In this document: piece after piece, positions 1 to 64,000 of the stretch | Layout: each line of letters starts with the position of its first letter | How positions within the stretch are numbered: the stretch's first letter is position 1 | NCBI GenBank assembly: GCA_040901705.1 | Contig: JBBDYI010000290.1 | Span: 18,686-82,685 of the forward strand | DNA length: 64,000 nt | From: Pirellulales bacterium | GTDB taxonomy: Bacteria; Planctomycetota; Planctomycetia; Pirellulales; PLA5 | Reading direction: 5' to 3' | Notes under the pieces: generated by a model | What the model was told of the DNA's origin: nothing | Seen by the model: the letters and a program-made list of their open reading frames with translations, nothing else | The model's database searches: none | Translations under genes and position numbers: made by a program

Positions 1-498
1 GGCTTCGGCGAGCACTTTGCCGATCGACGGATCGTTGTTGCCGGCGATCGTGGCGACCTGCTCGATTTCTTTCTTGTTCTTGTCGCTGATCGGCGTGGCC
101 AGCTTGCCGATGGCGGCCACCACGGCGTCGGTGGCCTTTTGAATGCCGCGCGACAGGGCCATCGGGTCGGCCCCGGCGGCGATCATCCGCAGACCTTCCT
201 TGAAGATCGCCTCGGCCATCACCGTGGCGGTCGTGGTGCCGTCGCCAGCGATGTCGTTGGTTTTGCTGGCGGCTTCCTTGACCAGTTGGGCGCCAAGATT
301 CTCGTAGGGGTCATCGAGATCGATATCCTCGGCCACGGTCACCCCGTCTTTGGTCACCTTCGGCGAGCCCCAGCCCTTGTCGAGCACGGCGTTGCGGCCG
401 CGGGGGCCAAGCGTGCTGCGGACCGCGCGGGCCAGTTTCGATACGCCGGCGGCAAGCTTTTGCCGGGCCTCATCTTCGAACAACATTTGCTTCGCCAC
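1..498 (-). CDS. groEL: Chaperonin GroEL/Cpn60, first 166 codons (gene runs off the left edge)
   Basis: Minus-strand translation from GTG at 498 reads [61 protein letters not shown]...[20 protein letters not shown]...[12 protein letters not shown], the conserved GroEL N-terminal motifs. AGGAGG (complement of 507-512) lies 8 nt upstream. Absent from the ORF track because it is edge-truncated. Confidence 0.93.
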
Positions 499-931
499 GA
501 GGGTCTCCTCCTAGGGGGATTTCAAACGGTATACTGAACTGCGCTTACTCGCGCAGGGGCCAAGGTCGATTCCACGTCGCACGATGTCGCGTCCAACGAT
601 TTCGCGCCGTTCGAGTCCGCGGCCAACTGCCAGTTTTGCGGACAAGAACCCGACGTGCGTGTATCGTAAAGCAAGGGCTATGCCAAACGTCGCGAGTTGT
701 CGTAACATAATACAATGAAACAGCTTGCGAGTTTCGTGGCCAAGGCGGCCGTTACCGAGCGCGAACAAAGTTCATGTCATTTTGGCAGAGCCGTCGGCGA
801 TGCAGTTGGGGAATTTCCTTCATTCCTCCGTGCGGATTGTTCAAGTTTTTTCGTGTTTCCTGTAGCAATTTGCCAGCGAATCGCCTAACCTACTATTGTT
901 TTAACGTAATCCGCGTTGTGAGGGGGTTATC

Positions 932-1549
932 ATGACCACAACGCCAGGTCAAACGGTCTTCGTCATCGACGACGACGAAGCGGCCCGCCTCTCCGTCTGT
1001 GCGTTGGCCACCTCGATGCACGTGCCATCCGAGGGGTTCGCGTCGGTCGAGGAATTCTTGGAGTCGTTCGACCCGATCCGGCCGGGATGTATTGTCGCCG
1101 ACGTGCGCATGCCGGGCGCGAGCGGCGTCGAACTGCTCGGCATTCTTGACGAGCGCGGTTCGCGGATTCCGGTCGTCATCGTGACGGCGTTTGCCGACAC
1201 GCCGCTGGCGGTGAAGGCGATGAAGGGCGGCGCGGTGACTTTTTTGGAAAAGCCGTGCAGCAATCATGAGTTGTGGGATGCGATCCGCGAAGCGCTCGCG
1301 CGCGACACAACGAGTCGAGCGGGCAGCGATAGCCTGCGAGATATTCGCACGCGGTTGGCGAAACTTACGCCGGACGAACAACTCGTGCTTTCGATGCTCG
1401 TCGAAGGCAAGCCGAACAAATTGATCGCTCGCGAGCTCGACGTCAGCCTGCGGACCATCGAATCGCGACGGCACAACGTGTTCGTCAAGACGGGAACGTC
1501 GACGGTGGCCGAACTCGTGCGGCTGGTCATGCACGCGAACGACAATTGA
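932..1549 (+). CDS. Response regulator, receiver + LuxR/FixJ-type HTH (NarL/FixJ family)
   Basis: 205-aa ORF. Receiver motifs VFVIDDD, CIVADVRMPG and VVIVTAFAD. C-terminal LuxR HTH LTPDEQLVLSMLVEGKPNKLIARELDVSLRTIESRRHNVF. Confidence 0.88.
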   Translation: MTTTPGQTVFVIDDDEAARLSVCALATSMHVPSEGFASVEEFLESFDPIRPGCIVADVRMPGASGVELLGILDERGSRIPVVIVTAFADTPLAVKAMKGGAVTFLEKPCSNHELWDAIREALARDTTSRAGSDSLRDIRTRLAKLTPDEQLVLSMLVEGKPNKLIARELDVSLRTIESRRHNVFVKTGTSTVAELVRLVMHANDN

Positions 1550-2359
1550 GCGACGCGGACGCGGTTCGGGCTGTTTCCATTTCCAAGGTCGACGCGCGGC
1601 GTCGCTGCGCCGGTGTGGCGACGATTGGTCGGCGATGCGTTCGGTCGCGGCGGCAGGCAGTTACGCCGGCGTTCATTCTTGTTTGCGGCGGGGCGATCGA
1701 CGTAGGTGTCTACCGCGAGTCGCATGCGTTGCGGCAGTCTGGTCGTGGCGATCGGTATGGAGAAAACCGCGGAAAAATCGTCGGTGGCGAAGTTTTTTCG
1801 GCGAAAATCGTCCGGACTGCGCCGGTTTTTTGCAAATTGGTCTAAACTCGATATTGCCTTTGCCGTCGATCGAAACGATACTTGATATTAGAGGATGAGG
1901 TAAGCACGGCGGCCGGACACGGAGGTAGTCCGCCCGCGCCGACCGACGAGTTTTGGGAACTGACACCACCTGAAACTCGGCCTCGTATCCGCGAGGGTGT
2001 TCTTTTCCAAGTTTCCGCTGCGGCACGTCGCGGGTTTCTTTCGACGTGTGGAAAGTTCGGCCGTCGGTCGAACTTCTCCGGTCGTGCCGATGCTCGAAGG
2101 CTTTTCCGAGCTTTGCGCTGCGCGGTTGGCAATTCGATTTGCCGCCGGCCGCGCCGTACTCTGGAAAATGCGCCGCCGCGGTCGATGCTGCGCAGTGGAA
2201 AAAATGGAAACCGAGCACGCTCGCACGATACGGTGCCGACAACCGAGGGCACTTGACCATCGCGAACCGAAGAACAGAGAACGATACCCCAAACTAGCTT
2301 GTGCGTACTGCGGCAAATGAATGCCGAAGCGCCCAAGCGGAAGACCCGGAGACCGAGCC

Positions 2360-4405
2360 ATGGCATACGGTCGCGAAATTGTCGAACTCGTGGCGCAACG
2401 TCAGGATTTGGACCAATTCCGCAAGAAGAATTGGGAAGGCACGTTCGAGCAGTATCTCGACATCGTGCGCGAGATTCCCAAGGTCACGCGGAACGCCTTC
2501 GAGCGAGCTTACGACATGATCGTGTCGTACGGCGTCGAGGAATCCGGCTCGTCGCGCGACAAGCAGTCGACCTATCCGTTCTTCAGCGACCCGGAAGGAA
2601 ATGGTCGCGACGCGGTGTTTGGGCTGGAAGACGCGTTGCACGCCCTGGTGAACGCCTTCATGAGCGCGGCCAAGGGGTACGGAATCGAGAAGCGCGTGCT
2701 GTTGTTGCACGGTCCGGTGGGGAGCAGCAAGAGTACGATCGCCCGCGTGCTGAAGCGCGGGTTGGAACGCTATTCGGCCACGGACGCCGGTGCGCTGTAC
2801 ACGCTGGGCTGGCTGAGCATGGACGGCGATGGCGACGTCGACTGGTGCCCGATGCACGAGGAGCCGCTACACATCATCCCGACGCGGTTTCGCCCGGACG
2901 CGCTGACTCGGCTGAACGAGGGCCGCGGCGCGGAAGATTATCACGCGAAGATCGTGGGGGCGCTGTGTCCGTTTTGCCGCTATCACTATGCCGAGCGGCT
3001 CAAGCGTTACGAAGGCGATTGGACGCGAGTGACGCAGGACGTGCGGATCAAGCGGCTGCTGCTGAGCGAAAAGGACCGCATCGGCATCGGCACGTTCCAG
3101 CCCAAGGACGAGAAGAATCAAGACTCGACCGAACTGACGGGCGACATCAACTATCGCAAGATCGCCGAATTCGGCAGCGATAGCGATCCGCGGGCGTTCA
3201 ACTTCGACGGCGAATTCAACGTCGCCAATCGGGGCGTGATCGAGTTCGTCGAAGTCCTCAAGCTCGACGTAGCTTTTCTCTACGACTTGCTCGGCGCCAG
3301 CCAGGAACATTGCATCAAGCCGAAGAAGTTCGCGCAAACCGACATCGACGAAGTCATCATCGGCCACACGAACGAGCCGGAGTATCGCAAGCTGCAGAAC
3401 AACGAGTTCATGGAAGCGCTCCGCGATCGGACGGTGAAGATCGACATTCCTTACGTCACGAAGCTTTCGGACGAAATCAAGATTTACGAGAAGGACTACA
3501 ACCGCCGCACGGTCCGCGGCAAGCACATCGCGCCGCATACGATCGAGATGGCGGCGATGTGGGCGATTCTCACTCGGCTGGAGGAGCCGAAGAACGCCAA
3601 CCTGACGTTGCTGCAAAAGCTCAAGCTGTACAACGGCAAGACGTTGCCGGGCTTTACGGCCGAGAACATCAAGGAGCTGCGCGAGCAGGCGACCACCGAA
3701 GGCATGCTCGGCATTTCTCCGCGGTACGTGCAGGACAAGATATCCAACGCGCTGGTGGCGCATCCCGACGCGAAATCGATCAACCCGTTCATGGTGCTCA
3801 ACGAATTGGAAGCCGGACTCAAGCACCACTCGCTGATCACGAACGAGGAACTGCGCGGCAAATATCGCGAGATGCTCGGCGTGGTAAAGGAAGAGTACGA
3901 AAACATCGTGAAGAACGAAGTCCAACGGGCGATCGCCGCCGACGAAGACGCGCTCAAACGGCTGTGCGCCAATTACATCGACAACGTCAAAGCGTACACG
4001 CAGCGCGAGAAGGTCAAGAATCCGTTTACGGGTCAGAACCAGGAGCCGGACGAGCGGCTGATGCGGTCGATCGAGGAGAAGATCGAGATTCCGGACAGCC
4101 GCAAGGACGACTTCCGCCGCGAGGTGATGAACTACATCGCCGCGTTGTCGCTCGACGGCAAATCGTTCGATTACAAGAGCAACGAGCGGCTGTATCGGGC
4201 GCTGGAGCTCAAGCTGTTCGAGGACCAGAAAGACACGATCAAGCTGACCAGTCTGGTGTCGAAGGTCGTCGACGCCGACACGCAGGCGAAGATCGACGTG
4301 GTCAAATCGCGGCTGATCCGCGATTACGGCTACGACGACGAGAGCGCGAACGACGTTTTACATTACGTAGCCAGCATTTTCGCGCGGGGCGACGCCAAGA
4401 ATTAA
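2360..4405 (+). CDS. prkA: PrkA/YeaG-family serine protein kinase
   Basis: Track ORF 2321..4405; preferred ATG at 2360 ([11 protein letters not shown]...). Walker-A block [15 protein letters not shown] and the length are typical of PrkA. Followed by the canonical YeaH-like and SpoVR-like partners. Confidence 0.9.
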
Positions 4406-4878
4406 TCGGCCGTGGCGATTTTTCTTGATGCAAAGCAGTGGACGCCGAATAGGATGAAATAAGAGGCGGCGAGCCGAAGTCGCCGAAAAAACGAATCAAC
4501 CGAAAGGGCACAATAGGGCACCGAGAAGTGCAAGGGCATCGCTGGACTGAGTAACCACCGACGAGCGGCAACGCTCGGCGGAATTGCTCGATCGTGCCGC
4601 ACTTTCGCTTCGACGTGTCCACCGGACAAGCGCGTCGGCCAACTTCGCGATGGCGGCGCGCGGAATGCCGCGGCACTCCGTTGTGCGGCGGCGAAGCAGT
4701 TGTTGCTGGACAAATGAATTGACAACTTGGCTTGGCGAGGGACGGAACGGAATCATGCGGCGATGGATCGTCGGCGTGAACGGAGGCCCGACGAACGCGA
4801 TCGCGCGGCGACGATAGCCGCGTCGGTTTCGCTCGTTGGCGATTCCGCGACGACCCTCGACGGACTGGGGGATCGACC

Positions 4879-5982
4879 ATGGTAATGCGGATTGACCACG
4901 ACCGTTCGCGGTTCAAAGAGATCGTCCGCGGTCGCATTCGCCAGAATCTGCGCAAGTACGTCACGCACGGCGAGATGATCGGCCGCAAGGGTCGTGATCT
5001 GGTCAGCATTCCGATTCCGCAGCTCGACGTGCCCCATTTCCGCTACGGAAAGAACGGCTCCGGCGGCGTCGGCCAGGGCGACGGCGCCGAGGGCGACGTG
5101 CTGGGCGGCCAGGGCGAAGGCGGCACCGGTGCGGCCGGCAGCGAGCCGGGCGGACATATCCTCGAAGTCGAAGTCTCACTCGACGAACTGGCCGCGATTC
5201 TCGGCGACGAACTGCAATTGCCGCGGATCGAACCCAAGGGCCAGGCGAACATCGCGCAAGAAAAGGCCAAGTACAACAGCATCCGCCGCATCGGGCCGGA
5301 GTCGCTGCGGCATTTCAAGCGGACGTATGTCGAGGCGATGCGACGGCAGATCTCGACGGGCGAGTACAACCCGAAGAATCCCAACGTCGTTCCGATGCGC
5401 GAAGATCGGCGATACCGCTCGTGGTCGACGGTTTCGGAGCCGGAAGCCAACGCGGCGATCATCTACATGATGGACGTGTCCGGCTCGATGACTGACGAGC
5501 AGAAGGAGATCGTGCGGACGGAAGCGTTTTGGATCGACACCTGGCTGAAAAGCCAATACGACGGCGTGGAGACGCGGTACATCATTCACGATGCGGTCGC
5601 CCGCGAGGTGGACGAGCACACGTTCTATCACACGCGGGAAAGCGGCGGCACGCGGATCAGTTCGGCGTATCGCGTGGCCGTCGAATTGATGGAAAGCCAG
5701 TTCCCGGTCGAAAACTGGAATCTGTATTGCTTCCAGTTTTCCGACGGCGACAACTGGGGCGAAGACAACAACCAGAGTTTGGCGCTTTTACGAGAGCGGA
5801 TCCTGCCGAAGGTGAATTTGTTCTGTTACGGGCAGGTCGACAGTCCGTATGGCAGCGGCGAATACCTCAAGGCGCTGGAAGCGGCGTTTGGCGAATCGCG
5901 CGAGAACCTCGTGCTGTCGGAAATCGCCGATAAGGACGGGATTTATGAGTCGATTCGGGAGTTTCTTGGTAGTGGAAAGTGA
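4879..5982 (+). CDS. yeaH: YeaH/YhbH family protein (DUF444, vWA-like)
   Basis: 367 aa. N-terminus [26 protein letters not shown] and MIDAS-like [11 protein letters not shown] block typical of DUF444. Positioned between prkA and the spoVR-like gene. Confidence 0.85.
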
Positions 5983-5985
5983 GAG

Positions 5986-6119
5986 CAATTCCCAATGCTC
6001 AATTGTCAATGACCAATCAATGCCGAATACCCGATGACAAGGCCGCAATGCCACCAAGTCGGCATTGAGCATTGCTCACTGGGATTTGATTGGGCATTGG
6101 CAATTGGGAATTGGGCATT
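5986..6119. repeat. Imperfect palindrome of about 130 bp built from CCAAT/ATTGG heptamer arrays around a central hairpin
   Basis: The left half carries 7-nt-phased CAAT units (cccaatg ctcaatt gtcaatg accaatc aatgcc). The right half carries the inverted ATTGG units (gatttga ttgggca ttggcaa ttgggaa ttgggcatt). The centre is caatgcc-accaagtc-ggcattg (6046-6067). It fills the yeaH-spoVR spacer. Confidence 0.7.
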
Positions 6120-6133
6120 AAAGGCCTACCACT

Positions 6134-7675
6134 ATGGCTTCCATCATCAACACTTCGCTGACGCCGGAGATGGCCGCGATTCAGACCAAGATGGAGGGCC
6201 ATGCGCGCGATTACGGGCTGGACTTCTTTCCGACCGTGTTTGAGCTGGTCGACGCCGATCAACTCAACCAGGTGGCGGCTTACGGCGGCTTTCCGACGCG
6301 CTATCCGCACTGGCGATTCGGGATGGAGTACGAGCAGCTTTCCAAGGGCTACGTCTATGGCTTGCAGAAGATTTACGAGTTGGTGATCAACAACGATCCG
6401 TGCTTCGCCTATTTGATGCGGTCGAACGAGTTGACCGACCAGAAGCTGGTGATGGCCCACGTGTATGGCCACTGCGACTTCTTCAAGAACAACGCCTATT
6501 TCGCGCACACGAACCGCAAAATGGTCGACACGATGGCCAACCACGGCCAGCGGGTCCGCACGTACATGGATCGGTTCGGCGTGGAAGAGGTCGAGGTGTT
6601 CATCGACTCGTGCTTGAGCATCGAAGACTTGATCGACATCCATGCGCCGGCGATCAAACGGCGGGCCGATCCGGTTCGCAGGTTCTCGACGGACGAAAAT
6701 GAAGCACCGGATGACGGTCCGGCTCGGTTCGACTCCAAACGCTACATGGACCGGTTCATCAATCCGCCGGAAACCATGCGCCGCGAATCGAACGAGCGCG
6801 AACGGCAGCGCAAGGAAAGCCAATCGGCCGTGGGGCCGATTCCCGCGCAGCCGGAACGCGACGTGATGCTGTTCCTGATGGAGCACGCCCCGCTCCAGCC
6901 GTGGCAGGCCGATGTGCTATCGATCATCCGCGACGAGGCGTATTACTTCGCACCGCAGGCGCAGACGAAGATCATGAACGAAGGTTGGGCCAGCTACTGG
7001 CACTCCACGATCATGACGACGCAGGGCCTGACGGCGAGCGACTTGATCTGCTACTGCGACCATCACAGCGGTACGTTGGCCAGTTCGCCGACGCGGCTCA
7101 ATCCGTACAAGCTCGGCATCGAGCTGTTCCGTGACATCGAGGAGCGCTGGAACAGCGGCCGGTTCGGCAAGGAGTGGGACGACTGCGACGATTGGAATGC
7201 CAAGCAATGTTGGGACCGGGCCACTGGCCTGGGGCGCGAGAAGATTTTCGAAGTCCGCCGCATTCACAACGACCTGACGTTCATCGACGAGTTTCTCACG
7301 CTCGATTTTTGCCGCCGGTACAAGCTGTTCAAGTTCGGCTGGAACGAGGACATCGACGCTTACGAGATCGAGAGCAAGGCGTTTCCGCAAGTCAAAGCCC
7401 AACTGCTGGCGAATTTGACCAATCGCGGCCGGCCGCAAATCGCCGTCCGCGACGCGAATTATCGCAATCGCAGCGAACTGCTGCTCGAACACTATTACGA
7501 AGGCGTCGAACTCGACGCCCAATACGCCGCCGACACGCTCACCAACTTGTTCGCCCTGTGGAAGCGGCCGGTGCATATCGAAACCGTGCTCGAAGAAGAA
7601 CGCGTGGTGCTGTCTTACGACGGCATCGACCACGAACGAACGGACATCGGAGACGACGCACTGATTCGGCCGTAA
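6134..7675 (+). CDS. spoVR: SpoVR/YcgB family protein
   Basis: 513 aa with FPTRYPHWRFGMEYE, HVYGHCDFFKNN and IMNEGWASYWHS blocks characteristic of SpoVR/YcgB. Third member of the prkA trio. Confidence 0.9.
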   Translation: MASIINTSLTPEMAAIQTKMEGHARDYGLDFFPTVFELVDADQLNQVAAYGGFPTRYPHWRFGMEYEQLSKGYVYGLQKIYELVINNDPCFAYLMRSNELTDQKLVMAHVYGHCDFFKNNAYFAHTNRKMVDTMANHGQRVRTYMDRFGVEEVEVFIDSCLSIEDLIDIHAPAIKRRADPVRRFSTDENEAPDDGPARFDSKRYMDRFINPPETMRRESNERERQRKESQSAVGPIPAQPERDVMLFLMEHAPLQPWQADVLSIIRDEAYYFAPQAQTKIMNEGWASYWHSTIMTTQGLTASDLICYCDHHSGTLASSPTRLNPYKLGIELFRDIEERWNSGRFGKEWDDCDDWNAKQCWDRATGLGREKIFEVRRIHNDLTFIDEFLTLDFCRRYKLFKFGWNEDIDAYEIESKAFPQVKAQLLANLTNRGRPQIAVRDANYRNRSELLLEHYYEGVELDAQYAADTLTNLFALWKRPVHIETVLEEERVVLSYDGIDHERTDIGDDALIRP

Positions 7676-7720
7676 TTGCTGCGTTGCCGTCGCAACCGCC
7701 GAACATTGGAGACAGCCATC

Positions 7721-8221
7721 ATGACACTCAAAGAACAACTCCGAGATCGCCTTGCCGGCTTGGCGGCGTTTGCGGATTCGACTCAGGACATCGCGGTGAG
7801 CGACGGCGGGATGACACTCCGCTGCGAAATGGCGTCGCTCGACCGGATGGGCTGCGAATTCGCGCGGCTGGCCGTCGAAACGCCGCGGTTGGCCGGCGCG
7901 GCGACGGACCGGCTGCAAAAGATCGCCGCCGATCTGGCCTCGCGACTGACCTACCTGCTCGAACCGATCAGCCCGGTCGAGGTCGACCATGAGCAATGCG
8001 TCGTGCAGATGCGCTCGTCGCCGCCGCAGAAAGGCGACGACGGCACGACGTACTACGAGTTGCTGGTCCGCGCCGGCGGCGAACTGTCGCTTCGTCGGTT
8101 CACGAAAGCGGTTGGCAACGTGCGAAAGAACGTCTCGGCGCAGGTAACGCGCGAAGTGCTGCTGCGTTTGGCCGGCGATTTGGAAGCGGCGGCGGGTTAC
8201 GCCGCTTCGCCGTCGAAATAA
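7721..8221 (+). CDS. Hypothetical protein, possible fourth gene of the prkA cluster
   Basis: Track ORF 7676..8221. ATG at 7721 (MTLKEQLRDRL...) is preceded by GGAGA, 46 nt after the spoVR stop on the same strand. No motif I recognise. Confidence 0.5.
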   Translation: MTLKEQLRDRLAGLAAFADSTQDIAVSDGGMTLRCEMASLDRMGCEFARLAVETPRLAGAATDRLQKIAADLASRLTYLLEPISPVEVDHEQCVVQMRSSPPQKGDDGTTYYELLVRAGGELSLRRFTKAVGNVRKNVSAQVTREVLLRLAGDLEAAAGYAASPSK

Positions 8222-8341
8222 TCGAAAAGACTCGACGTCAACGCCGCTTGCGATCCGCTCGCGGCGCTCTCGGCGGTCGAGTATGCTGGTTCTCGCACTG
8301 TCGACTCCGGACGGTCGTTCCCCTGACGCGCGAGGCTGGTT

Positions 8342-10249
8342 ATGTTTTTTCCCGTTCGCAGCGCGGTCGAGGGCCGGCGTTGGACCGTTTCGTGCGTGCT
8401 ATCGGCGGCGTGCTGTGTGGCGGTGACGATTCCGCAAATCGCAACGGCCCAGGACGTAAAAACCCACAACGCGACGCCACCGGCACACGGTTCGCTGTCG
8501 CGCGTCGGCTCGGAACTGCGTTGGAATGGGAAGCCCGTCCATCTCGTCGGGCACTCCTATTACGGTCTGTTGGGCGACGAGGATTTCGATGCCGACGGCT
8601 ATCTCGACGCGCTCGCCGCCCACAACGTCAATTTTACGCGTTTCTTTCTGATGTTGCCCTGGCCGGTGCATGAGGACGGCCGGCCGAATCTGCTGCCGTT
8701 TCACCGCGAGAACGGCAAGTACGACCTGCGCCGCTTCGACGAGAAGTGTTGGCGGCGACTGGAACATATCGTCGCGCGGGCGGAATCATTGGGGATCATC
8801 TGCCAGGTGTGCGCGTTCGACCGATGCGGCCTGTCGCGCGGCGATCGGCGAGCCTGGCCGAACAATCCTTACAACGCCGCGATCAATGCGAACGGACTGT
8901 TCGAGGACGGGCAGCGCGGATATCCGCCGTTCTGCGTCCTCGACGGCGCGGCTGCCGAAATCAACGCGGCGGTGCTGCGAAAGACGGTCGAGACGCTCGC
9001 CGCTCACGGCAACGTGATCTACGAGATCATCAACGAACCGTACGCCGAATTGGGACCGCTCCGTCCGTGGCACGCCTGGGCAAGCGGCGTTTTGCGCGAG
9101 GAATTCGACCGCCGCGGCGTGAGGTCGCCGGTCGTGGCGTCGACCGGATGGCACGCCGACGCCGTCGACCTGTTCTCGATGCACATGGCCGGCAGCGATC
9201 GGCACGTCGCGGCCGCGCTGGCCCAAAGCCGCCAAATCGAGCGGCCCCTCATCCTCTCCGACGACGGCGATATGAACTGCATGTTCAACCCGGACGTTAC
9301 GCGGGCGTCGCTGCGCCGGGCGTTGGAAGAGGGCCAACATTTCGAGCACCTCGAATACAGTCTGGCGTTACAGCGCGAGGAAGAGCATCGGCGGGCGTCG
9401 CGGCTCGACGAGATGTCGGCGCTGGCCCAGATCAATCTGCGGGCGCTGGCCGAACGCGGCCAACCACTCGTGTCGCGCCCGGTGGTTCGCGGCAGCACGA
9501 TCGCGGTCGACGGCGACGGCCAAAGGCGATTGACCGCACGGATCGAGCGGGCCGAATTGGCCGCCGCCGCAACGGTCGAGTACAGCCACGACGGCGGCCG
9601 AACGTGGCGGCCCATATCGAGCGACCGCGCGGACGATCGGGTAACGTCGTCGCCGCTGCCCGTCGCGGAAGCGGCGCGTTGCCTGGCGCGGGTCGTTTGC
9701 ACGGATGGTTCCGGGCGGCGCTGGCCGGGACCGTCCATGTATTATGGTCCGCTTGTGGCGGCATCGTTGCGCGTCGCCGAAGACGGGCGGCTGATCGAGG
9801 CCGGCTTGGCGCGAATCCGGCCGCGACACGGCGACGGCGTGATGCGGTTCGCCAGCGTGAACGGCGCGGCTTGCCTGGAATTGGAACCGAAGCGGCGGGG
9901 AGATTACGCCTACTTTCGCTGCGAGGACGAGGCGCTGCGCGGCGCGAAAGCGAACCGCGACGCCGTTGTGACGGTTCGTTTCTTGGATCGCTCGCCGTCC
10001 GCCCGGTTGGTGGTCGAATACAACGGTTCCTCTGGCCCGTACACTTCGGCGGCGCCCGTGGCCACGAAGGGCGAGAACGCCTGGCGCGAGGTCGCGATCG
10101 CGCTGAGCGGATTTCGGCCGCAAGGCAAACAGAACGACGGCGCCGACTTCCGCCTCCGGCTCGACGGCGACCCGCTTCCGCTGGTGCTGCGAGAAGTCCG
10201 GTTGCGGTTCGACGGCCCTGTTCGCGGCGACGCGCTTCGCGACGAATAG
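8342..10249 (+). CDS. Secreted glycoside-hydrolase-like protein (TIM-barrel, GH5-like) with a C-terminal beta-rich region
   Basis: N-terminal signal-like segment ...VLSAACCVAVTIPQIATAQD. NVNFTRFFL and VIYEIINEPY (NEP acid/base-type motif) resemble clan GH-A/GH5 enzymes. Family assignment not verified. Confidence 0.55.
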   Translation: MFFPVRSAVEGRRWTVSCVLSAACCVAVTIPQIATAQDVKTHNATPPAHGSLSRVGSELRWNGKPVHLVGHSYYGLLGDEDFDADGYLDALAAHNVNFTRFFLMLPWPVHEDGRPNLLPFHRENGKYDLRRFDEKCWRRLEHIVARAESLGIICQVCAFDRCGLSRGDRRAWPNNPYNAAINANGLFEDGQRGYPPFCVLDGAAAEINAAVLRKTVETLAAHGNVIYEIINEPYAELGPLRPWHAWASGVLREEFDRRGVRSPVVASTGWHADAVDLFSMHMAGSDRHVAAALAQSRQIERPLILSDDGDMNCMFNPDVTRASLRRALEEGQHFEHLEYSLALQREEEHRRASRLDEMSALAQINLRALAERGQPLVSRPVVRGSTIAVDGDGQRRLTARIERAELAAAATVEYSHDGGRTWRPISSDRADDRVTSSPLPVAEAARCLARVVCTDGSGRRWPGPSMYYGPLVAASLRVAEDGRLIEAGLARIRPRHGDGVMRFASVNGAACLELEPKRRGDYAYFRCEDEALRGAKANRDAVVTVRFLDRSPSARLVVEYNGSSGPYTSAAPVATKGENAWREVAIALSGFRPQGKQNDGADFRLRLDGDPLPLVLREVRLRFDGPVRGDALRDE

Positions 10250-10261
10250 TTCTTTTCTTGA

Positions 10262-10414
10262 CACGGACCTGCGCTGCCGGCCAAGGCGATCATCGAAATG
10301 TACGGCGCTCGCTGGAACAACGAGACGACGTCCCCGGAAATGCGCAGCCATCTCGGCTTGGAAACCACTCGCGGCCGGCCTCGACAAACGGCTCCGCACG
10401 GCACCTCGGAATAA
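10262..10414 (+). pseudogene. C-terminal remnant of an IS4/IS701-like DDE transposase
   Basis: The 50-codon open frame ends ...AKAIIEMYGARWNNETTSPEMRSHLGLETTRGRPRQ*. This matches the Y-x2-R-W-x-(I)E-x6-(K/R)-x-x-LGLE block around the catalytic E of IS4-type transposases. There is no N-terminal part, and it is wedged between two convergent genes. Confidence 0.55.
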
Positions 10415-10417
10415 GCG

Positions 10418-11662
10418 TTAAGCTTCGACCGGCAAACTATCTTCGACGGCGCTTGCCGGCAGCGTCATCACGATCGTCGTGCCCCGCCCCGGTTCGCTCA
10501 TTACCGCGATCTGTCCGCCGTGGTCGGTGACGATCCGCCATGCAACGCAGAGGCCGAAGCCGAGACCGCGTCCCGCTTCGCGGCCGGAGAAGAATGGGTC
10601 GAACAGATGGGCCTGCTCGCGGGGCGTGAAGCCGGGGCCGTCGTCGACGACGGTTATTTCGACCATCTGCTCGACGAGACCGTCCGCGTTGGTGCGGCTG
10701 GGAACTTGCTTGGGAATTTGACCGCGACTTTGGCTGGGAATCCGGCGGCCAAGCTGGCGGCGAAATTCGCCGGGGCGTTCTTCGGTCGCGGCGGAGTTGA
10801 GTGCGGCGGCGGAAACGATCCTGGCATCGACGTCGACGTTGCCGCCGGCCGCCACGGCTTCGATGGCGTTGCGAACGACGGATTTGACGGCGACGCCGAG
10901 TTGCGCCGCGTCGACGGTGACCGGCAGCGGAGTTTCGCCGACCCCACATGCGAGCCGTGTGGCTTGAGCGGCGGCCATTGCCGAGAGCTCTTCGACGACG
11001 CGGCGGACGACGGCGGCGGCGTCGAGTTGGGAAACGACGAGTTGCGGCGGTCGGGCGAAGAGCATCAGGTCGGCGATCATTTCGTGCGCCCGCATCGCCT
11101 GACGATTGATCGTGGCGAGCATGCGTCGCCGCTCGGCGGCGGTTTCGTCGCGGAGCAGCGTTTGCGCTCGGGCCGAGATATTGGCGAGCGGATTGTTGAT
11201 CTCGTGGCCCGCACCGTAGGCGAATTCCTTGAGGGCGTCGACCTTGGCGGCGGCCAGCGCGTCGTCGAAGGATCGCTGGTCCGCGTCTTGCTGGGCAAAT
11301 TGCCGGGCGACTGCGGCCAATCGCGTCCGCCACGCTTCGTTCAGGGGAAGCTGGCCGGCGTCGGACGAATTGTTCGCCGGCTCAGCGGAGAGCGCGAGTA
11401 GGAAATCGGCGAGGCGTTCGGCGACGCGCGCGTCGAGATTTGCGTCCGCGTTGGCGACGCGGCCGGCCGTTCGTGGATCGTCGTTGCCCGCCGCCCAATG
11501 TTCGGCCCAGCGTTGTAGAGCGGCGTCGCCGGCGAGAGCGCGCTGCACGAGTTCGCGGCGTCGCCGAACGTCAATGCAAAACGCCGCGTCGAGCAACGTC
11601 GACGCGGCGTCTTCGTCGTTTGGTTTTCTCGCGCCGGTCTTTGTGCGAGGCGCTTTAGCCAT
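10418..11662 (-). CDS. Soluble sensor histidine kinase (HisKA + HATPase_c)
   Basis: 414 aa. H-box EFAYGAGHEINNPLANISARAQTL. G-boxes VVDDGPGF and GRGLGFGL...GGQIAV...GRGTTIV. No predicted TM segment. About 45 aa of extra sequence lies between the N-box and the G1-box. Confidence 0.88.
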   Translation of the reverse strand: MAKAPRTKTGARKPNDEDAASTLLDAAFCIDVRRRRELVQRALAGDAALQRWAEHWAAGNDDPRTAGRVANADANLDARVAERLADFLLALSAEPANNSSDAGQLPLNEAWRTRLAAVARQFAQQDADQRSFDDALAAAKVDALKEFAYGAGHEINNPLANISARAQTLLRDETAAERRRMLATINRQAMRAHEMIADLMLFARPPQLVVSQLDAAAVVRRVVEELSAMAAAQATRLACGVGETPLPVTVDAAQLGVAVKSVVRNAIEAVAAGGNVDVDARIVSAAALNSAATEERPGEFRRQLGRRIPSQSRGQIPKQVPSRTNADGLVEQMVEITVVDDGPGFTPREQAHLFDPFFSGREAGRGLGFGLCVAWRIVTDHGGQIAVMSEPGRGTTIVMTLPASAVEDSLPVEA

Positions 11663-11690
11663 GAGTCATTCGCGTGCCGGTCGTGCGGCG

Positions 11691-11777
11691 GGGTGGCGCG
11701 GGCGGCTCGTCCACCCGTGCCGCAATTTGACTCACCGCGAACGCTCGGCACGGGCGGACGAGCCACCCGCGCCACCC
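11691..11777. repeat. Long inverted repeat (32-bp arms, 30/32 paired) filling the regulator-kinase intercistronic spacer
   Basis: Left arm gggtggcgcgggcggctcgtccacccgtgccg (11691-11722). Right arm cggcacgggcggacgagccacccgcgccaccc (11746-11777). 23-nt loop. It starts 11 nt after the upstream (regulator) stop and ends 29 nt before the kinase start, counted in the minus-strand sense. Confidence 0.8.
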
Positions 11778-11787
11778 TTGGCGAGCC

Positions 11788-12369
11788 TTATGCGATGACC
11801 GGCTTTTCGATGTCCAGCAATGCACAGACCCGTTCCAACAGCGCGTCGACCTCGAACGGCTTCCGCATGAAGTCGTCCGCGCCGGCGGCTTGCAGGTCCT
11901 TGACCTTTTCGTCCTCGACCATGCCGGAAATGCAGATGATCTTCACGTCGTCGGTCGTCTTGTCGCTGCGGACACGTTGGCAAACTTCCTTGCCGTTGAT
12001 ATCGGGCAGCATCACGTCCAGGACGATCGTGTCGGGGCGATATTCCTTGACCAACATGCCGGCGTCGAAGCCGTTGTTGGCCGTCTTGATTTCGAATCGG
12101 CCGTCCCGCTCGAACACGTCGCTGATCAGTTCGACCAACTCTTGATCGTCGTCGACGATCAGGATTTTGCGTTTGCCGCTTTCCAGCGCGTCGGTCGGGA
12201 TGCCGTTGTCGCGCATAAAGTGCATCAGTTCGGCCCGCGGGATGCGGCGGAAACGGCTCCCCGGCACGCGAAATCCCTTGAGCTGGCCGGAGTCGAAGCA
12301 GCGGATAATCGTCTGCTGGCTGACCTTGCAGATTTTCGCCGCTTCGCCCGTCGTAAAGACCGTTTTCAT
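11788..12369 (-). CDS. Response regulator with N-terminal excisionase/MerR-type HTH followed by a receiver domain
   Basis: 193 aa. HTH TTGEAAKICKVSQQTIIRCFDSGQLKGFRVPGSRFRRIPRAEL, then receiver KILIVDDD...IVLDVMLPDINGKEV...FMRKPF. Confidence 0.85.
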   Translation of the reverse strand: MKTVFTTGEAAKICKVSQQTIIRCFDSGQLKGFRVPGSRFRRIPRAELMHFMRDNGIPTDALESGKRKILIVDDDQELVELISDVFERDGRFEIKTANNGFDAGMLVKEYRPDTIVLDVMLPDINGKEVCQRVRSDKTTDDVKIICISGMVEDEKVKDLQAAGADDFMRKPFEVDALLERVCALLDIEKPVIA

Positions 12370-12915
12370 GCGATTGCTCTCCCTAGCCTTGGAAATGCCC
12401 TTTCTGGGCGGGTGGCTCGTCTCCGGTCAGACGTGAAGAACGTCCGGCGACGGCGCTTGACTCCTCGAAACACGACAACAGGTCATCCTTGCCGCTGCGG
12501 TCGCCGGGGAGAGCGAATTCGCTCACGACGGCGGGCCGTGCGTGTTCTCCTCACGTTAGGGCATTCCGAAGCGAGCGACTGGCGACTCCGCCCCGTATGC
12601 CCCGAGGCCGCAAAAGCATCATCCTGCGGCGCTCGCATAACCGGCAATTTCGCCCGCTTCTACCAAGCTTGCCGGAATTGCCGTACACGCGAATTATAGC
12701 CATCTTCCAAAACGAGTCAACATCGGTATTCGTGTCGTAACTCGTTGTGAAATATCGCGTTACGCGAATTGCAATAAGGTGGGTCGAGCGTCAAAGTGCG
12801 ACGATGGGGCAATTTCGTCGCCGCAGCGACCGGCGATCCACGAGTGGTTTGGCTCGTGCTTGACGCCCGAATTAGCGATCGCCGGGTCGACGAAACGTAG
12901 CCGGAGCGATGCCGA

Positions 12916-15771
12916 TCATGAACGCGCCGGCGCGGCTTTTTCCGCCAGTTCGTCCTGCCAGGCCTTGAGCTTGGCCAACGCGGCCATCGGCGTCAGGTCG
13001 TCGATGTCCAGCTCGCGCAGCTCGTCGAGCAACGGGTGCTCGGCGGGGCCGAACAGCGTGAGTTGGATATCTCCGGCGCGGCGGCGGTCGGCCCGCGCCA
13101 GCTTCGAGCGGCCGTCGCGGTCGAGATGCTCGTCTTCGAGTTGGGCGAGGATTTGCTTGGCCCGTTCGTTCACTCTACGCGGCACGCCGGCCAGTCGCGC
13201 GACGTGGATGCCGTAGCTCTTGTCGGCCGCGCCGCCGATGATCTTATGCAGGAACACAACGTCGTCCTGCCATTCGCGGACCGCCACGTTCAAGTTTCGC
13301 ACGCCGGCGAGCGAATCGGCCAGTTCCGTCAGTTCGTGATAGTGCGTGGCGAACAGCGTCCGGCAGCCGACGGCGTCGTGCAGGTGCTCGACGATCGCCC
13401 AGGCCAGCGCCAAGCCGTCGTAAGTGCTTGTGCCGCGGCCGATTTCGTCGAGGATCACCAGACTACGCGGCGTGGCGTTGTGGAGAATCCGCGCCGTCTC
13501 GGTCATCTCGACCATGAACGTGCTCTGGCCGCGCGACAACTCATCGCTCGCGCCGACGCGGGCGAAAATTCGGTCGGCCACGCCGATCGTCGCACATTTC
13601 GCCGGCACGAAACTGCCGGCCTGGGCCATCAGCGTCAGCAGGGCGACCTGGCGGATGTAGGTGCTCTTGCCGGCCATGTTCGGACCGGTGATGAGCAGAA
13701 TCCTCGCCGACGCTTTTTCGTCCGCGCCATACGCCATCCCGTTACCGGCGCTACGGATACGGCGCGAATTCGTGCCGGAAAAATGCGGCGATGGCGGCGC
13801 GATGCCGGTGCCGTTTGGGTCGCCGTTGGAGTCGCTTGCCGCGTCGAGTCGGCGAAGAGATTCGCCTGCCACCGTTTCGGCTTCTTCGCCGGATTCGGCC
13901 GATTTCGCGCTGCCGGCTATCTCTTCGATCCCAGCCAGCGTATCGTTCGGTACGAACGTCCCCGCCGCCTCGGTGACGTCGAGCACCGGATGCCGGCCGT
14001 CGATGATGTTGAGCATCGGCTCCTCAACGACGACCGGCCGGCAGTACCCTCGCTCGCGGGCCAGCGAAGCCAGCGCCGAAAGCACGTCGATCTCCGCCAG
14101 AGCGGCCGCGGTCGATTGCAGCGATCTGCCCGTCGCCTGCACGGCGTCGCGCAATTGCACGAACAGCTCGTATTCCAGTTCCTTGGCGTTCTCGTCCGCC
14201 GACAGCACTTTCTCCTCATACTCCTTCAACTCCGGCGTGATGTACCGTTCGGAGTTCTTGATCGTCTGTTTGCGGATGTAGTGCTGCGGCACTTTGTCGC
14301 GATGCGTGTTCGTCACCTCCAGGTAATAGCCGAACACCTTGTTGAAGCCGACCTTCAGGCTCGTGATGCCGCTCGTGGCGATCTGTTCGGCCTGATACGC
14401 GGCGATCCATTTCTTGCCGCCGACGGTCAAGTCGCGCAATTCGTCGAGTCGCTCGTTGAAGCCGCCGCGAATGAAGCCGCCGTCGCGCGGCGAAAGCGGG
14501 CAGTCGTCCGCCAGCGCCGCGTCGAGCTTTGCGCGGAGGTCCGGACAGAGGTCGAGCTGCGCTTCGAGCCGCGCGAGCAGCACGCTCTTGCGTCCGGCGA
14601 GTTTCGCTTTCAAGCTCGGCAGCCCGCGCAGCGTCCGGCCGATGAAGCTCAAGTCGCGCGGACTTGCCCGGCCGGTCGTGACGCGGGCCAGCAGCCGCTG
14701 GAGGTCGTATACCTTTTTTAGCTGCTCGGCCAGCGCCGTGGTCAGCGCCGCATCGGCGACCAGTTCCGCCACGGCGTCGAGCCGTTCGTCGATCGACTTG
14801 ACGTCGGTGAGCGGCGCCGCGAGCCACTCGGCCAACCGCCGCGAACCCATCGGCGTCGCCGTGCGATCCATCACGGCGAGCAGCGACCCGTCGCGGCGGC
14901 CATCGCGCATCGTGCGCGTGATTTCCAGGCTCCGCCACGTGGCCTCGTCGATTTCCAGCGAATTGCCCGGCCGATACGGCGCGAGGTGGTCGATATGCGC
15001 GAGCGAGGCCTTCTGCGTTTCGGCCAGGTAATCGAGCACCGCGCCGGCCGCGCGAATTGCCGGTCCGTCGGCCTCGCCGAATCCAAACCCGTCGAGCGAC
15101 TTGGTGGCGAAGTGTTTGGTGAGCGTATCCGTAGCCGAGGCGAGTGCAAACGCCCAGGCCGGTCGCCGCGTGACGGTCAGTTCTTCCGCCACGTGTCGCG
15201 GCAACGGCTCGGCCTCTTCGGCGAGCAAACATTCCGCCGCGCCGATGCGGGCCAGTTCGTCGGCCAATCGCCGCGGTTCGATCACGGCCGCCTGAAACCG
15301 CCCGGTCGACAATTCGACCCACGCCAGCCCCATCGCGGCCGGCCCGGCAGTTGGCGTCGCTTTCTTTGCCGTCACCGAATCGACCACAACCGCGGCCAGG
15401 AAGTTGCTTTCGCGCGGATCGAGCAACGCATCGTCGGTCAGCGTGCCCGGCGTGACGATCCGCGTCACCTCGCGGCGGACCAGACCCTTGGCCTTCTTCG
15501 GGTCTTCGACTTGATCGCAAATGCCGACGCGATAGCCGCACTTGATCAGCTTGCCGAGGTAGTTTTCGAGCTGATGATAGGGAAAGCCGGCCATCGCCGT
15601 GGCGCCTTCGCCTTTTTCGCGGCTGGTGAGCGTCAGTCCCAGCACGCGGGCGGCCGTCTTAGCGTCGTCGTGAAACAGTTCGTAGAAATCGCCCATGCGA
15701 AACAGCAGAATCGCCTCGGGACACGCCCGTTTGGCGTCCTCATACTGTTGCATCATCGGCGTAGCAGCCAT
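12916..15771 (-). CDS. mutS: DNA mismatch repair protein MutS
   Basis: Track ORF 12916..15798; start chosen at 15771 (MAATPMMQQYEDAKR, the canonical MutS N-terminus). Walker A ITGPNMAGKSTYIRQ, LVILDEIGRGTSTYDG, FATHYHEL. Confidence 0.95.
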   Translation of the reverse strand: MAATPMMQQYEDAKRACPEAILLFRMGDFYELFHDDAKTAARVLGLTLTSREKGEGATAMAGFPYHQLENYLGKLIKCGYRVGICDQVEDPKKAKGLVRREVTRIVTPGTLTDDALLDPRESNFLAAVVVDSVTAKKATPTAGPAAMGLAWVELSTGRFQAAVIEPRRLADELARIGAAECLLAEEAEPLPRHVAEELTVTRRPAWAFALASATDTLTKHFATKSLDGFGFGEADGPAIRAAGAVLDYLAETQKASLAHIDHLAPYRPGNSLEIDEATWRSLEITRTMRDGRRDGSLLAVMDRTATPMGSRRLAEWLAAPLTDVKSIDERLDAVAELVADAALTTALAEQLKKVYDLQRLLARVTTGRASPRDLSFIGRTLRGLPSLKAKLAGRKSVLLARLEAQLDLCPDLRAKLDAALADDCPLSPRDGGFIRGGFNERLDELRDLTVGGKKWIAAYQAEQIATSGITSLKVGFNKVFGYYLEVTNTHRDKVPQHYIRKQTIKNSERYITPELKEYEEKVLSADENAKELEYELFVQLRDAVQATGRSLQSTAAALAEIDVLSALASLARERGYCRPVVVEEPMLNIIDGRHPVLDVTEAAGTFVPNDTLAGIEEIAGSAKSAESGEEAETVAGESLRRLDAASDSNGDPNGTGIAPPSPHFSGTNSRRIRSAGNGMAYGADEKASARILLITGPNMAGKSTYIRQVALLTLMAQAGSFVPAKCATIGVADRIFARVGASDELSRGQSTFMVEMTETARILHNATPRSLVILDEIGRGTSTYDGLALAWAIVEHLHDAVGCRTLFATHYHELTELADSLAGVRNLNVAVREWQDDVVFLHKIIGGAADKSYGIHVARLAGVPRRVNERAKQILAQLEDEHLDRDGRSKLARADRRRAGDIQLTLFGPAEHPLLDELRELDIDDLTPMAALAKLKAWQDELAEKAAPARS

Positions 15772-15827
15772 GCCCTTCTCCCGCGATCCCGCCTGCATTC
15801 CTCCGGCCTGTGCAGCCTACGGGCTAC

Positions 15828-16571
15828 TCACCTCATCAACGGCCTGATCGGCGAGACTGTCGGCGCTTTCTCCGCCGGCTCGCTGGGTGGAGGAATCATC
15901 GGCCAACCCATCACCAGCGCGAGCAAGATGCACACGATCACGTACACCATGTAGTGCATCACGGCGTTGCCGACGTCGAGATCGAAGCTCACCAGCGCGA
16001 TGATGCCGCCGATGATCAGGAACGGCGCGATCACGATCGCCGCCATAATCGGCTCGTCGCCCAGCCGCCGGTATTCGTCCGGCACCAGGGCGTAATACGC
16101 CAGCCAAAGCGCAACGTATCCAACGGAGCATCCCAGCGCCCTGAGGATCACGTCCATGCCGCGGTGCGGTTCGAGCTCGTCGTTGCGGAGAAACGAGTAG
16201 GCGGCGATGGCCAGCGGCGGCGCGATCACCAGCGCTCCCGGCGCGAGCAGCAACCACGGGATATCGGTCTTGTCGTCGTACATCTGCCCGATGACAAACG
16301 CCAGCGCGAACGCCGCCACGACGCCCGCGACGATGCCGCCCAGCGCCACCTTGCTGAGCTTCGTCTCGGTCCGCTGGATCGGCTTGAGAACCAGCTTGCC
16401 CGAGGCGTCCTTCGTGCCCCCGTGGGCCCGGTCGTCGATCTTCACCTGCTGCTCAAGCTTCGGAATCGTGATCGGCTTCTTGCACTTCGGGCAAGGGCCT
16501 TTCTTGCCGGCGAACTTGTCGCTGACTTGAAACCGCGCATGGCAGCTAGGACACGTAACGGGTATCGGCAT
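15828..16571 (-). CDS. Membrane protein with N-terminal zinc-ribbon (MJ0042-type finger)
   Basis: Start chosen at 16571 (MPIPVTCPSCHARFQVSDKFAGKKGPCPKCKKPITIP, CxxC...CxxC). Followed by several hydrophobic helices. Confidence 0.6.
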   Translation of the reverse strand: MPIPVTCPSCHARFQVSDKFAGKKGPCPKCKKPITIPKLEQQVKIDDRAHGGTKDASGKLVLKPIQRTETKLSKVALGGIVAGVVAAFALAFVIGQMYDDKTDIPWLLLAPGALVIAPPLAIAAYSFLRNDELEPHRGMDVILRALGCSVGYVALWLAYYALVPDEYRRLGDEPIMAAIVIAPFLIIGGIIALVSFDLDVGNAVMHYMVYVIVCILLALVMGWPMIPPPSEPAEKAPTVSPIRPLMR

Positions 16572-16684
16572 CGAGCGTCTCGCGGTGGGCGCGGTGCGGG
16601 GACAAAGGGATAGGAAATTCCGAAGCGGACAGCGGCCCACAGAACGTACGCCGCGTCAGTTGCGGCGAACACCTCGTTTGCGTA

Positions 16685-16719
16685 TCCGAACGCACTGCGT
16701 AGGGTGCTCTGCGAGCACC
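16685..16719. repeat. Copy of the GGTGCTC-TGY-GAGCACC mini-hairpin repeat family
   Basis: atccgaacgcactgcgtagggtgctctgcgagcacc is about 85 percent identical to 27177-27212 (atccgaccgcaacctgtagggtgctctgtgagcacc). The core is a 7-bp stem with a 3-nt loop. Confidence 0.7.
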
Positions 16720-17164
16720 ACGCAACCAGCGCCGCCACGCCCAAAGCGCAGACAACCAGCGGCCACCGCCAGCTGCGCTTCGCAAGGCCCCGTTCCGGTC
16801 GAAACCAACTGCCAACGCCAATCGCGGCAAGCTTCCTAGTTTCGCAGACGCTCAGGGCAAGTCAAGCGCTTCGGCCGAGCGGTAGTGGTCTGATTAGTGT
16901 GTTGCGGGCCGGACGACGCCTGATTAACGGTGGCCTGGAAGTCCGCCGGCAAATCCAACCCAACATAATTCAATTGAGCACAATGGCGGCCGCGACACAA
17001 ATGGCAAAAAGGATCGGAAGTGGCTCAAATTGCCAGGCGCGCAAGAACAATCGCGCGAATTCCCTGAAAAATGAGCAGTGACATTACGAAAGAAGGCGAG
17101 TGGCTCACGCTTAATTTTAAGGGGATTGCCTCATCGCACCCGCAAGTGTGCCATGAACAATTCC

Positions 17165-17203
17165 TGGCCTAACGGCGTGCGGGTTCGAGTCCCGTCGGGC
17201 AGC
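17165..17203 (+). pseudogene. tRNA 3'-half remnant (T-arm + acceptor 3' strand)
   Basis: gcggg-ttcgagt-cccgt is a canonical T-arm (GGTTCGAGTCC). It is followed by a 7-nt acceptor strand cgggcag and then c. The upstream sequence gives only a poor D arm and anticodon arm, with no U33 or R37. It ends 14 nt from the stop of the convergent DUF4411 gene. Confidence 0.4.
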
Positions 17204-17216
17204 ATTGCGGAAATCG

Positions 17217-17687
17217 CTAAAACGAGAATTGTTCGGCAACAAGCATGTCTCTGGTCGAGATGCACCCTACGCCTAGTCCCAGGCACACGTCTGGAATCTT
17301 CGGGTCATTTTTGCCACCGCTGCCTTCTTCGCATACCACAGTTGCTCCCCAAATCTGAGCGTGGGCAATTAGCCAAGGGTCAGCCCCCGAGCGTCCAGTG
17401 CCCTTAAGTTTGACAATACGACCATAGTACGTGTCTTGCATTATTGCCTTCAGTGCGAGCACAACATCTTCTGTTGTCTCTCGGACAAATTCGCGTCTCT
17501 GCCTAATCCATGCCAACAACGAATCGTCCTGCTGTTCAATTTCTTCATACACCTCCCGAGGAACAATCGCCCGTCCAGATGTCAGCATGTCTGAAAGGAA
17601 CGTCCAAAACTTCGGCGCAAAGATTGGCTGATAGTGCTTCTGCCAGCCGTTGACGAGAACGCCGGTATCGAGGCAGTATTTAGTCAC
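17217..17687 (-). CDS. DUF4411 family protein (PIN-like nuclease fold)
   Basis: 156 aa. The layout MTKYCLDTGVLVN...REVYEEI...GADPWLIAHAQIWGATVVCEE...KIPDVCLGLGV matches my recollection of DUF4411 (PF14367). The start lies 4 nt after the stop of the ImmA/IrrE gene. Confidence 0.78.
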   Translation of the reverse strand: MTKYCLDTGVLVNGWQKHYQPIFAPKFWTFLSDMLTSGRAIVPREVYEEIEQQDDSLLAWIRQRREFVRETTEDVVLALKAIMQDTYYGRIVKLKGTGRSGADPWLIAHAQIWGATVVCEEGSGGKNDPKIPDVCLGLGVGCISTRDMLVAEQFSF

Positions 17688-17691
17688 TGAT

Positions 17692-18849
17692 TTACTCGCC
17701 CACCAACCGTTTTTCGAGGTCAGGCAAGAACTGGCTTTTCATGCTTAGCAGGTCCGACACGTCAGGCCCCGTTATCCTATCTTCTCTGTACGCCGAAACG
17801 ACCGCTTTTCCGAATCGTCTCCCAACGGTGGAAAGAACAATTGTCGCCTGCTTTATTCTGACTTGATTCCGCCTCTTGTCCTTGCGCCATTCTCCTCGCT
17901 GCCTTAATTCGACGACCAGCCGTTCGTAAATGTGGTGATTGATAAATCCATGCTGCAAGAGTTTTCTAGCGATCACTTCTTGGCTTACTCGATACATGGC
18001 CGCCAGAGACGGCAAAGATTGCTCATACTCCCCGGAGCCACGCTTTGCCACTGCAATAAAATCCTCGCTTGGAACCAGCGCCTCTGCGGCAACGGCATTG
18101 CAAAAAACTTCGATCTTCTCATCATCGGTGTTGGCGGTGCTCTCAATTGCGCGATCCGAGATTCCGGATATGTTAAGCATCACATGCGCCATCTCGTGCA
18201 TTAGGGTGAAGATACGCCCACCAAATCGGTCACGATCATTCACCACCACAATTGGCGCGACCTCGTGTGCCAATGCAAAACCACGCATCTCACTGAGCGG
18301 AACCTTGCGGCTCAGAAATACCGAGACGCCAGCGGCTTCGCATTGTGATCGCCAGTAGCGAAAGGCGGATTGTTTATCCGGCAGGGCTTTTTGTTCTTCA
18401 AGACTGACACCCAACAGGTTTCTAAGTCGCTTGCCAACGTCTATTGGGCTTTCCGTGTAGCTGGAGCGTCCAACAAACGGCAACGGCTCACGGCCATGAG
18501 ATTCGAGATATTCGGCGAGCCATTCCTGGCGGCCCTGTGTGATTCGCGTCCAGTAGGCAAGTTCGCGGGATAGCACGCCCCTATCAGGCGACGGTAGCTT
18601 TCGGAAGTCACGAACCGGATGCCACTGAGGCGGATTTGGTAGATAGAATACGGCAGTCGGGAATCGCAAGAACTTCGCCAACGCCCTAAGCTGCGGTAAT
18701 GTAGGGGTCTGCACGCCAAATTCCCAAAACATGACGTCGCGGTCGGCCAGTGCGAGTTTATCGGCCACTTGCTCTACAGTGACTGCGGCTCGCTCACGAC
18801 ACCACACGATCATGGCCGACTCAGCGTGCGAGGGGATTACTTTAGACAT
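17692..18849 (-). CDS. XRE-type HTH fused to an ImmA/IrrE family zinc metallopeptidase (COG2856)
   Basis: 385 aa. N-terminal HTH region (VTVEQVADKLALADRDVMFWEFGVQTPTLPQLRALAKFL) and HExxH site FTLMHEMAHVMLN, as in ImmA/IrrE. Confidence 0.85.
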   Translation of the reverse strand: MSKVIPSHAESAMIVWCRERAAVTVEQVADKLALADRDVMFWEFGVQTPTLPQLRALAKFLRFPTAVFYLPNPPQWHPVRDFRKLPSPDRGVLSRELAYWTRITQGRQEWLAEYLESHGREPLPFVGRSSYTESPIDVGKRLRNLLGVSLEEQKALPDKQSAFRYWRSQCEAAGVSVFLSRKVPLSEMRGFALAHEVAPIVVVNDRDRFGGRIFTLMHEMAHVMLNISGISDRAIESTANTDDEKIEVFCNAVAAEALVPSEDFIAVAKRGSGEYEQSLPSLAAMYRVSQEVIARKLLQHGFINHHIYERLVVELRQRGEWRKDKRRNQVRIKQATIVLSTVGRRFGKAVVSAYREDRITGPDVSDLLSMKSQFLPDLEKRLVGE

Positions 18850-18938
18850 GCGTGAACCCCCGCAATCCAGCCCATGTCCGGGATACTATGAACCCGCTCC
18901 TGCCTTTCCTTGATAGCGACGACTGACTCTCTAGTCCC

Positions 18939-19024
18939 GGAGGGCGGTCCGCGCCTTGGCGGCGCAGCGGTCTTATAAACTGCCATAGGTTCCTCACGGA
19001 AGGGTTCGATTCCCCCGCTCTCCG
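18939..19024 (+). pseudogene. tRNA-like element (86 nt), probably a decayed or non-canonical tRNA
   Basis: 7-9 bp acceptor pairing ggagggcgg / ccgctctcc. Anticodon-like arm gcggt-cttataa-actgc (UAU at the anticodon position). T-loop GGTTCGATTCC, but the T-stem has two A-C mismatches (aaggg/ccccc). The D arm lacks the conserved GG, and the variable region is 16 nt. The 3' end abuts the stop codon of the convergent RHH gene, with CTA in place of CCA. Confidence 0.35.
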
Positions 19025-19216
19025 CTAGCGCCGCTTTGGCGCTTTCTCGGCGGCTTTGTTCAGGCACTCCCGTATCCATTCCGACAGGCTTTTGTCTGCG
19101 GCATAGGCAGCGCTCGCCCACTTGGCCTTGTCGTCGGCTGTCAATCGAATCTGGAGGGTTTCCGGCAACGTTGTGCCCGTCGGTTTCGGCGGTCGTCCCG
19201 AACGCTTCTTTTCCAT
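19025..19216 (-). CDS. Ribbon-helix-helix (CopG/Arc/MetJ-type) DNA-binding protein
   Basis: Start chosen at 19216: MEKKRSGRPPKPTGTTLPETLQIRLTADDKAKWASAAYAADKSLSEWIRECLNKAAEKAPKRR (63 aa). The pattern is beta strand (LQIRLT) plus two helices. Palindromic operators lie immediately upstream. Confidence 0.7.
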   Translation of the reverse strand: MEKKRSGRPPKPTGTTLPETLQIRLTADDKAKWASAAYAADKSLSEWIRECLNKAAEKAPKRR

Positions 19217-19283
19217 GTAATTACAGTAATGACTAAAATCTATACCGTCAACCCCTTGCTTATTGTAATTACGGTAATTACAA
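19216..19283. promoter_or_regulatory. Palindromic operator-like sites upstream of the RHH gene
   Basis: Perfect palindrome tgtaattaca (19216-19225, overlapping the RHH start codon). A 21-bp near-palindrome ttgtaattacggtaattacaa (19263-19283). Both share the GTAATTAC core in an AT-rich spacer. Confidence 0.45.
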
Positions 19284-19286
19284 TAA

Positions 19287-20380
19287 GGTCGTGCAAGAAA
19301 ACCCCGTTGCAGCCGGCAAGCCGCAGCGGGGCGAATCACAACTAGGCTTTCGCCCAATCGGACCCAAGTATCTCGATTGTAGCGAGAGCCGCAACAAAAG
19401 GCGACTCTCCGATGGCAAATGTTCTCCCCCGCGACAAGCAAATCTCGGTTCTCCACCATCTAGTCGAAGGCAACACGCTCCGCAGCACGTCGCGGCTGTC
19501 GGGCGTCGCCCGCAACACGATCACGGCCCTCATGGTCCGGTTCGGCGAGGGCTGCCAGCGACTTCTGGACAGCAAGTTGCGCGGCCTCACGCTCGATCAC
19601 GTCGAGACGGATGAAATCTGGTCCTACGTCGGCAAAAAGCAGGGCCGACTAACCGACGAAGAAAAAGCCGAACGGTCGGATATCGGCGACGTGTACACGT
19701 TCACTTGCCTTGACCAGGAAACGAAATTGATCGCGGCGCACGTCGTCGGCAAGCGGTCTGCCGACAACGCTCGCCGGTTGATGATGCAACTGGCCGGCCG
19801 GCTAAACTTCCCGAATCCGCACGCGGGCGACGACCACGCCTTCGGCACTGGCGGATTCCGGCCGATCATCCAAATTTCGACGGACGGCTGGCCAGGATAC
19901 CCTGAGGCTGTTGACTTGGCTTTTGGTCCCTATGCGCGGTTTGGAACCATCGTGAAGGATTACCGCAACGCCGAGCAACCCGGCCGCTACGCGCCGCCGG
20001 AAATGATAGGGACCGTCCGCCGCGGCATAACCGGGATAGAAACCGCCGACGAATGGTCGATATGCACGTCGCACGTCGAACGGCACAACCTGACGATCCG
20101 CACGTTGATGAAGCGGTTCACGCGGCTCGGCGTGGGGTTCAGCAAGTGCGTCGAAAACCACGCCGCTGCCGTCGCCGGCTTCATCGCGTTCTACAATTTC
20201 GTCTGGCGGACGCGGTATCCCGACGATAGCGGGCGGCCTGGAAAACTGCGGCCGACGGCGGCGATGATGGCGGGGGTGACAAACACGCTGTGGAGTTTCA
20301 CGGACCTGTTCGACGCCGCGATGGCCGTATAGAATTCGACCGGTGAACAAGCTTAGGGCCGGCGGGTTTCTTCTATGACC
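19287..20380 (+). mobile_element. IS1-family insertion sequence (boundaries tentative)
   Basis: Single transposase ORF. Candidate imperfect terminal inverted repeats are ggtcgtgcaagaaaaccccg (19287-19306) and the reverse complement of cgggtttcttctatgacc (20363-20380), which reads ggtcatagaagaaacccg. Both begin with GGT as in IS1. No flanking target-site duplication is visible. Confidence 0.5.
19412..20332 (+). CDS. IS1-family DDE transposase (single fused ORF)
   Basis: 306 aa. N-terminal HTH (NTLRSTSRLSGVARNTITALMVRFGEG). IS1 InsB-type blocks DEIWSYVGKK, ISTDGWPGY and HVERHNLTIRTLMKRFTRLGVGFSKCVENH...FYNF. Confidence 0.8.
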   Translation: MANVLPRDKQISVLHHLVEGNTLRSTSRLSGVARNTITALMVRFGEGCQRLLDSKLRGLTLDHVETDEIWSYVGKKQGRLTDEEKAERSDIGDVYTFTCLDQETKLIAAHVVGKRSADNARRLMMQLAGRLNFPNPHAGDDHAFGTGGFRPIIQISTDGWPGYPEAVDLAFGPYARFGTIVKDYRNAEQPGRYAPPEMIGTVRRGITGIETADEWSICTSHVERHNLTIRTLMKRFTRLGVGFSKCVENHAAAVAGFIAFYNFVWRTRYPDDSGRPGKLRPTAAMMAGVTNTLWSFTDLFDAAMAV

Positions 20381-20587
20381 CGTCGGCCCGCACTTTGCGC
20401 CTTGCCGGACACTTAGGTAGACGTATACGATTCGTTAGTGGACTTAGTACAGAACGGAAGGCTTGTTCACCAAAGCTCTTGCCGCTTCTGGCACGCCAAA
20501 AACCAAACAGAAGATTACTGCCACACGTTGGACTGTGTGTTCAGGGATGTACCTTCCTTGCCTCACGGAGGGCCTGCCTATGGTGAC

Positions 20588-20899
20588 TTAATCATCCTCC
20601 CCATCGCAGAGGTCGCGTTCGGATCGCGTGGCGCGCGGAAACAGAGTTAGCATCATCCAGGATTCAGAGGGATCGCCCTCCATCCAGGCAAGGATAAACT
20701 CTCGACTTGCATCGCGGCACGCCGTTGCAATCCGTTCGCGGTTGTCTGCATGTACCGGCTGCTTAGCTGGCTCGCCGGTGGCAATCAGGTGGTCGATTTG
20801 CGCCAACTCGTAGCCGAGGACGAAGCATTCGTGCGCGCCCAGGGAATCAAGTTCGCCATTGTCGATCCCGAACGATTTGATGAGTCCATATTGTGACAT
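20588..20899 (-). CDS. Hypothetical acidic protein (103 aa), orphan
   Basis: Intact ATG ORF with balanced, protein-like composition (MSQYGLIKSFGIDNGELDSLGAHECFVLGYELAQIDHL...). No motif I can assign. Located in the low-GC island. Confidence 0.5.
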   Translation of the reverse strand: MSQYGLIKSFGIDNGELDSLGAHECFVLGYELAQIDHLIATGEPAKQPVHADNRERIATACRDASREFILAWMEGDPSESWMMLTLFPRATRSERDLCDGEDD

Positions 20900-20926
20900 T
20901 TTTGAAACTCAACTTGAAGGTGATAT

Positions 20927-21094
20927 ATGTCTGTTCCGATTGGTACGACCGCAAAGACCGGCGAAATCTGCCCGGAGAGCGGTGTTTGGCAAGTTGTTGG
21001 GACTCCCAGCACGACGGCCCCGATTGCCAAGGGCAACCGGATGCCGCCGTACAACAACCAAGCTGTAACTTGGAAGTTGACGGCCTACGCTTAG
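20927..21094 (+). CDS. Small protein (55 aa), YjzC-like pattern
   Basis: Not in the track because it is under 60 aa. ATG preceded by GAAGGTGA. MSVPIGTTAKTGEICPESGVWQVVGTPSTTAPIAKGNRMPPYNNQAVTWKLTAYA. The K-x-G-x3-P-x2-G-V-(W/Y)...(G)-x-R-(M/F)-P...V-W pattern recalls B. subtilis YjzC. A strong intrinsic terminator follows 22 nt after the stop. Confidence 0.5.
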   Translation: MSVPIGTTAKTGEICPESGVWQVVGTPSTTAPIAKGNRMPPYNNQAVTWKLTAYA

Positions 21095-21115
21095 TAGGCG
21101 AGTTGTGTGCCAACG

Positions 21116-21148
21116 ATCCCCGCGGGATGGAGCCCGCGGGGATTTTTT
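21116..21148 (+). terminator. Rho-independent terminator
   Basis: Perfect 11-bp stem atccccgcggg / cccgcggggat, loop atggag, then T6 (21143-21148). Confidence 0.85.
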
Positions 21149-21491
21149 GGGCCGGGATCGTCTCAGGAAGTTCTTTCCCAGGCAATGCCAAAGCGTACAA
21201 TGGCCGTACTGGCAGCGATGCCAGCGAGAAGAATTCGAGCCGCCCAGGAATTGAGAAGCCAAGGGCGGCTTTTTCATGCGCTCAATTCTACCGATCCGGT
21301 CGACAACGGGCCACGGCCCGCTTTTTCCTTACTCGATTTCAATTTGAGCCACTATCAAAGGATCACGAGGCAGGTGATAACCAATCTCGGCCGCGGCTTG
21401 CGCCCAGGAGGCTTGCCTGCCTTCTCCGGCGACTGGTACGGATTCTCGTTCTCGGCCATGCTGGCATTGTAACGAACCGGCTGTCCGCCGT

Positions 21492-22004
21492 TCACGCGAC
21501 CGGCTGCGAACGCTCGCCCGCCTGCGACGCCTTGCGCCCCATCGCCAGAACCATTTTGTACTCGCTCGGCCGCACGGGCTGAACCGACAGTCGCGAACCC
21601 TTGCGCAGCAACTCCATCGTGGCCAGCGACTTGACCTCCCGCAATTCGGCCAGCGACACCGGATGCCGAAAGATCTCCAGCAGCCGCAGATCGACCATTT
21701 GCCAGATCGGGTTATCCGGCGACGCCTTCGGATCGTAGTGATGGTCTTCCTTGTCCCACGCCGTGTGGTCGGGATACGCTTCGCGAACCACCAGACACGT
21801 CCCCACCACGGCCGGCGGATTGGCGTTGGAGTGGTAAAACAGCACTTCGTCGCCGAGTTTCATATCGTCGCGAAGATAATTGCGGGCCTGATAATTCCGC
21901 ACGCCGTCCCAGCAAGTCGTCTGCTTCGGGCTGTCGGCCAAGTTGCGAATCGAAAACGACTCCGGTTCCGTTTTGACGAGCCAATAACGCTTCGCTCGGG
22001 GCAT
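21492..22004 (-). CDS. EVE (PUA-like, DUF55) domain protein
   Basis: Start chosen at 22004: MPRAKRYWLVKTEPESFSIRNLADSPKQTTCWDGVRNYQARNYLRDDMKLGDEVLFYHSN..., the typical EVE signature. The upstream part of the track ORF (to 22355) is Arg/Ala-rich filler. Confidence 0.85.
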   Translation of the reverse strand: MPRAKRYWLVKTEPESFSIRNLADSPKQTTCWDGVRNYQARNYLRDDMKLGDEVLFYHSNANPPAVVGTCLVVREAYPDHTAWDKEDHHYDPKASPDNPIWQMVDLRLLEIFRHPVSLAELREVKSLATMELLRKGSRLSVQPVRPSEYKMVLAMGRKASQAGERSQPVA

Positions 22005-22129
22005 ATAGAAGTTCCGCGGCCGCCAGATCTCGCATCGGCCGGGGCGACACGTCCCGGCCACACCAAGATTGTTATACTCCGCCCGGCGGGAAATGAAATC
22101 CCGGCTGCGGCATGGAATCGGCGCGGCGA

Positions 22130-23323
22130 CTATCGCGTCGCCCGGCGGATCAGCCACGCGCCGCAGCATGCCACGACGAGATTGCCGGTCCACACGACTT
22201 CCGGCGGCAACGCGCCGCGCTTGGCCGCGTCGATGCCGAACGCCAGCAGCGGATAATAGACGACCAGTATCGGCAGAAAGCACAGAAAGAACGTGGTCAG
22301 AAAATCGGCCGTCCGGAAACGAATCGCCAGCGGCAGGCCGATCATCGCGAAACACAGACAGCTAAACCCGCTCGCCCAGCGACGCGGCGGTTCCGTACGC
22401 AGACGGTACAGGTAACCGCGCTCGTTGCTCAACTGCTGCTCGTCGAGTCGCCAGCGCGGGCCGAGCACGTCCTCGAAGTCTCCCAAGACCAGATTCGACG
22501 CGACGCGGGCCGCCAATTGATCGAGATGCTTGCTCAACTCGGCCTCGCGAAGGTCGATTTCGCCCGGAATCTCCCGCAGCGGAATCCAAGCCGGCGCAGT
22601 CGACCGGCTGCGATGTCGGGCGGCTTCCAATGGGATGCGCTGCTCGAAGGTGTCGGGAAATCGCGCCGACCAATGCTCGCCACCGTCGCGGACCGTCGCG
22701 ATCTCGCCGTTTCGGCACACCAACCGCAAATCGCCCGCCTCCTCGTCGGTCCATAGCTCGGCCTCCGCGGCGGAAATCGTACACGCAGGCATCGACTCGC
22801 TGGCCGGTAACGAGATCAGCGGCGCGATCAGCCGCCGCCCTTCGACGGCCGCTACGTTGATCGAAATCCGGTCGTTGGCGAAGCTTCGCTCCGCGCGGAG
22901 AATGCCGTAGACGATATCGTCGACGCTGGCGATCGCATGTAGTTCGATTTGCTCGTGGCCCCAACAGACGCCGTCGTCGTTGAGGAACACCGTGCCCAGG
23001 CTGATCGCGACGGCCAGAGCCAGGGTCGGCCAAATGACCGCTCGCGGATTCACGCCCAGCGCTTGCAGGGCAACGATTTCGTTTCCCGCCGATAGTCGGC
23101 CGTAAACGTTACACACCGCCAGCAAAATCGCCCCCGGCACGGCGAACCGCATCGCATCGGGCAGAACGTAAGGCAGCAGCGGAATTGCCTGAGCGATTCC
23201 CAGCCCATGCTCGAGCGCGGTCCGCAGCACGCCGACCACCAGCAACAGACCCGTCGCCGCCGCCAGCGCGACGGCGAAGACTTTGACGACCTCGACGACG
23301 ACGTGCCGCGGATAGATGCCCAT
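22130..23323 (-). CDS. LptF/LptG (YjgP/YjgQ) family permease
   Basis: Start chosen at 23323 (MGIYPRHVVVEVVKVFAVALAAATGLLLV...). Multi-TM topology with a periplasmic insert. LPYVLPDAMRFAVPGAILLAV...GNEIVALQALGV is typical of the family. Confidence 0.8.
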   Translation of the reverse strand: MGIYPRHVVVEVVKVFAVALAAATGLLLVVGVLRTALEHGLGIAQAIPLLPYVLPDAMRFAVPGAILLAVCNVYGRLSAGNEIVALQALGVNPRAVIWPTLALAVAISLGTVFLNDDGVCWGHEQIELHAIASVDDIVYGILRAERSFANDRISINVAAVEGRRLIAPLISLPASESMPACTISAAEAELWTDEEAGDLRLVCRNGEIATVRDGGEHWSARFPDTFEQRIPLEAARHRSRSTAPAWIPLREIPGEIDLREAELSKHLDQLAARVASNLVLGDFEDVLGPRWRLDEQQLSNERGYLYRLRTEPPRRWASGFSCLCFAMIGLPLAIRFRTADFLTTFFLCFLPILVVYYPLLAFGIDAAKRGALPPEVVWTGNLVVACCGAWLIRRATR

Positions 23324-23343
23324 CAAGTGCTTATCCCAGAACT

Positions 23344-23412
23344 GTAGGAGGCGAATCCATTCGCCGAACGAACTGTCAAGCGATTCTTTCGGCGAAAGGA
23401 TTCGCCTCCTAC
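23344..23412. repeat. Long hairpin (25-bp arms, 1 mismatch), member of a two-locus repeat family
   Basis: gtaggaggcgaatccattcgccgaa (23344-23368) pairs with ttcggcgaaaggattcgcctcctac (23388-23412). The flanking cccagaactgt plus the left arm recurs at 35299-35330. Confidence 0.75.
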
Positions 23413-23435
23413 GGAATTCGCTTTCGAGATAAGCA

Positions 23436-24065
23436 TCAAGGCAAGTGCCAGTGACGGGGCCACCACGCTTCGTCGCGAGCGTAGGCGACGACCTCGCAGA
23501 TGACCGGAATCCAAAGATAGCGCGAAGCCCGCCACGCTTCGGCCAGCAGGCCATGCGTATCGACTTCAACGTAGCGGGCCGACCGATAACGGCGCAGGTT
23601 GGGCACGAATCGCGGCGTGCGGCGGCAATACTCGTCGAACTCCGGACCGATCTTGCCCCGCAAATTCGCTTCTTCGACCGGCACGGTCACGGCCAGATAA
23701 AAGATGCTCGCCGCGGCCAGTCCGACCGCAAACGTGATGCTGCCCAAGTACAGCGGAATCGACAGGCAGAGAAAAAACGTGCCGAGGTACAGCGGATTGC
23801 GGCACACCGAATACGGGCCTTCGCTCACCAGCGTGTGATACTTGCGGCCACCGATGTAAAGCGTCGACCACCAGCGAACGGACACGCCGGCGAGAAAAAG
23901 TACCCAACCGGCCATTTCCAGGTAGCAGTGATACCACGAATCGGCCAGCACCAGCGGCGAAGAGAATAACCCCGCCGCGGCGAACGGCGCCATGATCACA
24001 ATGCCGACCCAAGCGCGCGACCGTGCCCACCACCTACGGGGCTGCGAAATACCGACGGTTGCCAT
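23436..24065 (-). CDS. Membrane methyltransferase, ICMT/PEMT-like family
   Basis: 209 aa, multi-TM. LVSEGPYSVCRNPLYLGTFF and the C-terminal loop match the isoprenylcysteine carboxyl / phospholipid methyltransferase signature. Confidence 0.7.
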   Translation of the reverse strand: MATVGISQPRRWWARSRAWVGIVIMAPFAAAGLFSSPLVLADSWYHCYLEMAGWVLFLAGVSVRWWSTLYIGGRKYHTLVSEGPYSVCRNPLYLGTFFLCLSIPLYLGSITFAVGLAAASIFYLAVTVPVEEANLRGKIGPEFDEYCRRTPRFVPNLRRYRSARYVEVDTHGLLAEAWRASRYLWIPVICEVVAYARDEAWWPRHWHLP

Positions 24066-24464
24066 GAAATGCCCCTGAAGTTTCAGTGAATTGGAACGGC
24101 TCTTTGATTGATTCAGTTAACAAGCGGGCGGAACAATACGAATCGCCGGAATCCGCGTCAATCCGAAAGGCCACAAAATCCAAGAGCGACAACGCCGAGC
24201 GTGCGGCTCCGCGTACCGATACGCCGCTGTCGCCCGCGCCGCTTTTGCTCGCGTCCAACGTCCGAACAATCCGCTTCTCCGCTCAAAGCGGCGGTTCTTC
24301 CACGGTCGCCGCCGCGTCCTACAATTGCACAACACCGACCGCCGCCACTGGAAGGCCGGTCGTAACGGATTTGCCGGCGTCGGCCGAATCCGCGATCCAC
24401 ACCGAACGTCCGCCAGCCAGCTTTGGCTGGGCGACCTACGCCGCTCCTTTTCCACATGCCCGCC

Positions 24465-25781
24465 ATGAAGATCGCCGTCATCGGAACCGGATACGTCGGC
24501 CTTGTCACAGGCACATGCTTCGCCGACAGCGGCAATGAAGTGACCTGCCTCGACGTCGACGCCAAAAAAGTCGAGCGACTTCGCGGCGGCGAAATCCCGA
24601 TCTACGAGCCGGGCCTCGGTGAATTGGTCGAACGCAACGCCGCCGCCGGCCGCTTGCACTTCACCACCGATGTCGCCGAAGCGGTCGCCCCCGCGCAAAT
24701 CGTCTACCTTGCCGTCGGCACGCCCTCGGCCGCCGACGGTTCGGCCGATATGAGCTACCTGTTCGCCGCCGCCGAAAGCATCGCGCCGCACCTGCGTGCG
24801 GATGCCGTCGTCGTCACCAAGAGCACCGTTCCGGTCGGCACGTGCGCCCGGCTCGAAGGCCGCTTCCGCGAACTGCTCGGCCGCGTGGTCGACGTGGCGA
24901 GTAATCCGGAGTTCCTCAAGGAAGGCGCGGCGATCGACGACTTCACCAAGCCCGACCGCGTCGTCGTCGGCGTCCGCCGGCCGGAAATCGGCGAACTGCT
25001 CCGCGAACTTTACGCCCCGTTCCTTCGCACCGAGCATCCGTTCCTGGTCATGTCGCCCGAAAGCGCCGAAATGACCAAGTACGTCGCCAACGCCTTGCTC
25101 TCGACCAAGATCAGCTTCATCAACGAAGTCGCCAACGTCTGCGAACGCCTGGACGCCGACATCAACGACGTCCGCCGCGGCATCGGCCACGACTCCCGGA
25201 TCGGCTTCGCGTTCCTGTTTCCCGGCGTCGGCTACGGCGGAAGCTGCTTCCCCAAAGACGTCAGGGCGTTGGCCCACCTCGCCCGGCAGCACGGCATCGA
25301 CCCGCAGATACTCACCAGCGTCGACGAAGTCAACACGCGACAAAAGGACGTGCTCCTCGCAAAGATCGACCGTCACTTTGGCGAAAAACTCGCCGGCCGC
25401 ACGATCGCCATCTGGGGCCTGGCGTTCAAGCCCAAGACCGACGACATCCGCGAGGCCCCGGCGCTGGTCCTCATCGACGGTCTGCTGGCCCGCGGCGCGA
25501 AGGTCCAAGTCCACGACCCGGAAGCGATGGAGAACGTCCGCGCCCGCTACGGCGACCGCCTCGCTTACGCCGAAACACCGATCGAGGCGCTCGCCGGGGT
25601 CGACGCCCTGGCGATCGTCACCGAGTGGAGCGAGTTCCGCAATCCCGACTTCGAGTCGATGCGGGCCACGATGAAATCGCCCACCATCTTCGACGGCCGC
25701 AACCTCTATTCGCTTGCCCAAATGAGCCAGGCCAAGTTCACCTACTATTCGATCGGCCGCGCCGCGATCCGACCAAAATAG
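24465..25781 (+). CDS. ugd: UDP-glucose 6-dehydrogenase
   Basis: Start chosen at 24465 ([16 protein letters not shown], a Rossmann motif). Catalytic block [11 protein letters not shown]. Confidence 0.92.
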
Positions 25782-25813
25782 CCCAACCGCAACTCAAAGC
25801 TTCCCGCAAAACC

Positions 25814-25837
25814 GATCCCTGATCCCTGACCCCCGAC
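25814..25837. repeat. CCCTGA(T/C)C-type short tandem motif between convergent genes
   Basis: gatccctgatccctgacccccgac. Related, in reverse complement, to the tandem units at 55836-55872. Confidence 0.5.
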
Positions 25838-25839
25838 AC

Positions 25840-26502
25840 CTACAACCCCAGCGCCCGCAATATCCGCCCATCGCCCAGCCCGTTGGCGACAAACCGCGCT
25901 CCTGGAAAGACATGATCGCGGCTGTGATCGCCGGGCACGGCCACGGCATGGGTGCCCGCGTCGACCGCCGCGCGGCAACCGGTCTGACTATCTTCGAGCA
26001 CCAGCACTTCCGCCGGCGACAATTGCAATCGCTGTGCGGCCGAAAGATAAATCTCCGGGTCGGGCTTGCCGCGCGTCACGTCTTCCGCGGTTAGCCAGAA
26101 CGCGAACCGCTGCGACCAACCGTGCCGTCCCAGCAAGTCGGCGACGAACGACCGCCGGCTGCTCGTGGCGATCGCCTTCGGCACGTCGGCCGCTTCGAGC
26201 CGGTTGAGCAGTTCCACTAAACCTGGCATCGGCGCGAGCTGCGCATCGAGAATCGGGCCGAAAATCTCGTCGTTCTCACGTTCCAGATCGGCCACGGTCG
26301 CATTGAGGCCGTGCCAGTCGATCATGATTTGCAGCGCCACCTTCGACGGCCGGCCCATCATCGCCGTGAATAGCACCTCGTCAAACGTCTTACCGCGGCG
26401 GCGCAGGACTTCGCCTCCGACGAGGCGATAAAGATGCTCGGTATTGAACATCAGGCCGTCGAGATCGAACACGACGGCCCGGCAAAACTCGGTTTCGGAC
26501 AT
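25840..26502 (-). CDS. HAD-superfamily hydrolase (beta-phosphoglucomutase-like subfamily IA)
   Basis: 220 aa. Motif I VVFDLDGLMFNTE. Later motifs IATSS and LVLEDSQTG. Confidence 0.82.
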   Translation of the reverse strand: MSETEFCRAVVFDLDGLMFNTEHLYRLVGGEVLRRRGKTFDEVLFTAMMGRPSKVALQIMIDWHGLNATVADLERENDEIFGPILDAQLAPMPGLVELLNRLEAADVPKAIATSSRRSFVADLLGRHGWSQRFAFWLTAEDVTRGKPDPEIYLSAAQRLQLSPAEVLVLEDSQTGCRAAVDAGTHAVAVPGDHSRDHVFPGARFVANGLGDGRILRALGL

Positions 26503-26524
26503 GCTCGTTCGTCAATTCGCTCGT

Positions 26525-26962
26525 TCAGAAACTGCGCACGTTGAACCACGACCGGCAATACGGACATTTCACGTCGCCGCTCGGCGAAACATCCGCCCCG
26601 TCGCCCAGCGGGGCCGCGCATTGAGGGCAGGCGTAGTCCGCACGCCCCGTGTGCTCGGAACTCCGTTCGGCCCGATCGATCAACTGCTTTGCGTTACCCC
26701 GCATTCGCTGCGCCATGCTGTTCGGCGATTGCCCGAACAGACCGCCCGTGGCAAGCGCTCCGCCCATCGCCACGAACGGAATGGCGATAAAGCTGGCGAC
26801 AACGCGGAATAGAATCGGCGGCGAACCAAATCCGCCGCTAGGCCACAGCCACATCGCCGCGAGAATCGCCACCCCTACTCCGCCGAAACAGACGCCAAAT
26901 GCAACGGCCACGATTCGTTGGCCCGCCGGCGGTTTGGTCGGATCCATTTGCGTTGTCCTCAC
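26525..26962 (-). CDS. Membrane protein with C-terminal zinc-ribbon
   Basis: 145 aa. Two hydrophobic helices, then CPQCAAPL...VKCPYCRSWF (CxxC...CxxC). Confidence 0.5.
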   Translation of the reverse strand: MRTTQMDPTKPPAGQRIVAVAFGVCFGGVGVAILAAMWLWPSGGFGSPPILFRVVASFIAIPFVAMGGALATGGLFGQSPNSMAQRMRGNAKQLIDRAERSSEHTGRADYACPQCAAPLGDGADVSPSGDVKCPYCRSWFNVRSF

Positions 26963-27190
26963 TCGGTGCGCACAAGCGGGTTGAAACCTTGCGTCTCAGG
27001 TTGCCCCCAGCGCCGCTTCATTGTAACGCAACGAGGGGGTATTCGGCAAAACCCGGCTGCTATTGGCGGTTGAAATCGGCTTTGCAGCAACCGACGCACC
27101 GAATTCCTTCGTCCTCGATTCGCTCGTCCGGTATTTCCCCGTCCTCAGAGGTTGTGAAAGAATCGAATACGCACAAATCCGACCGCAACC

Positions 27191-27251
27191 TGTAGGGTGC
27201 TCTGTGAGCACCTTGGCACAACACTTTGTGGTGCTCACAGAGCACCCTACA
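27191..27251. repeat. Compound hairpin made of two inverted copies of the GGTGCTC-TGY-GAGCACC unit
   Basis: tgtagggtgctctgtgagcacc (27191-27212) and ggtgctcacagagcaccctaca (27230-27251) are perfect reverse complements. An inner cacaa/ttgtg pairing lies in the spacer. The element sits in a divergent intergenic region. Confidence 0.8.
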
Positions 27252-27450
27252 TTTATTCACAACCTCTCGCGGCTCCAGGTCGCGCTGCTGTCGCCGAATA
27301 CGACCGGCCAGCCGATGCATTCAACCCAAAGTCACACGCGCGGCAATTGGCCCACAGTATTCCGCGTTAAGGTTTGCGCAATCGTCAGGACGATAACGAC
27401 CGACAGGGACCGTTGCGCTGCGCGAGGACGCACCGCGGTGTTCGGATCGT

Positions 27451-28308
27451 TTGCTGCGACCTCGTTCTATGGAGATAACATCGATGCCGAAGGATCGCTG
27501 CGCCAGCGCCGACCAACCAAGCCCATTCGCCGAGTCGAACTACCGCGCTGCCCTGGTCGTCGCGCATCCGGGCCACGAGATGCGCGTTCACGGCTGGCTC
27601 GAAGCGGCGTGTCCCGCCGTGTTCGTGCTCACCGATGGTTCGGGCCGCGCTAGCCGTTCGCGGCTGGCCTCGACCGAACGGTTGTTGTCGCGAGCCGGCG
27701 CACAGCCGGGAACGATCTTCGGGCGGACCACCGACCGTCGGCTCTACGACCGGCTGCTGCGCCGCGATTGCGACTGGTTCGACGCCCTGACCGACGAATT
27801 GGCCGACGAGCTGATTCGTCTCGACGTCGATACGGTCGTTGGCGACCCGCGCGAGGCGGCGATCATGGCCCACGACGTGCTTCACGGCGTAATCGACGCG
27901 GCAATCGATCGCGTCGCGGCGCGCACGGGTCGACTGCTGGCGAGTTATGCGTTTCCGCTCGATTTGTCGCCGCTGGCGTGTCCGGCCCAATCGCGAGCGA
28001 TTTCGCATTGCGTCGCGCTCGACAACGCCGCGTACCGACGCAAACTTGCTGCTGCCCGAGACTACTCGGAATTGCAAGACGAGGTCGACGCGGCGCTATC
28101 GAAATACGGCCCCGATTCCTTCCGGCATAATCTGCTGTTTCCTGTCTCGCGCGACGGTCTCTGCTGCGACAACGCGACGAAGCCGGCCTATGAAACGCAC
28201 GGCGAGCAACTCGTCGCCCAGGGAGTCTATCCCGACGTGGTGCGATGGAGCGATCACGTCCATCCGCTGCTCTCGGCGCTTGGCGCAACGTATGCCGAGG
28301 TGGCCTGA
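27451..28308 (+). CDS. PIG-L/LmbE-like deacetylase family protein with atypical active-site motif
   Basis: 285 aa (TTG start per the track; an in-frame ATG lies at 27469). ALVVAHPGHEMRVHGWL aligns to the family AHPDDE block but reads HPGHE. The stop overlaps the next start (ATGA at 28306-28310). Confidence 0.55.
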   Translation: MLRPRSMEITSMPKDRCASADQPSPFAESNYRAALVVAHPGHEMRVHGWLEAACPAVFVLTDGSGRASRSRLASTERLLSRAGAQPGTIFGRTTDRRLYDRLLRRDCDWFDALTDELADELIRLDVDTVVGDPREAAIMAHDVLHGVIDAAIDRVAARTGRLLASYAFPLDLSPLACPAQSRAISHCVALDNAAYRRKLAAARDYSELQDEVDAALSKYGPDSFRHNLLFPVSRDGLCCDNATKPAYETHGEQLVAQGVYPDVVRWSDHVHPLLSALGATYAEVA

Positions 28309-29441
28309 TGGAGTCGCTGTGCGTGCTGCTCACTAACGCGACGCTGGCCGGTCGCTCGGGCACGGAGCTATACGTTCGCGACGTGGCCACCGCGCTGCTC
28401 CGCGCCGGACATCGCCCCGTAGTGTATAGCCCGCGGCTCGGACCGTTGGCCGACGAGTTGCGCCGCGCGACGGTGCCGACGGTCGATGATCTGGAGAGTG
28501 TCGGCGTCACGCCCGACGTGATACACGCTCACCACGCGCTCGAATCGCTCACGGCGCTGCTGCGGTTTCCACAAACGCCGGCCGTATTCGTCTGCCACGA
28601 CTGGTCGGCGTGGCACGACGAACCGCCGCGGCTCGATCGCGTGCGGCGGTACATCGCGGTGGATGACACCTGCCGCGATCGCCTCGTCGGGCAGTGCGGC
28701 ATCGCCGCCGGTCGCATATCGGTGCTTCAAAACGCCGTCGATCTCGCACGATTCCTTCCTCGCGAGGTCTCGCTGCCGCCGCGGCCGCGACGTGCGTTGG
28801 TAATGAGCAACTACGTCCAGCGCGACGCCGTGCTGGCGAACATCCGCGCCGCGTGCGACCGCCGCGACATTGCGCTCGACGCCGTCGGTCTGCGAATGAG
28901 CGGCGCATGCGACGCACCAGAACACATGCTCGGCGGCTACGACCTGGTGTTCGCCAAGGGCCGCTGCGCGCTCGAGGCGATGGCCAGTGGCGCGGCGGTG
29001 ATCGTTTGCGATCGCACCGGCATGGGGCCGATGGTCACTTCGGCCGATTTTCCGCGGCTTCGTCGCTGGAACTTCGGCCGCCGCCTGTTGCAACAACCGG
29101 TCCGAACGCCAACGGTCGTCGGCGAGATCGACCGCTACGATGCCGCCGACGCCGCCCGCGTATCGAAAATCGTCCGCGACACGGCCGGTCTCGATCCGCT
29201 CGTCGCGCGGCTGGTCGGTGTGTATCGCGACGCCATCGACGAACATCGCGCCGCCACCGCCGAGACAATGCCGGACGTCGCAGCCGAAATCGCCGCCGAG
29301 TACCGCGCCATTGCCCGCCACTTGCGCTGGTGGGCGGTGACGTGGGAGCCGCTATTACGCGAAGAGGCGCTGCGCTATCGCCGGGCCGGATTGATTGCCC
29401 GGCTCGGCCGCTCGCTCGGCAAGCGTGCTGTGGCGATTTAG
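28308..29441 (+). CDS. Glycosyltransferase, GT-B fold (GT4-like)
   Basis: Start chosen at 28308 (MESLCVLLTNATLAGRSGTELYVRDVATALLRAGHRPVVYSP, a GT4 N-domain pattern). C-domain GRCALEAMASGAAVIVCD. Confidence 0.75.
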   Translation: MESLCVLLTNATLAGRSGTELYVRDVATALLRAGHRPVVYSPRLGPLADELRRATVPTVDDLESVGVTPDVIHAHHALESLTALLRFPQTPAVFVCHDWSAWHDEPPRLDRVRRYIAVDDTCRDRLVGQCGIAAGRISVLQNAVDLARFLPREVSLPPRPRRALVMSNYVQRDAVLANIRAACDRRDIALDAVGLRMSGACDAPEHMLGGYDLVFAKGRCALEAMASGAAVIVCDRTGMGPMVTSADFPRLRRWNFGRRLLQQPVRTPTVVGEIDRYDAADAARVSKIVRDTAGLDPLVARLVGVYRDAIDEHRAATAETMPDVAAEIAAEYRAIARHLRWWAVTWEPLLREEALRYRRAGLIARLGRSLGKRAVAI

Positions 29442-29731
29442 CAGGCGTCGGCCAGCGCACTGCGGCGGCAATGGCGTCGCATCGCACCCGGCCGACGCTG
29501 CGCATGAGTCCGCGGAACGTCGCGCGAGACTTTCCCGCGCCGAGGCACGGTGATATGATGGTCCCGGACGTTGATTTCAGTCCGACAGTGGTCGTCGGCG
29601 TCGCTCGTCCGCGGGCAGCCACCGCCGTTCGCGGGCTGCCACCGTGTCGCGCGGGCGGCCCTTCCTGTCAACGCGATAGTTGAGGCGGTCGCTGAGCGGT
29701 TCCCCTTCTCCCATCGATCCAAGGCGAAACC

Positions 29732-30784
29732 TTGCCAGACGCCGCCGCGCCAGCCCCATACGATGCCGTGCTTGTCGTCGGATTTGGCGGACCGGAAGGC
29801 CCCGACGACGTCATGCCGTTTTTGGAAAACGTGCTCCGCGGCAAGAACGTGCCACGGGAGCGGATGCTGGAAGTTGCTGAGCACTACGATCATTTCGGCG
29901 GGGTGAGTCCGCTCAACGATCAAGTCCGGGCGTTGCTGGCGGCGCTCGTCGCGAGCATGAACGAACGCGGACCGCGATTGCCGGTCTATTGGGGCAACCG
30001 CAACTGGCATCCGCTGCTCGCCGATACGCTGGCCGAAATGCGCGACGACGGCATCGGTCGTGCCATCGCCCTCGTTCTGGCCGCCTACAGTTCGTATTCC
30101 AGTTGCCGCCAGTACCGCGAAGACATCGCCAGGGCGCAAGCAGCAGTCGGCGAAGGCGCGCCGCAGGTCGACAAGATTCGCGTGTTCTACAACCACCCGC
30201 TGTTCGTCGAGGTGTGGACCGAACGGCTGAATGCTGCTCTGGCGAAGATACCGGAACCGCGCCGCGCAGCGACACAAATCGTCTTTTGCGCCCACAGCAT
30301 CCCGGCGGCAATGGCCGGCGGCTGCCAGTACGAGCCGCAATTGCTCGAAGCGTGTCGGCTCGTCGGCGAAGCGACCGGCCGCACCGACTGGAAGCTGGTC
30401 TACCAAAGCCGCAGCGGACCGCCCACGCACCCCTGGCTCGGACCCGACGTGTGCGATTACCTGCGCGAGCTGCACGCCGCCAAACGGCCCGCGGACGTGG
30501 TCGTCGCGCCGATCGGCTTTCTCTCCGACCACATGGAAGTGATCTACGATCTCGACACCGAAGCTCGGGGCCTGTGCAACGAACTCGGTATCCACCTCGT
30601 TCGCGCCGCAACGCCCGGCACGCATCCCAAAATGGTCGAGATGTTTCGCCAATTGATCGAAGAGCGCGTCGGCGATTCGTCCAGCAGCCGCGCCATGGGC
30701 CGCCACGCCATCGGTCGCGACGGGCCGAGCCACGACGTGTGCCCGGAGGATTGCTGCCCTTCCGGCCGGCCGACGCGCGGATGA
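29732..30784 (+). CDS. hemH: Ferrochelatase
   Basis: 350 aa. YDAVLVVGFGGPEGPDDVMPFLENV, FCAHSIP and APIGFLSDHMEVIYDLD are ferrochelatase blocks. TTG start per the track; the exact start is uncertain. Confidence 0.9.
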   Translation: MPDAAAPAPYDAVLVVGFGGPEGPDDVMPFLENVLRGKNVPRERMLEVAEHYDHFGGVSPLNDQVRALLAALVASMNERGPRLPVYWGNRNWHPLLADTLAEMRDDGIGRAIALVLAAYSSYSSCRQYREDIARAQAAVGEGAPQVDKIRVFYNHPLFVEVWTERLNAALAKIPEPRRAATQIVFCAHSIPAAMAGGCQYEPQLLEACRLVGEATGRTDWKLVYQSRSGPPTHPWLGPDVCDYLRELHAAKRPADVVVAPIGFLSDHMEVIYDLDTEARGLCNELGIHLVRAATPGTHPKMVEMFRQLIEERVGDSSSSRAMGRHAIGRDGPSHDVCPEDCCPSGRPTRG

Positions 30785-30790
30785 TCGACT

Positions 30791-31531
30791 ATGAGCGAAC
30801 CGATTCCCAACCGCGGTACGATGCGGCGACGGGCCGTGATCGGCGCGGTGGTGGTGGTGGCGCTCGGCGCGCTTGCCGTGCGTTATCGGAGCGAGTTGAC
30901 GCTCGACAATCTCGTGACGCACGAAACGGCGCTCCGCGAGTTCGTCGATCGGCGTCTCGTCTTGGCGTTGGTGGCGGCGTTCGCCCTCTACGTCGGCGTC
31001 ACCGCGGCGTCGCTGCCCATCGCCACGATCCTCACGCTCGCTCTGTCGTGGTTGTTCGGATTTGGACGCGGCGTGGCGCTGGTGAGCTTTGCGTCGACGA
31101 CGGGCGCGACCGTGGCGTTCTTGATGAGCCGGTTTCTGCTCGGCAACTGGGTCCAATCGCGCTACGCCGACCGGCTCGCCCGGTTCAACGAAATGCTCGA
31201 CCGCGAAGGCGCGTTCTACCTGTTCGCCCTGCGGCTCGCACCTTACGTGCCGTTCGTCGTCATCAATCTCGTCATGGGACTGACCCGCATCCGCGTCCGC
31301 ACGTTCTGGTGGGTCAGCCAACTGGGCATGTTGCCGGCGACCGCGGTCTACGTGTCGGTCGGCGCGAACCTATCCGGCCCACGAGAAATCCAAGAGCGCG
31401 GCGTGACGGGCATCCTCACGTGGCAACTAGCGGCGGCGCTCGTCGCACTCGGACTGCTGCCGCTCGTCGGACGCTGGGCCACAAAGCGGATGCGCACGCC
31501 GCAACGCCCACTGCCTACCGATGCGAATTAG
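30791..31531 (+). CDS. TVP38/TMEM64 (DedA-related, SNARE-associated) family membrane protein
   Basis: 246 aa. FGFGRGVALVSFASTTGATVAFLMSRFLLGNWV...FALRLAPYVPFVVINLVMGLT matches the family signature. Confidence 0.8.
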   Translation: MSEPIPNRGTMRRRAVIGAVVVVALGALAVRYRSELTLDNLVTHETALREFVDRRLVLALVAAFALYVGVTAASLPIATILTLALSWLFGFGRGVALVSFASTTGATVAFLMSRFLLGNWVQSRYADRLARFNEMLDREGAFYLFALRLAPYVPFVVINLVMGLTRIRVRTFWWVSQLGMLPATAVYVSVGANLSGPREIQERGVTGILTWQLAAALVALGLLPLVGRWATKRMRTPQRPLPTDAN

Positions 31532-31686
31532 ACGCGGTGCCTCGTGAATGGCCGCTGGCCACAACCACGAACACGCATATTCGTAACTATTTAGCCGGTT
31601 GGAGCGGACCACGGATTTCCTAGCGCGGCCGCTGGCCGCCACCAAAGCGGTCCGGCAAGTGCATTCGACACACGGAGCCGACCGCG

Positions 31687-34600
31687 TTACTCCAATTCGA
31701 TCAACAAATCGCCCGACTCGACCTGGCTGCCGGGCTTGACCAGCACGCTGCCGACTTTGCCTTGGCGCTCAGCGTAGATCGTCGACTCCATCTTCATCGC
31801 TTCGAGCGTGAGCAGCTTTTGCCCCTTCGCGACGTTGTCGCCGGCTTGCACGGCGACCGCGACCACCATGCCGGGCATCGCCGCGCCGATATGGTTCGCA
31901 TTCGCTGCGTCGGCTTGCGCCCGCTTGGGCACGTCGGCTTCTAGCGAATGGTCGACGACGCTCAGGTCGCGCGGCTGGCCATTGAGTTCAAAAAACACGT
32001 TGCGACGACCATCGGGATGCGGATCGCCGATGGTGAGGAACTTGATCATCAGCGTCTTGCCCGGTTCGATGTCGACGGCGACCTCCTCGCCGGTTTCGAT
32101 GCCGTGGAAGAAGACGGGCGTGGGCAGATCGCTGGTGTCGGAATAAGCCTGCCGATGCTGCACGAACTCGCGGAACACTTTCGGATACAGCAGGTACGTC
32201 ACCACGTCGCGGTCGGTCGGCTTGCGGTGCATGAAGCCTTCGACCGTGACGGCGGCTTCCTGGAAATCGGCCGGCGGCATGCTCGCGCCGGGCCGGCCGC
32301 GGACCGGTTTGCGGTCGCGGAGAATGCGGTCGCGAACCTTCTTGGGAAATCCGCCGTAGGGCTGGCCCATGTTGCCGATCAACAGATCGATCACCGAGGC
32401 GGGAAAGGCCAGGTCGCGGTTTTCGTCGAGCACGTCAGTGGTTTGAAAATTGTTGGCGACGAGAAACAGCGCCATGTCGCCGACGGCTTTCGACGTCGGC
32501 GTCACCTTGACGATGTCGCCGAGCAGTTGATTCACCTCGGCGTAGCGATGGCAAACCTCGGGCCAGCGGTCGGCCAAACCCAAAGCGCGGGCCTGCTCGA
32601 ATAGGTTCGTGTACTGCCCGCCGGGCATTTCGTGGCTGTACAGTTCGGCCGTCGCCGCCAGCGAAGCGCTCTCGAACGGAGTGTAGAACTCGCGGGCTTC
32701 GCGCCAGTATTCGGCGATCTCGTCGAGACCTTGTGCGGCGAGGCCCGTGTCGCGGGGCGTGAAGCGAAGCGCCTCGACAAGCGTATTGAGATTCACCTGC
32801 GACGTGCCGCCGGCCAGCGGAGCGAATGCCGTGTCGGCAATGTCGAGCTTGACCTCTGAGGCTTTGACGATCGATCCGGCCTGAATGCCCGCGGTGTCGT
32901 GTGTGTGAAAGTGGATCGGAATGCCGATCTCCTGCTTGAGCGTTTTGACGAGCAGCTCGGCGGCGTAGGGCTTGCATAGGCCGGCCATGTCCTTGATGGC
33001 CAGGATGTGCGCGCCCATCTTTTCGAGTTCCTTGGCCATCGCGACGTAGTAGGCCAGGTCGTACTTCGTGCGATTGGGGTCGAGGATGTCGCCGGTGTAG
33101 CAGATGGCCGCTTCGCAAAGTCCGCCGTGCTTGTGAACGGCGTCCATGGCGACTTTCATATTCGATGTGCTGTTGAGCGCGTCGAAGATGCGAAACACGT
33201 CGATGCCGGCGCCGGCCGCTTCCTTGACGAACGCTTTGACGATGTTGTCGGGATAGTTGGTGTAGCCGACGGCGTTCGACGCCCGCAGCAGCATTTGGAA
33301 CAGGATGTTGGGAATCCGCTCGCGAAGATCGGCGAGCCGTTGCCAGGGACATTCCTTCAAAAACCGCATCGCCGTGTCGAACGTCGCCCCGCCCCACATT
33401 TCCAGCGAGAACAGATCGGGGCATCGGTGCGCGTATGCGTCCGCGATGTTGAGCAGTTCCTTCGTCCGCAGCCGCGTGGCCAACAGCGACTGATGGGCGT
33501 CGCGCATCGTCGTGTCGGTCAACAACAGCGGCTTGTGCTTGAGAATCCACTGACAAAACTTTTCCGCGCCCAGTTTCTGGTAACGCTGCCGCATGCCGTC
33601 GGGAATCGGCTCGCTCGGATCGATGTCGGGCGTCTGAGCGGGCAAGCGTCGCGTCGACTTCGGCCGATCCTTCACTAGCGGGTTGCCGTTCACCGCATTT
33701 TCGGCCAGAAACGTCAACAACCGCGTGGCCCGGTCGCGGCGCTTGGGAAGGATGAACAGATCCGGCGTCTCGTCGATGAACCGCGTCGTGCATCGGCCTT
33801 CGAGAAACGACGTATTGGTGATCAGCTTGATGAGGAATTGCAGGTTCGTCTTTACGCCGCGGACGCGAAACTCCTGCAAGCAGCGCTCCATCCGCGCCGC
33901 CGCATCGACGAACCGCCGCCCGCGCGCCGTCACCTTCACCAGCAAAGAATCGTAAAACGGATTCACCACCGCGCCCGAAAACGCGCTGCCCGCATCGAGA
34001 CGAATGCCCATGCCGCTGGCCGAACGGTAATGCGTCATGCGGCCATAGTCGGGCATGAAATTGTTCGTCGGGTCTTCGGTCGTCACGCGGCACTGGATCG
34101 CAAAACCGGTCGTCGCCACGTCCTTCTGCGAAGCGATGCCGATCTCCGGATCGGCCAACGGCACGCCCTGAGCGACAAGAATCTGCGACTTGATCAAATC
34201 GACGCCGGTGACTTCCTCAGTGACCGTGTGTTCCACCTGAATCCGCGGATTGACCTCGATGAAGTAAAACTCGCCGCTGTCGCGATCGACGAGAAACTCC
34301 ACCGTGCCGGCGCACTCGTACTTTACCGCCCGGCCGATCGCCAGCGCCGATTCGCACAGGCTGTCGCGAAGTTCTTTGGCCAGATACGGCGCAGGCGCAA
34401 TCTCGACGACCTTTTGATGCCGCCGCTGGACCGTGCAATCCCGCTCGAGCAGATGCACGAGATTCCCGTGCTTGTCGCCGAGAAGTTGCACTTCGATATG
34501 CCGGGCGTTGGCCACCAGCTTTTCGATGAACACGTCCGGGCTGCCAAAAGCGGTCTGCGATTCGCGCTGGGCCTGCTCGAATGCGTTCACAAACTCGTCT

Positions 34601-35136
34601 GCCGTCTTGACGATCCGCATCCCGCGACCGCCGCCCCCCTTGGCCGCTTTGAGTATCACCGGGTAGCCGATCTTTTCGGCCTGCTTTTTGCCTTCGGTCG
34701 TCGAGCGAACCGCTTCCTTCGTGCCGCCAAGCACGGGCACGCCGATCTTCTCGGCCGTGTTGCGGGCGAACGTCTTGTCGCCAAGGTTTTCCAGAGCGTC
34801 GACCGTCGGCCCGACATACGTGATGCCGCTGTCCGCACACGCACGGGCAAAGTCCGGGTTCTCGGACAGGAATCCATAGCCGGGATGAATCCCATCGATG
34901 CCGTGCCGCCGGGCGACGTCGATGATCCCTTCGATGTCGAGGTACGCCCGGATTGGCTCGCCCTTGCGGCCAACCTGGTAAGACTCGTCGGCCTTGAACC
35001 GATGCAGCGCGAAGCGGTCCTCGTGAGAATAGATCGCCACGGTGCGGATGCCCATCTCATGGGCGGACCGAAAAACGCGAGTCGCGATCTCGCTACGATT
35101 GGCGACGAGGAGTTTGGTTATATTCTTGATTGACAT
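31687..35136 (-). CDS. pyc: Pyruvate carboxylase
   Basis: 1149 aa. N-terminal biotin carboxylase (KLLVANRSEIATRVFRSAHEMGI), central carboxyltransferase (LTDTTMRDAHQSLLATR) and C-terminal biotinyl site LEAMKME. Confidence 0.96.
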   Translation of the reverse strand: MSIKNITKLLVANRSEIATRVFRSAHEMGIRTVAIYSHEDRFALHRFKADESYQVGRKGEPIRAYLDIEGIIDVARRHGIDGIHPGYGFLSENPDFARACADSGITYVGPTVDALENLGDKTFARNTAEKIGVPVLGGTKEAVRSTTEGKKQAEKIGYPVILKAAKGGGGRGMRIVKTADEFVNAFEQAQRESQTAFGSPDVFIEKLVANARHIEVQLLGDKHGNLVHLLERDCTVQRRHQKVVEIAPAPYLAKELRDSLCESALAIGRAVKYECAGTVEFLVDRDSGEFYFIEVNPRIQVEHTVTEEVTGVDLIKSQILVAQGVPLADPEIGIASQKDVATTGFAIQCRVTTEDPTNNFMPDYGRMTHYRSASGMGIRLDAGSAFSGAVVNPFYDSLLVKVTARGRRFVDAAARMERCLQEFRVRGVKTNLQFLIKLITNTSFLEGRCTTRFIDETPDLFILPKRRDRATRLLTFLAENAVNGNPLVKDRPKSTRRLPAQTPDIDPSEPIPDGMRQRYQKLGAEKFCQWILKHKPLLLTDTTMRDAHQSLLATRLRTKELLNIADAYAHRCPDLFSLEMWGGATFDTAMRFLKECPWQRLADLRERIPNILFQMLLRASNAVGYTNYPDNIVKAFVKEAAGAGIDVFRIFDALNSTSNMKVAMDAVHKHGGLCEAAICYTGDILDPNRTKYDLAYYVAMAKELEKMGAHILAIKDMAGLCKPYAAELLVKTLKQEIGIPIHFHTHDTAGIQAGSIVKASEVKLDIADTAFAPLAGGTSQVNLNTLVEALRFTPRDTGLAAQGLDEIAEYWREAREFYTPFESASLAATAELYSHEMPGGQYTNLFEQARALGLADRWPEVCHRYAEVNQLLGDIVKVTPTSKAVGDMALFLVANNFQTTDVLDENRDLAFPASVIDLLIGNMGQPYGGFPKKVRDRILRDRKPVRGRPGASMPPADFQEAAVTVEGFMHRKPTDRDVVTYLLYPKVFREFVQHRQAYSDTSDLPTPVFFHGIETGEEVAVDIEPGKTLMIKFLTIGDPHPDGRRNVFFELNGQPRDLSVVDHSLEADVPKRAQADAANANHIGAAMPGMVVAVAVQAGDNVAKGQKLLTLEAMKMESTIYAERQGKVGSVLVKPGSQVESGDLLIELE

Positions 35137-35298
35137 TGGCCGATTGACGCACCGAGGCGGTGGAAAATGACTAGACGCGGTGGAAGCGGCGTTAGTTTAG
35201 CGGCCGTACCTGGGGCCGTCGATGCGAGGAACGCGAGGGGGACGGCGTTGGACGCGGACGCTTCCGGAAAAAAACGGTTTATTTGACCAAGTACGCGT

Positions 35299-35330
35299 CC
35301 CAGAACTGTGAGAGGCGAATCCTTTCGCAG
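35299..35330. repeat. Second locus of the GAGGCGAATCC repeat family (degenerate)
   Basis: cccagaactgtgagaggcgaatcctttcgcag versus cccagaactgtaggaggcgaatccattcgccg at 23335-23366. Only a weak inverted partner is present (ggattcgtcgc near 35391). Confidence 0.55.
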
Positions 35331-35463
35331 TCGGAATCGCTCGACAGTGGAATCGGCGACGTGGCGGCGAATTGCGTCCTGATGCGGGCCGGATTCGTCG
35401 CAAAAGATCACTGCCGCGATTTCGCGAGCGAGCAGAATCGCGATTGCCGGCGGTGGCTATGCG

Positions 35464-36654
35464 TCAGGAGTGCTTCCCGACGGTCGTTGCGCGGCGATAT
35501 TCGCCCGGAGTGACTTTCATGCACCGGCGGAAGAAGGCGATCATGTACTCCGAATACGCAAAGCCGGATAGGTTCGCGATTACCGACAAGGTGTACTCCG
35601 TTTCGGTCAGCAATTGCTTGACCCGCTCCAATCGTACTCGATTGATCTCGGCCAACGGCGAACGGCCGAGCCGGCGTTGCATCCGCCGTTCCAGCGTCGT
35701 GCGCGAAACTCCGACGTGCCGCACCACGTCGGCGACGTCGATGCCATCGCTGGCGTGGCTGCGAATGAAACGCAGCGCCGTCGCTACGGCCCGGTCGTCG
35801 AGGGCATAGACGTCGGTCGACGCGCGAACGACCACTCGCAGCGGCGCAACCGGACGCGGCGGGACTGCGTTGCGCTCTCCTTTCATCATCCGCTGTAGAA
35901 GTTCGGCGGCTTGGTAGCCGATCCGTTCGGTGTCTTGTTCGACGCTGGTCAATCTTGGGCCGGCCAGTTCGCAAAGTACTTCGTCGTTGTCGACCCCGAT
36001 CACGGCGACGTCGTCGGGCACGGAGATTTGGTGTTCGCGACAGACGTTCAATACTTGCAGTCCACGAATGTCGTTGCATGCGATGACGCCGACCGGCTTT
36101 GGGAGTCCGCACAGCCACTTCGCCAATTGTTTCTCGTGCGTCAGTCCGGCCGCTTCGATGTCCATCGTCGTTATCGTTGCCACGCCGCGTTGCTGCGGTT
36201 CGTCGTAAACGCATATGGGCAATGCGGCCGCCATAAGCGACTCGGCGAAATATCGTTCGCGCCGTTCGGAATAAACGGCGCCGGCAAAGCCGCAGAACGC
36301 CAGATTGCGAAAGCCGCGCTCGCGCAAATGATCGATCGCCATTTGCGTCACCGCTCGGTCGTCGGTTTCAATGACCGGCGTTCGAGGCAGCGGATACGTC
36401 CCCGTCAAGTCGATTGCCGGCAGCTTCGAACGGGTCAACCGCCGAGCCAGCGCCGGCGTTTCCACACGGGCAATGATGCCATCGCCCGCCCAACGCCGCA
36501 GCCACAGTGGCGCGTTTGCCGAAAGCAGTTGTTCCTGGTGATAGATGGACCAGTTGCCGGCGGTGCGAGCGAAGGCGGCGATACCTCGGAGCACACCGCG
36601 TCCGTATTCACGCGACGACTCGACGAGCAATCCGACTTTGAACGTCTCGGCCAT
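35464..36654 (-). CDS. XylR-type regulator (periplasmic-binding-protein-like sugar domain + AraC HTH)
   Basis: 396 aa. N-terminus FKVGLLVESSREYGRGVLRGIAAF...WSIY, typical of XylR-like regulators. C-terminal AraC HTH ...RVRLERVKQLLTETEYTLSVIANLSGFAYSEYMIAFFRRCMKVTPGEYRR. Confidence 0.85.
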   Translation of the reverse strand: MAETFKVGLLVESSREYGRGVLRGIAAFARTAGNWSIYHQEQLLSANAPLWLRRWAGDGIIARVETPALARRLTRSKLPAIDLTGTYPLPRTPVIETDDRAVTQMAIDHLRERGFRNLAFCGFAGAVYSERRERYFAESLMAAALPICVYDEPQQRGVATITTMDIEAAGLTHEKQLAKWLCGLPKPVGVIACNDIRGLQVLNVCREHQISVPDDVAVIGVDNDEVLCELAGPRLTSVEQDTERIGYQAAELLQRMMKGERNAVPPRPVAPLRVVVRASTDVYALDDRAVATALRFIRSHASDGIDVADVVRHVGVSRTTLERRMQRRLGRSPLAEINRVRLERVKQLLTETEYTLSVIANLSGFAYSEYMIAFFRRCMKVTPGEYRRATTVGKHS

Positions 36655-36914
36655 ATCAGCGAACGGGCCTGCAATCGAAAGTAATGTGAGCGGAAACCTT
36701 ACTCGGCCGGACGGCTATCGGCGCTTCGGTGCAACCGTTTTGTCAATAATCACCAATGGCATGCCGCATTTTCATAGTTTATTTCATGCGAATCCTCAGT
36801 GACAGGATGTCGGCCAGCAAATAGCCTAGACATTGTAGCAGCCTATGCGCATCGGCGACGCGCAACCGCATCGATCGCCTTCGATTCATGCTCAATCCAT
36901 CCGGGAGCGAACTA

Positions 36915-38210
36915 ATGACTGTGAAAACCGCGTTTTTAGCGAGCATGTGTTGGCTCGCGCTAGCCGCGACGCGACCCGCCAGGGCCGTCGAATTTTGGAG
37001 CGTCGATCTCCAGGCGACCGGCAGCACGTTGTTTGGTCAATCGAATCCGCCGCTGACCGCGGCGGGCGCCGACCCGACGTTCAATCTCGGCAACGTCTGG
37101 AACGCCTATACGGTGCCGGCTCACGATTTACCCGCGGCGCTCGTGCCGGCAATCAATCTGGCCGACCGAGATGGTGCGGCGAGCAGCGTGACCTTTGGTA
37201 TTTCCGTTCCGATCGCCGGCTGGGGTGGTGCGGGCGCCGCGGGCGGAGCGAACGATCTGTTTCGCGACTATATCTTCGCGGCAGCAGGCAATTCGCCGGT
37301 CACGGCGGATTTCGTCATCGGCGGCCTGACGCCCGGCGCCAGTTACGACATGATCAACTTCGGTGGAATTGGCCGCGATAGCGCAGTCACCCTCGACTTC
37401 AACGGCAATGGCGACCTGGCCGACGAAACCGGCCGCATCGCTCCGGTCAACAACGGTGCCGCATTTCGCGGCATCATGGCCAGCGCTGCGGGCCAGATCG
37501 TCGGGCGTGTCGCCAACGGCACCGGCGATCCCGAAGGAAACTGGGCGGGATTCCATTTAATGAGCGCTGCGCCGCCTGGAGCGAAGCTGTGGAGCGTCGA
37601 TATCCACGGCGCGGGCAGCGACCTGTTCGGCCAGGACGTGGCCCCACAAAGCATGACCGGCCTCGAAACGCAATACGGCTTGGGCAACGTTTGGAATCAC
37701 GTCGCCGTGCCGGGCTACGACCTCGATCCGGCCGCCGTTTCGTCGCCGCTCGTCGATAGCGAAGGCAATCCGACGGGCGTCGAGTTCAACATTGTCGACG
37801 CGGTGCAAGGCTGGGGCGGAGATCCAGGCATGGGCACCGATCCGCTGCGCCGCGATTATTTGTTCGTGCAGGCCGGACGTTCGCCCGCCAGCGCGGAATG
37901 GACGATCACCGGCCTGACTCCCGGACACACGTATGAGTTGTTCGCGTATAGCGGCGCTGCCCGCGACGTCATGCTCGGCGTGGATCAAACGGGCGAGCAA
38001 TTCAACTTTCGCGGCGGCCACTTGTTCGGTAATGTCGCCGTCGACGGGAGCGGCATGATTTCGGGCCTCGTTTCCAGCGCTGCGGGCGAAGCGAATTGGT
38101 CCGGCTTTCAACTTCGCGATGTGACGCCGATTCCCGAGCCGAGCACGATGGCCCTCGTGCTCGTCGGCGCCGCGGCGACGGCCACGATTGCCCGACGACG
38201 GCGGGTATAA
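36915..38210 (+). CDS. PEP-CTERM-anchored secreted protein containing two copies of an uncharacterised module of about 180 aa
   Basis: Start chosen at 36915 (MTVKTAFLASMCWLALAATRPARA signal peptide). C-terminal sorting signal PIPEPSTMALVLVGAAATATIARRRRV. Two tandem modules; see the repeat features. Confidence 0.82.
   Translation: MTVKTAFLASMCWLALAATRPARAVEFWSVDLQATGSTLFGQSNPPLTAAGADPTFNLGNVWNAYTVPAHDLPAALVPAINLADRDGAASSVTFGISVPIAGWGGAGAAGGANDLFRDYIFAAAGNSPVTADFVIGGLTPGASYDMINFGGIGRDSAVTLDFNGNGDLADETGRIAPVNNGAAFRGIMASAAGQIVGRVANGTGDPEGNWAGFHLMSAAPPGAKLWSVDIHGAGSDLFGQDVAPQSMTGLETQYGLGNVWNHVAVPGYDLDPAAVSSPLVDSEGNPTGVEFNIVDAVQGWGGDPGMGTDPLRRDYLFVQAGRSPASAEWTITGLTPGHTYELFAYSGAARDVMLGVDQTGEQFNFRGGHLFGNVAVDGSGMISGLVSSAAGEANWSGFQLRDVTPIPEPSTMALVLVGAAATATIARRRRV
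36987..37559 (+). repeat. Protein-level repeat module, copy 1
   Basis: FWSVDLQATGSTLFGQ...LGNVWNAY...DLFRDYIFAAAGNSPVTADFVIGGLTPG...GTGDPEGNWAGFHL. Confidence 0.75.
37584..38114 (+). repeat. Protein-level repeat module, copy 2
   Basis: KLWSVDIHGAGSDLFGQ...LGNVWNHV...PLRRDYLFVQAGRSPASAEWTITGLTPG...GEANWSGFQL. Confidence 0.75.
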
Positions 38211-38317
38211 CCGGCTTGCGATGGGCCGTTCGATGCGATTTTTTTCGGATGTCGCGGGGCGAGCGCCGCACGTGAGCGCTCGTCCCTCCTTTTTGTATTG
38301 ATCGAGGAGGATCGGCG

Positions 38318-41300
38318 ATGCTTTGGCTTCAGACATGGAAGACTTTGACCGAGTCGAGAAGAAGTCGCGCGATTGCCGATCGTCGCCGCTCGCGCCGTTT
38401 GTCGCCGGCGACGGTGGAAGCGCTCGAGCCGCGCCTGGTGCTGGATAGCACCGTCGTATTCAACGAGATCATGTATAATCCGGCGGGGGACGATACGGGC
38501 CGGGAATGGATCGAACTGCACAACCAGATGGCCGTCGACATGGACGTCTCGTTGTGGCGCATCGACGGCGCGGTCGAGTACGATTTTCCCGAGGAGACGG
38601 TGATTCCCGGCCACGGCTATCTCGTCGTCGCCGCCGATCCCGATGCGTTCCAGACGGAATACGGCGTCGCTGGCGTGCTGGGGCCGTTTGCCGGTTCGCT
38701 CTCCAATGGCGGCGAAACGCTGGAGCTTTACAACAACTTCAATTCGGCCCGGACGCGGGCACTGCCGCCACCGCCTCCCGCGGCGGACAAGCTGTGGAGC
38801 GTCGATATTCAGGCCGTCGGCGGCGTGATCACGCAACCGAATCCACCGCTCAAGACCGGCGTCGAAGCCAGTTCCGGCTGGGGCGACGTGTGGAACGCCT
38901 TCAACATTGCCGGCCACACCGGAACCACGCTCAATCCGACGCTCGCGCTGGTTAACAGCGCCGGCACGCCCACGGGCGTCACGTTTTCCATTGCCGGCGC
39001 GATCTCCGGTTGGTCGGAAAACGGCGACGGGCTCACCAGCGACTATCTGTTCGTCGCGGCGGGCAACTCGCCGACCACGGCGAACTGGCAAATCACGGGC
39101 CTTGACCTGGCGAAGACGTACAGTTTTTTTCCCTATGGCAGTTCGCTACGCGACATGGGCTGGAACGTCGACCGCGGCGGCGACGGGTCGCTCGCCAACG
39201 ACGCGCCGCTTGTCGTTTCCGCCGCTGGCACATTGGTCGAGGGCGTCCACCCCGATGCGACTGGGAAGATCGTCGGCAGCGTCGCCAATGGCACGGGAGA
39301 CCCGGAGGGAAATTGGGCTGGATTCCAACTCCTGGAAGTCGATCCCACGCCCGGCGGCGCGCCGGACATTGCCCATTTGCCCGGTCCGGGTGGACTCGAC
39401 GGGCGGCGGTTGATGAATTCCGTCAACTACGACGACGGCGACGACTGGCCGATCGAGCCGGACGGCTCCGGCGCGTCGCTCGCGAAGATCGATCCGGACG
39501 CCGGCAGCGCGCAAGCCGAGAACTGGACATTCAGCAACACGGTCGGCGGCACGCCCGGGGTGCGGAACTTCTCCGATGGCCGTCCGCTGCAAGTTTCGCA
39601 GATTTCGGACGCCTCTGGCAACGGCCGCCACGGCGCGCCGTTCGCCCTGGGCACGGTGGCGGAGGGCTTCGAAGGCCGCGCCGGTTCGTTCGACGGGGCC
39701 ACGAGCTACGTCGAAGTGCCGATCGATCTCAATCCAACGGCCAATTCACAAATCACATTTGGCGCTTGGGTTCGTTCCGACACCACTTCGCCGACGCATG
39801 CGATCGTCTCGAACGACGATGGCGGTTGGGATCGTTCGATTGCTATCGGCAGCGGCGTCGCGCCGGTTTCGCCGGGCAACGAGAACGTGTGGAACGCCTT
39901 TAACGTACAAGGGCACAATCTCACTTCCACGAATCCTTCGATGAACCTCGTCGACCGCGACGGCGCGGCGACAAGCGTGAGTTTTTCGATTCTCGGCACG
40001 ATTTCCGGATTCAGCAACGCGCAGAATCCGGCCGCGCGGTTGACGAACGACTATATGTTCGTCAGCGCGGGAAATTCAGCCGCCAACGCCGATTGGACGA
40101 TCGCGGGCCTGGTGTCGCAACGGCAATACGACTTTTATGCCTACGGCGGCATCGCCCGCGACGCTTCGATGCGCGTCGACACGAATGGCGACGGTTCGCT
40201 CGCCGGCGAAACGACGCGGATGGCGCCGGTCAATGGCGGTATCCTGATCGGCGGCGTAACGGCGAGCAACTCGGGGCAGATTCTCGGCAATGTCGGACCC
40301 GGCAGCGGCGGCGAGGGAAACTGGAGTGGTTTTCAACTCGTCGATCGAGTGACCGGGCAGTTGTGGAGCGTCGACATTCAGGCGATCAATGGCCCGCTGT
40401 TCGGACAGCAACCGCCGTTGTTGCAGAGCGGCCCGTTGTCCACCGGCGCGGGCGTCGGGTACTCCGCTTTTGCCGGCGGGCACCAGTTCAACGGCAGTGG
40501 CATTACCGCCGATCCCGCAACGTGGGCGTTCGTCGCCGGAGCGTTCGATCAGACGACAAACAGCATGACGCTGTACGTCGACCGCGACGCATCGACGACG
40601 GCCGACGCCGTACAGGTCTTCACCGACGCGGCCACGGCGTTCGGCACGAGTCTGTTGCCGACGAATATCGGCCGATTGCCGTCGGGGGCGTGGTATTTCG
40701 ATGGTTTGATCGACAACGTGTTTTTCGCCGACGGCGCGCTCAGCGCGGGACAGATTACCGCATTGCGAGACGGCGGCGCGGCGGCCGTTTCGGCATTGGG
40801 CGGCGATCTGCTCGCGTTCTATCCGTTCGAGGACGTCGCGCCGGGCGACACGACGGTCGAATTGCCGGCGCTGGTGATTAACGAATTCGATTCGTCCGAG
40901 GCCGCGCTGTTTCGCGTGGAATTGGTCAACTCGGGCGATACGGCTGTAAATCTCGCCGGCATGGTGCTATCGACCAACGAGACCGGCGCGCCCGACTACT
41001 CGTTTCCCGCGCAAATGCTCGCCGCAGGCGGTCGGATCGTGGTCGACGAAGTGGCGCTTGGTTTCCGGCCGAACGATGGCGATGCGCTGTTCCTGTTCAC
41101 GGCCGGCAAGACGTCGGTCGTCGACGCCGGGCACGTCGACAATTCGCCGCGGGCACGCTATCCCGACGTTACGGGGCCTTGGCTCGAGCCGACGACGATG
41201 ACGCTGGGCGGCGCGAACGTCGTCGACCTCCGCGACGAGATCGCGATCAACGAGATCATGTACCACGGCTATCCGGACCGCGGTACACCGCCCACGCCGG

Positions 41301-44300
41301 CGGAATACGCGACGACGACGCTGCTCGATTGGAACGCGACGTGGCGCTACAACCAGGTTGGCCAATCGGTCGCCGGCGGCCAGCTTCCGACGAATTGGGC
41401 GGCGACTTCGCATCCAGTCGACGGATCGACGTGGCTTTCCGGCAACGGTCTTTTTGCGCTGGAACCCAACGGCACGATCGCAGACATTCGAACGCCGCTC
41501 ACCCTCGGCGGCGGCCGCACGACGTACTATTTCGAGACGGAGTTCACGGTCCCCACGGACGCTGCGGACGGGTTCGAACTGCAAATCGAACATTACATCG
41601 ACGACGGCGCACTTTTCTACCTCAACGGCGTCGAAATCGTCGACCGCGTCAACTTGCCGGCCGCCGGAGTGACGAATGCGACCTTCGCTTTGGCTCAGAT
41701 CGAGGCCGCTGTCGCGACCGTCGTCGTGTCGGCCGACCGCCTGGCCGTAGCGGGCTTTGCCAAGGGGGTGCCGCAGCGGCTGTCGGTCGAAGTGCATCAA
41801 GGTGCGGCGGCGAGCAGCGACGTCGTATTCGGCACGCGCGTTCATACGCGCGTACAATCCGCGCCCGGAACGCCCGGCACGCCGTATGCCGAGAGCAACG
41901 AGGAGTGGATCGAGCTTTACAACCGTTCGGCGACGACGGTCGATTTGACGGGCTGGTCGCTCCGCGGCGGCGTGGACTACGCATTCGTCGGCGGTACGAC
42001 GATCCCGGCCGGCGGCTATCTCGTGGTGTCGAACGACGCCGCGGCGCTGGCGGCCAAGTATCCGGCGATTGCGGGCGAGATCGTCGGGATTTTTTCCGGA
42101 ACGCTGTCGAATTCCGGCGAAACCGTGCGGCTCGAAGACCCGCTGGGCAATCCGGCCGACGAAGTGCGATACTACGATGGCGGGCGGTGGCCCGCCGCGG
42201 CCGATGGCGGCGGATCGTCGCTCGAATTGCGCGATCCCGGCGCGGACAACGCGCAACCGGCCGCGTGGGCGGCCAGCGACGAGTCGGCCGGTACGGCGTG
42301 GCGGACGTACACCTACCGCGGCATCGCCGTGAACGACGGCATCGGCAACGATGTGTTCCGAGAACTGGTGCTCGGCATGTTGGACGCCGGCGAGCTTTTG
42401 TTGGACGACATCAGCGTCGTCGAACGCCCCGGTACGCCGCAGGCGGTTGCCGTCATTCGAAACGGCTCGTTCGAGACGGACGCCCTGGGCAGCGCGGCCA
42501 GCAGTTGGCGGATCATCGGCAACCACTCAGGCACGGTCATCGCCGATCCCACCAACGCCGCGAACAAGGTGTTGCGGCTCGTCGCGACCGGGCCCACGGA
42601 AGACAAACACAATCACGCCGAAACGACGTTCGCGGCGAATCGGCCGATCGCCGTCGGCGCGGAATACGAGATTTCATTCCGCGCGAAATGGATATCGGGT
42701 TCGAACCAACTCAACTCGCGGCTGTATTTCAATTTCTTACAGCAAACGACACTGATCGACGTGTCGCACGATGGCGGCACGCCGGCGGCGCAAAACTCGC
42801 GGTTTGCGGCGAATGTCGGGCCGACATACACCGAGTTCTACCACGGTCCGGTCGTGCCCAAGGCGAACGAGGAGGTGACGGAGTCCGTGGCGGCCGCCGA
42901 CCCGGACGGCGTGGCGTCGATGGCGCTGTTCTACTCGGTCGGCGGCGGCGGGTTTTCGTCGATTGCCATGACGGACGCCGGCGGAGGTCGATATACCGGC
43001 AAGATTCCCGGTCAGGCGGCGGCGAGCGTGGTGCAGTTCTATGTGCAAGGCGCCGATGCGCTCGGCGCGGTCTCGACCTATCCGGCCGACGGGGCGAGTT
43101 CGCGGGCGCTGTACGTCGTCGAGGACGGTCAGGCCGCCGTCGGACAATTGCACAACCTACGCATCGTCATGACGCCGGCGGATCGCGATTTCCTATACCT
43201 GAACACCAACCGCATGAGTAACGCGCACCTCGGCGCGACCGTGATCTACGACGAGCGGGAGGTGTTCTACGACGTCGGCGCGCAGCTAAAAGGCAGCGCC
43301 TTTGGCCGCTTCGCCGGTACGGAAACCGGCTTCAGCGTTCGCTTCAACCCCGACGAATTGTTCCGCGGTGTTCACGAAACGATCAGCATCGAACGGGCCG
43401 GCAACAAGAAGGAATTGCTCGCCAAACACATGTACGGGCGCGCTGGCGGCGGGCTGGTGAGTTTCTACGACGACGTGATCCGCATCGTCGCGCCACGAGC
43501 GAACGAAACCGGCGTCACGCTGCTCTCGATGGCTCGATACAGCGACGTGTTTCTCGATGAGTCCTTCGACAACGGCGGCGAAGGCGCGCTCTACAACATG
43601 GAGTTGCTCTACAACCCCAACGGCACGGTCGACGGGAATCCCGAAAGCCTCAAGCTCAACAATCCATACAACCATACCAACGGTACGGTGGTCATTGCCG
43701 ATCGCGGCGACGACAAAGAGACGTACCGCTGGAACTACCAGATGCGCAACGCCCGCGGCCGCGACGACTATGCACCGCTCATCGAATTGATGCAGGCGTT
43801 CAGTCTTGCCGGCTCAGCGCTCGACGCGGCGACGCAACAGATCATGGACGTCGACCAATGGATGCGGACGTGGGCGATGTTCTCGCTCAACGGCAACGAC
43901 GATCTGTACACCCGCGTCTACGATCACAACTACCGGATGTACGTGCGGCCCGAGGACGGCAAGATCATCGGCATGCCCTGGGATTTGGACCGCGCATTTC
44001 AGATCGCGACCAACGCGCCGCTCTGGGGCGACGAAAACCTCCGCAACGTGATCGAGTTGCCAACGAACAAGCGGCTGTTCTACGGCCACTTGTTCGACAT
44101 TGCGAACACGACGGCGAACGCAGATTATATGACGACGTGGGCGACGCACTTCGCGGCGCTAACCGGCCAGAGCTTTTCTGGAGAATTGGGCTACATCGTC
44201 GCCCGCAGCAATTACGTCCTCGGCCAGCTTCCCGGTGAGTTTTCGTTCGACATCGCGACGGCCGATCCACTCGACGTCGGTGCGGCATCGACGGCCACGC

Positions 44301-45439
44301 TGACCGGACGGGCCTGGATCGACGTCCGCGAGATTCGCGTCGCCGGCAGCGTGTTGCCGCTCGACGTTGCCTGGACCGCCACGCCGCTGGGCACGTCGGC
44401 CGCCGGCCCTTGGTCCGACGGCTGGCAAATGACGATTCCCGTCGATTCGTCCACGGGACTTGTCACGCTCGAAGCCTACGACCACCAAGGCAACCTCGTC
44501 GGAACGGACACGATCACGGTCGCCAGCACCGCGCCGCGGCCGATCGTCGATCAGCTTCGTATCGTCGAACTGATGTATAACCCGCCGGGCAACGGCGATG
44601 GCGAAGAGTTCGTGGAAATCATGAACGTCAGCGCGATGCCGATCGCGAGCCTCGCTGGTGTCCACTTCACCAACGGCCTCGACTTTACGTTCGGCGACGT
44701 ACCGCTGGCGGCGGGTCAGCGGGCGGTGATCGTGCGCGATCTTTCGGCATTCGAAGCCAGGTATGGATCGGGCATCAACGTCGTCGGCGAGTACACCGGT
44801 TCGGCGCTCGACAATTCCGGCGAGCAACTTACGCTCGTCGACTCCGACGGCGCGCTCGTGCAGCAATTTACCTACGACGATACGGGCGAAGGCTGGCATC
44901 CGACGACCGACGGCGAAGGCTACTCGCTCGTCATCATCGATCCGACAGCCGCTACGGCCACTTGGGATCTCGGCGGTTCTTGGCAGCCGAGTTTCAACAT
45001 CGGGGGTTCGCCCGGCGCGGAAGACACGGCCTCGCTCGACGGCGACGTGAATGGGGATCTTCAAGTCGATCTCGTTGACCTGGCGATCGTACAGTCGCAC
45101 ATTGGAACGACGTCGGGCGCAACGCGAGAACTTGGCGATTTGAATGGCGACGGCGCCGTCAATCGCGCGGACGTCGCGATTCTCGCGGCAAATTTCGGAC
45201 GACATTTGGCCAACGCCGCGGCCCCGGCGGCCGTCGTCGCGCGAGCCGCCGACCTTACCCGCCAGCCGACGTCCGGCCAGCAGAACACACTCCGTGCCGA
45301 ACGCCGGGTGAGGCGGGCGAATACTACAACTGTTCCGCTCTCGTCTGCGGCGACCGACCAGGTGCTGGCGGAGTCGACCGACGACCTTCGCCTCGCGATC
45401 GCCCGGCGCACGCGCGTTGTGGGGCGGCTGCCAAGGTAA
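38318..45439 (+). CDS. Giant secreted multidomain protein (2373 aa): lamin-tail domains, repeat modules, LamG, CotH kinase-like domain, dockerin-type repeats
   Basis: N-terminus ...RRLSPATVEALEPRLVL. LTD blocks FNEIMYNPAGDDTGREWIELHN, EEWIELYNRSATTVDLTGWSL and VELMYNPPGNGDGEEFVEIMN. LamG-type blocks GRAGSFDGATSYVEV...FGAWVRSD and WAFVAGAFDQTTNSMTLYVD...WYFDGLIDNVFF. CotH-like region from about 43100 to 44250 (LHNLRIVMTPADRDFLYLN...YNMELLYNPNG). Dockerin-like DVNGDLQVDLVDLAIV...GDLNGDGAVNRADVAILAANFG. Confidence 0.88.
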   Translation: MLWLQTWKTLTESRRSRAIADRRRSRRLSPATVEALEPRLVLDSTVVFNEIMYNPAGDDTGREWIELHNQMAVDMDVSLWRIDGAVEYDFPEETVIPGHGYLVVAADPDAFQTEYGVAGVLGPFAGSLSNGGETLELYNNFNSARTRALPPPPPAADKLWSVDIQAVGGVITQPNPPLKTGVEASSGWGDVWNAFNIAGHTGTTLNPTLALVNSAGTPTGVTFSIAGAISGWSENGDGLTSDYLFVAAGNSPTTANWQITGLDLAKTYSFFPYGSSLRDMGWNVDRGGDGSLANDAPLVVSAAGTLVEGVHPDATGKIVGSVANGTGDPEGNWAGFQLLEVDPTPGGAPDIAHLPGPGGLDGRRLMNSVNYDDGDDWPIEPDGSGASLAKIDPDAGSAQAENWTFSNTVGGTPGVRNFSDGRPLQVSQISDASGNGRHGAPFALGTVAEGFEGRAGSFDGATSYVEVPIDLNPTANSQITFGAWVRSDTTSPTHAIVSNDDGGWDRSIAIGSGVAPVSPGNENVWNAFNVQGHNLTSTNPSMNLVDRDGAATSVSFSILGTISGFSNAQNPAARLTNDYMFVSAGNSAANADWTIAGLVSQRQYDFYAYGGIARDASMRVDTNGDGSLAGETTRMAPVNGGILIGGVTASNSGQILGNVGPGSGGEGNWSGFQLVDRVTGQLWSVDIQAINGPLFGQQPPLLQSGPLSTGAGVGYSAFAGGHQFNGSGITADPATWAFVAGAFDQTTNSMTLYVDRDASTTADAVQVFTDAATAFGTSLLPTNIGRLPSGAWYFDGLIDNVFFADGALSAGQITALRDGGAAAVSALGGDLLAFYPFEDVAPGDTTVELPALVINEFDSSEAALFRVELVNSGDTAVNLAGMVLSTNETGAPDYSFPAQMLAAGGRIVVDEVALGFRPNDGDALFLFTAGKTSVVDAGHVDNSPRARYPDVTGPWLEPTTMTLGGANVVDLRDEIAINEIMYHGYPDRGTPPTPAEYATTTLLDWNATWRYNQVGQSVAGGQLPTNWAATSHPVDGSTWLSGNGLFALEPNGTIADIRTPLTLGGGRTTYYFETEFTVPTDAADGFELQIEHYIDDGALFYLNGVEIVDRVNLPAAGVTNATFALAQIEAAVATVVVSADRLAVAGFAKGVPQRLSVEVHQGAAASSDVVFGTRVHTRVQSAPGTPGTPYAESNEEWIELYNRSATTVDLTGWSLRGGVDYAFVGGTTIPAGGYLVVSNDAAALAAKYPAIAGEIVGIFSGTLSNSGETVRLEDPLGNPADEVRYYDGGRWPAAADGGGSSLELRDPGADNAQPAAWAASDESAGTAWRTYTYRGIAVNDGIGNDVFRELVLGMLDAGELLLDDISVVERPGTPQAVAVIRNGSFETDALGSAASSWRIIGNHSGTVIADPTNAANKVLRLVATGPTEDKHNHAETTFAANRPIAVGAEYEISFRAKWISGSNQLNSRLYFNFLQQTTLIDVSHDGGTPAAQNSRFAANVGPTYTEFYHGPVVPKANEEVTESVAAADPDGVASMALFYSVGGGGFSSIAMTDAGGGRYTGKIPGQAAASVVQFYVQGADALGAVSTYPADGASSRALYVVEDGQAAVGQLHNLRIVMTPADRDFLYLNTNRMSNAHLGATVIYDEREVFYDVGAQLKGSAFGRFAGTETGFSVRFNPDELFRGVHETISIERAGNKKELLAKHMYGRAGGGLVSFYDDVIRIVAPRANETGVTLLSMARYSDVFLDESFDNGGEGALYNMELLYNPNGTVDGNPESLKLNNPYNHTNGTVVIADRGDDKETYRWNYQMRNARGRDDYAPLIELMQAFSLAGSALDAATQQIMDVDQWMRTWAMFSLNGNDDLYTRVYDHNYRMYVRPEDGKIIGMPWDLDRAFQIATNAPLWGDENLRNVIELPTNKRLFYGHLFDIANTTANADYMTTWATHFAALTGQSFSGELGYIVARSNYVLGQLPGEFSFDIATADPLDVGAASTATLTGRAWIDVREIRVAGSVLPLDVAWTATPLGTSAAGPWSDGWQMTIPVDSSTGLVTLEAYDHQGNLVGTDTITVASTAPRPIVDQLRIVELMYNPPGNGDGEEFVEIMNVSAMPIASLAGVHFTNGLDFTFGDVPLAAGQRAVIVRDLSAFEARYGSGINVVGEYTGSALDNSGEQLTLVDSDGALVQQFTYDDTGEGWHPTTDGEGYSLVIIDPTAATATWDLGGSWQPSFNIGGSPGAEDTASLDGDVNGDLQVDLVDLAIVQSHIGTTSGATRELGDLNGDGAVNRADVAILAANFGRHLANAAAPAAVVARAADLTRQPTSGQQNTLRAERRVRRANTTTVPLSSAATDQVLAESTDDLRLAIARRTRVVGRLPR
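38789..39331 (+). repeat. Protein-level repeat module, copy 3 (inside the giant gene)
   Basis: KLWSVDIQAVGGVITQ...WGDVWNAF...LTSDYLFVAAGNSPTTANWQITGL...GTGDPEGNWAGFQL. The DNA around GTGDPEGNWAGF is also similar to 37510-37556. Confidence 0.75.
39878..40453 (+). repeat. Protein-level repeat module, copy 4, register-shifted (starts at the GNVWN block, ends with the LWSVD block of a following unit)
   Basis: NENVWNAF...LTNDYMFVSAGNSAANADWTIAGL...GSGGEGNWSGFQLVD, then RVTGQLWSVDIQAINGPLFGQQPPLLQSG. Embedded between the two halves of a LamG domain. Confidence 0.7.
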
Positions 45440-45572
45440 TTGGCGACGTCCTCGATCCGCACCAGATCGTTTTGTTCGTCCGGGTACGGTGACGGCGGCA
45501 ACTCGAAAAACCACGACGACGCGGAGACCCTTGCGAATGCGGTTGGCGTGCCCGCGAGCGACCTGAATTCGT

Positions 45573-46094
45573 CTAGGCCAGTTGCCCGCCGCGGTCGGCT
45601 GCCAATTGCGTCAGTTCGATGAAACGGACGGCGTCGCCGTGGCGAATCGTTCCGCCGCGGAGAACGCGGGCGGTGATTCCGCCGTGGCCGCGCATGGCGT
45701 TGTATCCGCCCGTGCCGAGGTTTTCCTCCATCCGCGAGCAAGGAGCGCAGGGACCGGTGCCTTCGAGAAGCACATCGCCGATCTCGAAACGGGCCTTCGC
45801 CAGCGCCGCGAGGTTGATGCCGGCGACGACGATATTGCGGCGGATCCATTCGGGCGCGACGCGGTTAATGCCCAGCAGCGCGGCGACGACGCCGAGGTGC
45901 TCTTGCTGGATCAGCGTGACTTCGCGGTTGGACTTACCACTGCGGGCGTGATGATCGCCATCGAGTCCCGTGCCGACGCGAGCGGCGACTTGCTCGACGG
46001 GGTTGAGTTCGGCCCGCGGCGCGGGGCTGAGGCCGATCCACGCGACCCGACCAACTTGAGGCAGGCTCGAACGCAACTCGGCAATCGTATTCAT
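45573..46094 (-). CDS. MOSC domain protein
   Basis: Start chosen at 46094 (MNTIAELRSSLPQVGRV...). RRNIVVAGINL...FEIGDVLLEGTGPCAPCSRMEE...GGITARVLRGGTIRHGD is the MOSC signature including the conserved Cys. Confidence 0.85.
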   Translation of the reverse strand: MNTIAELRSSLPQVGRVAWIGLSPAPRAELNPVEQVAARVGTGLDGDHHARSGKSNREVTLIQQEHLGVVAALLGINRVAPEWIRRNIVVAGINLAALAKARFEIGDVLLEGTGPCAPCSRMEENLGTGGYNAMRGHGGITARVLRGGTIRHGDAVRFIELTQLAADRGGQLA

Positions 46095-46129
46095 CGCGGC
46101 TCCATGTTTCTCATGACGAGACGCTGGCG

Positions 46130-47347
46130 TCATTCGTCGCTGACGCCAAGCTCGACGCGAATCTTCGCCGGGCGATTGTCTCGTTGCACGGTGACTTCGA
46201 CGGGGTCGCCCGGCTTGTGGCTTTCGATGAGCGACATGAACTGCGACGCCGACTGGACCGGCTTACCGTCGACGGCCACGATCGTGTCGGCTTGCGAACG
46301 GTCGAGGCGTTGCCATTCTTCGATGAACGCGCCGCGCTGGCGGCGCTCGCGGACGATGCGATAGCCGCGGAGGCCCGCCGATGCCGCGGGGCCGTTGGGC
46401 GTGACGGCTACGACGACCAGTCCTTGATCGGATTCGAGCACACGGGCGATGCCGACGTCGGGACGAATGACGCGGCCATGTTCGATCAGTTGCGGCAGGA
46501 TCGTGGCGATCGTGCTGGAACCGATGGCGAATCCGACGCCGGAGCTTTGGCCGGTCTTGCTGGCGATGGCGGTGTTCATACCGATCACGCGGCCGCGGGT
46601 GTCGAGCAGCGGTCCGCCGGAATTGCCGGGATTGATCGAGGCGTCGATCTGGATGATCGACTTGATGGTGCGGCGGTTGCGCGAGGGCAGGGAGCGGTTG
46701 AGACTGGCGATGATGCCGGCGGTGAGCGTGCGCTCGAGGCCGAACGGGTTGCCGATGGCGAACACGCGCTGGCCGACGCGAAGCTGCGACGAGTCGCCAA
46801 ACGTGACGGGGAACAAGACGTCCTCAGGCGCGTCGATGCGGATCAGGGCCATGTCGGTCGAAGCGTCGCGGCCGACGACTTCGGCGGTGTAGGCCTTGCC
46901 GTCGAACAGCGTGACGCGGATTTCGTCGGCCCCTTCGACGACGTGGTAGTTGGTCAGGACGTGGCCCTGGCGGTCGATGACGAATCCGGAACCAGCGCCT
47001 TCGGTCGGCGGGACTTCCAGTAGGAAGAACGGATCGTCATGCTGGGCACGGGTGGTGATGTTCGCCACGCTGTGGTTGGTCCGCTCGTAGACGTCGATGT
47101 TGACGCGCTCGTCGGGCATGAGCTCGTCGAGTCGGTTGCCGGGAACGAAGCCAGGGACCGTCGCCGCAGCGCCCGGAGACGCAGCGGGATCGTCCGCACG
47201 GTCCGCGGGACGGCGAACGTCGAACTTCGCGGCGGGCGGTGGCTGTTGGGCGAGGGATTGCCTTTCGCCAGGACCATTTTCGATCAACACGGCGGCGGCC
47301 GCGCCGACCGCCAGGCACGTTGCACAAAGAATGAGGTTTCGCAGCAT
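46130..47347 (-). CDS. HtrA/DegP-type periplasmic serine protease with PDZ domain
   Basis: 405 aa, with a signal/anchor segment. Catalytic blocks TNYHVV, DMALIRI and NPGNSGGPLLD. C-terminal PDZ-like region. Confidence 0.9.
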   Translation of the reverse strand: MLRNLILCATCLAVGAAAAVLIENGPGERQSLAQQPPPAAKFDVRRPADRADDPAASPGAAATVPGFVPGNRLDELMPDERVNIDVYERTNHSVANITTRAQHDDPFFLLEVPPTEGAGSGFVIDRQGHVLTNYHVVEGADEIRVTLFDGKAYTAEVVGRDASTDMALIRIDAPEDVLFPVTFGDSSQLRVGQRVFAIGNPFGLERTLTAGIIASLNRSLPSRNRRTIKSIIQIDASINPGNSGGPLLDTRGRVIGMNTAIASKTGQSSGVGFAIGSSTIATILPQLIEHGRVIRPDVGIARVLESDQGLVVVAVTPNGPAASAGLRGYRIVRERRQRGAFIEEWQRLDRSQADTIVAVDGKPVQSASQFMSLIESHKPGDPVEVTVQRDNRPAKIRVELGVSDE

Positions 47348-47462
47348 GGCGTCACCTTTTGGGGGTTCGGGAATTCAGTACAGTGGCTCGACACTGCAAG
47401 TTTAACTATCTTACGAAGTTGGGCGAAGGCGAGTTCGCGTCGCCGATCCGCACGACTCGAAC

Positions 47463-48914
47463 ATGGTGAGCGCGATGACGAGACTCAATGCGACCCACAC
47501 GAGCGAATTTGGCGTCGATCGGCGCACCTTTTTGCGGCGAGCAGCCGGCGGCGCGGCGGCCTGGGGCGTCGGTGGGGCGGCGCTCGATTGGCTGCGGCCC
47601 GGCACCGCGATGGCCCAAGAGCCGGGCGAGCGGCCGCAGCGGCCCGACGGCGTAACGGTTCTCAATCCGCGCGGCCGCGTGCCGCTGAGCTTCATCATCG
47701 ACGACTCGACCTGTTTGGTGAATCTCAACCGTTTCGCGATGCCGCAGTTCGCGGTGGCGACGGGCAATCGCCGCGTTTACAACGACGCGTGGCGAAAGTG
47801 GCCGGCGGAGATACCGGACGACTTCGTCCGCAAGTTCGGCAACTGGTGCGGCGAACACGGCGTGAAGGGGAAGTACAGCATCGTGCCGTATCCGGCGTGC
47901 GTGGGGCGGCTCGATCGGGTGTTGCCGGGCTGGACCGACGCGGAAGTGAAGGCCAGCATCGAACTGGTCCGCACGCTGATGATGCCGAATTGGGACATTC
48001 ACCCGGAGATGATCACGCACACGTGGGCGATCGACACCAAGACGGGCCATCCGTATCCGGAGAAGTCGATGGACTTCGCGGAGAATTGGGGATGGTCGGC
48101 CGGCAAGTCGGCGGACGAGCTTACGGACTACCTTTCCTACGCGCTTACCATTCTCAAGAACGTCGGCCTGACGTGCGAGGGCGTCACGACGCCGGGTGGA
48201 TTCGGCAACCGTTCGCTCGAAGCGCTGTCGAAGGCCACGCTAGCTTCGTGCCGCGACGTGTTCAAGACGGAGATTCCGCATTACTTCCGGCACTTGTACG
48301 ACGAGGGCGAGCGGAGCGTCGCGCCGCGCGTCGAGTACGCCGAAGGTTTGGACGGCGACGATCCGCGGTGCGCAGTGTCGATCATCGGCTGCACCGGCGA
48401 TTGGACCGGCGGCTGGGATTGTTCCGACCGGGGCGACCTCGACCGCTTCATCACGCCGGACCTCAAGAGCGGCCGGTTGGTCGACGTGATCGAGCGGGGC
48501 GAGCCGGCGTGCCTGGTGTGTCACTGGACGGGCATCTACTTCAACGGCGAGGAAGTCGGCTTCAAGATTTTCCAAGAGGTCGTTCGCCGGTTGCACGAGC
48601 GGTACGATCACCTGTCGTGGATGAAGCTCAGCGAGATCGCCCGCTATTGGGCGGCCAAGGAATTGACGGCGATTACCCAGCCCAGGGCCGAAAACGCGCT
48701 CGATCTGAAAGCCCCGTTTGCATGCCCGGCGTTCACGGTGAAGCTTGCCGCGAACGCGGATGCCCGCCCGGCAGTCGGCAACGGCGACAAGACGTTGTCG
48801 CTTAAGGAAGTCGATAAGCCGCTCGCGCTCGAGCCCGGCACGTTCGTTCGCCAGCGCGACGGCATCGTCTGTTGTTTCGACCTGACGAAAGGTGCATCGA
48901 AACTAAGTTGGTAG
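47463..48914 (+). CDS. Tat-signal secreted protein of unknown function
   Basis: 483 aa. Twin-arginine motif DRRTFLRRAAGGAAAWGVGGAAL. The remainder has no motif I can name; a possible carbohydrate-esterase-like fold is speculation only. Confidence 0.55.
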   Translation: MVSAMTRLNATHTSEFGVDRRTFLRRAAGGAAAWGVGGAALDWLRPGTAMAQEPGERPQRPDGVTVLNPRGRVPLSFIIDDSTCLVNLNRFAMPQFAVATGNRRVYNDAWRKWPAEIPDDFVRKFGNWCGEHGVKGKYSIVPYPACVGRLDRVLPGWTDAEVKASIELVRTLMMPNWDIHPEMITHTWAIDTKTGHPYPEKSMDFAENWGWSAGKSADELTDYLSYALTILKNVGLTCEGVTTPGGFGNRSLEALSKATLASCRDVFKTEIPHYFRHLYDEGERSVAPRVEYAEGLDGDDPRCAVSIIGCTGDWTGGWDCSDRGDLDRFITPDLKSGRLVDVIERGEPACLVCHWTGIYFNGEEVGFKIFQEVVRRLHERYDHLSWMKLSEIARYWAAKELTAITQPRAENALDLKAPFACPAFTVKLAANADARPAVGNGDKTLSLKEVDKPLALEPGTFVRQRDGIVCCFDLTKGASKLSW

Positions 48915-49052
48915 CATCTGCGAGCAAGCGGCAACGCGGTTTCGAGTCTCAGTGTGCCGCGGCGATGACGCAGCTCGCCGACGCCGAGGAAGCAGCGCTC
49001 AACGATACGTGCCAACGCCTGTACGTCCCTCGTACTGCGTCGATGCACCTCG

Positions 49053-49412
49053 CTATTTGCGGCGGCCAGCAGCCGCGTAGAGACTCTCCGGGCGGCGCGG
49101 CAAATTCGGTCCAAACGCCGCCAGCCCGAACAACGAGAACGCGACGAAGGCACCTGCGACCGTCAGCGGATGCATTCGCGATATTACGTAGGGCTGTCCG
49201 TAGTTCGGTCGCGCCGGCACGGCCAGCGGCGCGATCGGTCGGGCGGCGGTAACTTCTGTGATGATGGACGGCGGCGATTCTAGTCCATCGCGACTGGCGC
49301 CGCCGACGGTGAGGGCGCACCCCAACAGACTTCCCAACAGTAGCGCTGCGGCGGCGCGTAGGTTTGCGTTTTCCACATCGACGGGAAAACGCAAGCGTCG
49401 GACCGCTGGCAC
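49053..49412 (-). CDS. Possible small lipoprotein with C-terminal TM segment (weak call)
   Basis: Lipobox-like LLLGSLLGC after a basic n-region. Hydrophobic AGAFVAFSLFGLAAF near the C-terminus. No clear RBS. It lies in an otherwise coding-poor stretch of about 0.9 kb. Confidence 0.3.
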   Translation of the reverse strand: MPAVRRLRFPVDVENANLRAAAALLLGSLLGCALTVGGASRDGLESPPSIITEVTAARPIAPLAVPARPNYGQPYVISRMHPLTVAGAFVAFSLFGLAAFGPNLPRRPESLYAAAGRRK

Positions 49413-49858
49413 GCCGCCGCGCCGCCGTCGGCAAATTCAATGCGGTCGTGTTGATCGTAACGTCTATGTCGGGGCGAACGGCGCGTTCTGCGTCAGATCG
49501 CCCTACCGAGCCGGTTTCGCGTTGTTGCGCTTGCGCATCACGGTCGCCACAGAATCGTTGCACTTTGGCAACGCCGAGCCGACTCTTCGCGCCGCCGCTC
49601 ATGCCCGCGAGAAGTCCTACGACCGGACCTGCTGCCGTTCCAGACGGCTCAGCGAAGCCTCGCAATCGCCGCCACCGATTCTTCGCCGAACATCGCCCCG
49701 CCTTTGGCAGATTGCGAGCGCGTTAATGTTTGCCGCGCCGCAATGCGTGACGTAGGTTTGAATGTGAAGGATCGAGGGCACTGCCACCCGTCCGCGAATC
49801 CATCCATCGTACAGACTACTCATTCCACTCGCGTCTCACCTCGGGGGGCGACCGCGCC

Positions 49859-50794
49859 ATGACGAACGTTGAAACCACCCGCACCGTCAACTTGCAAAAA
49901 CTCCTGGCCGGCGCGCAACTGCCCGCGTTGCCGCAAAGCGCTATCCGGCTGCTCGAACTTTCGCAGAACCCGGACAACGGCCCGGCCGAGTTCGCCGTGC
50001 CGATCGAAGTCGATCCGGGCCTGACCGGCCAGGTTCTCAAGTTCGTCAACTCGTCTTATTTCGGCTTCGCCCGCGAGATCGACAACGTCAAGCAGGCGAT
50101 CGCGCTGGTCGGCATCCGCACGATCAAGAACTTCGCGCTGTGGAGCGCGGTGTTCAGCCTGATGCCGAATCCCAAGTGTGGGCCGTTCGATCTGAAGTCG
50201 CTGTGGCAAGATTCGGTGCGCCGCGGTCTTTTCTCGCGGGCCTTGGGTAAAGCGATGGGGATGCGCGAGGCCGAAGATTTATTTGCCGGCGCGCTGCTGC
50301 AAGACATGGCCGTGCCCCTGTTGGCGAAAGAACTGGCTGGCGATTACCTGAAGCTGCTCGAAGAGCGCAACGAAACCAAGACGCGGCTCTCGCAACTCGA
50401 GCGCGACCGCTTCGGCTGGACCCACGGTGAAGCGGCGGCCCAACTTTGCCGCACGTGGAATCTGCCGGATGCGTTCGTCAATCTGATCGAACACCACAGC
50501 GACCTCGACTCGCTCAACGAGAACGGAGGCACGCCGTCGCAAAAGGCGGTGGCCGTATCGGCGTTTCTGCCGGCGGCGGCCGATGGCGAATGGCACGAGT
50601 TTGCCCAGTTCGAGGCGGCCTACGCCCAACTCGTCGATCCGGCCAAGACGCCGGTCACCAAGCTGCTCGAAGAAACCGACGCACAGTTTACGGAGTTTGC
50701 GCCGGTGCTGAAGCTGGCCGTTCCTACGCGGTCGCTCGTCGATTTGATTCAAGAGGCAACGACCCAAGTGGCCTCGGCCGCGCCCACAGCGTAA
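49859..50794 (+). CDS. HDOD domain signalling protein
   Basis: 311 aa. LPALPQSAIRLLELSQNPDNGPAEFAVPIEVDPGLTGQVLKFVNSSYFGFAREIDNVKQAIALVGIRTIKN is a textbook HDOD N-terminal block. Confidence 0.87.
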   Translation: MTNVETTRTVNLQKLLAGAQLPALPQSAIRLLELSQNPDNGPAEFAVPIEVDPGLTGQVLKFVNSSYFGFAREIDNVKQAIALVGIRTIKNFALWSAVFSLMPNPKCGPFDLKSLWQDSVRRGLFSRALGKAMGMREAEDLFAGALLQDMAVPLLAKELAGDYLKLLEERNETKTRLSQLERDRFGWTHGEAAAQLCRTWNLPDAFVNLIEHHSDLDSLNENGGTPSQKAVAVSAFLPAAADGEWHEFAQFEAAYAQLVDPAKTPVTKLLEETDAQFTEFAPVLKLAVPTRSLVDLIQEATTQVASAAPTA

Positions 50795-50842
50795 TCGCCC
50801 GCGCGGCCAAACGGGCCGCGCTATTCGGAGCAATGATGCGAA

Positions 50843-50880
50843 CGAAGCCGGCCCGATTGGGGGTCGGCTTCGTTTTTTTT
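50843..50880 (+). terminator. Rho-independent terminator after the HDOD gene
   Basis: Stem cgaagccg (50843-50850) / cggcttcg (50865-50872), followed by T8. Confidence 0.8.
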
Positions 50881-51194
50881 GTTGGGTTGTGGAGTTGTCG
50901 GATGGAGTTCTTGGATGCGGAGGCCACTCCGCGGAGGTAGATGGGCAGGATCTGCCGCAGTAGAGTTTGCGCTTGCGGTGTTTCTGGATATTTTTGGACC
51001 TTTGATTTTACAATTCGTCGCATCCTCGAGCGCCGTGCCCTTGTCCGCTGGGCCTCGTTTGCGACAATGCATTTGGGAACGGGAAATCGGTTGTGTACAA
51101 TGCAAGAGTGCGGCCCACGGCGCGTATCGATCGCGCGATAACGAAGGGCCGCCGCCAAGCGACAACGACGCTTTTTGCGTCGAGCCTGAACGCC

Positions 51195-51767
51195 ATGGCC
51201 CATACCGATCGAATCCGACGCCAGCAGATCCGGCAGCTCGTCCGCGAAGCCGAGGGCTACCTGGATTTGATCTCCGCGTTGGCGGATCGATGGCCGTTGA
51301 GGTCCGAAGTTCGCGACTGCGTGGCCGAGAGGGCGCTCGCCACCTTGGCTCGCTTGCCGGAGTCGATGGCCGACCGCGCTACGGTGCTGCTGCTCCGCGG
51401 TCAGGCATTTCGCGCGATGGAACGCTACGCCGACGCGGTTTCCGAACTCGAAGAAGCGGCGGTTCTCGATAAAGACAACCTTTCGACCCATCTGGCGCTC
51501 GGTTGGTGCTACAAGCGCCTCGGTCGCGTCGACCTGGCCATCGAATCGCTGCAAAACGGTCAGTCGGTCGAGCCGGACGAGGCGATCGTCTATTACAATC
51601 TCGCCTGCTACTGGTCGCTCGCCAAGAACAAAGAGCAGGCGCTCGACAATCTCTCGCGGGCGCTGGCGATCGATGCGAATTATCGCGATCTGATCGACGG
51701 CGAAAGCGATTTCGACAACCTCCGCGGCGACCCGGAGTTTCAAGCGCTGACCGCCGTGATCGTCTAG
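51195..51767 (+). CDS. TPR-repeat protein
   Basis: Start chosen at 51195 (MAHTDRIRRQQ...). TPR-like units LLRGQAFRAMERYADAVSELEEA, LALGWCYKRLGRVDLAIESLQ and YYNLACYWSLAKNKEQALDNLSRAL. Confidence 0.7.
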   Translation: MAHTDRIRRQQIRQLVREAEGYLDLISALADRWPLRSEVRDCVAERALATLARLPESMADRATVLLLRGQAFRAMERYADAVSELEEAAVLDKDNLSTHLALGWCYKRLGRVDLAIESLQNGQSVEPDEAIVYYNLACYWSLAKNKEQALDNLSRALAIDANYRDLIDGESDFDNLRGDPEFQALTAVIV

Positions 51768-52240
51768 GCGAGGGCGAACTTTTGGGCGGGGCGGTCTGCG
51801 TCCCACGATCTGGCGGTCGTTGCGGTCCCGACGCGGCGAATTGGCGCTCGACGACCCAAAGTCGGCAACGAGTTCGTCAATACCGGTACTTTCCGCAGCG
51901 TCCCGCGCATGGCGCTTGAAGCTGTGAGTGCTGTGAGCGATCTGCTTCGTGGCGAAACCTATCCCTGTCTGCGGGTCGCGCCCTGACGCGCCGTTCGCGC
52001 GGGCGGCGGTCGAAAAAAAACATCGCGGCAGGCCCGATTGCAGAAATGCCGAGTCTGGCCGCTGCCGATGTTTGTAGGTGTCGCGTGAGAACGGATTCGC
52101 CGATGCGGAAATGGATTTCCCGCTCGTGGCATCCCCGGTCGTCGGCTTCGCGGCCGATTCGACGCATCGCATATCGTCCCCGCGGGCGGTGTGGCGAAGC
52201 ACGGATGATGTGTCCTTTGCCCGAACAGGAGGTCCAGTCG

Positions 52241-53581
52241 ATGAAATTGTCATGGATTCACGCATTGGCGACGACACTTGGCGCGGTGGCGCTGGTGTCG
52301 GTCGCGTCGGCCCAGCAAGCGACGGTTTATTCGCCGTCGCTCGTGCCGGTGCCGAAAACGGGGCCGCAGTTGACCGGCTACCCGTCGTATCCGTCCACCG
52401 GCGCTCGCGTGTGGTCGAGCTATCCGAATGAAGCGACGGCGATCGAGAATACGTCGGACTCGAATGCGGCTTCGTCGAGCGTCATGTCGACCAATGGCGG
52501 TCAAGCCGGCGATTGTGGCTGCGACGACGGCTGCGGCGGCAGTTGGTTCAGCAAGTTCCGCAGTCGTTGCGGCAACGGCTGCGGTTGGTACGCCGGCGTC
52601 GGCGGCATCGTCATGTCGCGCGATCGCGGCAACGGCATCATCACCACCAACGACGGCACGCCGTTCGTCCCGGTGATCAATTCGCGCGATGTGATGCGCG
52701 ATTGGCAGGGCGGCTGGGAAGTCACTCTCGGCAAGTTCATCAACCCGAACACCGCCGTGGAAGTGAACTACTGGCACACCGGCTTGTTCCACGAGAGCGA
52801 CACGCAGATCGCCACGGCGCAAGGTTCCGGCAATCTCGACACCCCGCTCAACTTTGGAACGCTCAACGACGGCGTGAATAACGTTCAAGACTTGTACGCC
52901 ACGGCCGCCGGCGCCCACATGGTCGGCCGGGCGAACGAGTTCATGAACCTCGAGATCAACCTGATCCGCCATAGCTGCTGCTGCGATCGGCCGATGACGG
53001 GCTCTTGCGGCAGCGATTGTGGAAGTTCGTGCGGCGACTGCGGAAGCTGCTGTCGTCCGATGTGCTTCAGTTGGTTCGCCGGCGTCCGCTTGTTCCGCTT
53101 CTACGAGAACATGCTGTTCGCCACCAGCGACGACAACACCGACTTCGTGTTCGATGCCAACGAAGCGTACTACGACGTGCGCGTTCACAATAACCTGATC
53201 GGCGGCCAGATCGGCGGTCGCGTCGATTACTACATGCTTGGCGGCAAGGTCGGGCTGTGGTTCGCGCCGCGGTTGGGCATCTACGGCAACCACATTTCGC
53301 ACGAGTCCTTTCTGCGGACCGGCAACGGCGAACTGTTCGACATCCACTCGTACAAGAACGACGTGGCGTTCATGGGCCAGCTCGACGTCGGCGGAGACTA
53401 CTACATCACCGACAACCTCAAGTTGTACGGCGGCTATCGCCTGGTCGGTGTCGCGGGTGTTGCTCTGAGCGACGAGCAGATTCCGCAGAATATTCAAGAC
53501 TCGGCGGCCATCGCCGACGTCGATTCCAACGGCAGTCTGTTGTTGCACGGAGCGTTCATGGGCCTCGAATACCGCTTCTAA
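52241..53581 (+). CDS. BBP7-type outer-membrane beta-barrel protein (planctomycete family) with Cys-rich clusters
   Basis: Start at 52241 after AGGAGG. Signal peptide MKLSWIHALATTLGAVALVSVASAQQ. Cys clusters GDCGCDDGCGG and SCCCDRPMTGSCGSDCGSSCGDCGSCC. Alternating beta pattern and C-terminal ...GLEYRF. Confidence 0.75.
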   Translation: MKLSWIHALATTLGAVALVSVASAQQATVYSPSLVPVPKTGPQLTGYPSYPSTGARVWSSYPNEATAIENTSDSNAASSSVMSTNGGQAGDCGCDDGCGGSWFSKFRSRCGNGCGWYAGVGGIVMSRDRGNGIITTNDGTPFVPVINSRDVMRDWQGGWEVTLGKFINPNTAVEVNYWHTGLFHESDTQIATAQGSGNLDTPLNFGTLNDGVNNVQDLYATAAGAHMVGRANEFMNLEINLIRHSCCCDRPMTGSCGSDCGSSCGDCGSCCRPMCFSWFAGVRLFRFYENMLFATSDDNTDFVFDANEAYYDVRVHNNLIGGQIGGRVDYYMLGGKVGLWFAPRLGIYGNHISHESFLRTGNGELFDIHSYKNDVAFMGQLDVGGDYYITDNLKLYGGYRLVGVAGVALSDEQIPQNIQDSAAIADVDSNGSLLLHGAFMGLEYRF

Positions 53582-53674
53582 CTTCGCATGGGGAGAAACA
53601 TAGACGGGAGAGAGTGTCCGCAGAACTGTCACACTTGATTCGGCATCTACCGAACCGACATCCTGATTTCGATT

Positions 53675-53719
53675 GCGAACCGCCGCGGACGCGCAAGCCC
53701 CGCGGCGGTTCGCTTTTTT
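53675..53719 (+). terminator. Rho-independent terminator after the barrel gene
   Basis: 14-bp perfect stem gcgaaccgccgcgg / ccgcggcggttcgc, 11-nt loop, then T6. Confidence 0.85.
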
Positions 53720-53955
53720 GAGCGAATCGACTCAAATCTCAATGCGCCGGACGCGTCAATCACGTGGTCGCCATCGCATCCAAACCTTTCGACGGGACAG
53801 GATTCACGCCGTGCAGTAGTATGTAAAATCGCCGAGGCAGTATTCACGCGACGGCGATCGCAATGGCCATATCGCCAACTGCGAAACATCGACGATGCGT
53901 CATTGACGGCGAATCGTACCCAACATCGACACGAGGTCCGCCCGACGACACCGCG

Positions 53956-55593
53956 ATGGAAGCCAAATACCAACAACTGCTGACCTCGCTTCGCACGGCC
54001 TTCCCGCAGCCGGTGTCCGATCCGGTTCACGATAGCTACGTCGTGTTCTCGATCCTCCGCGCGCTCGATCAGGTCGACGCGATGAAGTCTCAGGCGCCGA
54101 TCCTCGGGCATCCGCAGTCGCCGGACTACGCGGCGGCAGCGGCCAGCCGGCTGGAGATGAACAGCCGTCCGCTGGAGGAAGTCGTCCGCGAGTTGGTCCG
54201 CTATCTCGAAGGCATGTTCATTTGGGGCCATCCGCGGAGCCAGCTCAACGTGATTCCGGTGCCCAGCGTGGCCAGCGTGATCGGCGTGTTGCTGCCGGCG
54301 CTGTTCAATCCGAACATGTGCAGCGACGAGAGCGCCCTGAAATTTTCCGAGGCCGAGGCCCGCGTGATCGCGATGGCGGCCGACCTCGTTGGCTACGATC
54401 CGGCCGAGGCGGGCGGCGTGTTCACGTTCGGCGGCACGGGGACGCTGCTCTACGGCGTGAAGATCGGCCTGGAAAAGGCTTGCCCCGGCGCACTGCAAAC
54501 CGGCCTGTGCGGCGACGCGGTCGTGCTGGCTTCGACGAGCGGTCATTATGCCAATTACACCGTCGCGGCGTGGCTCGGTCTGGGACAAGACCGCGTGATC
54601 TCCGTGCCGGCCGACGACGCCAACGCGATGGACCTCGCCGCGCTGGAAGCCAAGGCGCGCGAAGCGCTGGGCGCCGGCCGCAAGATCGCCGCCATCGTGG
54701 CCACGATGGGTTCGACCGACGCCTTTGGCATCGACGATCTCGCCGCGATCTGCGAACTCCGCGATCGGCTGGTCGACGACTTCGAACTGCCGTATCGCAT
54801 TCACGTTCATGCCGACGCCGTGATCGGATGGGCGTGGTCGGTTTTCAACGACTACGACTACGCCGCCAACGAACTGGAATTTCGCGGCCGCACGGTGCGG
54901 GCGCTTGCCGCCGCGCAACATCTGATTTGCCACTTGGGTCTGGCCGATTCGATCGGCATCGATTTTCATAAGACCGGCTACGTGCCCTATATTTCGTCGC
55001 TGGTGTTGTTTCGCCGCCGCGAGGATTTGAATCTGATCACCCGGCGGCGCGACACGATGCCGTATCTGTTCCAGTCGGGCGAGCATCACCCCGGCATGTT
55101 CACGCTGGAAACGAGCCGCAGCGCGACCGGCCCGATGTCGGCGCTGGCCAGCCTGCTGCTGCTGGGCCGCGAGGGCTTGCGCGTGTTGCTGGGGCACGCG
55201 GTGGAAATGTCGGAAGTCCTCCGCGAGATGATCGAGGCCCAGCCGCGGCTAAGCGTGATGAACCGCGACAACGTCGGACCGGTGACGCTGTTCCGCGTCT
55301 ATCCCAAGGACGTCGACACGTTCAAGGTCAAGCAGCGCGAGCAGCACGACAAGAGTTATCGCGATCGGCTGCTGGCCCACAACGAGTTGAATCGGCAAAT
55401 CTACGAGCGGGTCCACGCCGAAGCGCTGGCCGGGTCGGGCGTGGCGATTTCGCTGACCGATTGCTACCGCCGCACGGACTATGGCGATCCGATCAACGCG
55501 CTAAAGTCGTACGTGCTGTCGCCGTTTGCGGACGAAGGGCGGATGCAGTCGGTGTTGACGCACGTGCTGGCGGCGGCGGGAAGCGGCGGTTAG
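53956..55593 (+). CDS. PLP-dependent decarboxylase (group II / fold type I)
   Basis: Start chosen at 53956 (MEAKYQQLLTSL...). PLP-lysine block SIGIDFHKTGYVPY. Overall group II decarboxylase-like layout. Substrate unknown. Confidence 0.78.
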   Translation: MEAKYQQLLTSLRTAFPQPVSDPVHDSYVVFSILRALDQVDAMKSQAPILGHPQSPDYAAAAASRLEMNSRPLEEVVRELVRYLEGMFIWGHPRSQLNVIPVPSVASVIGVLLPALFNPNMCSDESALKFSEAEARVIAMAADLVGYDPAEAGGVFTFGGTGTLLYGVKIGLEKACPGALQTGLCGDAVVLASTSGHYANYTVAAWLGLGQDRVISVPADDANAMDLAALEAKAREALGAGRKIAAIVATMGSTDAFGIDDLAAICELRDRLVDDFELPYRIHVHADAVIGWAWSVFNDYDYAANELEFRGRTVRALAAAQHLICHLGLADSIGIDFHKTGYVPYISSLVLFRRREDLNLITRRRDTMPYLFQSGEHHPGMFTLETSRSATGPMSALASLLLLGREGLRVLLGHAVEMSEVLREMIEAQPRLSVMNRDNVGPVTLFRVYPKDVDTFKVKQREQHDKSYRDRLLAHNELNRQIYERVHAEALAGSGVAISLTDCYRRTDYGDPINALKSYVLSPFADEGRMQSVLTHVLAAAGSGG

Positions 55594-55657
55594 CTGCGAG
55601 CATTGCGACCGTCGAGGAGGCTGTCGGCGCCAACCCGCGCGAGCGCGGCATCATTCT

Positions 55658-55834
55658 TCATTGGTCGCGATATACGTAGACCAAACCGAGCGTGGTCGCT
55701 GCGATTGCTCCGCCGGCGATTCCCACGGAGATCCACTCGGTGCCTTGCACGCCGTGCCCGCTGTACGTCACGTAGCTGAAAATGGCGAACAGGGCCGCGC
55801 CGCCGGCGAAGATTAGCGTTTGGACGATGTTCAT
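55658..55834 (-). CDS. Small membrane protein (58 aa, two hydrophobic helices)
   Basis: Not in the track because it is under 60 aa. MNIVQTLIFAGGAALFAIFSYVTYSGHGVQGTEWISVGIAGGAIAATTLGLVYVYRDQ. Confidence 0.45.
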   Translation of the reverse strand: MNIVQTLIFAGGAALFAIFSYVTYSGHGVQGTEWISVGIAGGAIAATTLGLVYVYRDQ

Positions 55835-55835
55835 G

Positions 55836-55872
55836 GATCAGGGGTCGGGGATCAGGGGTCGGGGGACAGGGG
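55836..55872. repeat. Tandem GATCAGGGGTCGGG units (2 copies plus a partial copy)
   Basis: gatcaggggtcggg gatcaggggtcggg ggacagggg, lying immediately upstream of the small membrane ORF. The reverse complement resembles 25814-25837. Confidence 0.6.
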
Positions 55873-55906
55873 CCGCTGCGCGGCGGTTGACGCTTTCGTC
55901 CGTGGG

Positions 55907-57193
55907 CTATCCGCTTTTGGCGACTTTCTTGGCGGTCGATTTTGTCGTGCCTTGTTCCAAGCAGCGGCCGATGCAGCGCACGGCCTGGCGGAGGCGGTTT
56001 TCGTTTTCCACCAGGGCCAGCCGCAGGTAGCCTTCGCCGGCGTCGCCGAAACCGGCGCCGGGGCTGACCGCGACGTTGCCTTCTTCCAGCAGCTTCGTGG
56101 CGAAGTCCAGCGAACTCATCTTGCTGGCCCACGGCTCCGGGATTTTCGCCCACACGAACATCGAGGCCCGCGGGGGCGTGAGATTCCAGCCCAGGCGGTT
56201 CAGCCCGTCGATGAGCACGTCGCGGCGGCCTTGGTAAATGTGGGCTTGCGATTCGACCTGTGCGTCGGTATGCCGCAGGGCAACGATGGCGGCGATCTGG
56301 ATCGGCGTGAACATACCGTAGTCGTAATAGCCTTTGATCGTGGCGAGTGCCCGCACCATTTCAGCGTTGCCGACGCAAAAGCCGACCCGCCAGCCGGCCA
56401 TGTTGTAGCCTTTGCTCATGGTCGTGAACTCGACGCCGACGTCCTTCGCGCCGGGCGCCGCCAGAAAGCTCGGCGTCTTGTAGCCGTCGAACGTTACGTC
56501 GGCGTAGGCCAGGTCGCTGATGACCATGAAGCCGTATTTCTTGGCGAGCTTGACCACGTCGACGTAAAACTCTGGCTCGATCGTGACCGTTGTCGGGTTG
56601 TGCGGGTAGTTGAGGATCACCAACTTCGGCTTTGGCCAGAGATGCTGGCACGTATATGCGATGTTCGACAGGTACCGCTCGCTGTCCATTACGTCGAGCG
56701 TCACGGCGTTGGCCGAGGCGAGGTACACGCCGTAAAGATGCGCGGGATACGACGGGGCGGGCACGATCGCCGTGTCCCCTGGGCCGAGCAGAGCCAGGCA
56801 CATGTGGCTGAAGCCTTCCTTCGAGCCGAGCGTGACGATCGTCTCGCGCTCGGGATCGAGCCGGACGCCCCACTGCTTGAGATACTTCGCGGCCACCTCG
56901 CGGCGGAGGCTCATCAAGCCGGGCGCGGGAGCGTAGCCGTGGTTCTTCGGATCGGCGGCGGCTTCGGAGAGCTTTTCGATCACCACGTCGGCCGGGGCGT
57001 CGGATGGGTTGCCCATGCCGAGGTCGATCACATCGACGCCGGCTCGGCGTTTTTCGTACTTGACCTGATTGATCCGGGCGAACAGATACGCCGGCAGCCG
57101 CTTGACCCGGTCGGACACGTTGATCTTGAACGGGCGCGCGGCCTCGTGCGGTTCGGCGCTGTCTTCGACGGGGCTGTCATGATCGTTGCTCAT
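55907..57193 (-). CDS. Class I/II (AlaA/AspC-like) PLP aminotransferase
   Basis: Start chosen at 57193 ([10 protein letters not shown]...). [31 protein letters not shown] and PLP-lysine block [13 protein letters not shown]. Confidence 0.9.
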
Positions 57194-57321
57194 GGAGGCT
57201 ATCGACACGGCGGCGCGGGGTGCAGGTTCGCTTCCTTCAAAGATACCACGCCGGGCAAGCGCAAGAAAAGGAGAGCACGGCCGAGTGGTGTCATCCGACC
57301 GTCCGAACGGTCGGTTCCGGT

Positions 57322-58929
57322 TCACCGACGACGGCGAAATCGCGCGAACCCCGCCGCCAGCAGCGCCGTCGCGGCGATCGCGGCGGAGGATGGCTCCGGC
57401 AATACCGCGTATCGGGCGATCAACTGGGCATTGAAGCTCAAATCGAGGTCCGTCGCCGAAAACTGATGCACTTCGACGGCCAAGACATTGCCGCTGGACC
57501 TCAGCAAGCTGACCTGAACCGCGACGTAAACGAAAAAGTCTTCCTCAGGGTCGTTCACGGCGGCCAGGCGATTGGCGAAATGATTGTACGCGGCGTCGGG
57601 CAACAAGCTCGCATCGCGGTAGATTTCGACGCCGTTGAGATAAACGGCCGCGCCGTCGTCGCGCTGCAAACCCAGCGTCAGTTCCTCGATGCGGTGTGGA
57701 TTCGACACGGAAAACTCGTGGCGAAAGTACTTCGTGGCGTCGTTGAGCGTGACGCACGTAAGGGACGGCCCGCAGCGGATCGTCGTCCGCTCGTCGACGT
57801 CGCCGTATCCCAATTCCGCTGGTCCGGCGGACCAGGTGCTATCGTCGAACGTTCTCTCCCGCCACGCGACGCCCTGATTCAGGCCGTCGTCGCGATACTT
57901 CCACACGGAGTTCACCTGAATGAGGGCGGCAATCTGCGGCGACGATTCGTAGCGGAAAAACTCGCGGCTCTCGCCGACCACGAACATCGTCTTGCGATCG
58001 GGCGTGAACGCGACGCCTTCGATCTGCGTGCCGGTTAGGTCGCGATATCCCAGCACTTCGCCGGCGAGCGTCACCTCGATGACCCGCCGTGATTCCTGGC
58101 TGAGGATAAATAAGTTCCGAGTCGTCGGATCGAAATGCACGTCGGCCACGTCGGTGCCGAGGCCCGTCAACGGCCACTGAGACGATCCGTGCGCCACCGA
58201 CGGATTGAACAGCACGCTGGCCAATCCGCTGCGCTCGACGGCGAATACGTTGATTCCGTAGTCGCCTGGCGTTTCGGCTGCCTTTTCCTTGACGACGTAA
58301 AATCGGTCGAGCAGCGGATCGTAGGCCAGGCCTTCCAGGCCGGTGTTGCCGCCGGTCGGATTGAGCGAGCCTTTGCTGGGATCGCTCGGATCGAGGTCGG
58401 GCCGAATCACGCTCGATAGCGGCAGCAACGCCTTGTTGATCGACGTCGTTGTCGGCCCAATCGTCAGCACATTGATGTGTGTTGTTTTCTCTTCCAAAAA
58501 GCCGAACTGATCGCCGCCCATCCAGACGATTCCTTCGGCGTCGTCGAATCCCGTCGTCGTAATCGTGCGGCGATAGAGACCGTTGAGATCGAACTCGTAG
58601 ATGTGCGATACTCCGTTATCGACCACGAACAGGCTATCGGTCAGCGGGCTGTACGTCACGCCGGAAAAGTTTCCGGTGGCGGGCGGATTGGCGATCGTCA
58701 TCCGCGGCCGGGAGTTGATCAAGTAGAACGGGTCCGCGAGCGTCGACCCGACGACCGTCGATTGTCCGGCGGCCGGCGAGACATGCACGGTCGAGACGGC
58801 GGCCAGCGCGAGCAGCATCAACGTCCCTCCGGCATCGCGAAGGGCGGCGCGGACGGAGGCGAGTTGTCGCCAGATTCCAATTCCGCATCGACTCGACAGG
58901 TGGTGCATCATTGCGTCCAACGTCTTCAT
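57322..58929 (-). CDS. PEP-CTERM protein with SdiA-regulated-like beta-propeller and a C-terminal beta-sandwich domain
   Basis: 535 aa. [30 protein letters not shown]...[10 protein letters not shown] (SdiA-regulated/PF06977-like). SVWKYRDDG...[11 protein letters not shown]...[15 protein letters not shown]...VLAVEVHQ domain. Sorting signal [26 protein letters not shown]. Confidence 0.8.
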
Positions 58930-58941
58930 AGGGTGGAAAAA

Positions 58942-60234
58942 TCAAGCTGTGTCGCGACCGCTTACGGCTTCGCTCGTCAGGACGTTCTTGTTCAGGTGAA
59001 TTGCACGCTGTCCTCCACCCAAGGAAAGGCGTGGCCCGCGTCGGCGGCCGGCAAGAACAAGGGCCGCGGCCGAAAACGCGGCGGTGACGGCCAAGCCGAT
59101 TCCCGTCGGCTCCGGCACGGCGAGCATCGACATCGATATCTGCAAATCCAGCCCCAGGTCCGAACTGGTGTTGCCCTGGTTGTGCAGCGACACGGCGAGA
59201 AAATTCGTACCCGACCGCAGCGCCGCTGGGTCGAGCAGAATCGTGAACGTGCTCACTTCGGTGTTCACGCCGTTGATTTCGGTGCCAAGCGCTAGTGTGC
59301 GATAGGCGTCGGCGGCGGTTGCGGAGACGTTGTGCCGCGCGACGAGTTGCCCGTTGAGATAGATGAACGCCCCGTCGTCGGCGAGCAGGTCGATGCTGAG
59401 CGTCCTCACGAGCGCCGCGTTGTCGACCTCGAATGTCGTGGTGAAATAAGCCGAATAGCGGCTTCCCGACGCCGGCGTGCCGATGTCCGTGGCCAGCGCC
59501 TTGAGGTCGATCACTCCGTAGCCCAACGGCGATGGCCGCGGAACGGAAAACGCCGGACCGTTGTACGAACCATCGTCCTTGAACCACGTTGTATTGAAAT
59601 CCGCGTCCGTCGTGGCCGGATCGACGTTCGTCGTCGGATGCAAAAACCGCCACGAGCCGCCGAATGCCACTGGCGTGGAAAACGCCAACTCGCTAGGCGC
59701 CACGACATCGTTGAACGTTAGCGAATCGATGCCGTCGAAATCGCCGGACGGCGTGAACACGACGCGGTGAAACGGCTTTCCGGTGAGCCGCACGCGTGGT
59801 GCATTCATGCCGGTGACGAGCGCAACCTGCGTTCCGCTGATGTCGAAACCTTGCACGGTCCACGGGCCGAGATGGTCGCCGTCGGCGATCGAGAACGAAA
59901 CGTCGTCCGTCACCGCGAACGTGTTGTCCGTCGGCGAGATAAATCGCATCGTGATGTTTGCATCGGCGTTGCCGCCGACCGCGGTCTGGCTGCCGTAGAG
60001 CCAATCCGGCGCGGTGTTGGCGAACGTCGACGGCCCGAACACGAACAACCCCGCGCCGCTGGTGCCAAGCAGCAGTCCGTTGGCTCGGTAGCGGCCGGCA
60101 GCGACCGAGCGTACGCCACTGCCGCCGAGGTCGTCGAAGTTGATCTGCTGGGTCTGCGAGCGCGCAGTATCGCCCCACGCGCAAGCGCATAACGCAAACG
60201 AAACGAATGAAACCCACCGCCAGAACTCGTGCAT
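58942..60234 (-). CDS. PEP-CTERM protein with the same beta-sandwich domain and a 30-aa post-signal extension
   Basis: 430 aa. Signal peptide MHEFWRWVSFVSFALCACAWG. SWRFLHPTT...PLGYG...DDGAFIYLNGQLVAR...FLAVSLHNQ domain. VPEPTGIGLAVTAAFSAAALVLAGRRRG is followed by 30 more residues. Confidence 0.75.
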   Translation of the reverse strand: MHEFWRWVSFVSFALCACAWGDTARSQTQQINFDDLGGSGVRSVAAGRYRANGLLLGTSGAGLFVFGPSTFANTAPDWLYGSQTAVGGNADANITMRFISPTDNTFAVTDDVSFSIADGDHLGPWTVQGFDISGTQVALVTGMNAPRVRLTGKPFHRVVFTPSGDFDGIDSLTFNDVVAPSELAFSTPVAFGGSWRFLHPTTNVDPATTDADFNTTWFKDDGSYNGPAFSVPRPSPLGYGVIDLKALATDIGTPASGSRYSAYFTTTFEVDNAALVRTLSIDLLADDGAFIYLNGQLVARHNVSATAADAYRTLALGTEINGVNTEVSTFTILLDPAALRSGTNFLAVSLHNQGNTSSDLGLDLQISMSMLAVPEPTGIGLAVTAAFSAAALVLAGRRRGPRLSLGGGQRAIHLNKNVLTSEAVSGRDTA

Positions 60235-60727
60235 GTTTTGCCTCGTGACGAAACGACTACAATCCGTGTCAACTCACGCGATTGGTTTCATCACTGGCAA
60301 AAACGGCGGCTAAAGATAAAGGCCCGGCCCGCGCCCGAAACACTCGGACGAATTGCCACCTCATCGGGCGGCGGCGAGACCCTCACGCAATTCTAATAGT
60401 CTAAATCCGCGCGCTGCGGAAAGCAAGTCCCCCGTAGCACATAAGCCCGATCGGCCGATCAGTACCTGGGCGTTCCCGCTGCGATTTCGTCACCAATGGC
60501 GGGCTCGGATGACTTGCGGCCGGCTCCGCGGACCGCGCCGTTTTTGCGGCAAAGGCGTCGCGGACCGGGGTTTCGGCGTGGGTAAGTCGCTATAATTCCG
60601 AGCGAGGTTGGCGAAGCGACAACGACAATTGGTAGTTGCAGATCGGCCGCCGGGCTGGGCATGATGTTTCGGGCGGCGCGACCGTCTGTGTGCCTTGGAA
60701 GCAAAGCGTCCCTTGGGAACAACGACT

Positions 60728-61738
60728 ATGAATTCCGTCTGTACGCGCCGCGATGCTCTGGGCGCGGCCGCCGCTGTCGCGGTTGCGTCGGTGTTTGCGG
60801 ATGCCGCGAAATGCTTGGGGCGTGAGAAGCCGGCAAACGATTCGTCGGCGACCGATGCGCGGCCGGAATCGCAGACGGATGCACGGTCCGACGCTACCGA
60901 CGTGAAGTCCGGCTACATCGACGCCCACGTGCATGTCTGGACCGACGATACCGAGAAGTATCCGCTCGCCAAGGGCTTCGCGAAGGACGACATGAAGCCG
61001 GCAACGTTTACGCCGGAGGAACTGCTGGCCCATGCGCGGCCGCTCGGCGTGGGGCGGATCGTGCTGATACAGATGAGCTACTACGGCTTCGACAACCGCT
61101 ACATGCTCGACGCCATGCAGGCTCATCCCGGTGTTTTCTCCGGCGTGGCGGTGATCGACCCCGAGGATCGCCCGGCGGCGACGATGCGGGCATTACAGAA
61201 GCAGGGCGTGCGCGGGTTTCGTATCGTGTCGGACGGCAAAGACGCGGCGAAGTGGCTGGACGGCGAGGCGATGGCCGCGATGTGGCGGACGGGCGCGGAA
61301 GAAAAGCTGGCGATTTGCCATTTGATCAACCCCGACGCGCTGCCGAGCGTCGATCGGATGTGTGGGCGGTTTCCCGACACGCCGGTGGTGATCGATCACT
61401 TTGCCCGCGTTGGCATGAAGGGGAAGATCGAAGAAAAGAATCTTGCGAACCTGTGTCGGTTGGCGAGGCACAAGAACACGGCGGTGAAGATTTCGGCGTT
61501 CTACGCGCTGGGGAAGAAGAAGTCGCCCTACGATGACCTGGCGGCGATGACGCGGCGGCTTTTCGATGCCTTCGGGCCGAAGCGACTGATGTGGGCGACC
61601 GATTGTCCGTTTCAGGTGCAAGACGGTCACACGTATGCCGACTCGCTGGCGTTCGTGAAGGATCGGCTCGATTTTCTCTCGGCCGAAGATAAGACGTGGC
61701 TGCTGCGGAAAACGGCCGAACGGGTGTTCTTTTCGTGA
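60728..61738 (+). CDS. Amidohydrolase-2 family (TIM-barrel metal-dependent hydrolase), Tat-type signal
   Basis: Start chosen at 60728 (MNSVCTRRDALGAAAAVAVASVFA). GYIDAHVHVW metal-binding block and ...VVIDHFAR... are typical of PF04909. Confidence 0.78.
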   Translation: MNSVCTRRDALGAAAAVAVASVFADAAKCLGREKPANDSSATDARPESQTDARSDATDVKSGYIDAHVHVWTDDTEKYPLAKGFAKDDMKPATFTPEELLAHARPLGVGRIVLIQMSYYGFDNRYMLDAMQAHPGVFSGVAVIDPEDRPAATMRALQKQGVRGFRIVSDGKDAAKWLDGEAMAAMWRTGAEEKLAICHLINPDALPSVDRMCGRFPDTPVVIDHFARVGMKGKIEEKNLANLCRLARHKNTAVKISAFYALGKKKSPYDDLAAMTRRLFDAFGPKRLMWATDCPFQVQDGHTYADSLAFVKDRLDFLSAEDKTWLLRKTAERVFFS

Positions 61739-61764
61739 GTCGTTCGATTGACGCGGCGGAGCGA

Positions 61765-61858
61765 GAAATGAACCGCACAGGCGCAGAGACGCAGAGGATT
61801 CGGCACTCCACGCCACGTGCGGCGATCTTTGCGTCTCTGCGCCTGTGCGGTTCATTTC
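61765..61858. repeat. Long perfect inverted repeat (29-bp arms, extendable to 32) of REP-like type
   Basis: gaaatgaaccgcacaggcgcagagacgca (61765-61793) and tgcgtctctgcgcctgtgcggttcatttc (61830-61858), with a loop of about 36 nt. Begins 27 nt after the amidohydrolase stop. Confidence 0.85.
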
Positions 61859-63165
61859 CGAAGAATTGTATTGCGAAAGAAAAACGAATCGCGCGGTTTG
61901 CCGTCGGAGCGGCGCCGGTTGCCGTGGCTGTGGCAGCGTGGTTCTGGTGCAGTTGCGGATACGCGGACGGGCGGTTGCTGTTGGCAGACGGCACGACGGT
62001 CGAGGCGCGGCTGGCCGATGGCGCGGCGGATGGGAAGTTGGCGTTCGACGCCGCCGGCAAGCGAACGACGCCGGACACCAAGGAGATTGTCCGTTGGGGC
62101 GGTTTTGTCGCGACGGGACGAGCGACGATGGCGTTGCTCGATGGCGGCGATGTGGCCGTCTACTCGCGCGGCAAACTCGACGGCGATGCGCTGCAATTGA
62201 CATCGGAGGTTTGTGGCAGCGTTCGCGTGCCGATAGAAGCCGTCCGCGGACTCGTCGTGCAGCCGCCTGCGACGGCGGCCGACGGCGATCGGCTGATCGA
62301 CGAATTGGCGAAATGGACGCAAGACGCGCGGTCGCACGGCGCCGGCGGCATCGACCGAGTTACTTTGGACAACGGCGATGCCGTCGAAGGGAAGGTTACC
62401 GCGCTCGGTGACGCCGAGTTGACCGTCGAAACCGACGCCGGGGCGATCACTCTGGCCGTCGAGCGGGTCAGGGCGGTTGCTTTTGGCCGCCGCGGCAGGC
62501 ACGCGACGGCGCAAAGCGGTTTGCGGTTCGTCATCGGCGCGACCGACGGCAGCCGCATCACGGCGACAACGGCGTCGCTTTCGCAAGCAGGCTTGGAAGC
62601 CGCAACGACTTGGGGCGCGAAGTTGACCATCGCGCGACCGCACGTGGCGGCATTTCAAACGCTCGGCGGGCGAGCAACGTATCTCTCCGACCTGACCGCC
62701 AGCGGGTACAAGCACGTGCCGTATCTGGCAACGGCCTGGCCACTGGCCATCGATCGCAATGTGGCCGGCGGACCACTGCGTGCCGTTGGGGGCGAGCGTC
62801 TCAAGGGCCTCGGCATGCATAGCGCCGCCAGTGCGACGTACACACTCGACAAGCCGTATCGGCGCTTCGAGGCGGAACTCGCGATCGACGACAGCGTCTT
62901 CGACGATGCTGCCGGAGGCACTGCTGGAGAGGCGTCCGGCCGTCGATCGCCGCGCGGCAGCGTTGTGTTCCGCGTCTACACGGACGGCGGCGACGGCGTA
63001 TGGAAGCTCCGCCACACGAGCAAAACAATTCGCGGCGGCGACGAGCCAACGCCAATTGCCATCGACCTCGCCGGCGCAAAGCGGCTCAGCCTGATCGTCG
63101 ATTTCGCCGACCGCGCCGACGAGCACGACCGCGCCGATTGGCTCGACGCGCGGCTGGTGGAATAG
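61768..63165 (+). CDS. NPCBM/NEW2 domain protein (start uncertain)
   Basis: The C-terminal ~150 aa (ATYLSDL...LKGLGMHSAASATYTL...FEAELAIDD...VVFRVYTDG...LSLIVDFADRADEHDRADWLDARL) match NPCBM. There is an N-terminal TM/signal segment FAVGAAPVAVAVAAWFW. The only in-frame ATG upstream of it (61768) lies inside the left hairpin arm. Confidence 0.7.
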   Translation: MNRTGAETQRIRHSTPRAAIFASLRLCGSFPKNCIAKEKRIARFAVGAAPVAVAVAAWFWCSCGYADGRLLLADGTTVEARLADGAADGKLAFDAAGKRTTPDTKEIVRWGGFVATGRATMALLDGGDVAVYSRGKLDGDALQLTSEVCGSVRVPIEAVRGLVVQPPATAADGDRLIDELAKWTQDARSHGAGGIDRVTLDNGDAVEGKVTALGDAELTVETDAGAITLAVERVRAVAFGRRGRHATAQSGLRFVIGATDGSRITATTASLSQAGLEAATTWGAKLTIARPHVAAFQTLGGRATYLSDLTASGYKHVPYLATAWPLAIDRNVAGGPLRAVGGERLKGLGMHSAASATYTLDKPYRRFEAELAIDDSVFDDAAGGTAGEASGRRSPRGSVVFRVYTDGGDGVWKLRHTSKTIRGGDEPTPIAIDLAGAKRLSLIVDFADRADEHDRADWLDARLVE

Positions 63166-63169
63166 CTAG

Positions 63170-63763
63170 CGGCACTGCTACGAATTCAACAACGAATTCA
63201 ACCGGTGGCTGATCTGGACCGGCACCGACGACGCGATTTGGGATCGCTTGCGGCTGGTGCCGTTCTTGATTCGCATCCCGGAAGACGAACGCCGGCCGAC
63301 GGAGACCATGCTGGCGGAATTCGCGGCCGAACTGCCGGGCATTCTCAACTGGGCGATTCGCGGCTGCTTGGAATGGCAGCGCAGCGGTATGGGCGAGCCG
63401 CCGGAAGTGCGCATGGCCACGGCCGACTACCGCGACGACATGGACGTGCTGGGCGTATTCCTGTCGGATTGCTGCGTGCTGCGCCGCGACGCGCGGGTTT
63501 CGAGCCGCGACCTGTACGACGAATACAATCGGTGGGCCACGGACGCCGGCGAACGCCCGTTGACGCATCGCCGATTCTCACTGTGGATGGAGCATCGCGG
63601 CGCGCAAGCGAACTTCCGCAAGCAGCACACCCGCGAAAGCAAGGTGTGGCAGGGGCTGAGTTTGGCGTTTGCGATGGCGACGCAGCCACCCAGTGGGTGG
63701 GACACGGAGTGTGACGCTTCTGGTTTTCAAAGCGTCACAAGCGTCACCGAATCATCAATTTGA
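63170..63763 (+). pseudogene. 5'-truncated phage/plasmid primase-helicase (P4 / D5 family) C-terminal fragment
   Basis: The frame opens just after the NPCBM stop and reads ...WTGTDDAIWDRLRLVPFLIRIPEDERRPTETMLAEFAAELPGILNWAIRGCLEWQRSGMGEPPEVRMATADYRDDMDVLGVFLSDCC...LYDEYNRWATDAGERPL. This is the conserved tail of COG3378-type primases. The ATPase and primase parts are missing. Confidence 0.7.
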
Positions 63764-63902
63764 ACCCGACGTAATCCGTCACATCCGTCACGGCGGTCGG
63801 TCGGGCTCGGTTTTTTGACGGATGTGGCGCTTTGAAGCGGTAGCTGTCCATTCTCTGAAACCGGCGCTGCGTGATTTGGCCGTACTGGTTATCTAATGAG
63901 GC

Positions 63903-64000
63903 ATGGACGTTGAGCAATTCAGGGACGACATTCGTTGCGGGCGGATCGATGTGGATCGGCTGGTCGAACTGGTCGCGAGGCTCAACGAGCGGTTGCAGCG
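63903..64000 (+). CDS. Partial ORF at the right edge, unknown function (coiled-coil-like N-terminus)
   Basis: ATG at 63903: MDVEQFRDDIRCGRIDVDRLVELVARLNERLQ..., running off the window. Its context (next to the primase fragment) suggests mobile-element cargo, but there is no motif-level support. Confidence 0.3.
   Translation, partial: MDVEQFRDDIRCGRIDVDRLVELVARLNERLQ

Follow-up and report, generated by a model that had tools for sequence, protein, structure and literature searches.

Two adjacent genes of a Pirellulales (Planctomycetota) genome, located within the 64,000-nucleotide stretch of DNA that was analysed (the window), make up a toxin-antitoxin (TA) pair of the VapBC52 type, a kind of system whose architecture had been foreseen in papers of 2009 and 2017 and whose mechanism was elucidated by experiments on the Mycobacterium tuberculosis pair in 2026. 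We consider it likely, with a probability of roughly 0.78, that in this organism the pair functions as a type II TA operon of the VapBC52 kind residing on a 4.6-kb horizontally acquired island. This reading draws on the full-length homology to the published pair, the Pfam domains, the conserved residues, the AF2 models, the co-conservation of the two genes and their distribution on mobile elements. The original prediction, made from the sequence alone, saw here a DUF4411 nuclease effector gated by an HTH-protease partner in a TA- or defence-like module, which the homology to VapB52/VapC52 supports; it also took the pair for the best candidate for an undescribed system, its DUF4411 partner not being known to have an experimentally defined role, and in this respect it was preceded by publications of 2009, 2017, 2019 and 2026.

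The island and its gene content

The bounds of the island follow from a comparison with L139, a relative from the Planctomycetota in which the site is empty and which aligns at 82-83% identity to positions 22004-21480 and 16870-12938 of the window, with only 66 bp between the two blocks. The GC content is 0.50-0.58 within the island versus 0.62-0.69 in its flanks; the lower-GC island noticed from the sequence is visible as a dip in both GC and GC3 and as an insertion relative to the empty site, and it was probably acquired horizontally. Coordinates of all features are collected in Table 1.

Table 1. Features of the island and of the toxin-antitoxin pair (positions in the window)
Feature	Position	Strand	Details or basis
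Low-GC3 insertion (island), 4.6 kb, carrying the pair	16871-21479		Empty site in relative
Degenerate tRNA-Leu(CAA)-like remnant	17126-17203	(+)	Just downstream of the toxin gene
Toxin gene, VapC52-type DUF4411 PIN-like RNase	17217-17687	(-)	156 aa, GTG start
Spacer, antitoxin stop to toxin start	17688-17691	(-)	4 nt; read from sequence
Antitoxin gene, VapB52-type	17692-18849	(-)	385 aa; ORF list
C-terminal four-helix domain, aa 334-383	17701-17850	(-)	AF2 helices, alignment with 9VZY_A
M78/IrrE peptidase core, aa 170-297	17959-18342	(-)	Pfam PF06114
Third Zn ligand, E247	18109-18111	(-)
Ser231	18157-18159	(-)	Position of the VapB52 'cysteine-switch' Cys229
HEMAH, aa 218-222	18184-18198	(-)	Zn ligands H218, H222
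D81-F82-R83 motif, linker between N-terminal domain and peptidase	18601-18609	(-)	Aligns with RDFRRL of 9VZY_A
N-terminal Xre-type HTH domain, about aa 10-70	18640-18822	(-)	AF2 model, folds
tRNA-like gene, 87 nt	18939-19025	(+)	Anticodon UAU, long variable arm; ARAGORN default
Small RHH-type DNA-binding protein gene, island cargo	19025-19216	(-)	63 aa
Perfect palindrome preceding the RHH gene	19259-19287
IS1-family-like transposase gene	19412-20332	(+)	DDE_Tnp_IS1, E 2.6e-11

Apart from the pair, the island carries a small RHH-type protein gene, whose product gives weak matches only (NikA-like, E 0.0013; LmbU family, 8e-4; a HicB-like phrog, 0.0019), and a transposase gene with a host-like GC3 of 0.79, which also matches the transpos_IS1 model (2.9e-14, under the cut-off). 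Neither an integrase nor an excisionase nor any further cargo operon under regulation was found within the island. Its insertion into a host tRNA gene was considered and rejected, since the empty site of L139 is devoid of a tRNA, the insertion itself contains both tRNA-like elements, and the 3' ends of these are not mutual repeats. A 14-nt perfect inverted repeat (17019-17032 and 21340-21353) was considered as possible terminal repeats of the island; alignment fails to extend it, and by chance one would expect about 0.1 repeats of this kind.

The pair was originally described as bracketed by two tRNA-like remnants on the opposite strand, which is partly right. The element at the toxin side is indeed a degenerate remnant: the sequence shows its T-arm, GGGTTCGAGTCCC, it is detected only at the ARAGORN threshold of 80%, where false positives also arise, and it has no Rfam match at E<=1. 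The other one is a complete tRNA-like gene, belonging to the island cargo and adjoining the antitoxin gene, 90 bp upstream of it and divergently oriented. Its MFE fold has a 9-bp acceptor and a 3-bp T stem as well as a 4-bp variable arm, with an energy not better than that of shuffled sequences (z -1.2), and it scores 31.7 bits (E 0.003) against the Rfam tRNA-Sec model, below the gathering score of 47. The element is a candidate for a 9/3 'allo-tRNA(UAU)'. The allo-tRNAs (Mukai et al., 2017) combine a 12-bp acceptor branch of the 8/4 or 9/3 type with a long variable arm and carry a non-serine anticodon, for example UAU, and allo-tRNA(UAU) has been reported near TA systems for no known reason. 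One may imagine that the position of the gene next to the pair is not accidental and that a functional tie exists between allo-tRNAs and tRNase TA modules of the VapBC52 kind, the allo-tRNAs being, for instance, a sponge or decoy of the PIN toxin, its preferred substrate or a co-mobilised payload, although we regard any such tie as very doubtful. That the allo-tRNA-like gene is a conserved part of the module found no support: among the nearest relatives, the three open to a scan (L140-L142, with only 71 bp of upstream sequence in L140) yielded no tRNA-like gene, and odd long tRNA-like elements occur at only 2-3 among 135 loci.

The antitoxin and the toxin

Both minus-strand reading frames of the original prediction are present and separated by the 4-nt gap that it described. 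The antitoxin gene comes first and ends with a TAA codon (17692-17694), and the toxin gene begins 4 nt downstream with GTG (17685-17687). Such a spacing is consistent with one operon, and translational coupling of the toxin to the antitoxin is probable. The GC3 of the two genes is 0.55 and 0.58 versus about 0.8 in the flanking genes. Upstream of the antitoxin gene, the promoter search found no sigma-70-like site, and the operator search found a single inverted repeat, 6 nt long and likely due to chance.

In the antitoxin, an Xre-HTH N-terminal domain (NTD) is joined by a linker to a middle domain, a zinc peptidase of the M78/IrrE type, and a C-terminal domain (CTD) of four helices follows; the AF2 model of the protein is confident (pLDDT 90.7, pTM 0.89). 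The middle domain is recognised by the Peptidase_M78 model PF06114 (E 2.4e-16, 60 bits vs the cut-off of 22). The HTH_31 match is weak (E 0.008, 16.9 bits, under the cut-off of 27); however, the majority of the antitoxin homologues have precomputed HTH_3/HTH_31 matches, and the five N-terminal helices of the model (11-20, 25-31, 36-44, 51-61, and 65-69) superpose on SinR, the CapH NTD, C.BclI, and DdrO with an rmsd of 1.1-1.5 A, so that the HTH is real despite its low Pfam score. The fusion of an XRE-type HTH to an ImmA/IrrE core, noticed initially by its HEMAH signature, is therefore upheld, while from the Pfam searches proposed along with it PF06114 and PF14367 emerged as significant and HTH_31 did not. 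The CTD is formed by helices 334-342, 344-355, 361-368, and 372-383. The closest folds of the antitoxin found by Foldseek in the PDB are CapP (7T5T), PprI with ssDNA (8SLN), and IrrE (3DTI); the library used for this search ends on 2026-04-08 and does not include 9VZY, and a later PDB copy was used for the sequence search. Over its full length the antitoxin also matches phrog_2439 (E 1.6e-50), labelled in PHROGs as 'transcriptional regulator'.

Among 166 sequences of the antitoxin family, little or no variation is seen at H218, E219, H222, and E247. The D81-F82-R83 motif lies in a linker of lower pLDDT (71) and aligns with F75-R76 of VapB52, the proposed self-cleavage site ('FR motif'); its D and R are shared by every member of the family (166/166), and F, L or Y is found at position 82. 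In VapB52 the zinc ligands are H216, H220, and E245, and C229 serves as the fourth ligand, a 'cysteine switch' auto-inhibiting the peptidase (PMC13273310). The antitoxin of the island lacks this cysteine and has Ser231 at the aligned position, in a loop (231-240) with a pLDDT of 70. The same position is occupied by Ser in 105 (63%), by Cys in 57 and by other residues in 4 of the 166 sequences. Hence, about two thirds of the family lack the cysteine switch that was proposed for VapB52 and CapP; this switch is a trait of VapB52 and does not define the family as a whole. With Ser231 instead of the zinc-capping Cys, auto-inhibition must differ or be weaker, and the Ser231 form, which constitutes the family majority, would have to be activated by a mechanism other than the published switch.

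The toxin, named in NCBI 'DUF4411 family protein [Pirellulales bacterium]', was expected to be a PIN-like DUF4411 protein, and it is matched by PF14367 over the full length of the profile (E 4e-36, positions 1-159 of 159). Its AF2 model (pLDDT 91.2) has a VapC-like fold, the closest ones being VapC15, VapC11, the F-plasmid VapC, and FitB, and its acidic residues D7, E49, D103, E121, and D133 fall into conserved columns in an alignment of 29 toxin sequences.

The characterised homologues of the two proteins are VapB52 and VapC52 of M. tuberculosis (Rv2515c/Rv2514c), the structures of which are deposited as 9VZY and 9VZZ (Singh et al., NAR 2026, PMC13273310). Residues 10-378 of the antitoxin match residues 3-383 of 9VZY chain A (phmmer E 1.9e-38; 29% identity over 389 columns in BLASTP), and the toxin matches chain D of the same entry (E 3.8e-15) and 9VZZ (E 3.4e-14), with 32% BLASTP identity to VapC52 over 138 aa. 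Toxicity of Rv2514c and its rescue by Rv2515c were reported by Akarsu et al. (2019, PMC6504116), and the structure, ssDNA-triggered self-cleavage of the antitoxin, tRNA cleavage and phage protection were described in the subsequent work (PMC13273310). According to the latter, the large HTH-IrrE-peptidase antitoxin VapB52 binds and occludes the PIN tRNase VapC52: in the crystal one antitoxin is bound to two toxin molecules, the NTD contacting the outer face of the toxin dimer and the four-helix CTD blocking the active site. VapB52 cleaves itself in vitro specifically if ssDNA is present, and VapC52 cuts tRNAs, tRNA-Ser species included, in the anticodon or variable loops. The phage protection resulted from over-expression of the toxin, while co-expression of the antitoxin gave none and the intact pair did not protect against phage D29, so that even in mycobacteria the native pair has no established role in defence. 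Toxicity with neutralisation, ssDNA-triggered self-cleavage and tRNA cleavage are known only for Rv2514c/Rv2515c. As to the gating proposed initially by analogy with ImmA and IrrE, its general idea agrees with the direct neutralisation and self-cleavage in VapBC52, while cleavage of a separate repressor does not.

Distribution, proposed mechanism and alternative explanations

The expected co-occurrence of DUF4411 with the HTH-protease was borne out by the census: the pair is present at 39/40 genome loci and 12/12 viral loci in the toxin-seeded scans and at 75/76 metagenome loci in the protease-seeded one, for which the query was an alignment of 13 closer sequences; the exceptions are IS insertions. 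In many phyla the homologous genes are adjacent or overlapping and have the same order and strand. The pair occurs in 49 plasmid records, 27 of them conjugative, as well as on IMG/VR viral contigs, with end-to-end matches to PHROG families, and the family comprises about 8,500 clusters at 50% identity. The census thus reveals an almost obligate (about 99%) pairing of the HTH-peptidase with DUF4411 across phyla, plasmids and viral contigs, which broadens the study made in a single organism.

The mechanism that we propose is as follows. The two genes, read in the sequence as antitoxin first and toxin after the 4-nt spacer, would be co-transcribed. The DUF4411 protein is predicted to be a metal-dependent PIN RNase with D7, E49, D103, E121, and D133 as its active site; these residues are conserved, and catalysis is presumed from this conservation. 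By colinear homology with VapB52, for which this was demonstrated, one antitoxin molecule would neutralise a toxin dimer by direct binding, with the Xre-HTH docking outside the dimer and the four-helix CTD covering the active site. The IrrE/CapP-like zinc peptidase of the antitoxin might then serve as a built-in trigger: ssDNA formed upon DNA damage or in the course of phage replication would induce a cut at the antitoxin's own D-F-R linker, as observed for VapB52 in vitro, releasing the NTD and freeing the toxin. The free toxin, if it acts as VapC52 does, would halt translation by cutting tRNAs in their anticodon or variable loops, the outcome being growth arrest or abortive infection, and the island could be stabilised incidentally.

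The mobile distribution of the pair could also be understood if it were a plain addiction (post-segregational killing) module, which only stabilises the island, plasmids or phages, performs no sensing and uses its peptidase for antitoxin turnover. This explanation, which we consider unlikely, agrees with the location of the pair on a small insertion that also carries a transposase, with the abundance of homologues on plasmids and viral contigs, with several chromosomal copies that have suffered frameshifts or IS insertions, as those of selfish modules would, and with the failure of the intact VapBC52 pair against phage D29. However, the self-cleavage of VapB52 is specific to ssDNA, the nearest folds, CapP and PprI, are ssDNA-activated sensors, and the invariance of the peptidase active site and of the D-F-R motif in the 166 sequences argues for regulated cleavage and against passive instability; besides, the addiction and sensing roles are not mutually exclusive. 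Since about seven of 41 genome loci contain split or frameshifted genes, and an IS element and the degenerate tRNA-like sequence lie next to the pair of the island, the pair could even be regarded as a mobile-element remnant that is decaying and no longer functional; yet both ORFs are full length in comparison with their families and with the PDB chains, all catalytic and motif residues are intact and the AF2 models are confident, which makes this extremely improbable.

It is also conceivable that the HTH-protease is mainly a self-cleaving repressor of island or prophage genes in a switch of a mobile element, similar to ImmR/ImmA or DdrO/IrrE, so that the expression and not the activity of the DUF4411 protein is gated. 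The M78 family members ImmA, IrrE, and CapP do act on HTH repressors, the NTD is similar to the domains with which C-proteins, SinR, and DdrO bind DNA, antitoxins usually autoregulate their own operons, and the PHROGs label mentioned above points in the same direction. Still, we hold such a switch to be very unlikely: the island has neither an integrase or excisionase nor another cargo operon that it would regulate, the region upstream of the pair has no operator-like repeat, the partner is DUF4411 in about 99% of the loci whatever their context, and the crystal structure of VapBC52 demonstrates direct 1:2 binding with occlusion of the active site. The type II TA operon with a self-cleaving antitoxin is therefore the reading that we prefer.

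Comparison with known systems

The RosmerTA phage-defence system (RmrT/RmrA; Millman et al., 2022; Ernits et al., 2023, PMC10440598) resembles the pair in that the antitoxin RmrA is also composed of an HTH and an ImmA-type zinc peptidase, and an ImmA antitoxin node is associated with PIN-like toxins in NetFlax (PMC10440598). Thirteen RmrA models of PADLOC match the antitoxin (the best one, PDLC03949, with E 2.2e-18 over aa 170-373), although they cover mainly its peptidase half, whereas the DUF4411 toxin matches no PADLOC family at E<=0.01, RmrT included, and the characterised RmrT toxins are unrelated to it (one of them, for example, is membrane-depolarising). The antitoxin is also matched by the capP model of PADLOC (E 2.7e-11) and partially by the spr1629 family repressor/antitoxin model NF052239 (E 1.6e-5, 24.2 bits vs the cut-off of 335). 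Membership in RosmerTA, PD-Lambda-2, CapP/CapH or the spr1629 family was rejected, the matches being partial, confined to the peptidase half and under the cut-offs, and the toxin being unmatched. As PADLOC-DB v2.0.0 (2023) has no model of the toxin, this abundant module goes uncalled there, and the PADLOC check suggested at the outset would call no system at the locus.

Structurally, the middle domain is best matched in CapP/CapH and IrrE(PprI)/DdrO (7T5T, 8SLN, 3DTI), and CapP and IrrE(PprI) are ssDNA-activated M78 peptidases cutting an HTH protein; in contrast to them, the substrate HTH is here fused in cis. Unlike in ImmR/ImmA, DdrO/IrrE, and CapH/CapP, neither a separate repressor gene nor CBASS or a repair regulon adjoins the pair, the neighbours of which are the tRNA-like gene, the RHH gene and the IS transposase, with no integrase or CBASS genes among them. 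With canonical VapBC systems the pair shares the PIN-fold toxin, structurally closest to VapC15, VapC11, and FitB, but its antitoxin is a protein of 385 aa with a peptidase and not an RHH/AbrB/Phd protein of 70-100 aa, and the stoichiometry of canonical complexes is 2:2 or 4:4 versus 1:2 in VapBC52.

Exactly the architecture found here was foreseen in the 'three-component' systems of HTH, DUF955/COG2856 and PIN proteins: Makarova et al. (2009, PMC2701414) predicted an Xre-COG2856 fusion with PIN toxins, naming Rv2515c explicitly, and Matelska et al. (2017, PMC5499597) placed DUF4411.1 downstream of a fused HTH-DUF955 gene. In those predictions the protease was expected to cut a separate Xre antitoxin, whereas here, as in VapB52, both are parts of one chain. 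From VapBC52 itself the pair differs in its host phylum, Planctomycetota, in its location on a 4.6-kb island, in the replacement of Cys229 by Ser231 and in the limited sequence identity (29% for the antitoxin and 32% for the toxin only), due to which the substrate and the trigger could differ from those of the characterised pair. Nevertheless, the two systems have the same gene order, both protein families are represented over their full length, the antitoxin has the same three domains (the HTH NTD, the HEXXH+E peptidase and the four-helix CTD), and the D-F-R linker motif and the acidic residues of the PIN domain are retained.

The gene pair and its homology to VapBC52

The two minus-strand genes come from a metagenome-assembled genome of Pirellulales (Planctomycetota), where the toxin is annotated as "DUF4411 family protein". 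The antitoxin stop codon and the toxin start codon are separated by a 4-nt gap, as read from the sequence, and the first 12 antitoxin residues are conserved among homologues, which supports the long start codon of this gene. In Pfam searches the antitoxin matched Peptidase_M78 (PF06114, E 2.4e-16, aa 170-297) and, weakly and under the cut-off, HTH_31 (E 0.008), and the toxin matched DUF4411 (PF14367, E 4e-36) over the whole profile; the two-gene operon noticed in the original prediction is confirmed.

Both proteins are homologous to VapBC52 of Mycobacterium tuberculosis. The PDB sequence search returned a single entry for the antitoxin, 9VZY (chain A, E 1.9e-38, aa 10-378 against chain residues 3-383), and two for the toxin, 9VZY (chain D, E 3.8e-15) and 9VZZ (chain A, E 3.4e-14), both being deposited VapB52/VapC52 (Rv2515c/Rv2514c) structures. 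By BLASTP, identity is 29% to VapB52 (389 columns) and 32% over 138 to VapC52. The structure predictions agree with this homology. The AF2 model of the antitoxin (pLDDT 90.7, pTM 0.89) has five helices at the N-terminus and four at the C-terminus, on either side of a mixed alpha/beta peptidase core, with the lowest confidence in the D-F-R linker, the post-HEMAH loop (aa 231-240) and aa 321-330. The antitoxin's best fold matches in the PDB, CapP (7T5T), PprI with ssDNA (8SLN), IrrE (3DTI) and PrpR (6CZ6), are the set listed for VapB52 by its authors, and its N-terminal 60 residues can be superposed on SinR, the CapH N-terminal domain, C.BclI and DdrO. The toxin model (pLDDT 91.2) matches VapC15, VapC11, F-plasmid VapC and FitB.

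H218, E219, H222 and E247 show little or no variation across 166 aligned antitoxin-family sequences. The motif D81-F82-R83, which aligns with F75-R76 of VapB52, varies only at its middle position (F, L or Y); D81 and R83 are the same in every sequence. At the column of VapB52 C229, 105 sequences have Ser, 57 have Cys and 4 have a different residue. The toxin family conserves the acidic residues D7, E49, D103, E121 and D133.

A different cysteine of the antitoxin, C250 (nt 18100-18102, motif E-V-F-C-N), lies three residues past the zinc-binding Glu and is conserved in 164/166 sequences, VapB52 included, whereas the published "switch" Cys occurs only in a third of the family; in the portions of the VapB52 paper (PMC13273310) consulted, its role is not discussed.

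The insertion and the neighboring tRNA-like genes

The pair has a GC3 of 0.55-0.58, whereas the value is about 0.8 for the mutS and membrane-protein genes of the flanks. In a relative with 82-83% nucleotide identity (GCA_029259895.1, locus L139), an EVE-domain gene and a zinc-ribbon membrane gene lie 66 bp apart (L139 966-1033), and at this site the window carries 4.6 kb of low GC3. Comparison with this empty site revealed no recognizable direct repeats flanking the insertion, and no integrase, CBASS or other recognized defence gene was found within it.

Features of the insertion (window coordinates)
Feature	Position	Strand	Remarks
Insertion	16871-21479		4.6 kb
Inverted repeat	17019-17032 / 21340-21353		14 nt, perfect (AGTGGCTCAAATTG); near both insertion ends
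tRNA-Leu(CAA)-like remnant	17126-17203	+	Degenerate; just downstream of toxin gene; T arm good (GGGTTCGAGTCCC)
TA pair	17217-18849	-	Within insertion
Toxin gene	17217-17687	-	156 aa, GTG start
Antitoxin gene	17692-18849	-	385 aa, ATG start
tRNA-like gene	18939-19025	+	87 nt, anticodon UAU, long variable arm; inside insertion
RHH gene	19025-19216	-	63 aa; perfect palindrome upstream; within insertion
Palindrome	19259-19287		14+14 nt, perfect (CTTATTGTAATTAC G GTAATTACAATAAG)
IS1-like transposase gene	19412-20332	+	Within insertion
Small ORF	20588-20899	-	103 aa; divergent from 55-aa ORF
Small ORF	20927-21094	+	55 aa; then G+C-rich hairpin and T run at ~21120-21150

The palindrome, situated between the divergent RHH and transposase genes, is probably an operator. 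The 14-nt inverted repeat near the two ends is not extended on alignment and may be due to chance (~0.1 expected). For the two small ORFs, searches of Pfam, NCBIfam, PADLOC and PHROG gave nothing. The tRNA-Leu-like remnant was detected by ARAGORN only at the 80% threshold, and was not detected by Rfam.

The only unusual item at the locus is the allo-tRNA(UAU)-like gene, which is divergent from the antitoxin gene and 90 bp upstream of it. Its MFE fold, which has 9 bp in the acceptor stem and 3 bp in the T stem, corresponds to the "9/3 allo-tRNA" type described by Mukai et al. (2017), and in Rfam it matched only tRNA-Sec (31.7 bits, under the gathering score). Its position beside a TA operon echoes a published, unexplained association: the allo-tRNA(UAU) group, mostly translation-inactive, was found near TA systems and transposons (Mukai et al., 2017). 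Conservation of the gene with the module does not extend to the three closest relatives scanned, one of which has just 71 bp of sequence ahead of its antitoxin gene. At ~10 of 135 loci, a tRNA or tRNA-like gene lies no more than about 400 bp from the pair. Two loci other than the window have an odd, long tRNA-like gene directly beside the pair. At L037, a 90-nt tRNA(GUC) with an 8-bp acceptor (2555-2644, minus strand) is located 105 bp upstream of the same TA pair, divergently, in the geometry of the window; at L096, an 89-nt tRNA-like sequence with an 8-nt anticodon loop (4675-4763, plus strand) lies 20 bp downstream.

Co-occurrence and spread

Pairing of the two families is near-obligate, as the census proposed with the original prediction made evident. 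Seeding with DUF4411, one genome per species, gave 41 loci, of which 40 were informative, from Proteobacteria, Chloroflexota, Acidobacteriota, Actinomycetota, Desulfobacterota and others; the antitoxin family was immediately upstream on the same strand in 39. The same seed on IMG/VR viral contigs found the pair in all 12 informative loci (of 13), and with the protease as seed on metagenome contigs DUF4411 was directly downstream in 75 of 76 (80 loci in total). At the two partnerless loci, L041 and L089, IS630-type transposases are inserted in or beside the module. The pair is kept in 4/4 closest relatives looked up, and metagenome contig L124 has it twice in tandem (110-1758 and 2965-4598).

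The module is also mobile: 49 plasmid records, of which 27 are conjugative, carry DUF4411 homologues next to genes annotated as "ImmA/IrrE family metallo-endopeptidase" or "XRE family transcriptional regulator", and both proteins have end-to-end PHROG family matches. A profile search yielded 8,546 representatives at 50% clustering.

Mechanism and relation to known systems

The best-supported reading is that of a VapBC52-type TA system. According to the paper on VapBC52 (PMC13273310), VapC52 is a PIN tRNase cutting tRNAs at anticodon or variable loops, and VapB52 is a 46-kDa antitoxin of three domains: N-terminal (five helices, DNA-binding-like), middle (IrrE/CapP-like zinc peptidase, including an HTH subdomain) and C-terminal (four helices). 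There is one antitoxin per toxin dimer, its N-terminal domain being on the toxin outer face and its C-terminal domain occluding an active site. Self-cleavage of VapB52, triggered by ssDNA and HEXXH-dependent, occurs at a conserved "FR" motif and frees the N-terminal domain; in the crystal, C229 caps the zinc as a "cysteine switch". Over-expression of VapC52 protects M. smegmatis against phage D29; its co-expression with the antitoxin gives no protection.

By analogy, the PIN tRNase would be neutralized through direct binding by the multidomain antitoxin, whose own peptidase, probably activated by ssDNA, would cut the D-F-R linker and free the toxin. The present analysis itself shows the homology to VapB52/VapC52, the domain architecture, the motif conservation, the operon structure, the obligate pairing and the mobility; binding mode, ssDNA trigger, tRNA targets and phenotypes are taken over from VapBC52. 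In contrast to VapB52, the window antitoxin has Ser231 at the aligned position of C229, i.e., it has no cysteine switch, and the auto-inhibition step therefore cannot be transferred. IrrE/PprI, which responds to ssDNA, is not known to have a Cys of this kind either, so that activation of the antitoxin by ssDNA is still plausible.

Other readings fit less well than the VapBC52-type one. This applies to a pure addiction module, though an addiction role is itself compatible with the main model, and to an antitoxin acting as a self-cleaving repressor that gates expression. It applies also to a decayed remnant: although frameshifted or split copies make up ~7 of the 41 genome loci, in the window both proteins have an intact catalytic apparatus, and the antitoxin an intact proposed cleavage site, as judged from the conserved residues.

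The predicted protease-gated nuclease, TA-like or defence-like, proves essentially right; the claim that the system was undescribed was wrong. Architecture and toxicity of such pairs were covered even before the structure and mechanism of VapBC52 (PMC13273310): Makarova et al. (2009; PMC2701414) named Rv2515c as an example of COG2856-Xre fusions in operons with PIN toxins, Matelska et al. (2017; PMC5499597) described fused DUF955-HTH genes that are followed by DUF4411.1 genes, and TASmania (2019; PMC6504116) showed toxicity of Rv2514c and its rescue by Rv2515c. The pair is a new and divergent representative of a kind that was already known and has now been characterized experimentally.

Follow-up and report, generated by a model that had tools for sequence, protein, structure and literature searches.

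A predicted beta-jelly-roll module of an unnamed family, repeated in two adjacent genes for surface proteins of a Pirellulales bacterium and, in one of them, nested and once circularly permuted

We have analyzed a window of 64,000 nucleotides from a Pirellulales bacterium in which a module of ~185 residues occurs in four copies, distributed over two neighbouring surface-protein genes. Two copies lie in a PEP-CTERM protein (p1) and two in a giant protein (p2). The module represents a family that so far has no name, and its predicted fold belongs to a known class, the beta-jelly-roll of the CBM or galactose-binding-domain-like type. We estimate at roughly 55% the probability that it is an independently folding extracellular domain, common to the anchored p1 and the giant p2, which binds a ligand, most likely a glycan. 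We regard it as a solid new domain family and not as a new kind of system; no major concept is changed by it.

The two genes, their principal domains and the adjoining regulator gene are as follows, with positions counted in the window.

35464..36654, minus strand: XylR-type regulator gene (PBP1_XylR, Peripla_BP_3 and AraC-type HTH by Pfam), divergent from p1
36915..38210, plus strand: p1, PEP-CTERM protein gene; the ORF opens at 36888 (440 aa) and the likely start is ATG 36915
38127..38207, plus strand: PEP-CTERM sorting signal of p1, PEPSTMALVLVGAAATATIARRRRV; PF07589 24.0 bits (cutoff 20.7), TIGR02595 22.6 bits (cutoff 16)
38318..45439, plus strand: p2, giant protein gene, 2373 aa; four LTD matches, a split Laminin_G_3, CotH and a C-terminal dockerin by Pfam
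43646..44068, plus strand: CotH domain of p2 (PF08757, E 2e-7, 31.3 bits, cutoff 23.8)
45041..45187, plus strand: type I dockerin of p2 (PF00404, E 8e-9)

The likely start codon of p1 is preceded by GGGAG and its signal peptide is MTVKTAFLASMCWLALAATRPARA. An identical 431-aa protein (P0001), labelled as deriving from a MAG, is named 'PEP-CTERM sorting domain-containing protein [Pirellulales bacterium]'. The C-terminus of p1 has the PEP motif, hydrophobic helix and basic tail of a PEP-CTERM protein, together with the above-cutoff score. Such exosortase-sorted surface proteins were reportedly described by Haft et al. in 2006. PEP-CTERM-like tails are found in 89 of the 163 module-family proteins examined, which thus share this type of terminal signal with p1. 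The named PEP-CTERM families match the module proteins through the tail only, at scores far below their cutoffs, and leave the passenger domain uncovered. The orthologues of p2 comprise P0020, P0045 and the giants encoded at loci L027, L001 and L031. A weak match of p2 to CBM_4_9 (aa 1378-1466) lies outside the module and below the Pfam cutoff. Other neighbours of p1 and p2 in the window are pyruvate carboxylase, MOSC, HtrA and HDOD genes. A promoter and terminator scan of positions 36500-38500 found nothing, with no terminator-like site between p1 and p2. Lying on the minus strand, the XylR-type regulator gene is transcribed divergently from p1; a preliminary description of this DNA had placed the pair directly downstream of it, which is incorrect. 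The divergent arrangement recurs at orthologous locus L027 and on the P0005 contig. Its conservation is confined to close orthologues, and it is missing from the more distant module loci examined.

The module copies are located as follows.

36987..37568, plus strand: copy 1, p1 aa about 33-227 (HMM, BLASTP and MAFFT alignment)
37578..38120, plus strand: copy 2, p1 aa 231-411, without the DGDGSL loop (HMM match and MAFFT alignment)
38783..39343, plus strand: copy 3, p2 aa 156-342, in canonical strand order, in the LTD1 hairpin with Pro/Gly-rich linkers on either side (AlphaFold2 model, pLDDT 91)
39860..40351, plus strand: copy 4, strands 2-13, p2 aa 515-678, in the LamG loop; the HMM match begins at model position 32
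40352..40453, plus strand: copy 4, displaced strand 1 and first part of the beta1-beta2 loop, TGQLWSVDIQAINGPLFGQQ..., p2 aa 679-712 (HMM positions 2-29)

The copies are 37-48% identical by pairwise BLASTP and 38-49% identical in a MAFFT alignment. The fourfold repeat across p1 and p2 that had been proposed is borne out by BLASTP matches between copies, with E values from 4e-29 to 9e-44, well outside what chance would give. All of the ordered motif blocks then listed are present in both proteins; only their order fails in copy 4, where LWSVDI...LFGQ (aa 679-712) comes after GNWSGFQL. The copies had also been described as tandem in both genes. This is true of p1; in p2 each copy is nested, by the sequence tests given below, inside another domain. 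The positional orthologues of copies 1 and 2 in P0003 are 71% and 79% identical to them, respectively. Overall, each copy shares 60-87% identity with its own positional orthologue, versus 38-49% among paralogues. Because the positional orthologues are closer than the paralogues, the copies must be old and under selection.

The two domains of p2 that carry an insertion are each divided into two parts.

38447..38755, plus strand: LTD1, part before the insertion, p2 aa 44-146 (Pfam LTD profile positions 6-97 of 109)
39407..39589, plus strand: LTD1, portion following the insertion, LMNSVNYDDGDDWP...GTPGVRNF (by alignment with LTD copies that are not interrupted)
39692..39856, plus strand: Laminin_G_3 N-terminal half, p2 aa 459-513; alone it matches profile positions 1-46 of 151
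40454..40762, plus strand: Laminin_G_3 C-terminal half, p2 aa 713-815; alone it matches profile positions 69-150

Once aa 147-363 are removed, BLASTP aligns LTD1 without interruption, through the junction, with LTD3 (40% identity, E 1e-31) and with LTD4 (E 2e-20). Orthologous giants that have no copy 3 (P0045 and that of L027) retain the LTD. Copy 3 is thus, as judged from these alignments, a domain insertion in the LTD1 hairpin. The Pfam LTD model itself stops before the insertion junction. The two Laminin_G_3 halves, when joined, give one match to positions 1-150 of 151 (E 3e-15), and the uninterrupted relatives P0165 and P0022 put the insertion site in a loop between FDRxLxI..RG and G..YSAF. 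These comparisons identify copy 4 as a domain insertion in this Laminin_G_3 loop. LamG-only relatives were left out of the alignment of the nested region, since MAFFT had misaligned them onto module columns. In an AlphaFold2 model of nested copy 4 with its LamG domain the module has pLDDT 85-98 and most of the LamG part falls below 50 (the alignment is shallow). Because the LamG part is poorly predicted, the nested architecture rests on the sequence tests and not on the model.

A word-indexed homologue search recovered 18 proteins with p1 and 6 with the region of LamG and copy 4, and in the latter case did not recover the giant protein. As this search was too insensitive, family size was taken from an exhaustive profile-based search against clusters at 50% identity. 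The profile matched 1047 cluster representatives at E<=1e-3, 328 at <=1e-10 and 80 at <=1e-30. Most of these representatives are PEP-CTERM proteins or LTD/CotH giants from Planctomycetota and Verrucomicrobiota. Members were found in MAGs of Planctomycetota, where such a search had been proposed, and also of Verrucomicrobiota, Omnitrophota and Binatia. Among the 163 proteins examined, 153 match the module model over at least about two thirds of its length. Some family proteins hold tandem arrays of 2-5 copies; partners of the module include LamG, a weak CBM_4_9 match, dockerin and TSP3-like Ca-binding repeats. No Pfam family matches over the module in p1, p2, 25 module instances (E<=10) or 20 distant family proteins, and no NCBIfam family does so in p1, p2 or 44 family proteins. 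The matches that were obtained in module-family proteins are just the PEP-CTERM tails and sub-threshold fn3 fragments. The view that the module belongs to no named domain family therefore stands, and a confident whole-module match to a Pfam or CAZy CBM family, looked for as a refutation, was not found in the Pfam searches or in profile searches of the PDB. A literature search found no published description of the module, and the literature on LTD with CotH that it returned consists only of cellulosome inventories. Many giant surface and PEP-CTERM proteins of Planctomycetota and Verrucomicrobiota have unannotated passenger domains; defining the module annotates a recurrent piece of them, in at least 328 clusters (50% identity, E<=1e-10). 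A family model can be built straight from our alignments A1 and A6.

AlphaFold2 models the module as 13 strands with no helix (pLDDT 91, pTM 0.89), a predicted all-beta sandwich as had been suggested from the strand pattern. The best Foldseek matches in the PDB are CBM61 (E 2e-4), Cry1Ac domain III, CBM22, CBM35, CBM4, CBM6 and CBM36. The suggestion of a carbohydrate-binding type of fold is thus supported in that the nearest solved structures are carbohydrate-binding modules, although the similarity is weak: E values of the fold matches are about 1e-4 to 1e-3, TM scores are 0.30-0.41 (query-normalised) and <=0.47 to the target, and rmsd is 4-10 A. Like its best structural neighbours, the beta-jelly-roll CBMs and Cry-toxin domain III, the module is predicted to be an all-beta sandwich of similar size. 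As with these CBMs, it is extracellular and modular, being combined with dockerin, LamG and the weak CBM_4_9 match. However, it has no detectable sequence similarity to CBMs, and no Pfam CBM model is significant over it. Profile searches of the PDB with alignments A1 and A6 returned no CBM chains. The module also differs in having 13 strands and about 185 aa, compared with about 130-160 aa for those CBMs, and in the lack of a catalytic CAZyme partner at its locus. Its sole PDB sequence match is a 40-residue fn3-like motif, 'ITGLxPGxxYxxxxY'; the module pattern W.I.GL.PG..Y.....Y resembles the E-F hairpin of fibronectin type III (fibronectin 1fnh, E 5e-7). This match spans only ~20% of the module (positions 104-143), which is twice the size of an fn3 domain. 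Pfam fn3 aligns only at profile positions about 43-75, with 18-23 bits (cutoff 25), and not over its full length. Membership of fn3 was rejected, the match being a local motif only.

Ten residues are conserved among 168 domains: D8, W37, N38, D58, D87, Y88, R123, D130, E175 and W178. Across the family W37 is conserved at 96%, N38 at 98%, D87 at 91% and D8 at 85%. Polar and aromatic residues of this sort would be consistent with a conserved Ca2+ or sugar site. Under the preferred reading, p1 would be exported by the Sec pathway and anchored by its PEP-CTERM signal, displaying the tandem pair of modules, and the same binding specificity would be given to the cell-anchored p1 and to its giant partner. 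The candidate ligand would be the cell's own exopolysaccharide or an environmental polysaccharide; the module is a candidate domain for glycan binding in organisms that are known to degrade polysaccharides. Within the Pirellulales lineage, the pair is probably under the control of the divergent XylR-type regulator, presumed to be sugar-responsive. No glycoside hydrolase or polysaccharide gene consistently adjoins the module genes in the loci examined. Counted against a glycan ligand were this lack of a consistent polysaccharide-gene neighbour, the weak CBM fold similarity, the missing sequence link to CBMs and the restriction of the XylR link to close orthologues.

Jelly-roll domains serve protein-protein binding too, and the module might instead be a docking unit, with the p1 copies pairing with the p2 copies or with the dockerin and tethering the giant in a cohesin-dockerin-like manner. 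The same module does occur in adjacent genes, and lineages of Planctomycetota and Verrucomicrobiota that are only distantly related keep this pairing: in the window and in L007, L009, L010, L014, L027, L028, L029 and L031, the gene directly upstream of a module-bearing LTD/CotH giant encodes a module protein. At L018 the giant downstream of the module protein has no module match. The gene pairing was counted in favour of the preferred ligand-binding reading as well. In addition, p2 has a dockerin and neither a membrane anchor nor a PEP-CTERM tail, p1 is anchored, and cohesins, as is generally known, are also beta-jelly-rolls. However, no cohesin is among the best 50 Foldseek matches, many proteins of the family are PEP-CTERM proteins with one module only, around which no LTD/CotH gene was seen in the ~6 kb examined on either side (L006, L008, L019, L021, L022, L024 and L030), and some proteins (P0013) carry module and dockerin together. 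We consider docking unlikely. Proteins with LTD, CotH and dockerin are known cellulosome components, for example Cthe_0239 and CseP of Clostridium thermocellum (PMC6083626), and have these building blocks in common with p2. Unlike them, p2 is twice as large, carries the new module within both an LTD and a LamG domain, and belongs to PVC bacteria, in which no cellulosome is known. The conserved pair, a small anchored protein followed by an LTD/CotH giant, links two gene classes in a way that is genetically testable.

A passive structural spacer or stalk, comparable to the Ig or fn3 repeats of surface proteins and itself binding no ligand, would fit the local fn3-like tyrosine-corner motif and the arrays of tandem copies. 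It would not be expected to keep the near-invariant W37, N38, D87 and D8; insertion into loops of other domains is unusual for spacers, and the permuted insertion is kept across orthologues. We find a spacer role improbable. A more speculative proposal, to which we give similarly little credence, is that PVC bacteria have a surface-assembly system of their own in which the module serves for recognition: modules displayed by p1 would pair, directly or via a shared glycan, with those grafted into the LTD and LamG domains of p2, a CotH-kinase giant, and fix the giant on the cell. Such a system, if real, would parallel cohesin-dockerin in function while being made from a new domain.

The strand order of copy 4 was compared with that of copy 1 by BLASTP, which gave two swapped HSPs: residues 37-193 of copy 1 align with 9-161 of copy 4, and residues 3-28 with 167-191 (E 5e-6 for the second HSP). 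The strand 1 segment, LWSVDIQ, comes after the last strand, none is present at the N-terminus of copy 4, and AlphaFold2 predicts the displaced segment as a strand immediately after the last strand (pLDDT 75-89). The permuted order is kept in the five orthologous giants named above (P0020, P0045, L027, L001 and L031), at 53-87% identity. On this alignment and model evidence, copy 4 is a circular permutant of the module. That the permutation is an artefact, either an assembly or frameshift error in a window derived from a MAG or a degenerate fifth-copy remnant without structural role, is highly improbable: the displaced segment alone scores just 10.8-24.7 bits, but besides the evidence just given the order LamG N-half, strands 2-13, LWSVDIQ, LamG C-half is found in independent assemblies with an uninterrupted frame. 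The permutant may have come from a tandem pair such as that in p1, through a stretch offset by one strand, which would give strands 2-13 of one copy and then strand 1 of the next.

Natural circular permutants include concanavalin A as compared with other legume lectins and the permuted GH16 beta-glucanase of Fibrobacter, and PA14 inserted in a GH3 beta-glucosidase is an example of a nested domain. The present case resembles these in the rotated jelly-roll strand order and in the placement of a putative binding domain in a host-domain loop. It differs in that canonical and permuted forms of one family occur within one protein, p2, and in that a tandem pair, a possible evolutionary intermediate, is present in the adjacent gene. 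For protein evolution, the locus brings together one domain in three states, as a tandem pair, as a nested copy of canonical strand order and as a nested circular permutant, and their coexistence would be a natural snapshot of permutation by duplication.

A similarity at the DNA level between copies 1 and 3, previously placed at 37510-37556 versus 39280-39326, is real, with 37 of 45 bases identical; those positions are off by 2 nt. The similar stretch codes for VANGTGDPEGNWAGF, a conserved peptide that is also present in other genomes. An origin by recent duplication or by gene conversion was rejected on the grounds that each copy has closer positional orthologues elsewhere and that this peptide is shared between genomes; the similarity is attributed to purifying selection.

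Two neighbouring genes encode four copies of a module of ~185 amino acids: a PEP-CTERM protein gene (p1) and, directly downstream, a giant gene (p2).

36888-38210, + strand: p1 ORF, 440 aa
38318-45439, + strand: p2, 2373 aa
p1 aa 33-227: module copy 1
p1 aa 231-411: module copy 2
p2 aa 156-342: module copy 3
p2 aa 515-712: module copy 4

The true start of p1 is probably ATG 36915 and not the mechanical ORF start at 36888. This ATG has a Shine-Dalgarno-like GGGAG 8 nt on its 5' side, and it agrees with an identical database protein of 431 aa (P0001, 'PEP-CTERM sorting domain-containing protein [Pirellulales bacterium]'). The p1 protein has a Sec-type signal peptide, ending between ARA and VE. 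Its PEP-CTERM tail exceeds both the Pfam and the TIGRFAM cutoffs. Pfam identifies four lamin-tail domains (LTD1-LTD4) in p2, together with a Laminin_G_3 domain (LamG) split in two, CotH, a C-terminal type I dockerin and a weak match to CBM_4_9. This make-up is like that of the C. thermocellum cellulosomal LTD/CotH/dockerin proteins Cthe_0239 and CseP, whose roles are unknown (PMC6083626). The first 47 residues of p2 (window 38318-38460) contain no classical hydrophobic signal peptide. Directly ahead of the first LTD is a motif, E(A/P)LEPR(L/Y)VLDS, that is conserved in all p2 orthologues (P0018, P0020, P0045, L027:11427-) and is possibly an export or processing signal particular to this lineage.

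A preliminary description from the sequence had reported a four-fold repeat built on shared motif blocks. A motif check of p1 and p2 found all of the blocks, and the repeat is confirmed by pairwise BLASTP (E 4e-29 to 9e-44); identity between copies in a multiple alignment is 38-49%. The DNA similarity reported between copies is real (37/45 bases), although it had been placed 2 nt off. The similar stretch encodes VANGTGDPEGNWAGF, and since the same peptide occurs in homologues of other genomes, the similarity reflects constraint at the protein level. Each copy has a positional orthologue elsewhere with 60-87% identity, higher than the identity between any two paralogues, so all four must be old.

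Searches with Pfam-A and NCBIfam models gave no match on the module in p1, in p2 or in any of 25 instances tested at E<=10; nor did a Pfam search of 20 distant members or an NCBIfam search of 44 family proteins. This bears out the initial failure to assign it to a named domain family. The sole return of PDB sequence-profile searches was a 40-residue fn3-like motif, ITGLxPGxxYxxxxY. When 1.84 billion cluster representatives were searched exhaustively with an HMMER profile, 1047 proteins matched at E<=1e-3 (a few of which, e.g. P0087 and P0098, have repeats of the fn3-like motif only); 328 of them reached E<=1e-10, and 80 reached E<=1e-30. We examined a sample of 163 proteins, comprising 161 retrieved family proteins, p1 and p2. 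In 153 of these the match extends over roughly two thirds of the module model or more, and 89 have PEP-CTERM-like tails. By length, 59 fall below 300 aa and 30 are at least 900 aa long. A Pfam scan of ten short members matched PEP-CTERM in eight. Genome matches are to MAGs only, from Planctomycetota (Pirellulales, Phycisphaerae, Brocadiia), many Verrucomicrobiota, Omnitrophota and Binatia. One member, P0073 (788 aa), has three modules and matches the PEP-CTERM model in three separate stretches, as if three single-module PEP-CTERM genes had been read together in a single ORF; alternatively, it may be a genuine fusion.

The AlphaFold2 (AF2) model of the module, from a 25-sequence alignment, has 13 strands and no helix (pLDDT 91, pTM 0.89). 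At the top of the Foldseek matches in the PDB stand CBM61, Cry1Ac domain III, a family-2 carbohydrate esterase and CBM22, followed by CBM35, CBM4, CBM6 and CBM36. Their E values lie between 2e-4 and 7e-3 and their probabilities reach 1.0, yet the TM-scores are only 0.23-0.47. The earlier suggestion of a beta-sandwich, possibly of a carbohydrate-binding type, thus agrees with the all-beta model and with the CBMs among the best matches, but the TM-scores are low. By its predicted structure the module probably belongs to the beta-jelly-roll, galactose-binding-domain-like class; the Foldseek matches are no ground for placing it in any CBM family. It is an unnamed domain family of known fold class.

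The residues most conserved among 168 domain instances are D8, W37, N38, L56, D58, G61, D87, Y88, G106, L107, Y113, R123, D130, G161, G165, E175, W178, G180 and Q182; the polar and aromatic ones would look like a candidate Ca2+ or sugar site. We consider it slightly better than an even chance (about 0.55) that the module is an extracellular ligand-binding domain, probably for glycans, common to both proteins. The PEP-CTERM-anchored p1 and the LTD/LamG/CotH/dockerin giant p2 would then recognise the same target through it. It is unlikely that module-module or module-dockerin docking tethers the giant protein, and a little less likely again that the module is a passive spacer.

The two copies in p2 had been described as tandem; each is in fact nested in another domain, and copy 4 is also permuted. 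Copy 3 has the canonical strand order and sits within a hairpin of LTD1. When aa 147-363 are removed, LTD1 aligns unbroken across the junction with LTD3 (40% identity, E 1e-31) and LTD4 (E 2e-20), and in the orthologous giants P0045 and L027 copy 3 is absent and the LTD is intact at that place.

Copy 4 is nested in Laminin_G_3 and circularly permuted. The module HMM match to p2 518-676 begins only at model position 32, and model positions 2-29 match directly afterwards, at p2 680-706. BLASTP gives the same swap (copy 1 37-193 with copy 4 9-161; copy 1 3-28 with copy 4 167-191). The flanking LamG halves match Laminin_G_3 positions 1-46 and 69-150; joined in silico, they give one unbroken match to positions 1-150 of 151 (E 3e-15). 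In uninterrupted relatives of the LamG subfamily (P0165, P0022) the site of insertion corresponds to the loop FDRxLxI..RG/G..YSAF, at the slash. When p2 aa 425-830 was modelled with AF2, the module core had pLDDT 85-98, and the displaced LWSVDIQAI segment formed a strand (pLDDT 75-89) five residues past the last strand; the LamG portion of this model is unreliable because the alignment is shallow. That the permutation is an artefact is very improbable, since the full nested and permuted arrangement is kept in the orthologous giants P0020, P0045, L027, L001 and L031, which excludes an error of assembly.

The permutant's break point falls in the long beta1-beta2 loop of the canonical module, which AF2 models less confidently (pLDDT 72-78), and fits an origin from a tandem pair. 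Pairs such as those in p1 or P0019 would be obvious intermediates for permutation by duplication. The preliminary interpretation was largely right but incomplete, as it missed the nesting and the permutation. Tandem, nested, and nested and permuted forms within one locus make an instructive evolutionary history.

The module lies within an LTD/CotH giant protein in 15 of 26 genome loci. A second module protein is encoded immediately upstream of the module-bearing giant in the window and in L007, L009, L010, L014, L027, L028, L029 and L031; in L018 the giant downstream of the module protein has no module match. The verrucomicrobial proteins upstream of LTD/CotH giants (L009:3366-5543, L018:4630-6798, L007:1653-5231) have an N-terminal domain that lacks annotation, extended arrays of thrombospondin-type-3-like DxDxDG Ca-binding repeats, one module and, instead of PEP-CTERM, a ~90-aa C-terminal domain. 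The XylR-type regulator gene noted beside the module genes is present, but it is divergent and conserved only in close orthologues, being absent from the more distant loci examined. In L031 (17225-19808, the P0021 locus), GH2 glycosidase and sulfatase genes follow the module-protein/giant pair on the opposite strand; none of the other loci seen has polysaccharide-degradation genes close by. In one Verrucomicrobiae MAG (L025:5992-10744), many short overlapping ORFs take the place of a single module/LTD/CotH gene, probably because the assembly is rich in indels or the gene is a pseudogene.

Elsewhere in the window, a 483-aa ORF (47463-48914, + strand) with a twin-arginine-like N-terminus (RRTFLRRAAGGAAAWG...) has no Pfam match at E<=1e-3 and may encode an uncharacterised Tat-exported protein. 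The G+C content is 0.57-0.585 at 16001-22000, against 0.59-0.67 in the remainder of the window.

Follow-up and report, generated by a model that had tools for sequence, protein, structure and literature searches.

A hairpin loop of the LamG domain in a giant secreted protein of a Pirellulales bacterium holds a complete, circularly permuted beta-sandwich module, i.e. a domain inside a domain. The insert is very probably a piece of a tandem module pair that was cut out of register and grafted into LamG; the exact recombination route is inferred.

The locus and the host protein

The insert was studied in a 64,000-nucleotide stretch of Pirellulales DNA (the window), to which all coordinates refer (Table 1). 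The host gene is one intact 7.1-kb ORF. Its product is MEX2188122.1 from a Pirellulales MAG and is annotated as a ‘lamin tail domain-containing protein’; public annotation thus names the protein by its lamin tail only, and LamG is split or missed by profile tools. The PEP-CTERM anchor of the gene upstream is found by both Pfam and NCBIfam. A regulator with the same domains as the divergent one in the window also adjoins a gene that combines LamG and the module (P0004, locus L002).

All the strings quoted in a preliminary description of this DNA were recovered in place within ORF 38318-45439 (+). GRAGSFDG, NVWNAFNV and VGYSAFAGG start at 39674, 39884 and 40454, respectively, GNWSGFQL and SAGQI end at 40339 and 40756, and LWSVDIQAINGPLFGQ spans 40361-40408.

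Table 1. Features of the locus, in window coordinates (LTD, lamin tail domain).
Feature	Position	Strand	Details
XylR-type AraC-family regulator	35464..36654	-	divergently transcribed, context only; Pfam PBP1_XylR, Peripla_BP_3, HTH_18
Upstream gene: signal peptide, two tandem canonical modules, PEP-CTERM anchor	36888..38210	+	translation
Module A of upstream gene	36993-37559	+	module HMM 1-187, collinear
Module B of upstream gene	37587-38114	+	module HMM 1-187, collinear
Giant secreted protein, 2373 aa	38318..45439	+	four LTDs, LamG, weak CBM_4_9, CotH, C-terminal dockerin
LTD1, N-terminal part (to ...LSNGGETLELYNN)	38453..38740	+	Pfam LTD, E 7.5e-14; aligns with LTD3 and LTD4
Canonical module nested in LTD1 hairpin	38792..39331	+	module HMM 1-187, collinear, aa 159-338
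LTD1, C-terminal part (LMNSVNYDDGDDWP...ENW)	39395..39535	+	46% identity to last strands of LTD3, pairwise E 2.6e-7
LamG, N-terminal half, aa 453-519	39674..39874	+	Laminin_G_3 profile 1-46; alignment to intact LamGs P0053, P0063, P0046
Insert, first part (NVWN...GNWSGFQL), aa 520-674	39875..40339	+	module HMM positions 31-187, E 3e-57; AF2 pLDDT 90-99
7-aa linker VDRVTGQ	40340..40360	+	joins the module's original C- and N-termini
Insert, second part (LWSVDIQAINGPLFGQQPPLLQSGPLSTGAG), aa 682-712	40361..40453	+	relocated first strand and half of long loop; DNA repeat families D1, D2
LamG, C-terminal half, aa 713-815 (VGYSAF...WYFDGLIDNVFF...SAGQITA)	40454..40762	+	Laminin_G_3 profile 69-150, E 8.5e-10

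One LamG domain in two halves

By sequence comparison, residues 453-519 and 713-815 are complementary halves of a single Laminin_G_3 domain (PF13385), as the preliminary description had proposed. In the unspliced protein Pfam reports Laminin_G_3 in two stretches with a summed score of 35 bits, which might be taken to mean that the flanks are not one LamG at all. When the flanks are spliced together, they match positions 1-150 of the 151 in the profile in one stretch (E 4e-15), and the score rises to 56.7 bits, the gathering score being 27.6 bits. A profile of the spliced flanks also matches a solved LamG structure, 4qvs_A (E 1.6e-9). With the spliced LamG as query, a word-indexed search for homologues returned 2 matches only; the uninterrupted relative P0046 aligns across the junction, with 32% identity over 97% of the spliced sequence. 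The N-terminal half ends with the strand DRSIAIGSG followed by the connector VAPVSP, and the C-terminal half also aligns to intact LamGs.

Comparison with orthologous giant proteins, which had been suggested as a check, gave the same picture. P0053 (MEZ5300825.1, from a Verrucomicrobiales MAG) and P0063 have an intact LamG and share 47% identity with the window protein over their full length. Their alignment with it covers residues 40-512 and 715-2241, leaving out the insert alone. Residues 513-714 correspond to an 11-residue stretch in P0053. At the insertion point both orthologues have a loop of 10 residues, the window protein has about 200, and the net insert is about 190 aa.

The LamG may well still fold around the insert, and the module would then project from the DRSIAIGS / GYSAFAG hairpin. 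In an AlphaFold2 (AF2) model of aa 440-820, the LamG flanks have a pLDDT of 31-63, and this low confidence is due to the nearly empty LamG columns of the alignment, which are covered by 0-2 homologous rows. The rows of that alignment (A4) are real sequence fragments; the LamG homologues P0046, P0004 and P0008 were left out because MAFFT placed them, whole or in halves, on the module columns, and the flanks were therefore modelled with low confidence.

The insert is a circularly permuted module

In order to describe the insert, we used a 187-position module HMM made from 10 canonical copies (alignment A1). The insert runs through profile positions 31-187, the 7-aa linker and then positions 1-25, the last of these being aa 682-705, with sequence beyond to aa 712. 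This is not the canonical order (strand 1 with SVD, then WN, and so on to GFQL), and the module is thus circularly permuted. The same exchange is visible in the DNA: in the three canonical copies, the WSVD block precedes the NVWN block by about 97-99 nt, whereas in the insert it follows that block at a distance of 477 nt. Un-permuted, the insert aligns end to end with three other copies in the window at 41-47% identity. The preliminary reading of a segment that starts in mid-module at NVWN, runs to GNWSGFQL and continues with the module-opening block is therefore matched by the profile order.

The permuted module has kept 35 of the 36 residues that are invariant or nearly so in the family, and the single change is at the cut site. 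AF2 folds it confidently (pLDDT 90-99). In the model the relocated first strand (about 94-97) directly follows the last strand, and VDRVTGQ is predicted as the turn that links strands 228-237 and 243-251. A canonical module was modelled with a pLDDT of 83 and a pTM of 0.84, and confidence is lowest in the loop between strands 1 and 2. We consider it very likely that the original termini of the module have been joined as a hairpin, while the new termini would lie in its longest and least ordered loop. The two halves of this strand1-strand2 loop would, with the same high probability, now be the connectors to the LamG strands.

All this depends on where a module begins and ends, and if its native boundaries were NVWN...LFGQ, nothing would be split or permuted. 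The native boundaries are instead WSVD...GFQL. About 180 representatives show the succession signal peptide, SVD, WN, GFQL and PEP-CTERM; every free-standing member opens with SVD behind its signal peptide and closes with GFQL ahead of PEP-CTERM, and among about 180 database relatives every one, except the orthologues of the giant protein, has the canonical order. The alternative boundaries, like flanks that are not one LamG, are contradicted by the spliced profile, the orthologues and the free-standing order, and we give this reading next to no weight.

The nesting could also be imagined the other way round, with a LamG inserted into a module, and the two domains are indeed often neighbours in the family (LamG then module in P0004, P0058, P0097 and P0105). 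Such an event would give the order module-front, LamG, module-back; the protein instead runs LamG-N, module-back, module-front, LamG-C, and the orthologues have LamG alone at the same position. We rejected this arrangement on its domain order and regard it as extremely improbable.

Distribution and selection

The permuted nest is common only to the orthologues L004 (86% identity), P0049 (64%) and P0075 (about 50%) and to the fragment L001. A LamG with the permuted insert is found only in the Pirellulales-type lineage. LamG is absent from the orthologues L005, L006 and L008. In a neighbour-joining (NJ) tree of module cores, calculated with no bootstrap, the permuted copies form one clade apart from the copies nested in LTD1.

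The insert is under purifying selection. Its dN/dS is 0.13-0.17, compared to 0.08-0.14 elsewhere, and is 0.13 for the first part against L004. The reading frame, which the preliminary description had taken to be preserved, is intact. Three frameshifts in this region of the related Logan contig L001 might suggest a chimeric assembly, or a scrambled pseudogene that has lost its function. However, four independent assemblies of different origin (the window, L004, P0049 and P0075) all show the arrangement without interruption, the 7.1-kb ORF is intact, and the dN/dS values, the retained residues and the confident AF2 fold all speak against decay. Artefact and decay were rejected and together have a negligible probability.

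Tandem relatives and the origin of the insert

The insert is collinear with tandem two-module PEP-CTERM proteins straight through the junction from module A to module B, and the linker is of similar length. Unbroken alignments over this junction were obtained with P0001 (aa 65-250, 51% over 187 aa), the upstream ORF of the window (aa 69-250, 47% over 182 aa) and P0002 (aa 64-247, 45%). VDRVTGQ corresponds in these collinear BLAST alignments to the inter-module linker of the tandem proteins. This upholds the earlier proposal that the insert is an out-of-register cut of a tandem array like that of the upstream gene. In the NJ tree of module cores (no bootstrap), the insert is nearer to the first modules of P0001, P0048 and P0002 than to the upstream gene, and the upstream modules of the window are not sister to it; the tree is used here for the separate clade of permuted copies and not for naming a donor.

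Permutation by duplication is the most likely origin. The segment taken would have extended from the back part of one module across the inter-module linker into the front part of the following module, and its source may have been a tandem two-module PEP-CTERM gene like the upstream neighbour. An ancestor with an intact LamG would have received it, in frame, in the LamG loop, an intact LamG being still seen in the Verrucomicrobiales orthologues, presumably in a single event in the planctomycete lineage, and the insert would since have been kept under purifying selection. The preliminary description had likewise supposed that a recombination or duplication moved the segment into a LamG loop, which the tandem collinearity and the orthologues with an intact LamG support.

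A second route would produce the same arrangement in place: a whole module enters the LamG loop, is duplicated there in tandem, and the outer redundant parts are deleted. Whole-module insertion does occur in this module family, since the LTD1 hairpin of the same protein holds a canonical copy, and the classical model of permutation by duplication runs through such intermediates (PMC3320104). Against this, three events would be needed rather than one, and the linker length and the collinearity already fit existing free tandem proteins. Moreover, no intermediates, i.e. a LamG with a whole canonical or a doubled module, or partly trimmed duplicates, were present in the 183 representatives fetched, in 10 genome loci or in the two loci from a metagenome scan, both of which have canonical modules. 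We consider this in-place route unlikely, and the graft of a tandem segment remains the preferred explanation.

A second nested copy in LTD1

LTD1 is a lamin tail domain (PF00932) according to its profile match and to the last strands, which are present after the nested module. This module has Pro-rich linkers on both sides and is conserved in the orthologues from Verrucomicrobia and Kiritimatiellia, and P0075 has the same LTD without it. The same giant protein thus carries the module in canonical form inside a lamin tail domain and in permuted form inside LamG.

The module family

The module is predicted to be an undescribed beta-sandwich (jelly-roll) of about 185 aa that resembles carbohydrate-binding modules (CBMs). 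It has no family match in Pfam or NCBIfam, and searching PDB sequences with its profile produced insignificant matches only (fibronectin, titin Ig/Fn3 domains). The module has a conserved D-x-N-G-D-G loop, in view of which binding might depend on Ca2+. The best structural neighbours of the predicted jelly roll are galactose-binding-domain-like CBMs (CBM6/35/36/61/32, APC10/DOC, PA14); these matches, with those to CBM61/35/32/6, APC10 and PA14 among them, are weak (best E about 1e-3, none below 1e-3; TM 0.3-0.5). In addition to this structural likeness, the module occurs in secreted or anchored proteins and beside sugar-type regulators. The insert may be an extra unit for binding glycan or a surface polymer on the LamG scaffold; a cell-surface protein would display such a unit from its LamG, under the control of a XylR-type sugar regulator.

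Relation to known systems and significance

The closest parallel is swaposin, the insert of plant aspartic proteinases, in which a domain with tandem copies in prosaposin recurs in circularly permuted form (PMC3320104). Swaposin too is nested inside another domain and has been explained via permutation by duplication (PMC3320104), and the insert described here is likewise an out-of-register window of a tandem array inside a host domain. Three features of a swaposin-like nested permutant are present: the N- and C-terminal parts are exchanged, the tandem relatives are collinear including the linker, and the host is intact in relatives. A fourth, partly trimmed duplicates as intermediates, did not turn up among the representatives and loci scanned. 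However, swaposin is small, all-helical and eukaryotic and sits in the lobe of an enzyme, whereas here a beta-sandwich of about 185 aa lies inside the beta-sandwich of LamG in a giant bacterial surface protein, and both the orthologues with an intact host and the tandem donor type, as the neighbour gene, can still be seen. On this analogy, the locus is a bacterial counterpart of the swaposin insert, that is, a clean, textbook-style case and not a new principle, and it reveals no new biological mechanism.

With regard to the host domain, the flanks together make a full-length member of Laminin_G_3 by profile (PF13385; 4qvs_A) that differs in the interruption of a hairpin loop by about 190 aa; P0046, P0053, P0063 and P0004 are uninterrupted. 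The host protein as a whole is orthologous, at 47-64% identity along about 2000 aa, to giant LTD-CotH-dockerin surface proteins found in Planctomycetota, Verrucomicrobiota and Kiritimatiellia, which have the LTD1-nested module as well, except for P0075. Their architectural states include no LamG, an intact LamG, LamG with the insert and an LTD without an insert.

A wider reading, which we put forward tentatively and regard as somewhat doubtful, is that the module, which has about 940 representatives at 50% clustering, defines a new CBM-like family of the PVC group that is unusually prone to nesting, with every stage kept among the orthologues. If this is true, the family would be a natural model system for the tolerance of beta-sandwiches to insertion and permutation, and LamG and the insert could possibly combine into one LamG/CBM binding site whose specificity is new.

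A permuted domain nested in another, whose host is still uninterrupted in some relatives and whose tandem donor type also survives, is rare, swaposin being the classic case, and the present locus adds a bacterial, all-beta example with a full comparative series. It should help those who study protein evolution or engineer domain insertions and permutations. Finally, because LamG is split or missed by current tools and the module is without a family entry, a family definition of the module would improve the annotation of several hundred PVC surface proteins.

Anatomy of the split LamG domain

The giant protein, whose sequence is identical to the public record MEX2188122.1, carries four lamin-tail domains (LTD), Laminin_G_3, a weak CBM_4_9, CotH and a C-terminal dockerin according to Pfam. 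The preliminary description held that its LamG domain is interrupted by an in-frame, register-shifted copy of a repeat module (here an unnamed module of ~185 aa), and every string that the description quoted was found at its given position. When searched in isolation, the segment before the insert (N flank, aa 453-519) matches positions 1-46 of the Laminin_G_3 profile and the segment after it (C flank, aa 713-815) matches positions 69-150. Once the ~190 intervening residues are taken out, the spliced flanks fit positions 1-150 of 151 in one stretch (E 4e-15, 56.7 bits; gathering score 27.6), confirming that they are two halves of one LamG. A profile made from the spliced domain together with its relatives gives a collinear match to 4qvs_A, a solved LamG-type structure (E 1.6e-9). 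P0046, whose LamG is uninterrupted, covers 97% of the spliced sequence in an alignment that passes directly over the junction.

The insert was analyzed using a module HMM of 187 positions, made from ten canonical copies (alignment A1). Both copies in the upstream ORF match collinearly over positions 1-187, and so does the copy at aa 159-338 of the giant protein. The insert matches positions 31-187 (aa 520-674, E 3e-57) and, after seven residues, positions 1-25 (aa 682-705), i.e. it is an out-of-register piece starting mid-module at NVWN, as had been described. If the LWSVDIQ... piece is put back in front, the un-permuted insert can be aligned end-to-end with each of the other three copies (41-47% identity), and the cut loop, with its halves rejoined, has the correct length. 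At the DNA level, the three canonical copies have their WSVD block ~97-99 nt upstream of the NVWN block, and the insert has it 477 nt downstream. DNA similarity among the copies is limited to motif patches (64-84%), and thus the module duplications are old.

The first lamin-tail domain (LTD1) is also split by a module, which is complete and unpermuted and has Pro-rich linkers on either side. Since this canonical copy sits in an LTD1 hairpin, the old termini of the module must be near each other.

Features of the locus (window positions)
Feature	Position	Strand	Remarks
MutS gene	12916-15798	-	neighbouring housekeeping gene
Pyruvate carboxylase-like gene	31687-35136	-	neighbouring housekeeping gene
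XylR-type AraC regulator	35464-36654	- (divergent)	PBP1_XylR, Peripla_BP_3, HTH_18
Upstream ORF	36888-38210	same as giant ORF	440 aa; signal peptide, two tandem ~185-aa modules, PEP-CTERM anchor
Module copies (A1)	36993-37559, 37587-38114, 38792-39331, 39875-40453	+	module family
Giant ORF	38318-45439	+	2373 aa
LTD1 parts	38453-38740 and 39395-39535	+	separated by module 38792-39331
HtrA-type protease gene	46130-47347	-	neighbouring housekeeping gene

Genomic neighbourhood

The upstream ORF ends 108 bp before the giant ORF. In two verrucomicrobial loci, L005 (8576-10699) and L006 (8540-10699), the gene directly upstream of the giant gene likewise has one module copy at its end, preceded by Asp-rich repeats of a thrombospondin-type-3-like kind. 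Genes for a module protein and a giant LTD/CotH protein are therefore paired in synteny across phyla. A XylR-type regulator with the same three domains as that in the window adjoins the module-bearing gene P0004 in L002 (9541-10716), an unrelated Phycisphaeraceae locus, and the occurrence of such regulators beside module genes at two independent loci hints at sugar-responsive control. The other neighbouring genes are ordinary housekeeping genes, and nothing around the locus points to a mobile element.

The giant protein begins with RRRSRRLSPATVEALEPRLVLDS (window 38318-38450). We take this N-terminus to resemble the leader of LEPR-xLL type found in large secreted proteins of planctomycetes; NCBIfam gave no hit at E<=0.1.

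The module family

A word-indexed search identified 45 relatives of the module, and an exhaustive HMMER scan brought the total to 183. In a 50%-clustered library, 943 representatives score at E<=1e-3, 309 at <=1e-10 and 61 at <=1e-30. The majority are single-module PEP-CTERM proteins of 250-290 aa from PVC bacteria; one representative has an IPTL-CTERM-type tail. The native boundaries are WSVD...GFQL, as was initially assumed, and the order is constant throughout the 183 relatives, namely: signal peptide or preceding domain, SVD strand, WN, GFQL, and PEP-CTERM or following domain. No Pfam or NCBIfam model was found over the module. The family is undescribed and a candidate for a new domain or for a new CBM family.

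Foldseek comparison of the module with the PDB returned weak matches only (best E about 1e-3, TM <=0.5 on target), which are consistently galactose-binding-domain-like jelly rolls: CBM61, CBM35/36, CBM32, CBM6, CBM4/16, the DipZ C-domain, APC10/BIRC6 and PA14. We infer a role in glycan or surface-polymer binding, which fits the secretion or PEP-CTERM anchoring of the family, its frequent association with LamG (LamG precedes the module in P0004, P0058, P0097 and P0105) and the XylR-type regulators at two independent loci. Nearly all members keep a D-x-[ND]-G-D-G-x-L loop (VDTNGDGSL in the insert, window about 40190-40215) that resembles calcium-binding loops and may be a calcium site.

Selection and predicted fold

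Between the window and L004, a Planctomycetota MAG locus, dN/dS is 0.13 for the long part of the insert and 0.17 for its linker and relocated strand, compared to 0.09-0.11 for the LamG halves and 0.08-0.14 for the remainder of the giant protein. Of the 36 family positions that are invariant or nearly so, the insert retains 35; the exception is G31, which is changed to E at the cut.

AlphaFold2 predicts the canonical module (10-sequence alignment) to be all-beta (pLDDT 83, pTM 0.84), with the long strand1-strand2 loop as its weakest part. In the model of aa 440-820, built from an alignment of real fragments (A4), the permuted module reaches pLDDT 90-99, and a five-residue turn links its last strand (NWSGFQLVD) to the relocated first one (LWSVDIQAI). 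Since hardly any homologous rows filled the columns of the LamG flanks, pLDDT there stays at 31-63. Modelling thus supports the fold of the permuted module; that LamG re-forms around this module is supported at the level of sequence only.

In the arrangement that we propose, LamG would contribute two adjacent antiparallel strands as the attachment for the module, whose floppy loop, cut in two, would give both connectors to these strands. As both connectors are halves of one module loop, the new termini would be neighbours by construction, and the old termini would be closed by a short turn. LamG and module would each fold independently, yielding a LamG that displays an extra putative binding module.

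Orthologues with and without the insert

The window architecture, i.e. a module nested in LTD1 and a permuted module in LamG, is found in L004 (86% identity) and in P0049 (64% identity over 2273 aa). The same permuted nest occurs in L001, a ~75% identical orthologue fragment on a 1917-bp Logan contig (SRR25822716), whose three frameshifts in 1.9 kb are probably read or assembly noise and not the mark of a pseudogene. P0075 (47-63% identity) carries the permuted module in LamG and has a continuous LTD1 without a module.

The preliminary description had called for orthologues with an uninterrupted LamG, and P0053 (MEZ5300825.1, from a Verrucomicrobiales MAG) and P0063 are full-length examples (~47% identity). 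Window aa 40-512 align with P0053 7-477, and 715-2241 with 489-1991. In this uninterrupted LamG, a 10-residue loop (TGGTEANNPR) takes the place of the insert, and the strands beside the insertion point are conserved (DR.I.I.S and Y.AF.G). The LTD1-nested module is kept in Verrucomicrobia and Kiritimatiellia orthologues as well as in at least seven of the large representatives. In L005 and L006 (Verrucomicrobia) and L008 (Kiritimatiellia), which have this nested module, the LamG block is wholly absent.

Within the 183 representatives, the signature "31-187 then 1-26" is confined to P0049 and P0075, and a metagenome scan gave no additional case of the permuted nest. A neighbour-joining tree built from module cores (no bootstrap) places the four permuted copies in one clade, apart from the LTD1-nested copies and nearer to those modules that come first in free tandem proteins.

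Origin of the permuted insert

In local alignments with tandem proteins, the insert runs unbroken from the first module into the second: P0001 (aa 65-250, 51% identity over 187 aa), the upstream ORF (aa 69-250, 47% over 182 aa) and P0002 (aa 64-247, 45% over 186 aa). The first module is the better match to the long part of the insert in all three, and the linker lengths are similar (7 aa in the insert vs. 9-14 aa between the tandem modules). Judged from these alignments, such continuity is what a permutation-by-duplication model would predict, and it upholds the proposal that the insert came, with its frame kept, from an out-of-register tandem array; we consider both the anatomy and the evolutionary reading first put forward to be correct. 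The piece may have been grafted directly into the LamG loop, or a larger insert may have been trimmed in place there. The ancestor of the neighbouring upstream gene may have been the donor.

Circular permutation by duplication combined with domain insertion is a known phenomenon. Its direct precedent is swaposin, a permuted saposin from a tandem array that lies inside plant aspartic proteinases and follows the same permutation-by-duplication logic (PMC3320104). The insert differs from swaposin in being bacterial and in having a beta-sandwich as both host and guest. What is new is the instance, a bacterial beta-sandwich within a beta-sandwich, for which the donor type, the intact host and the derived states are all still observable.
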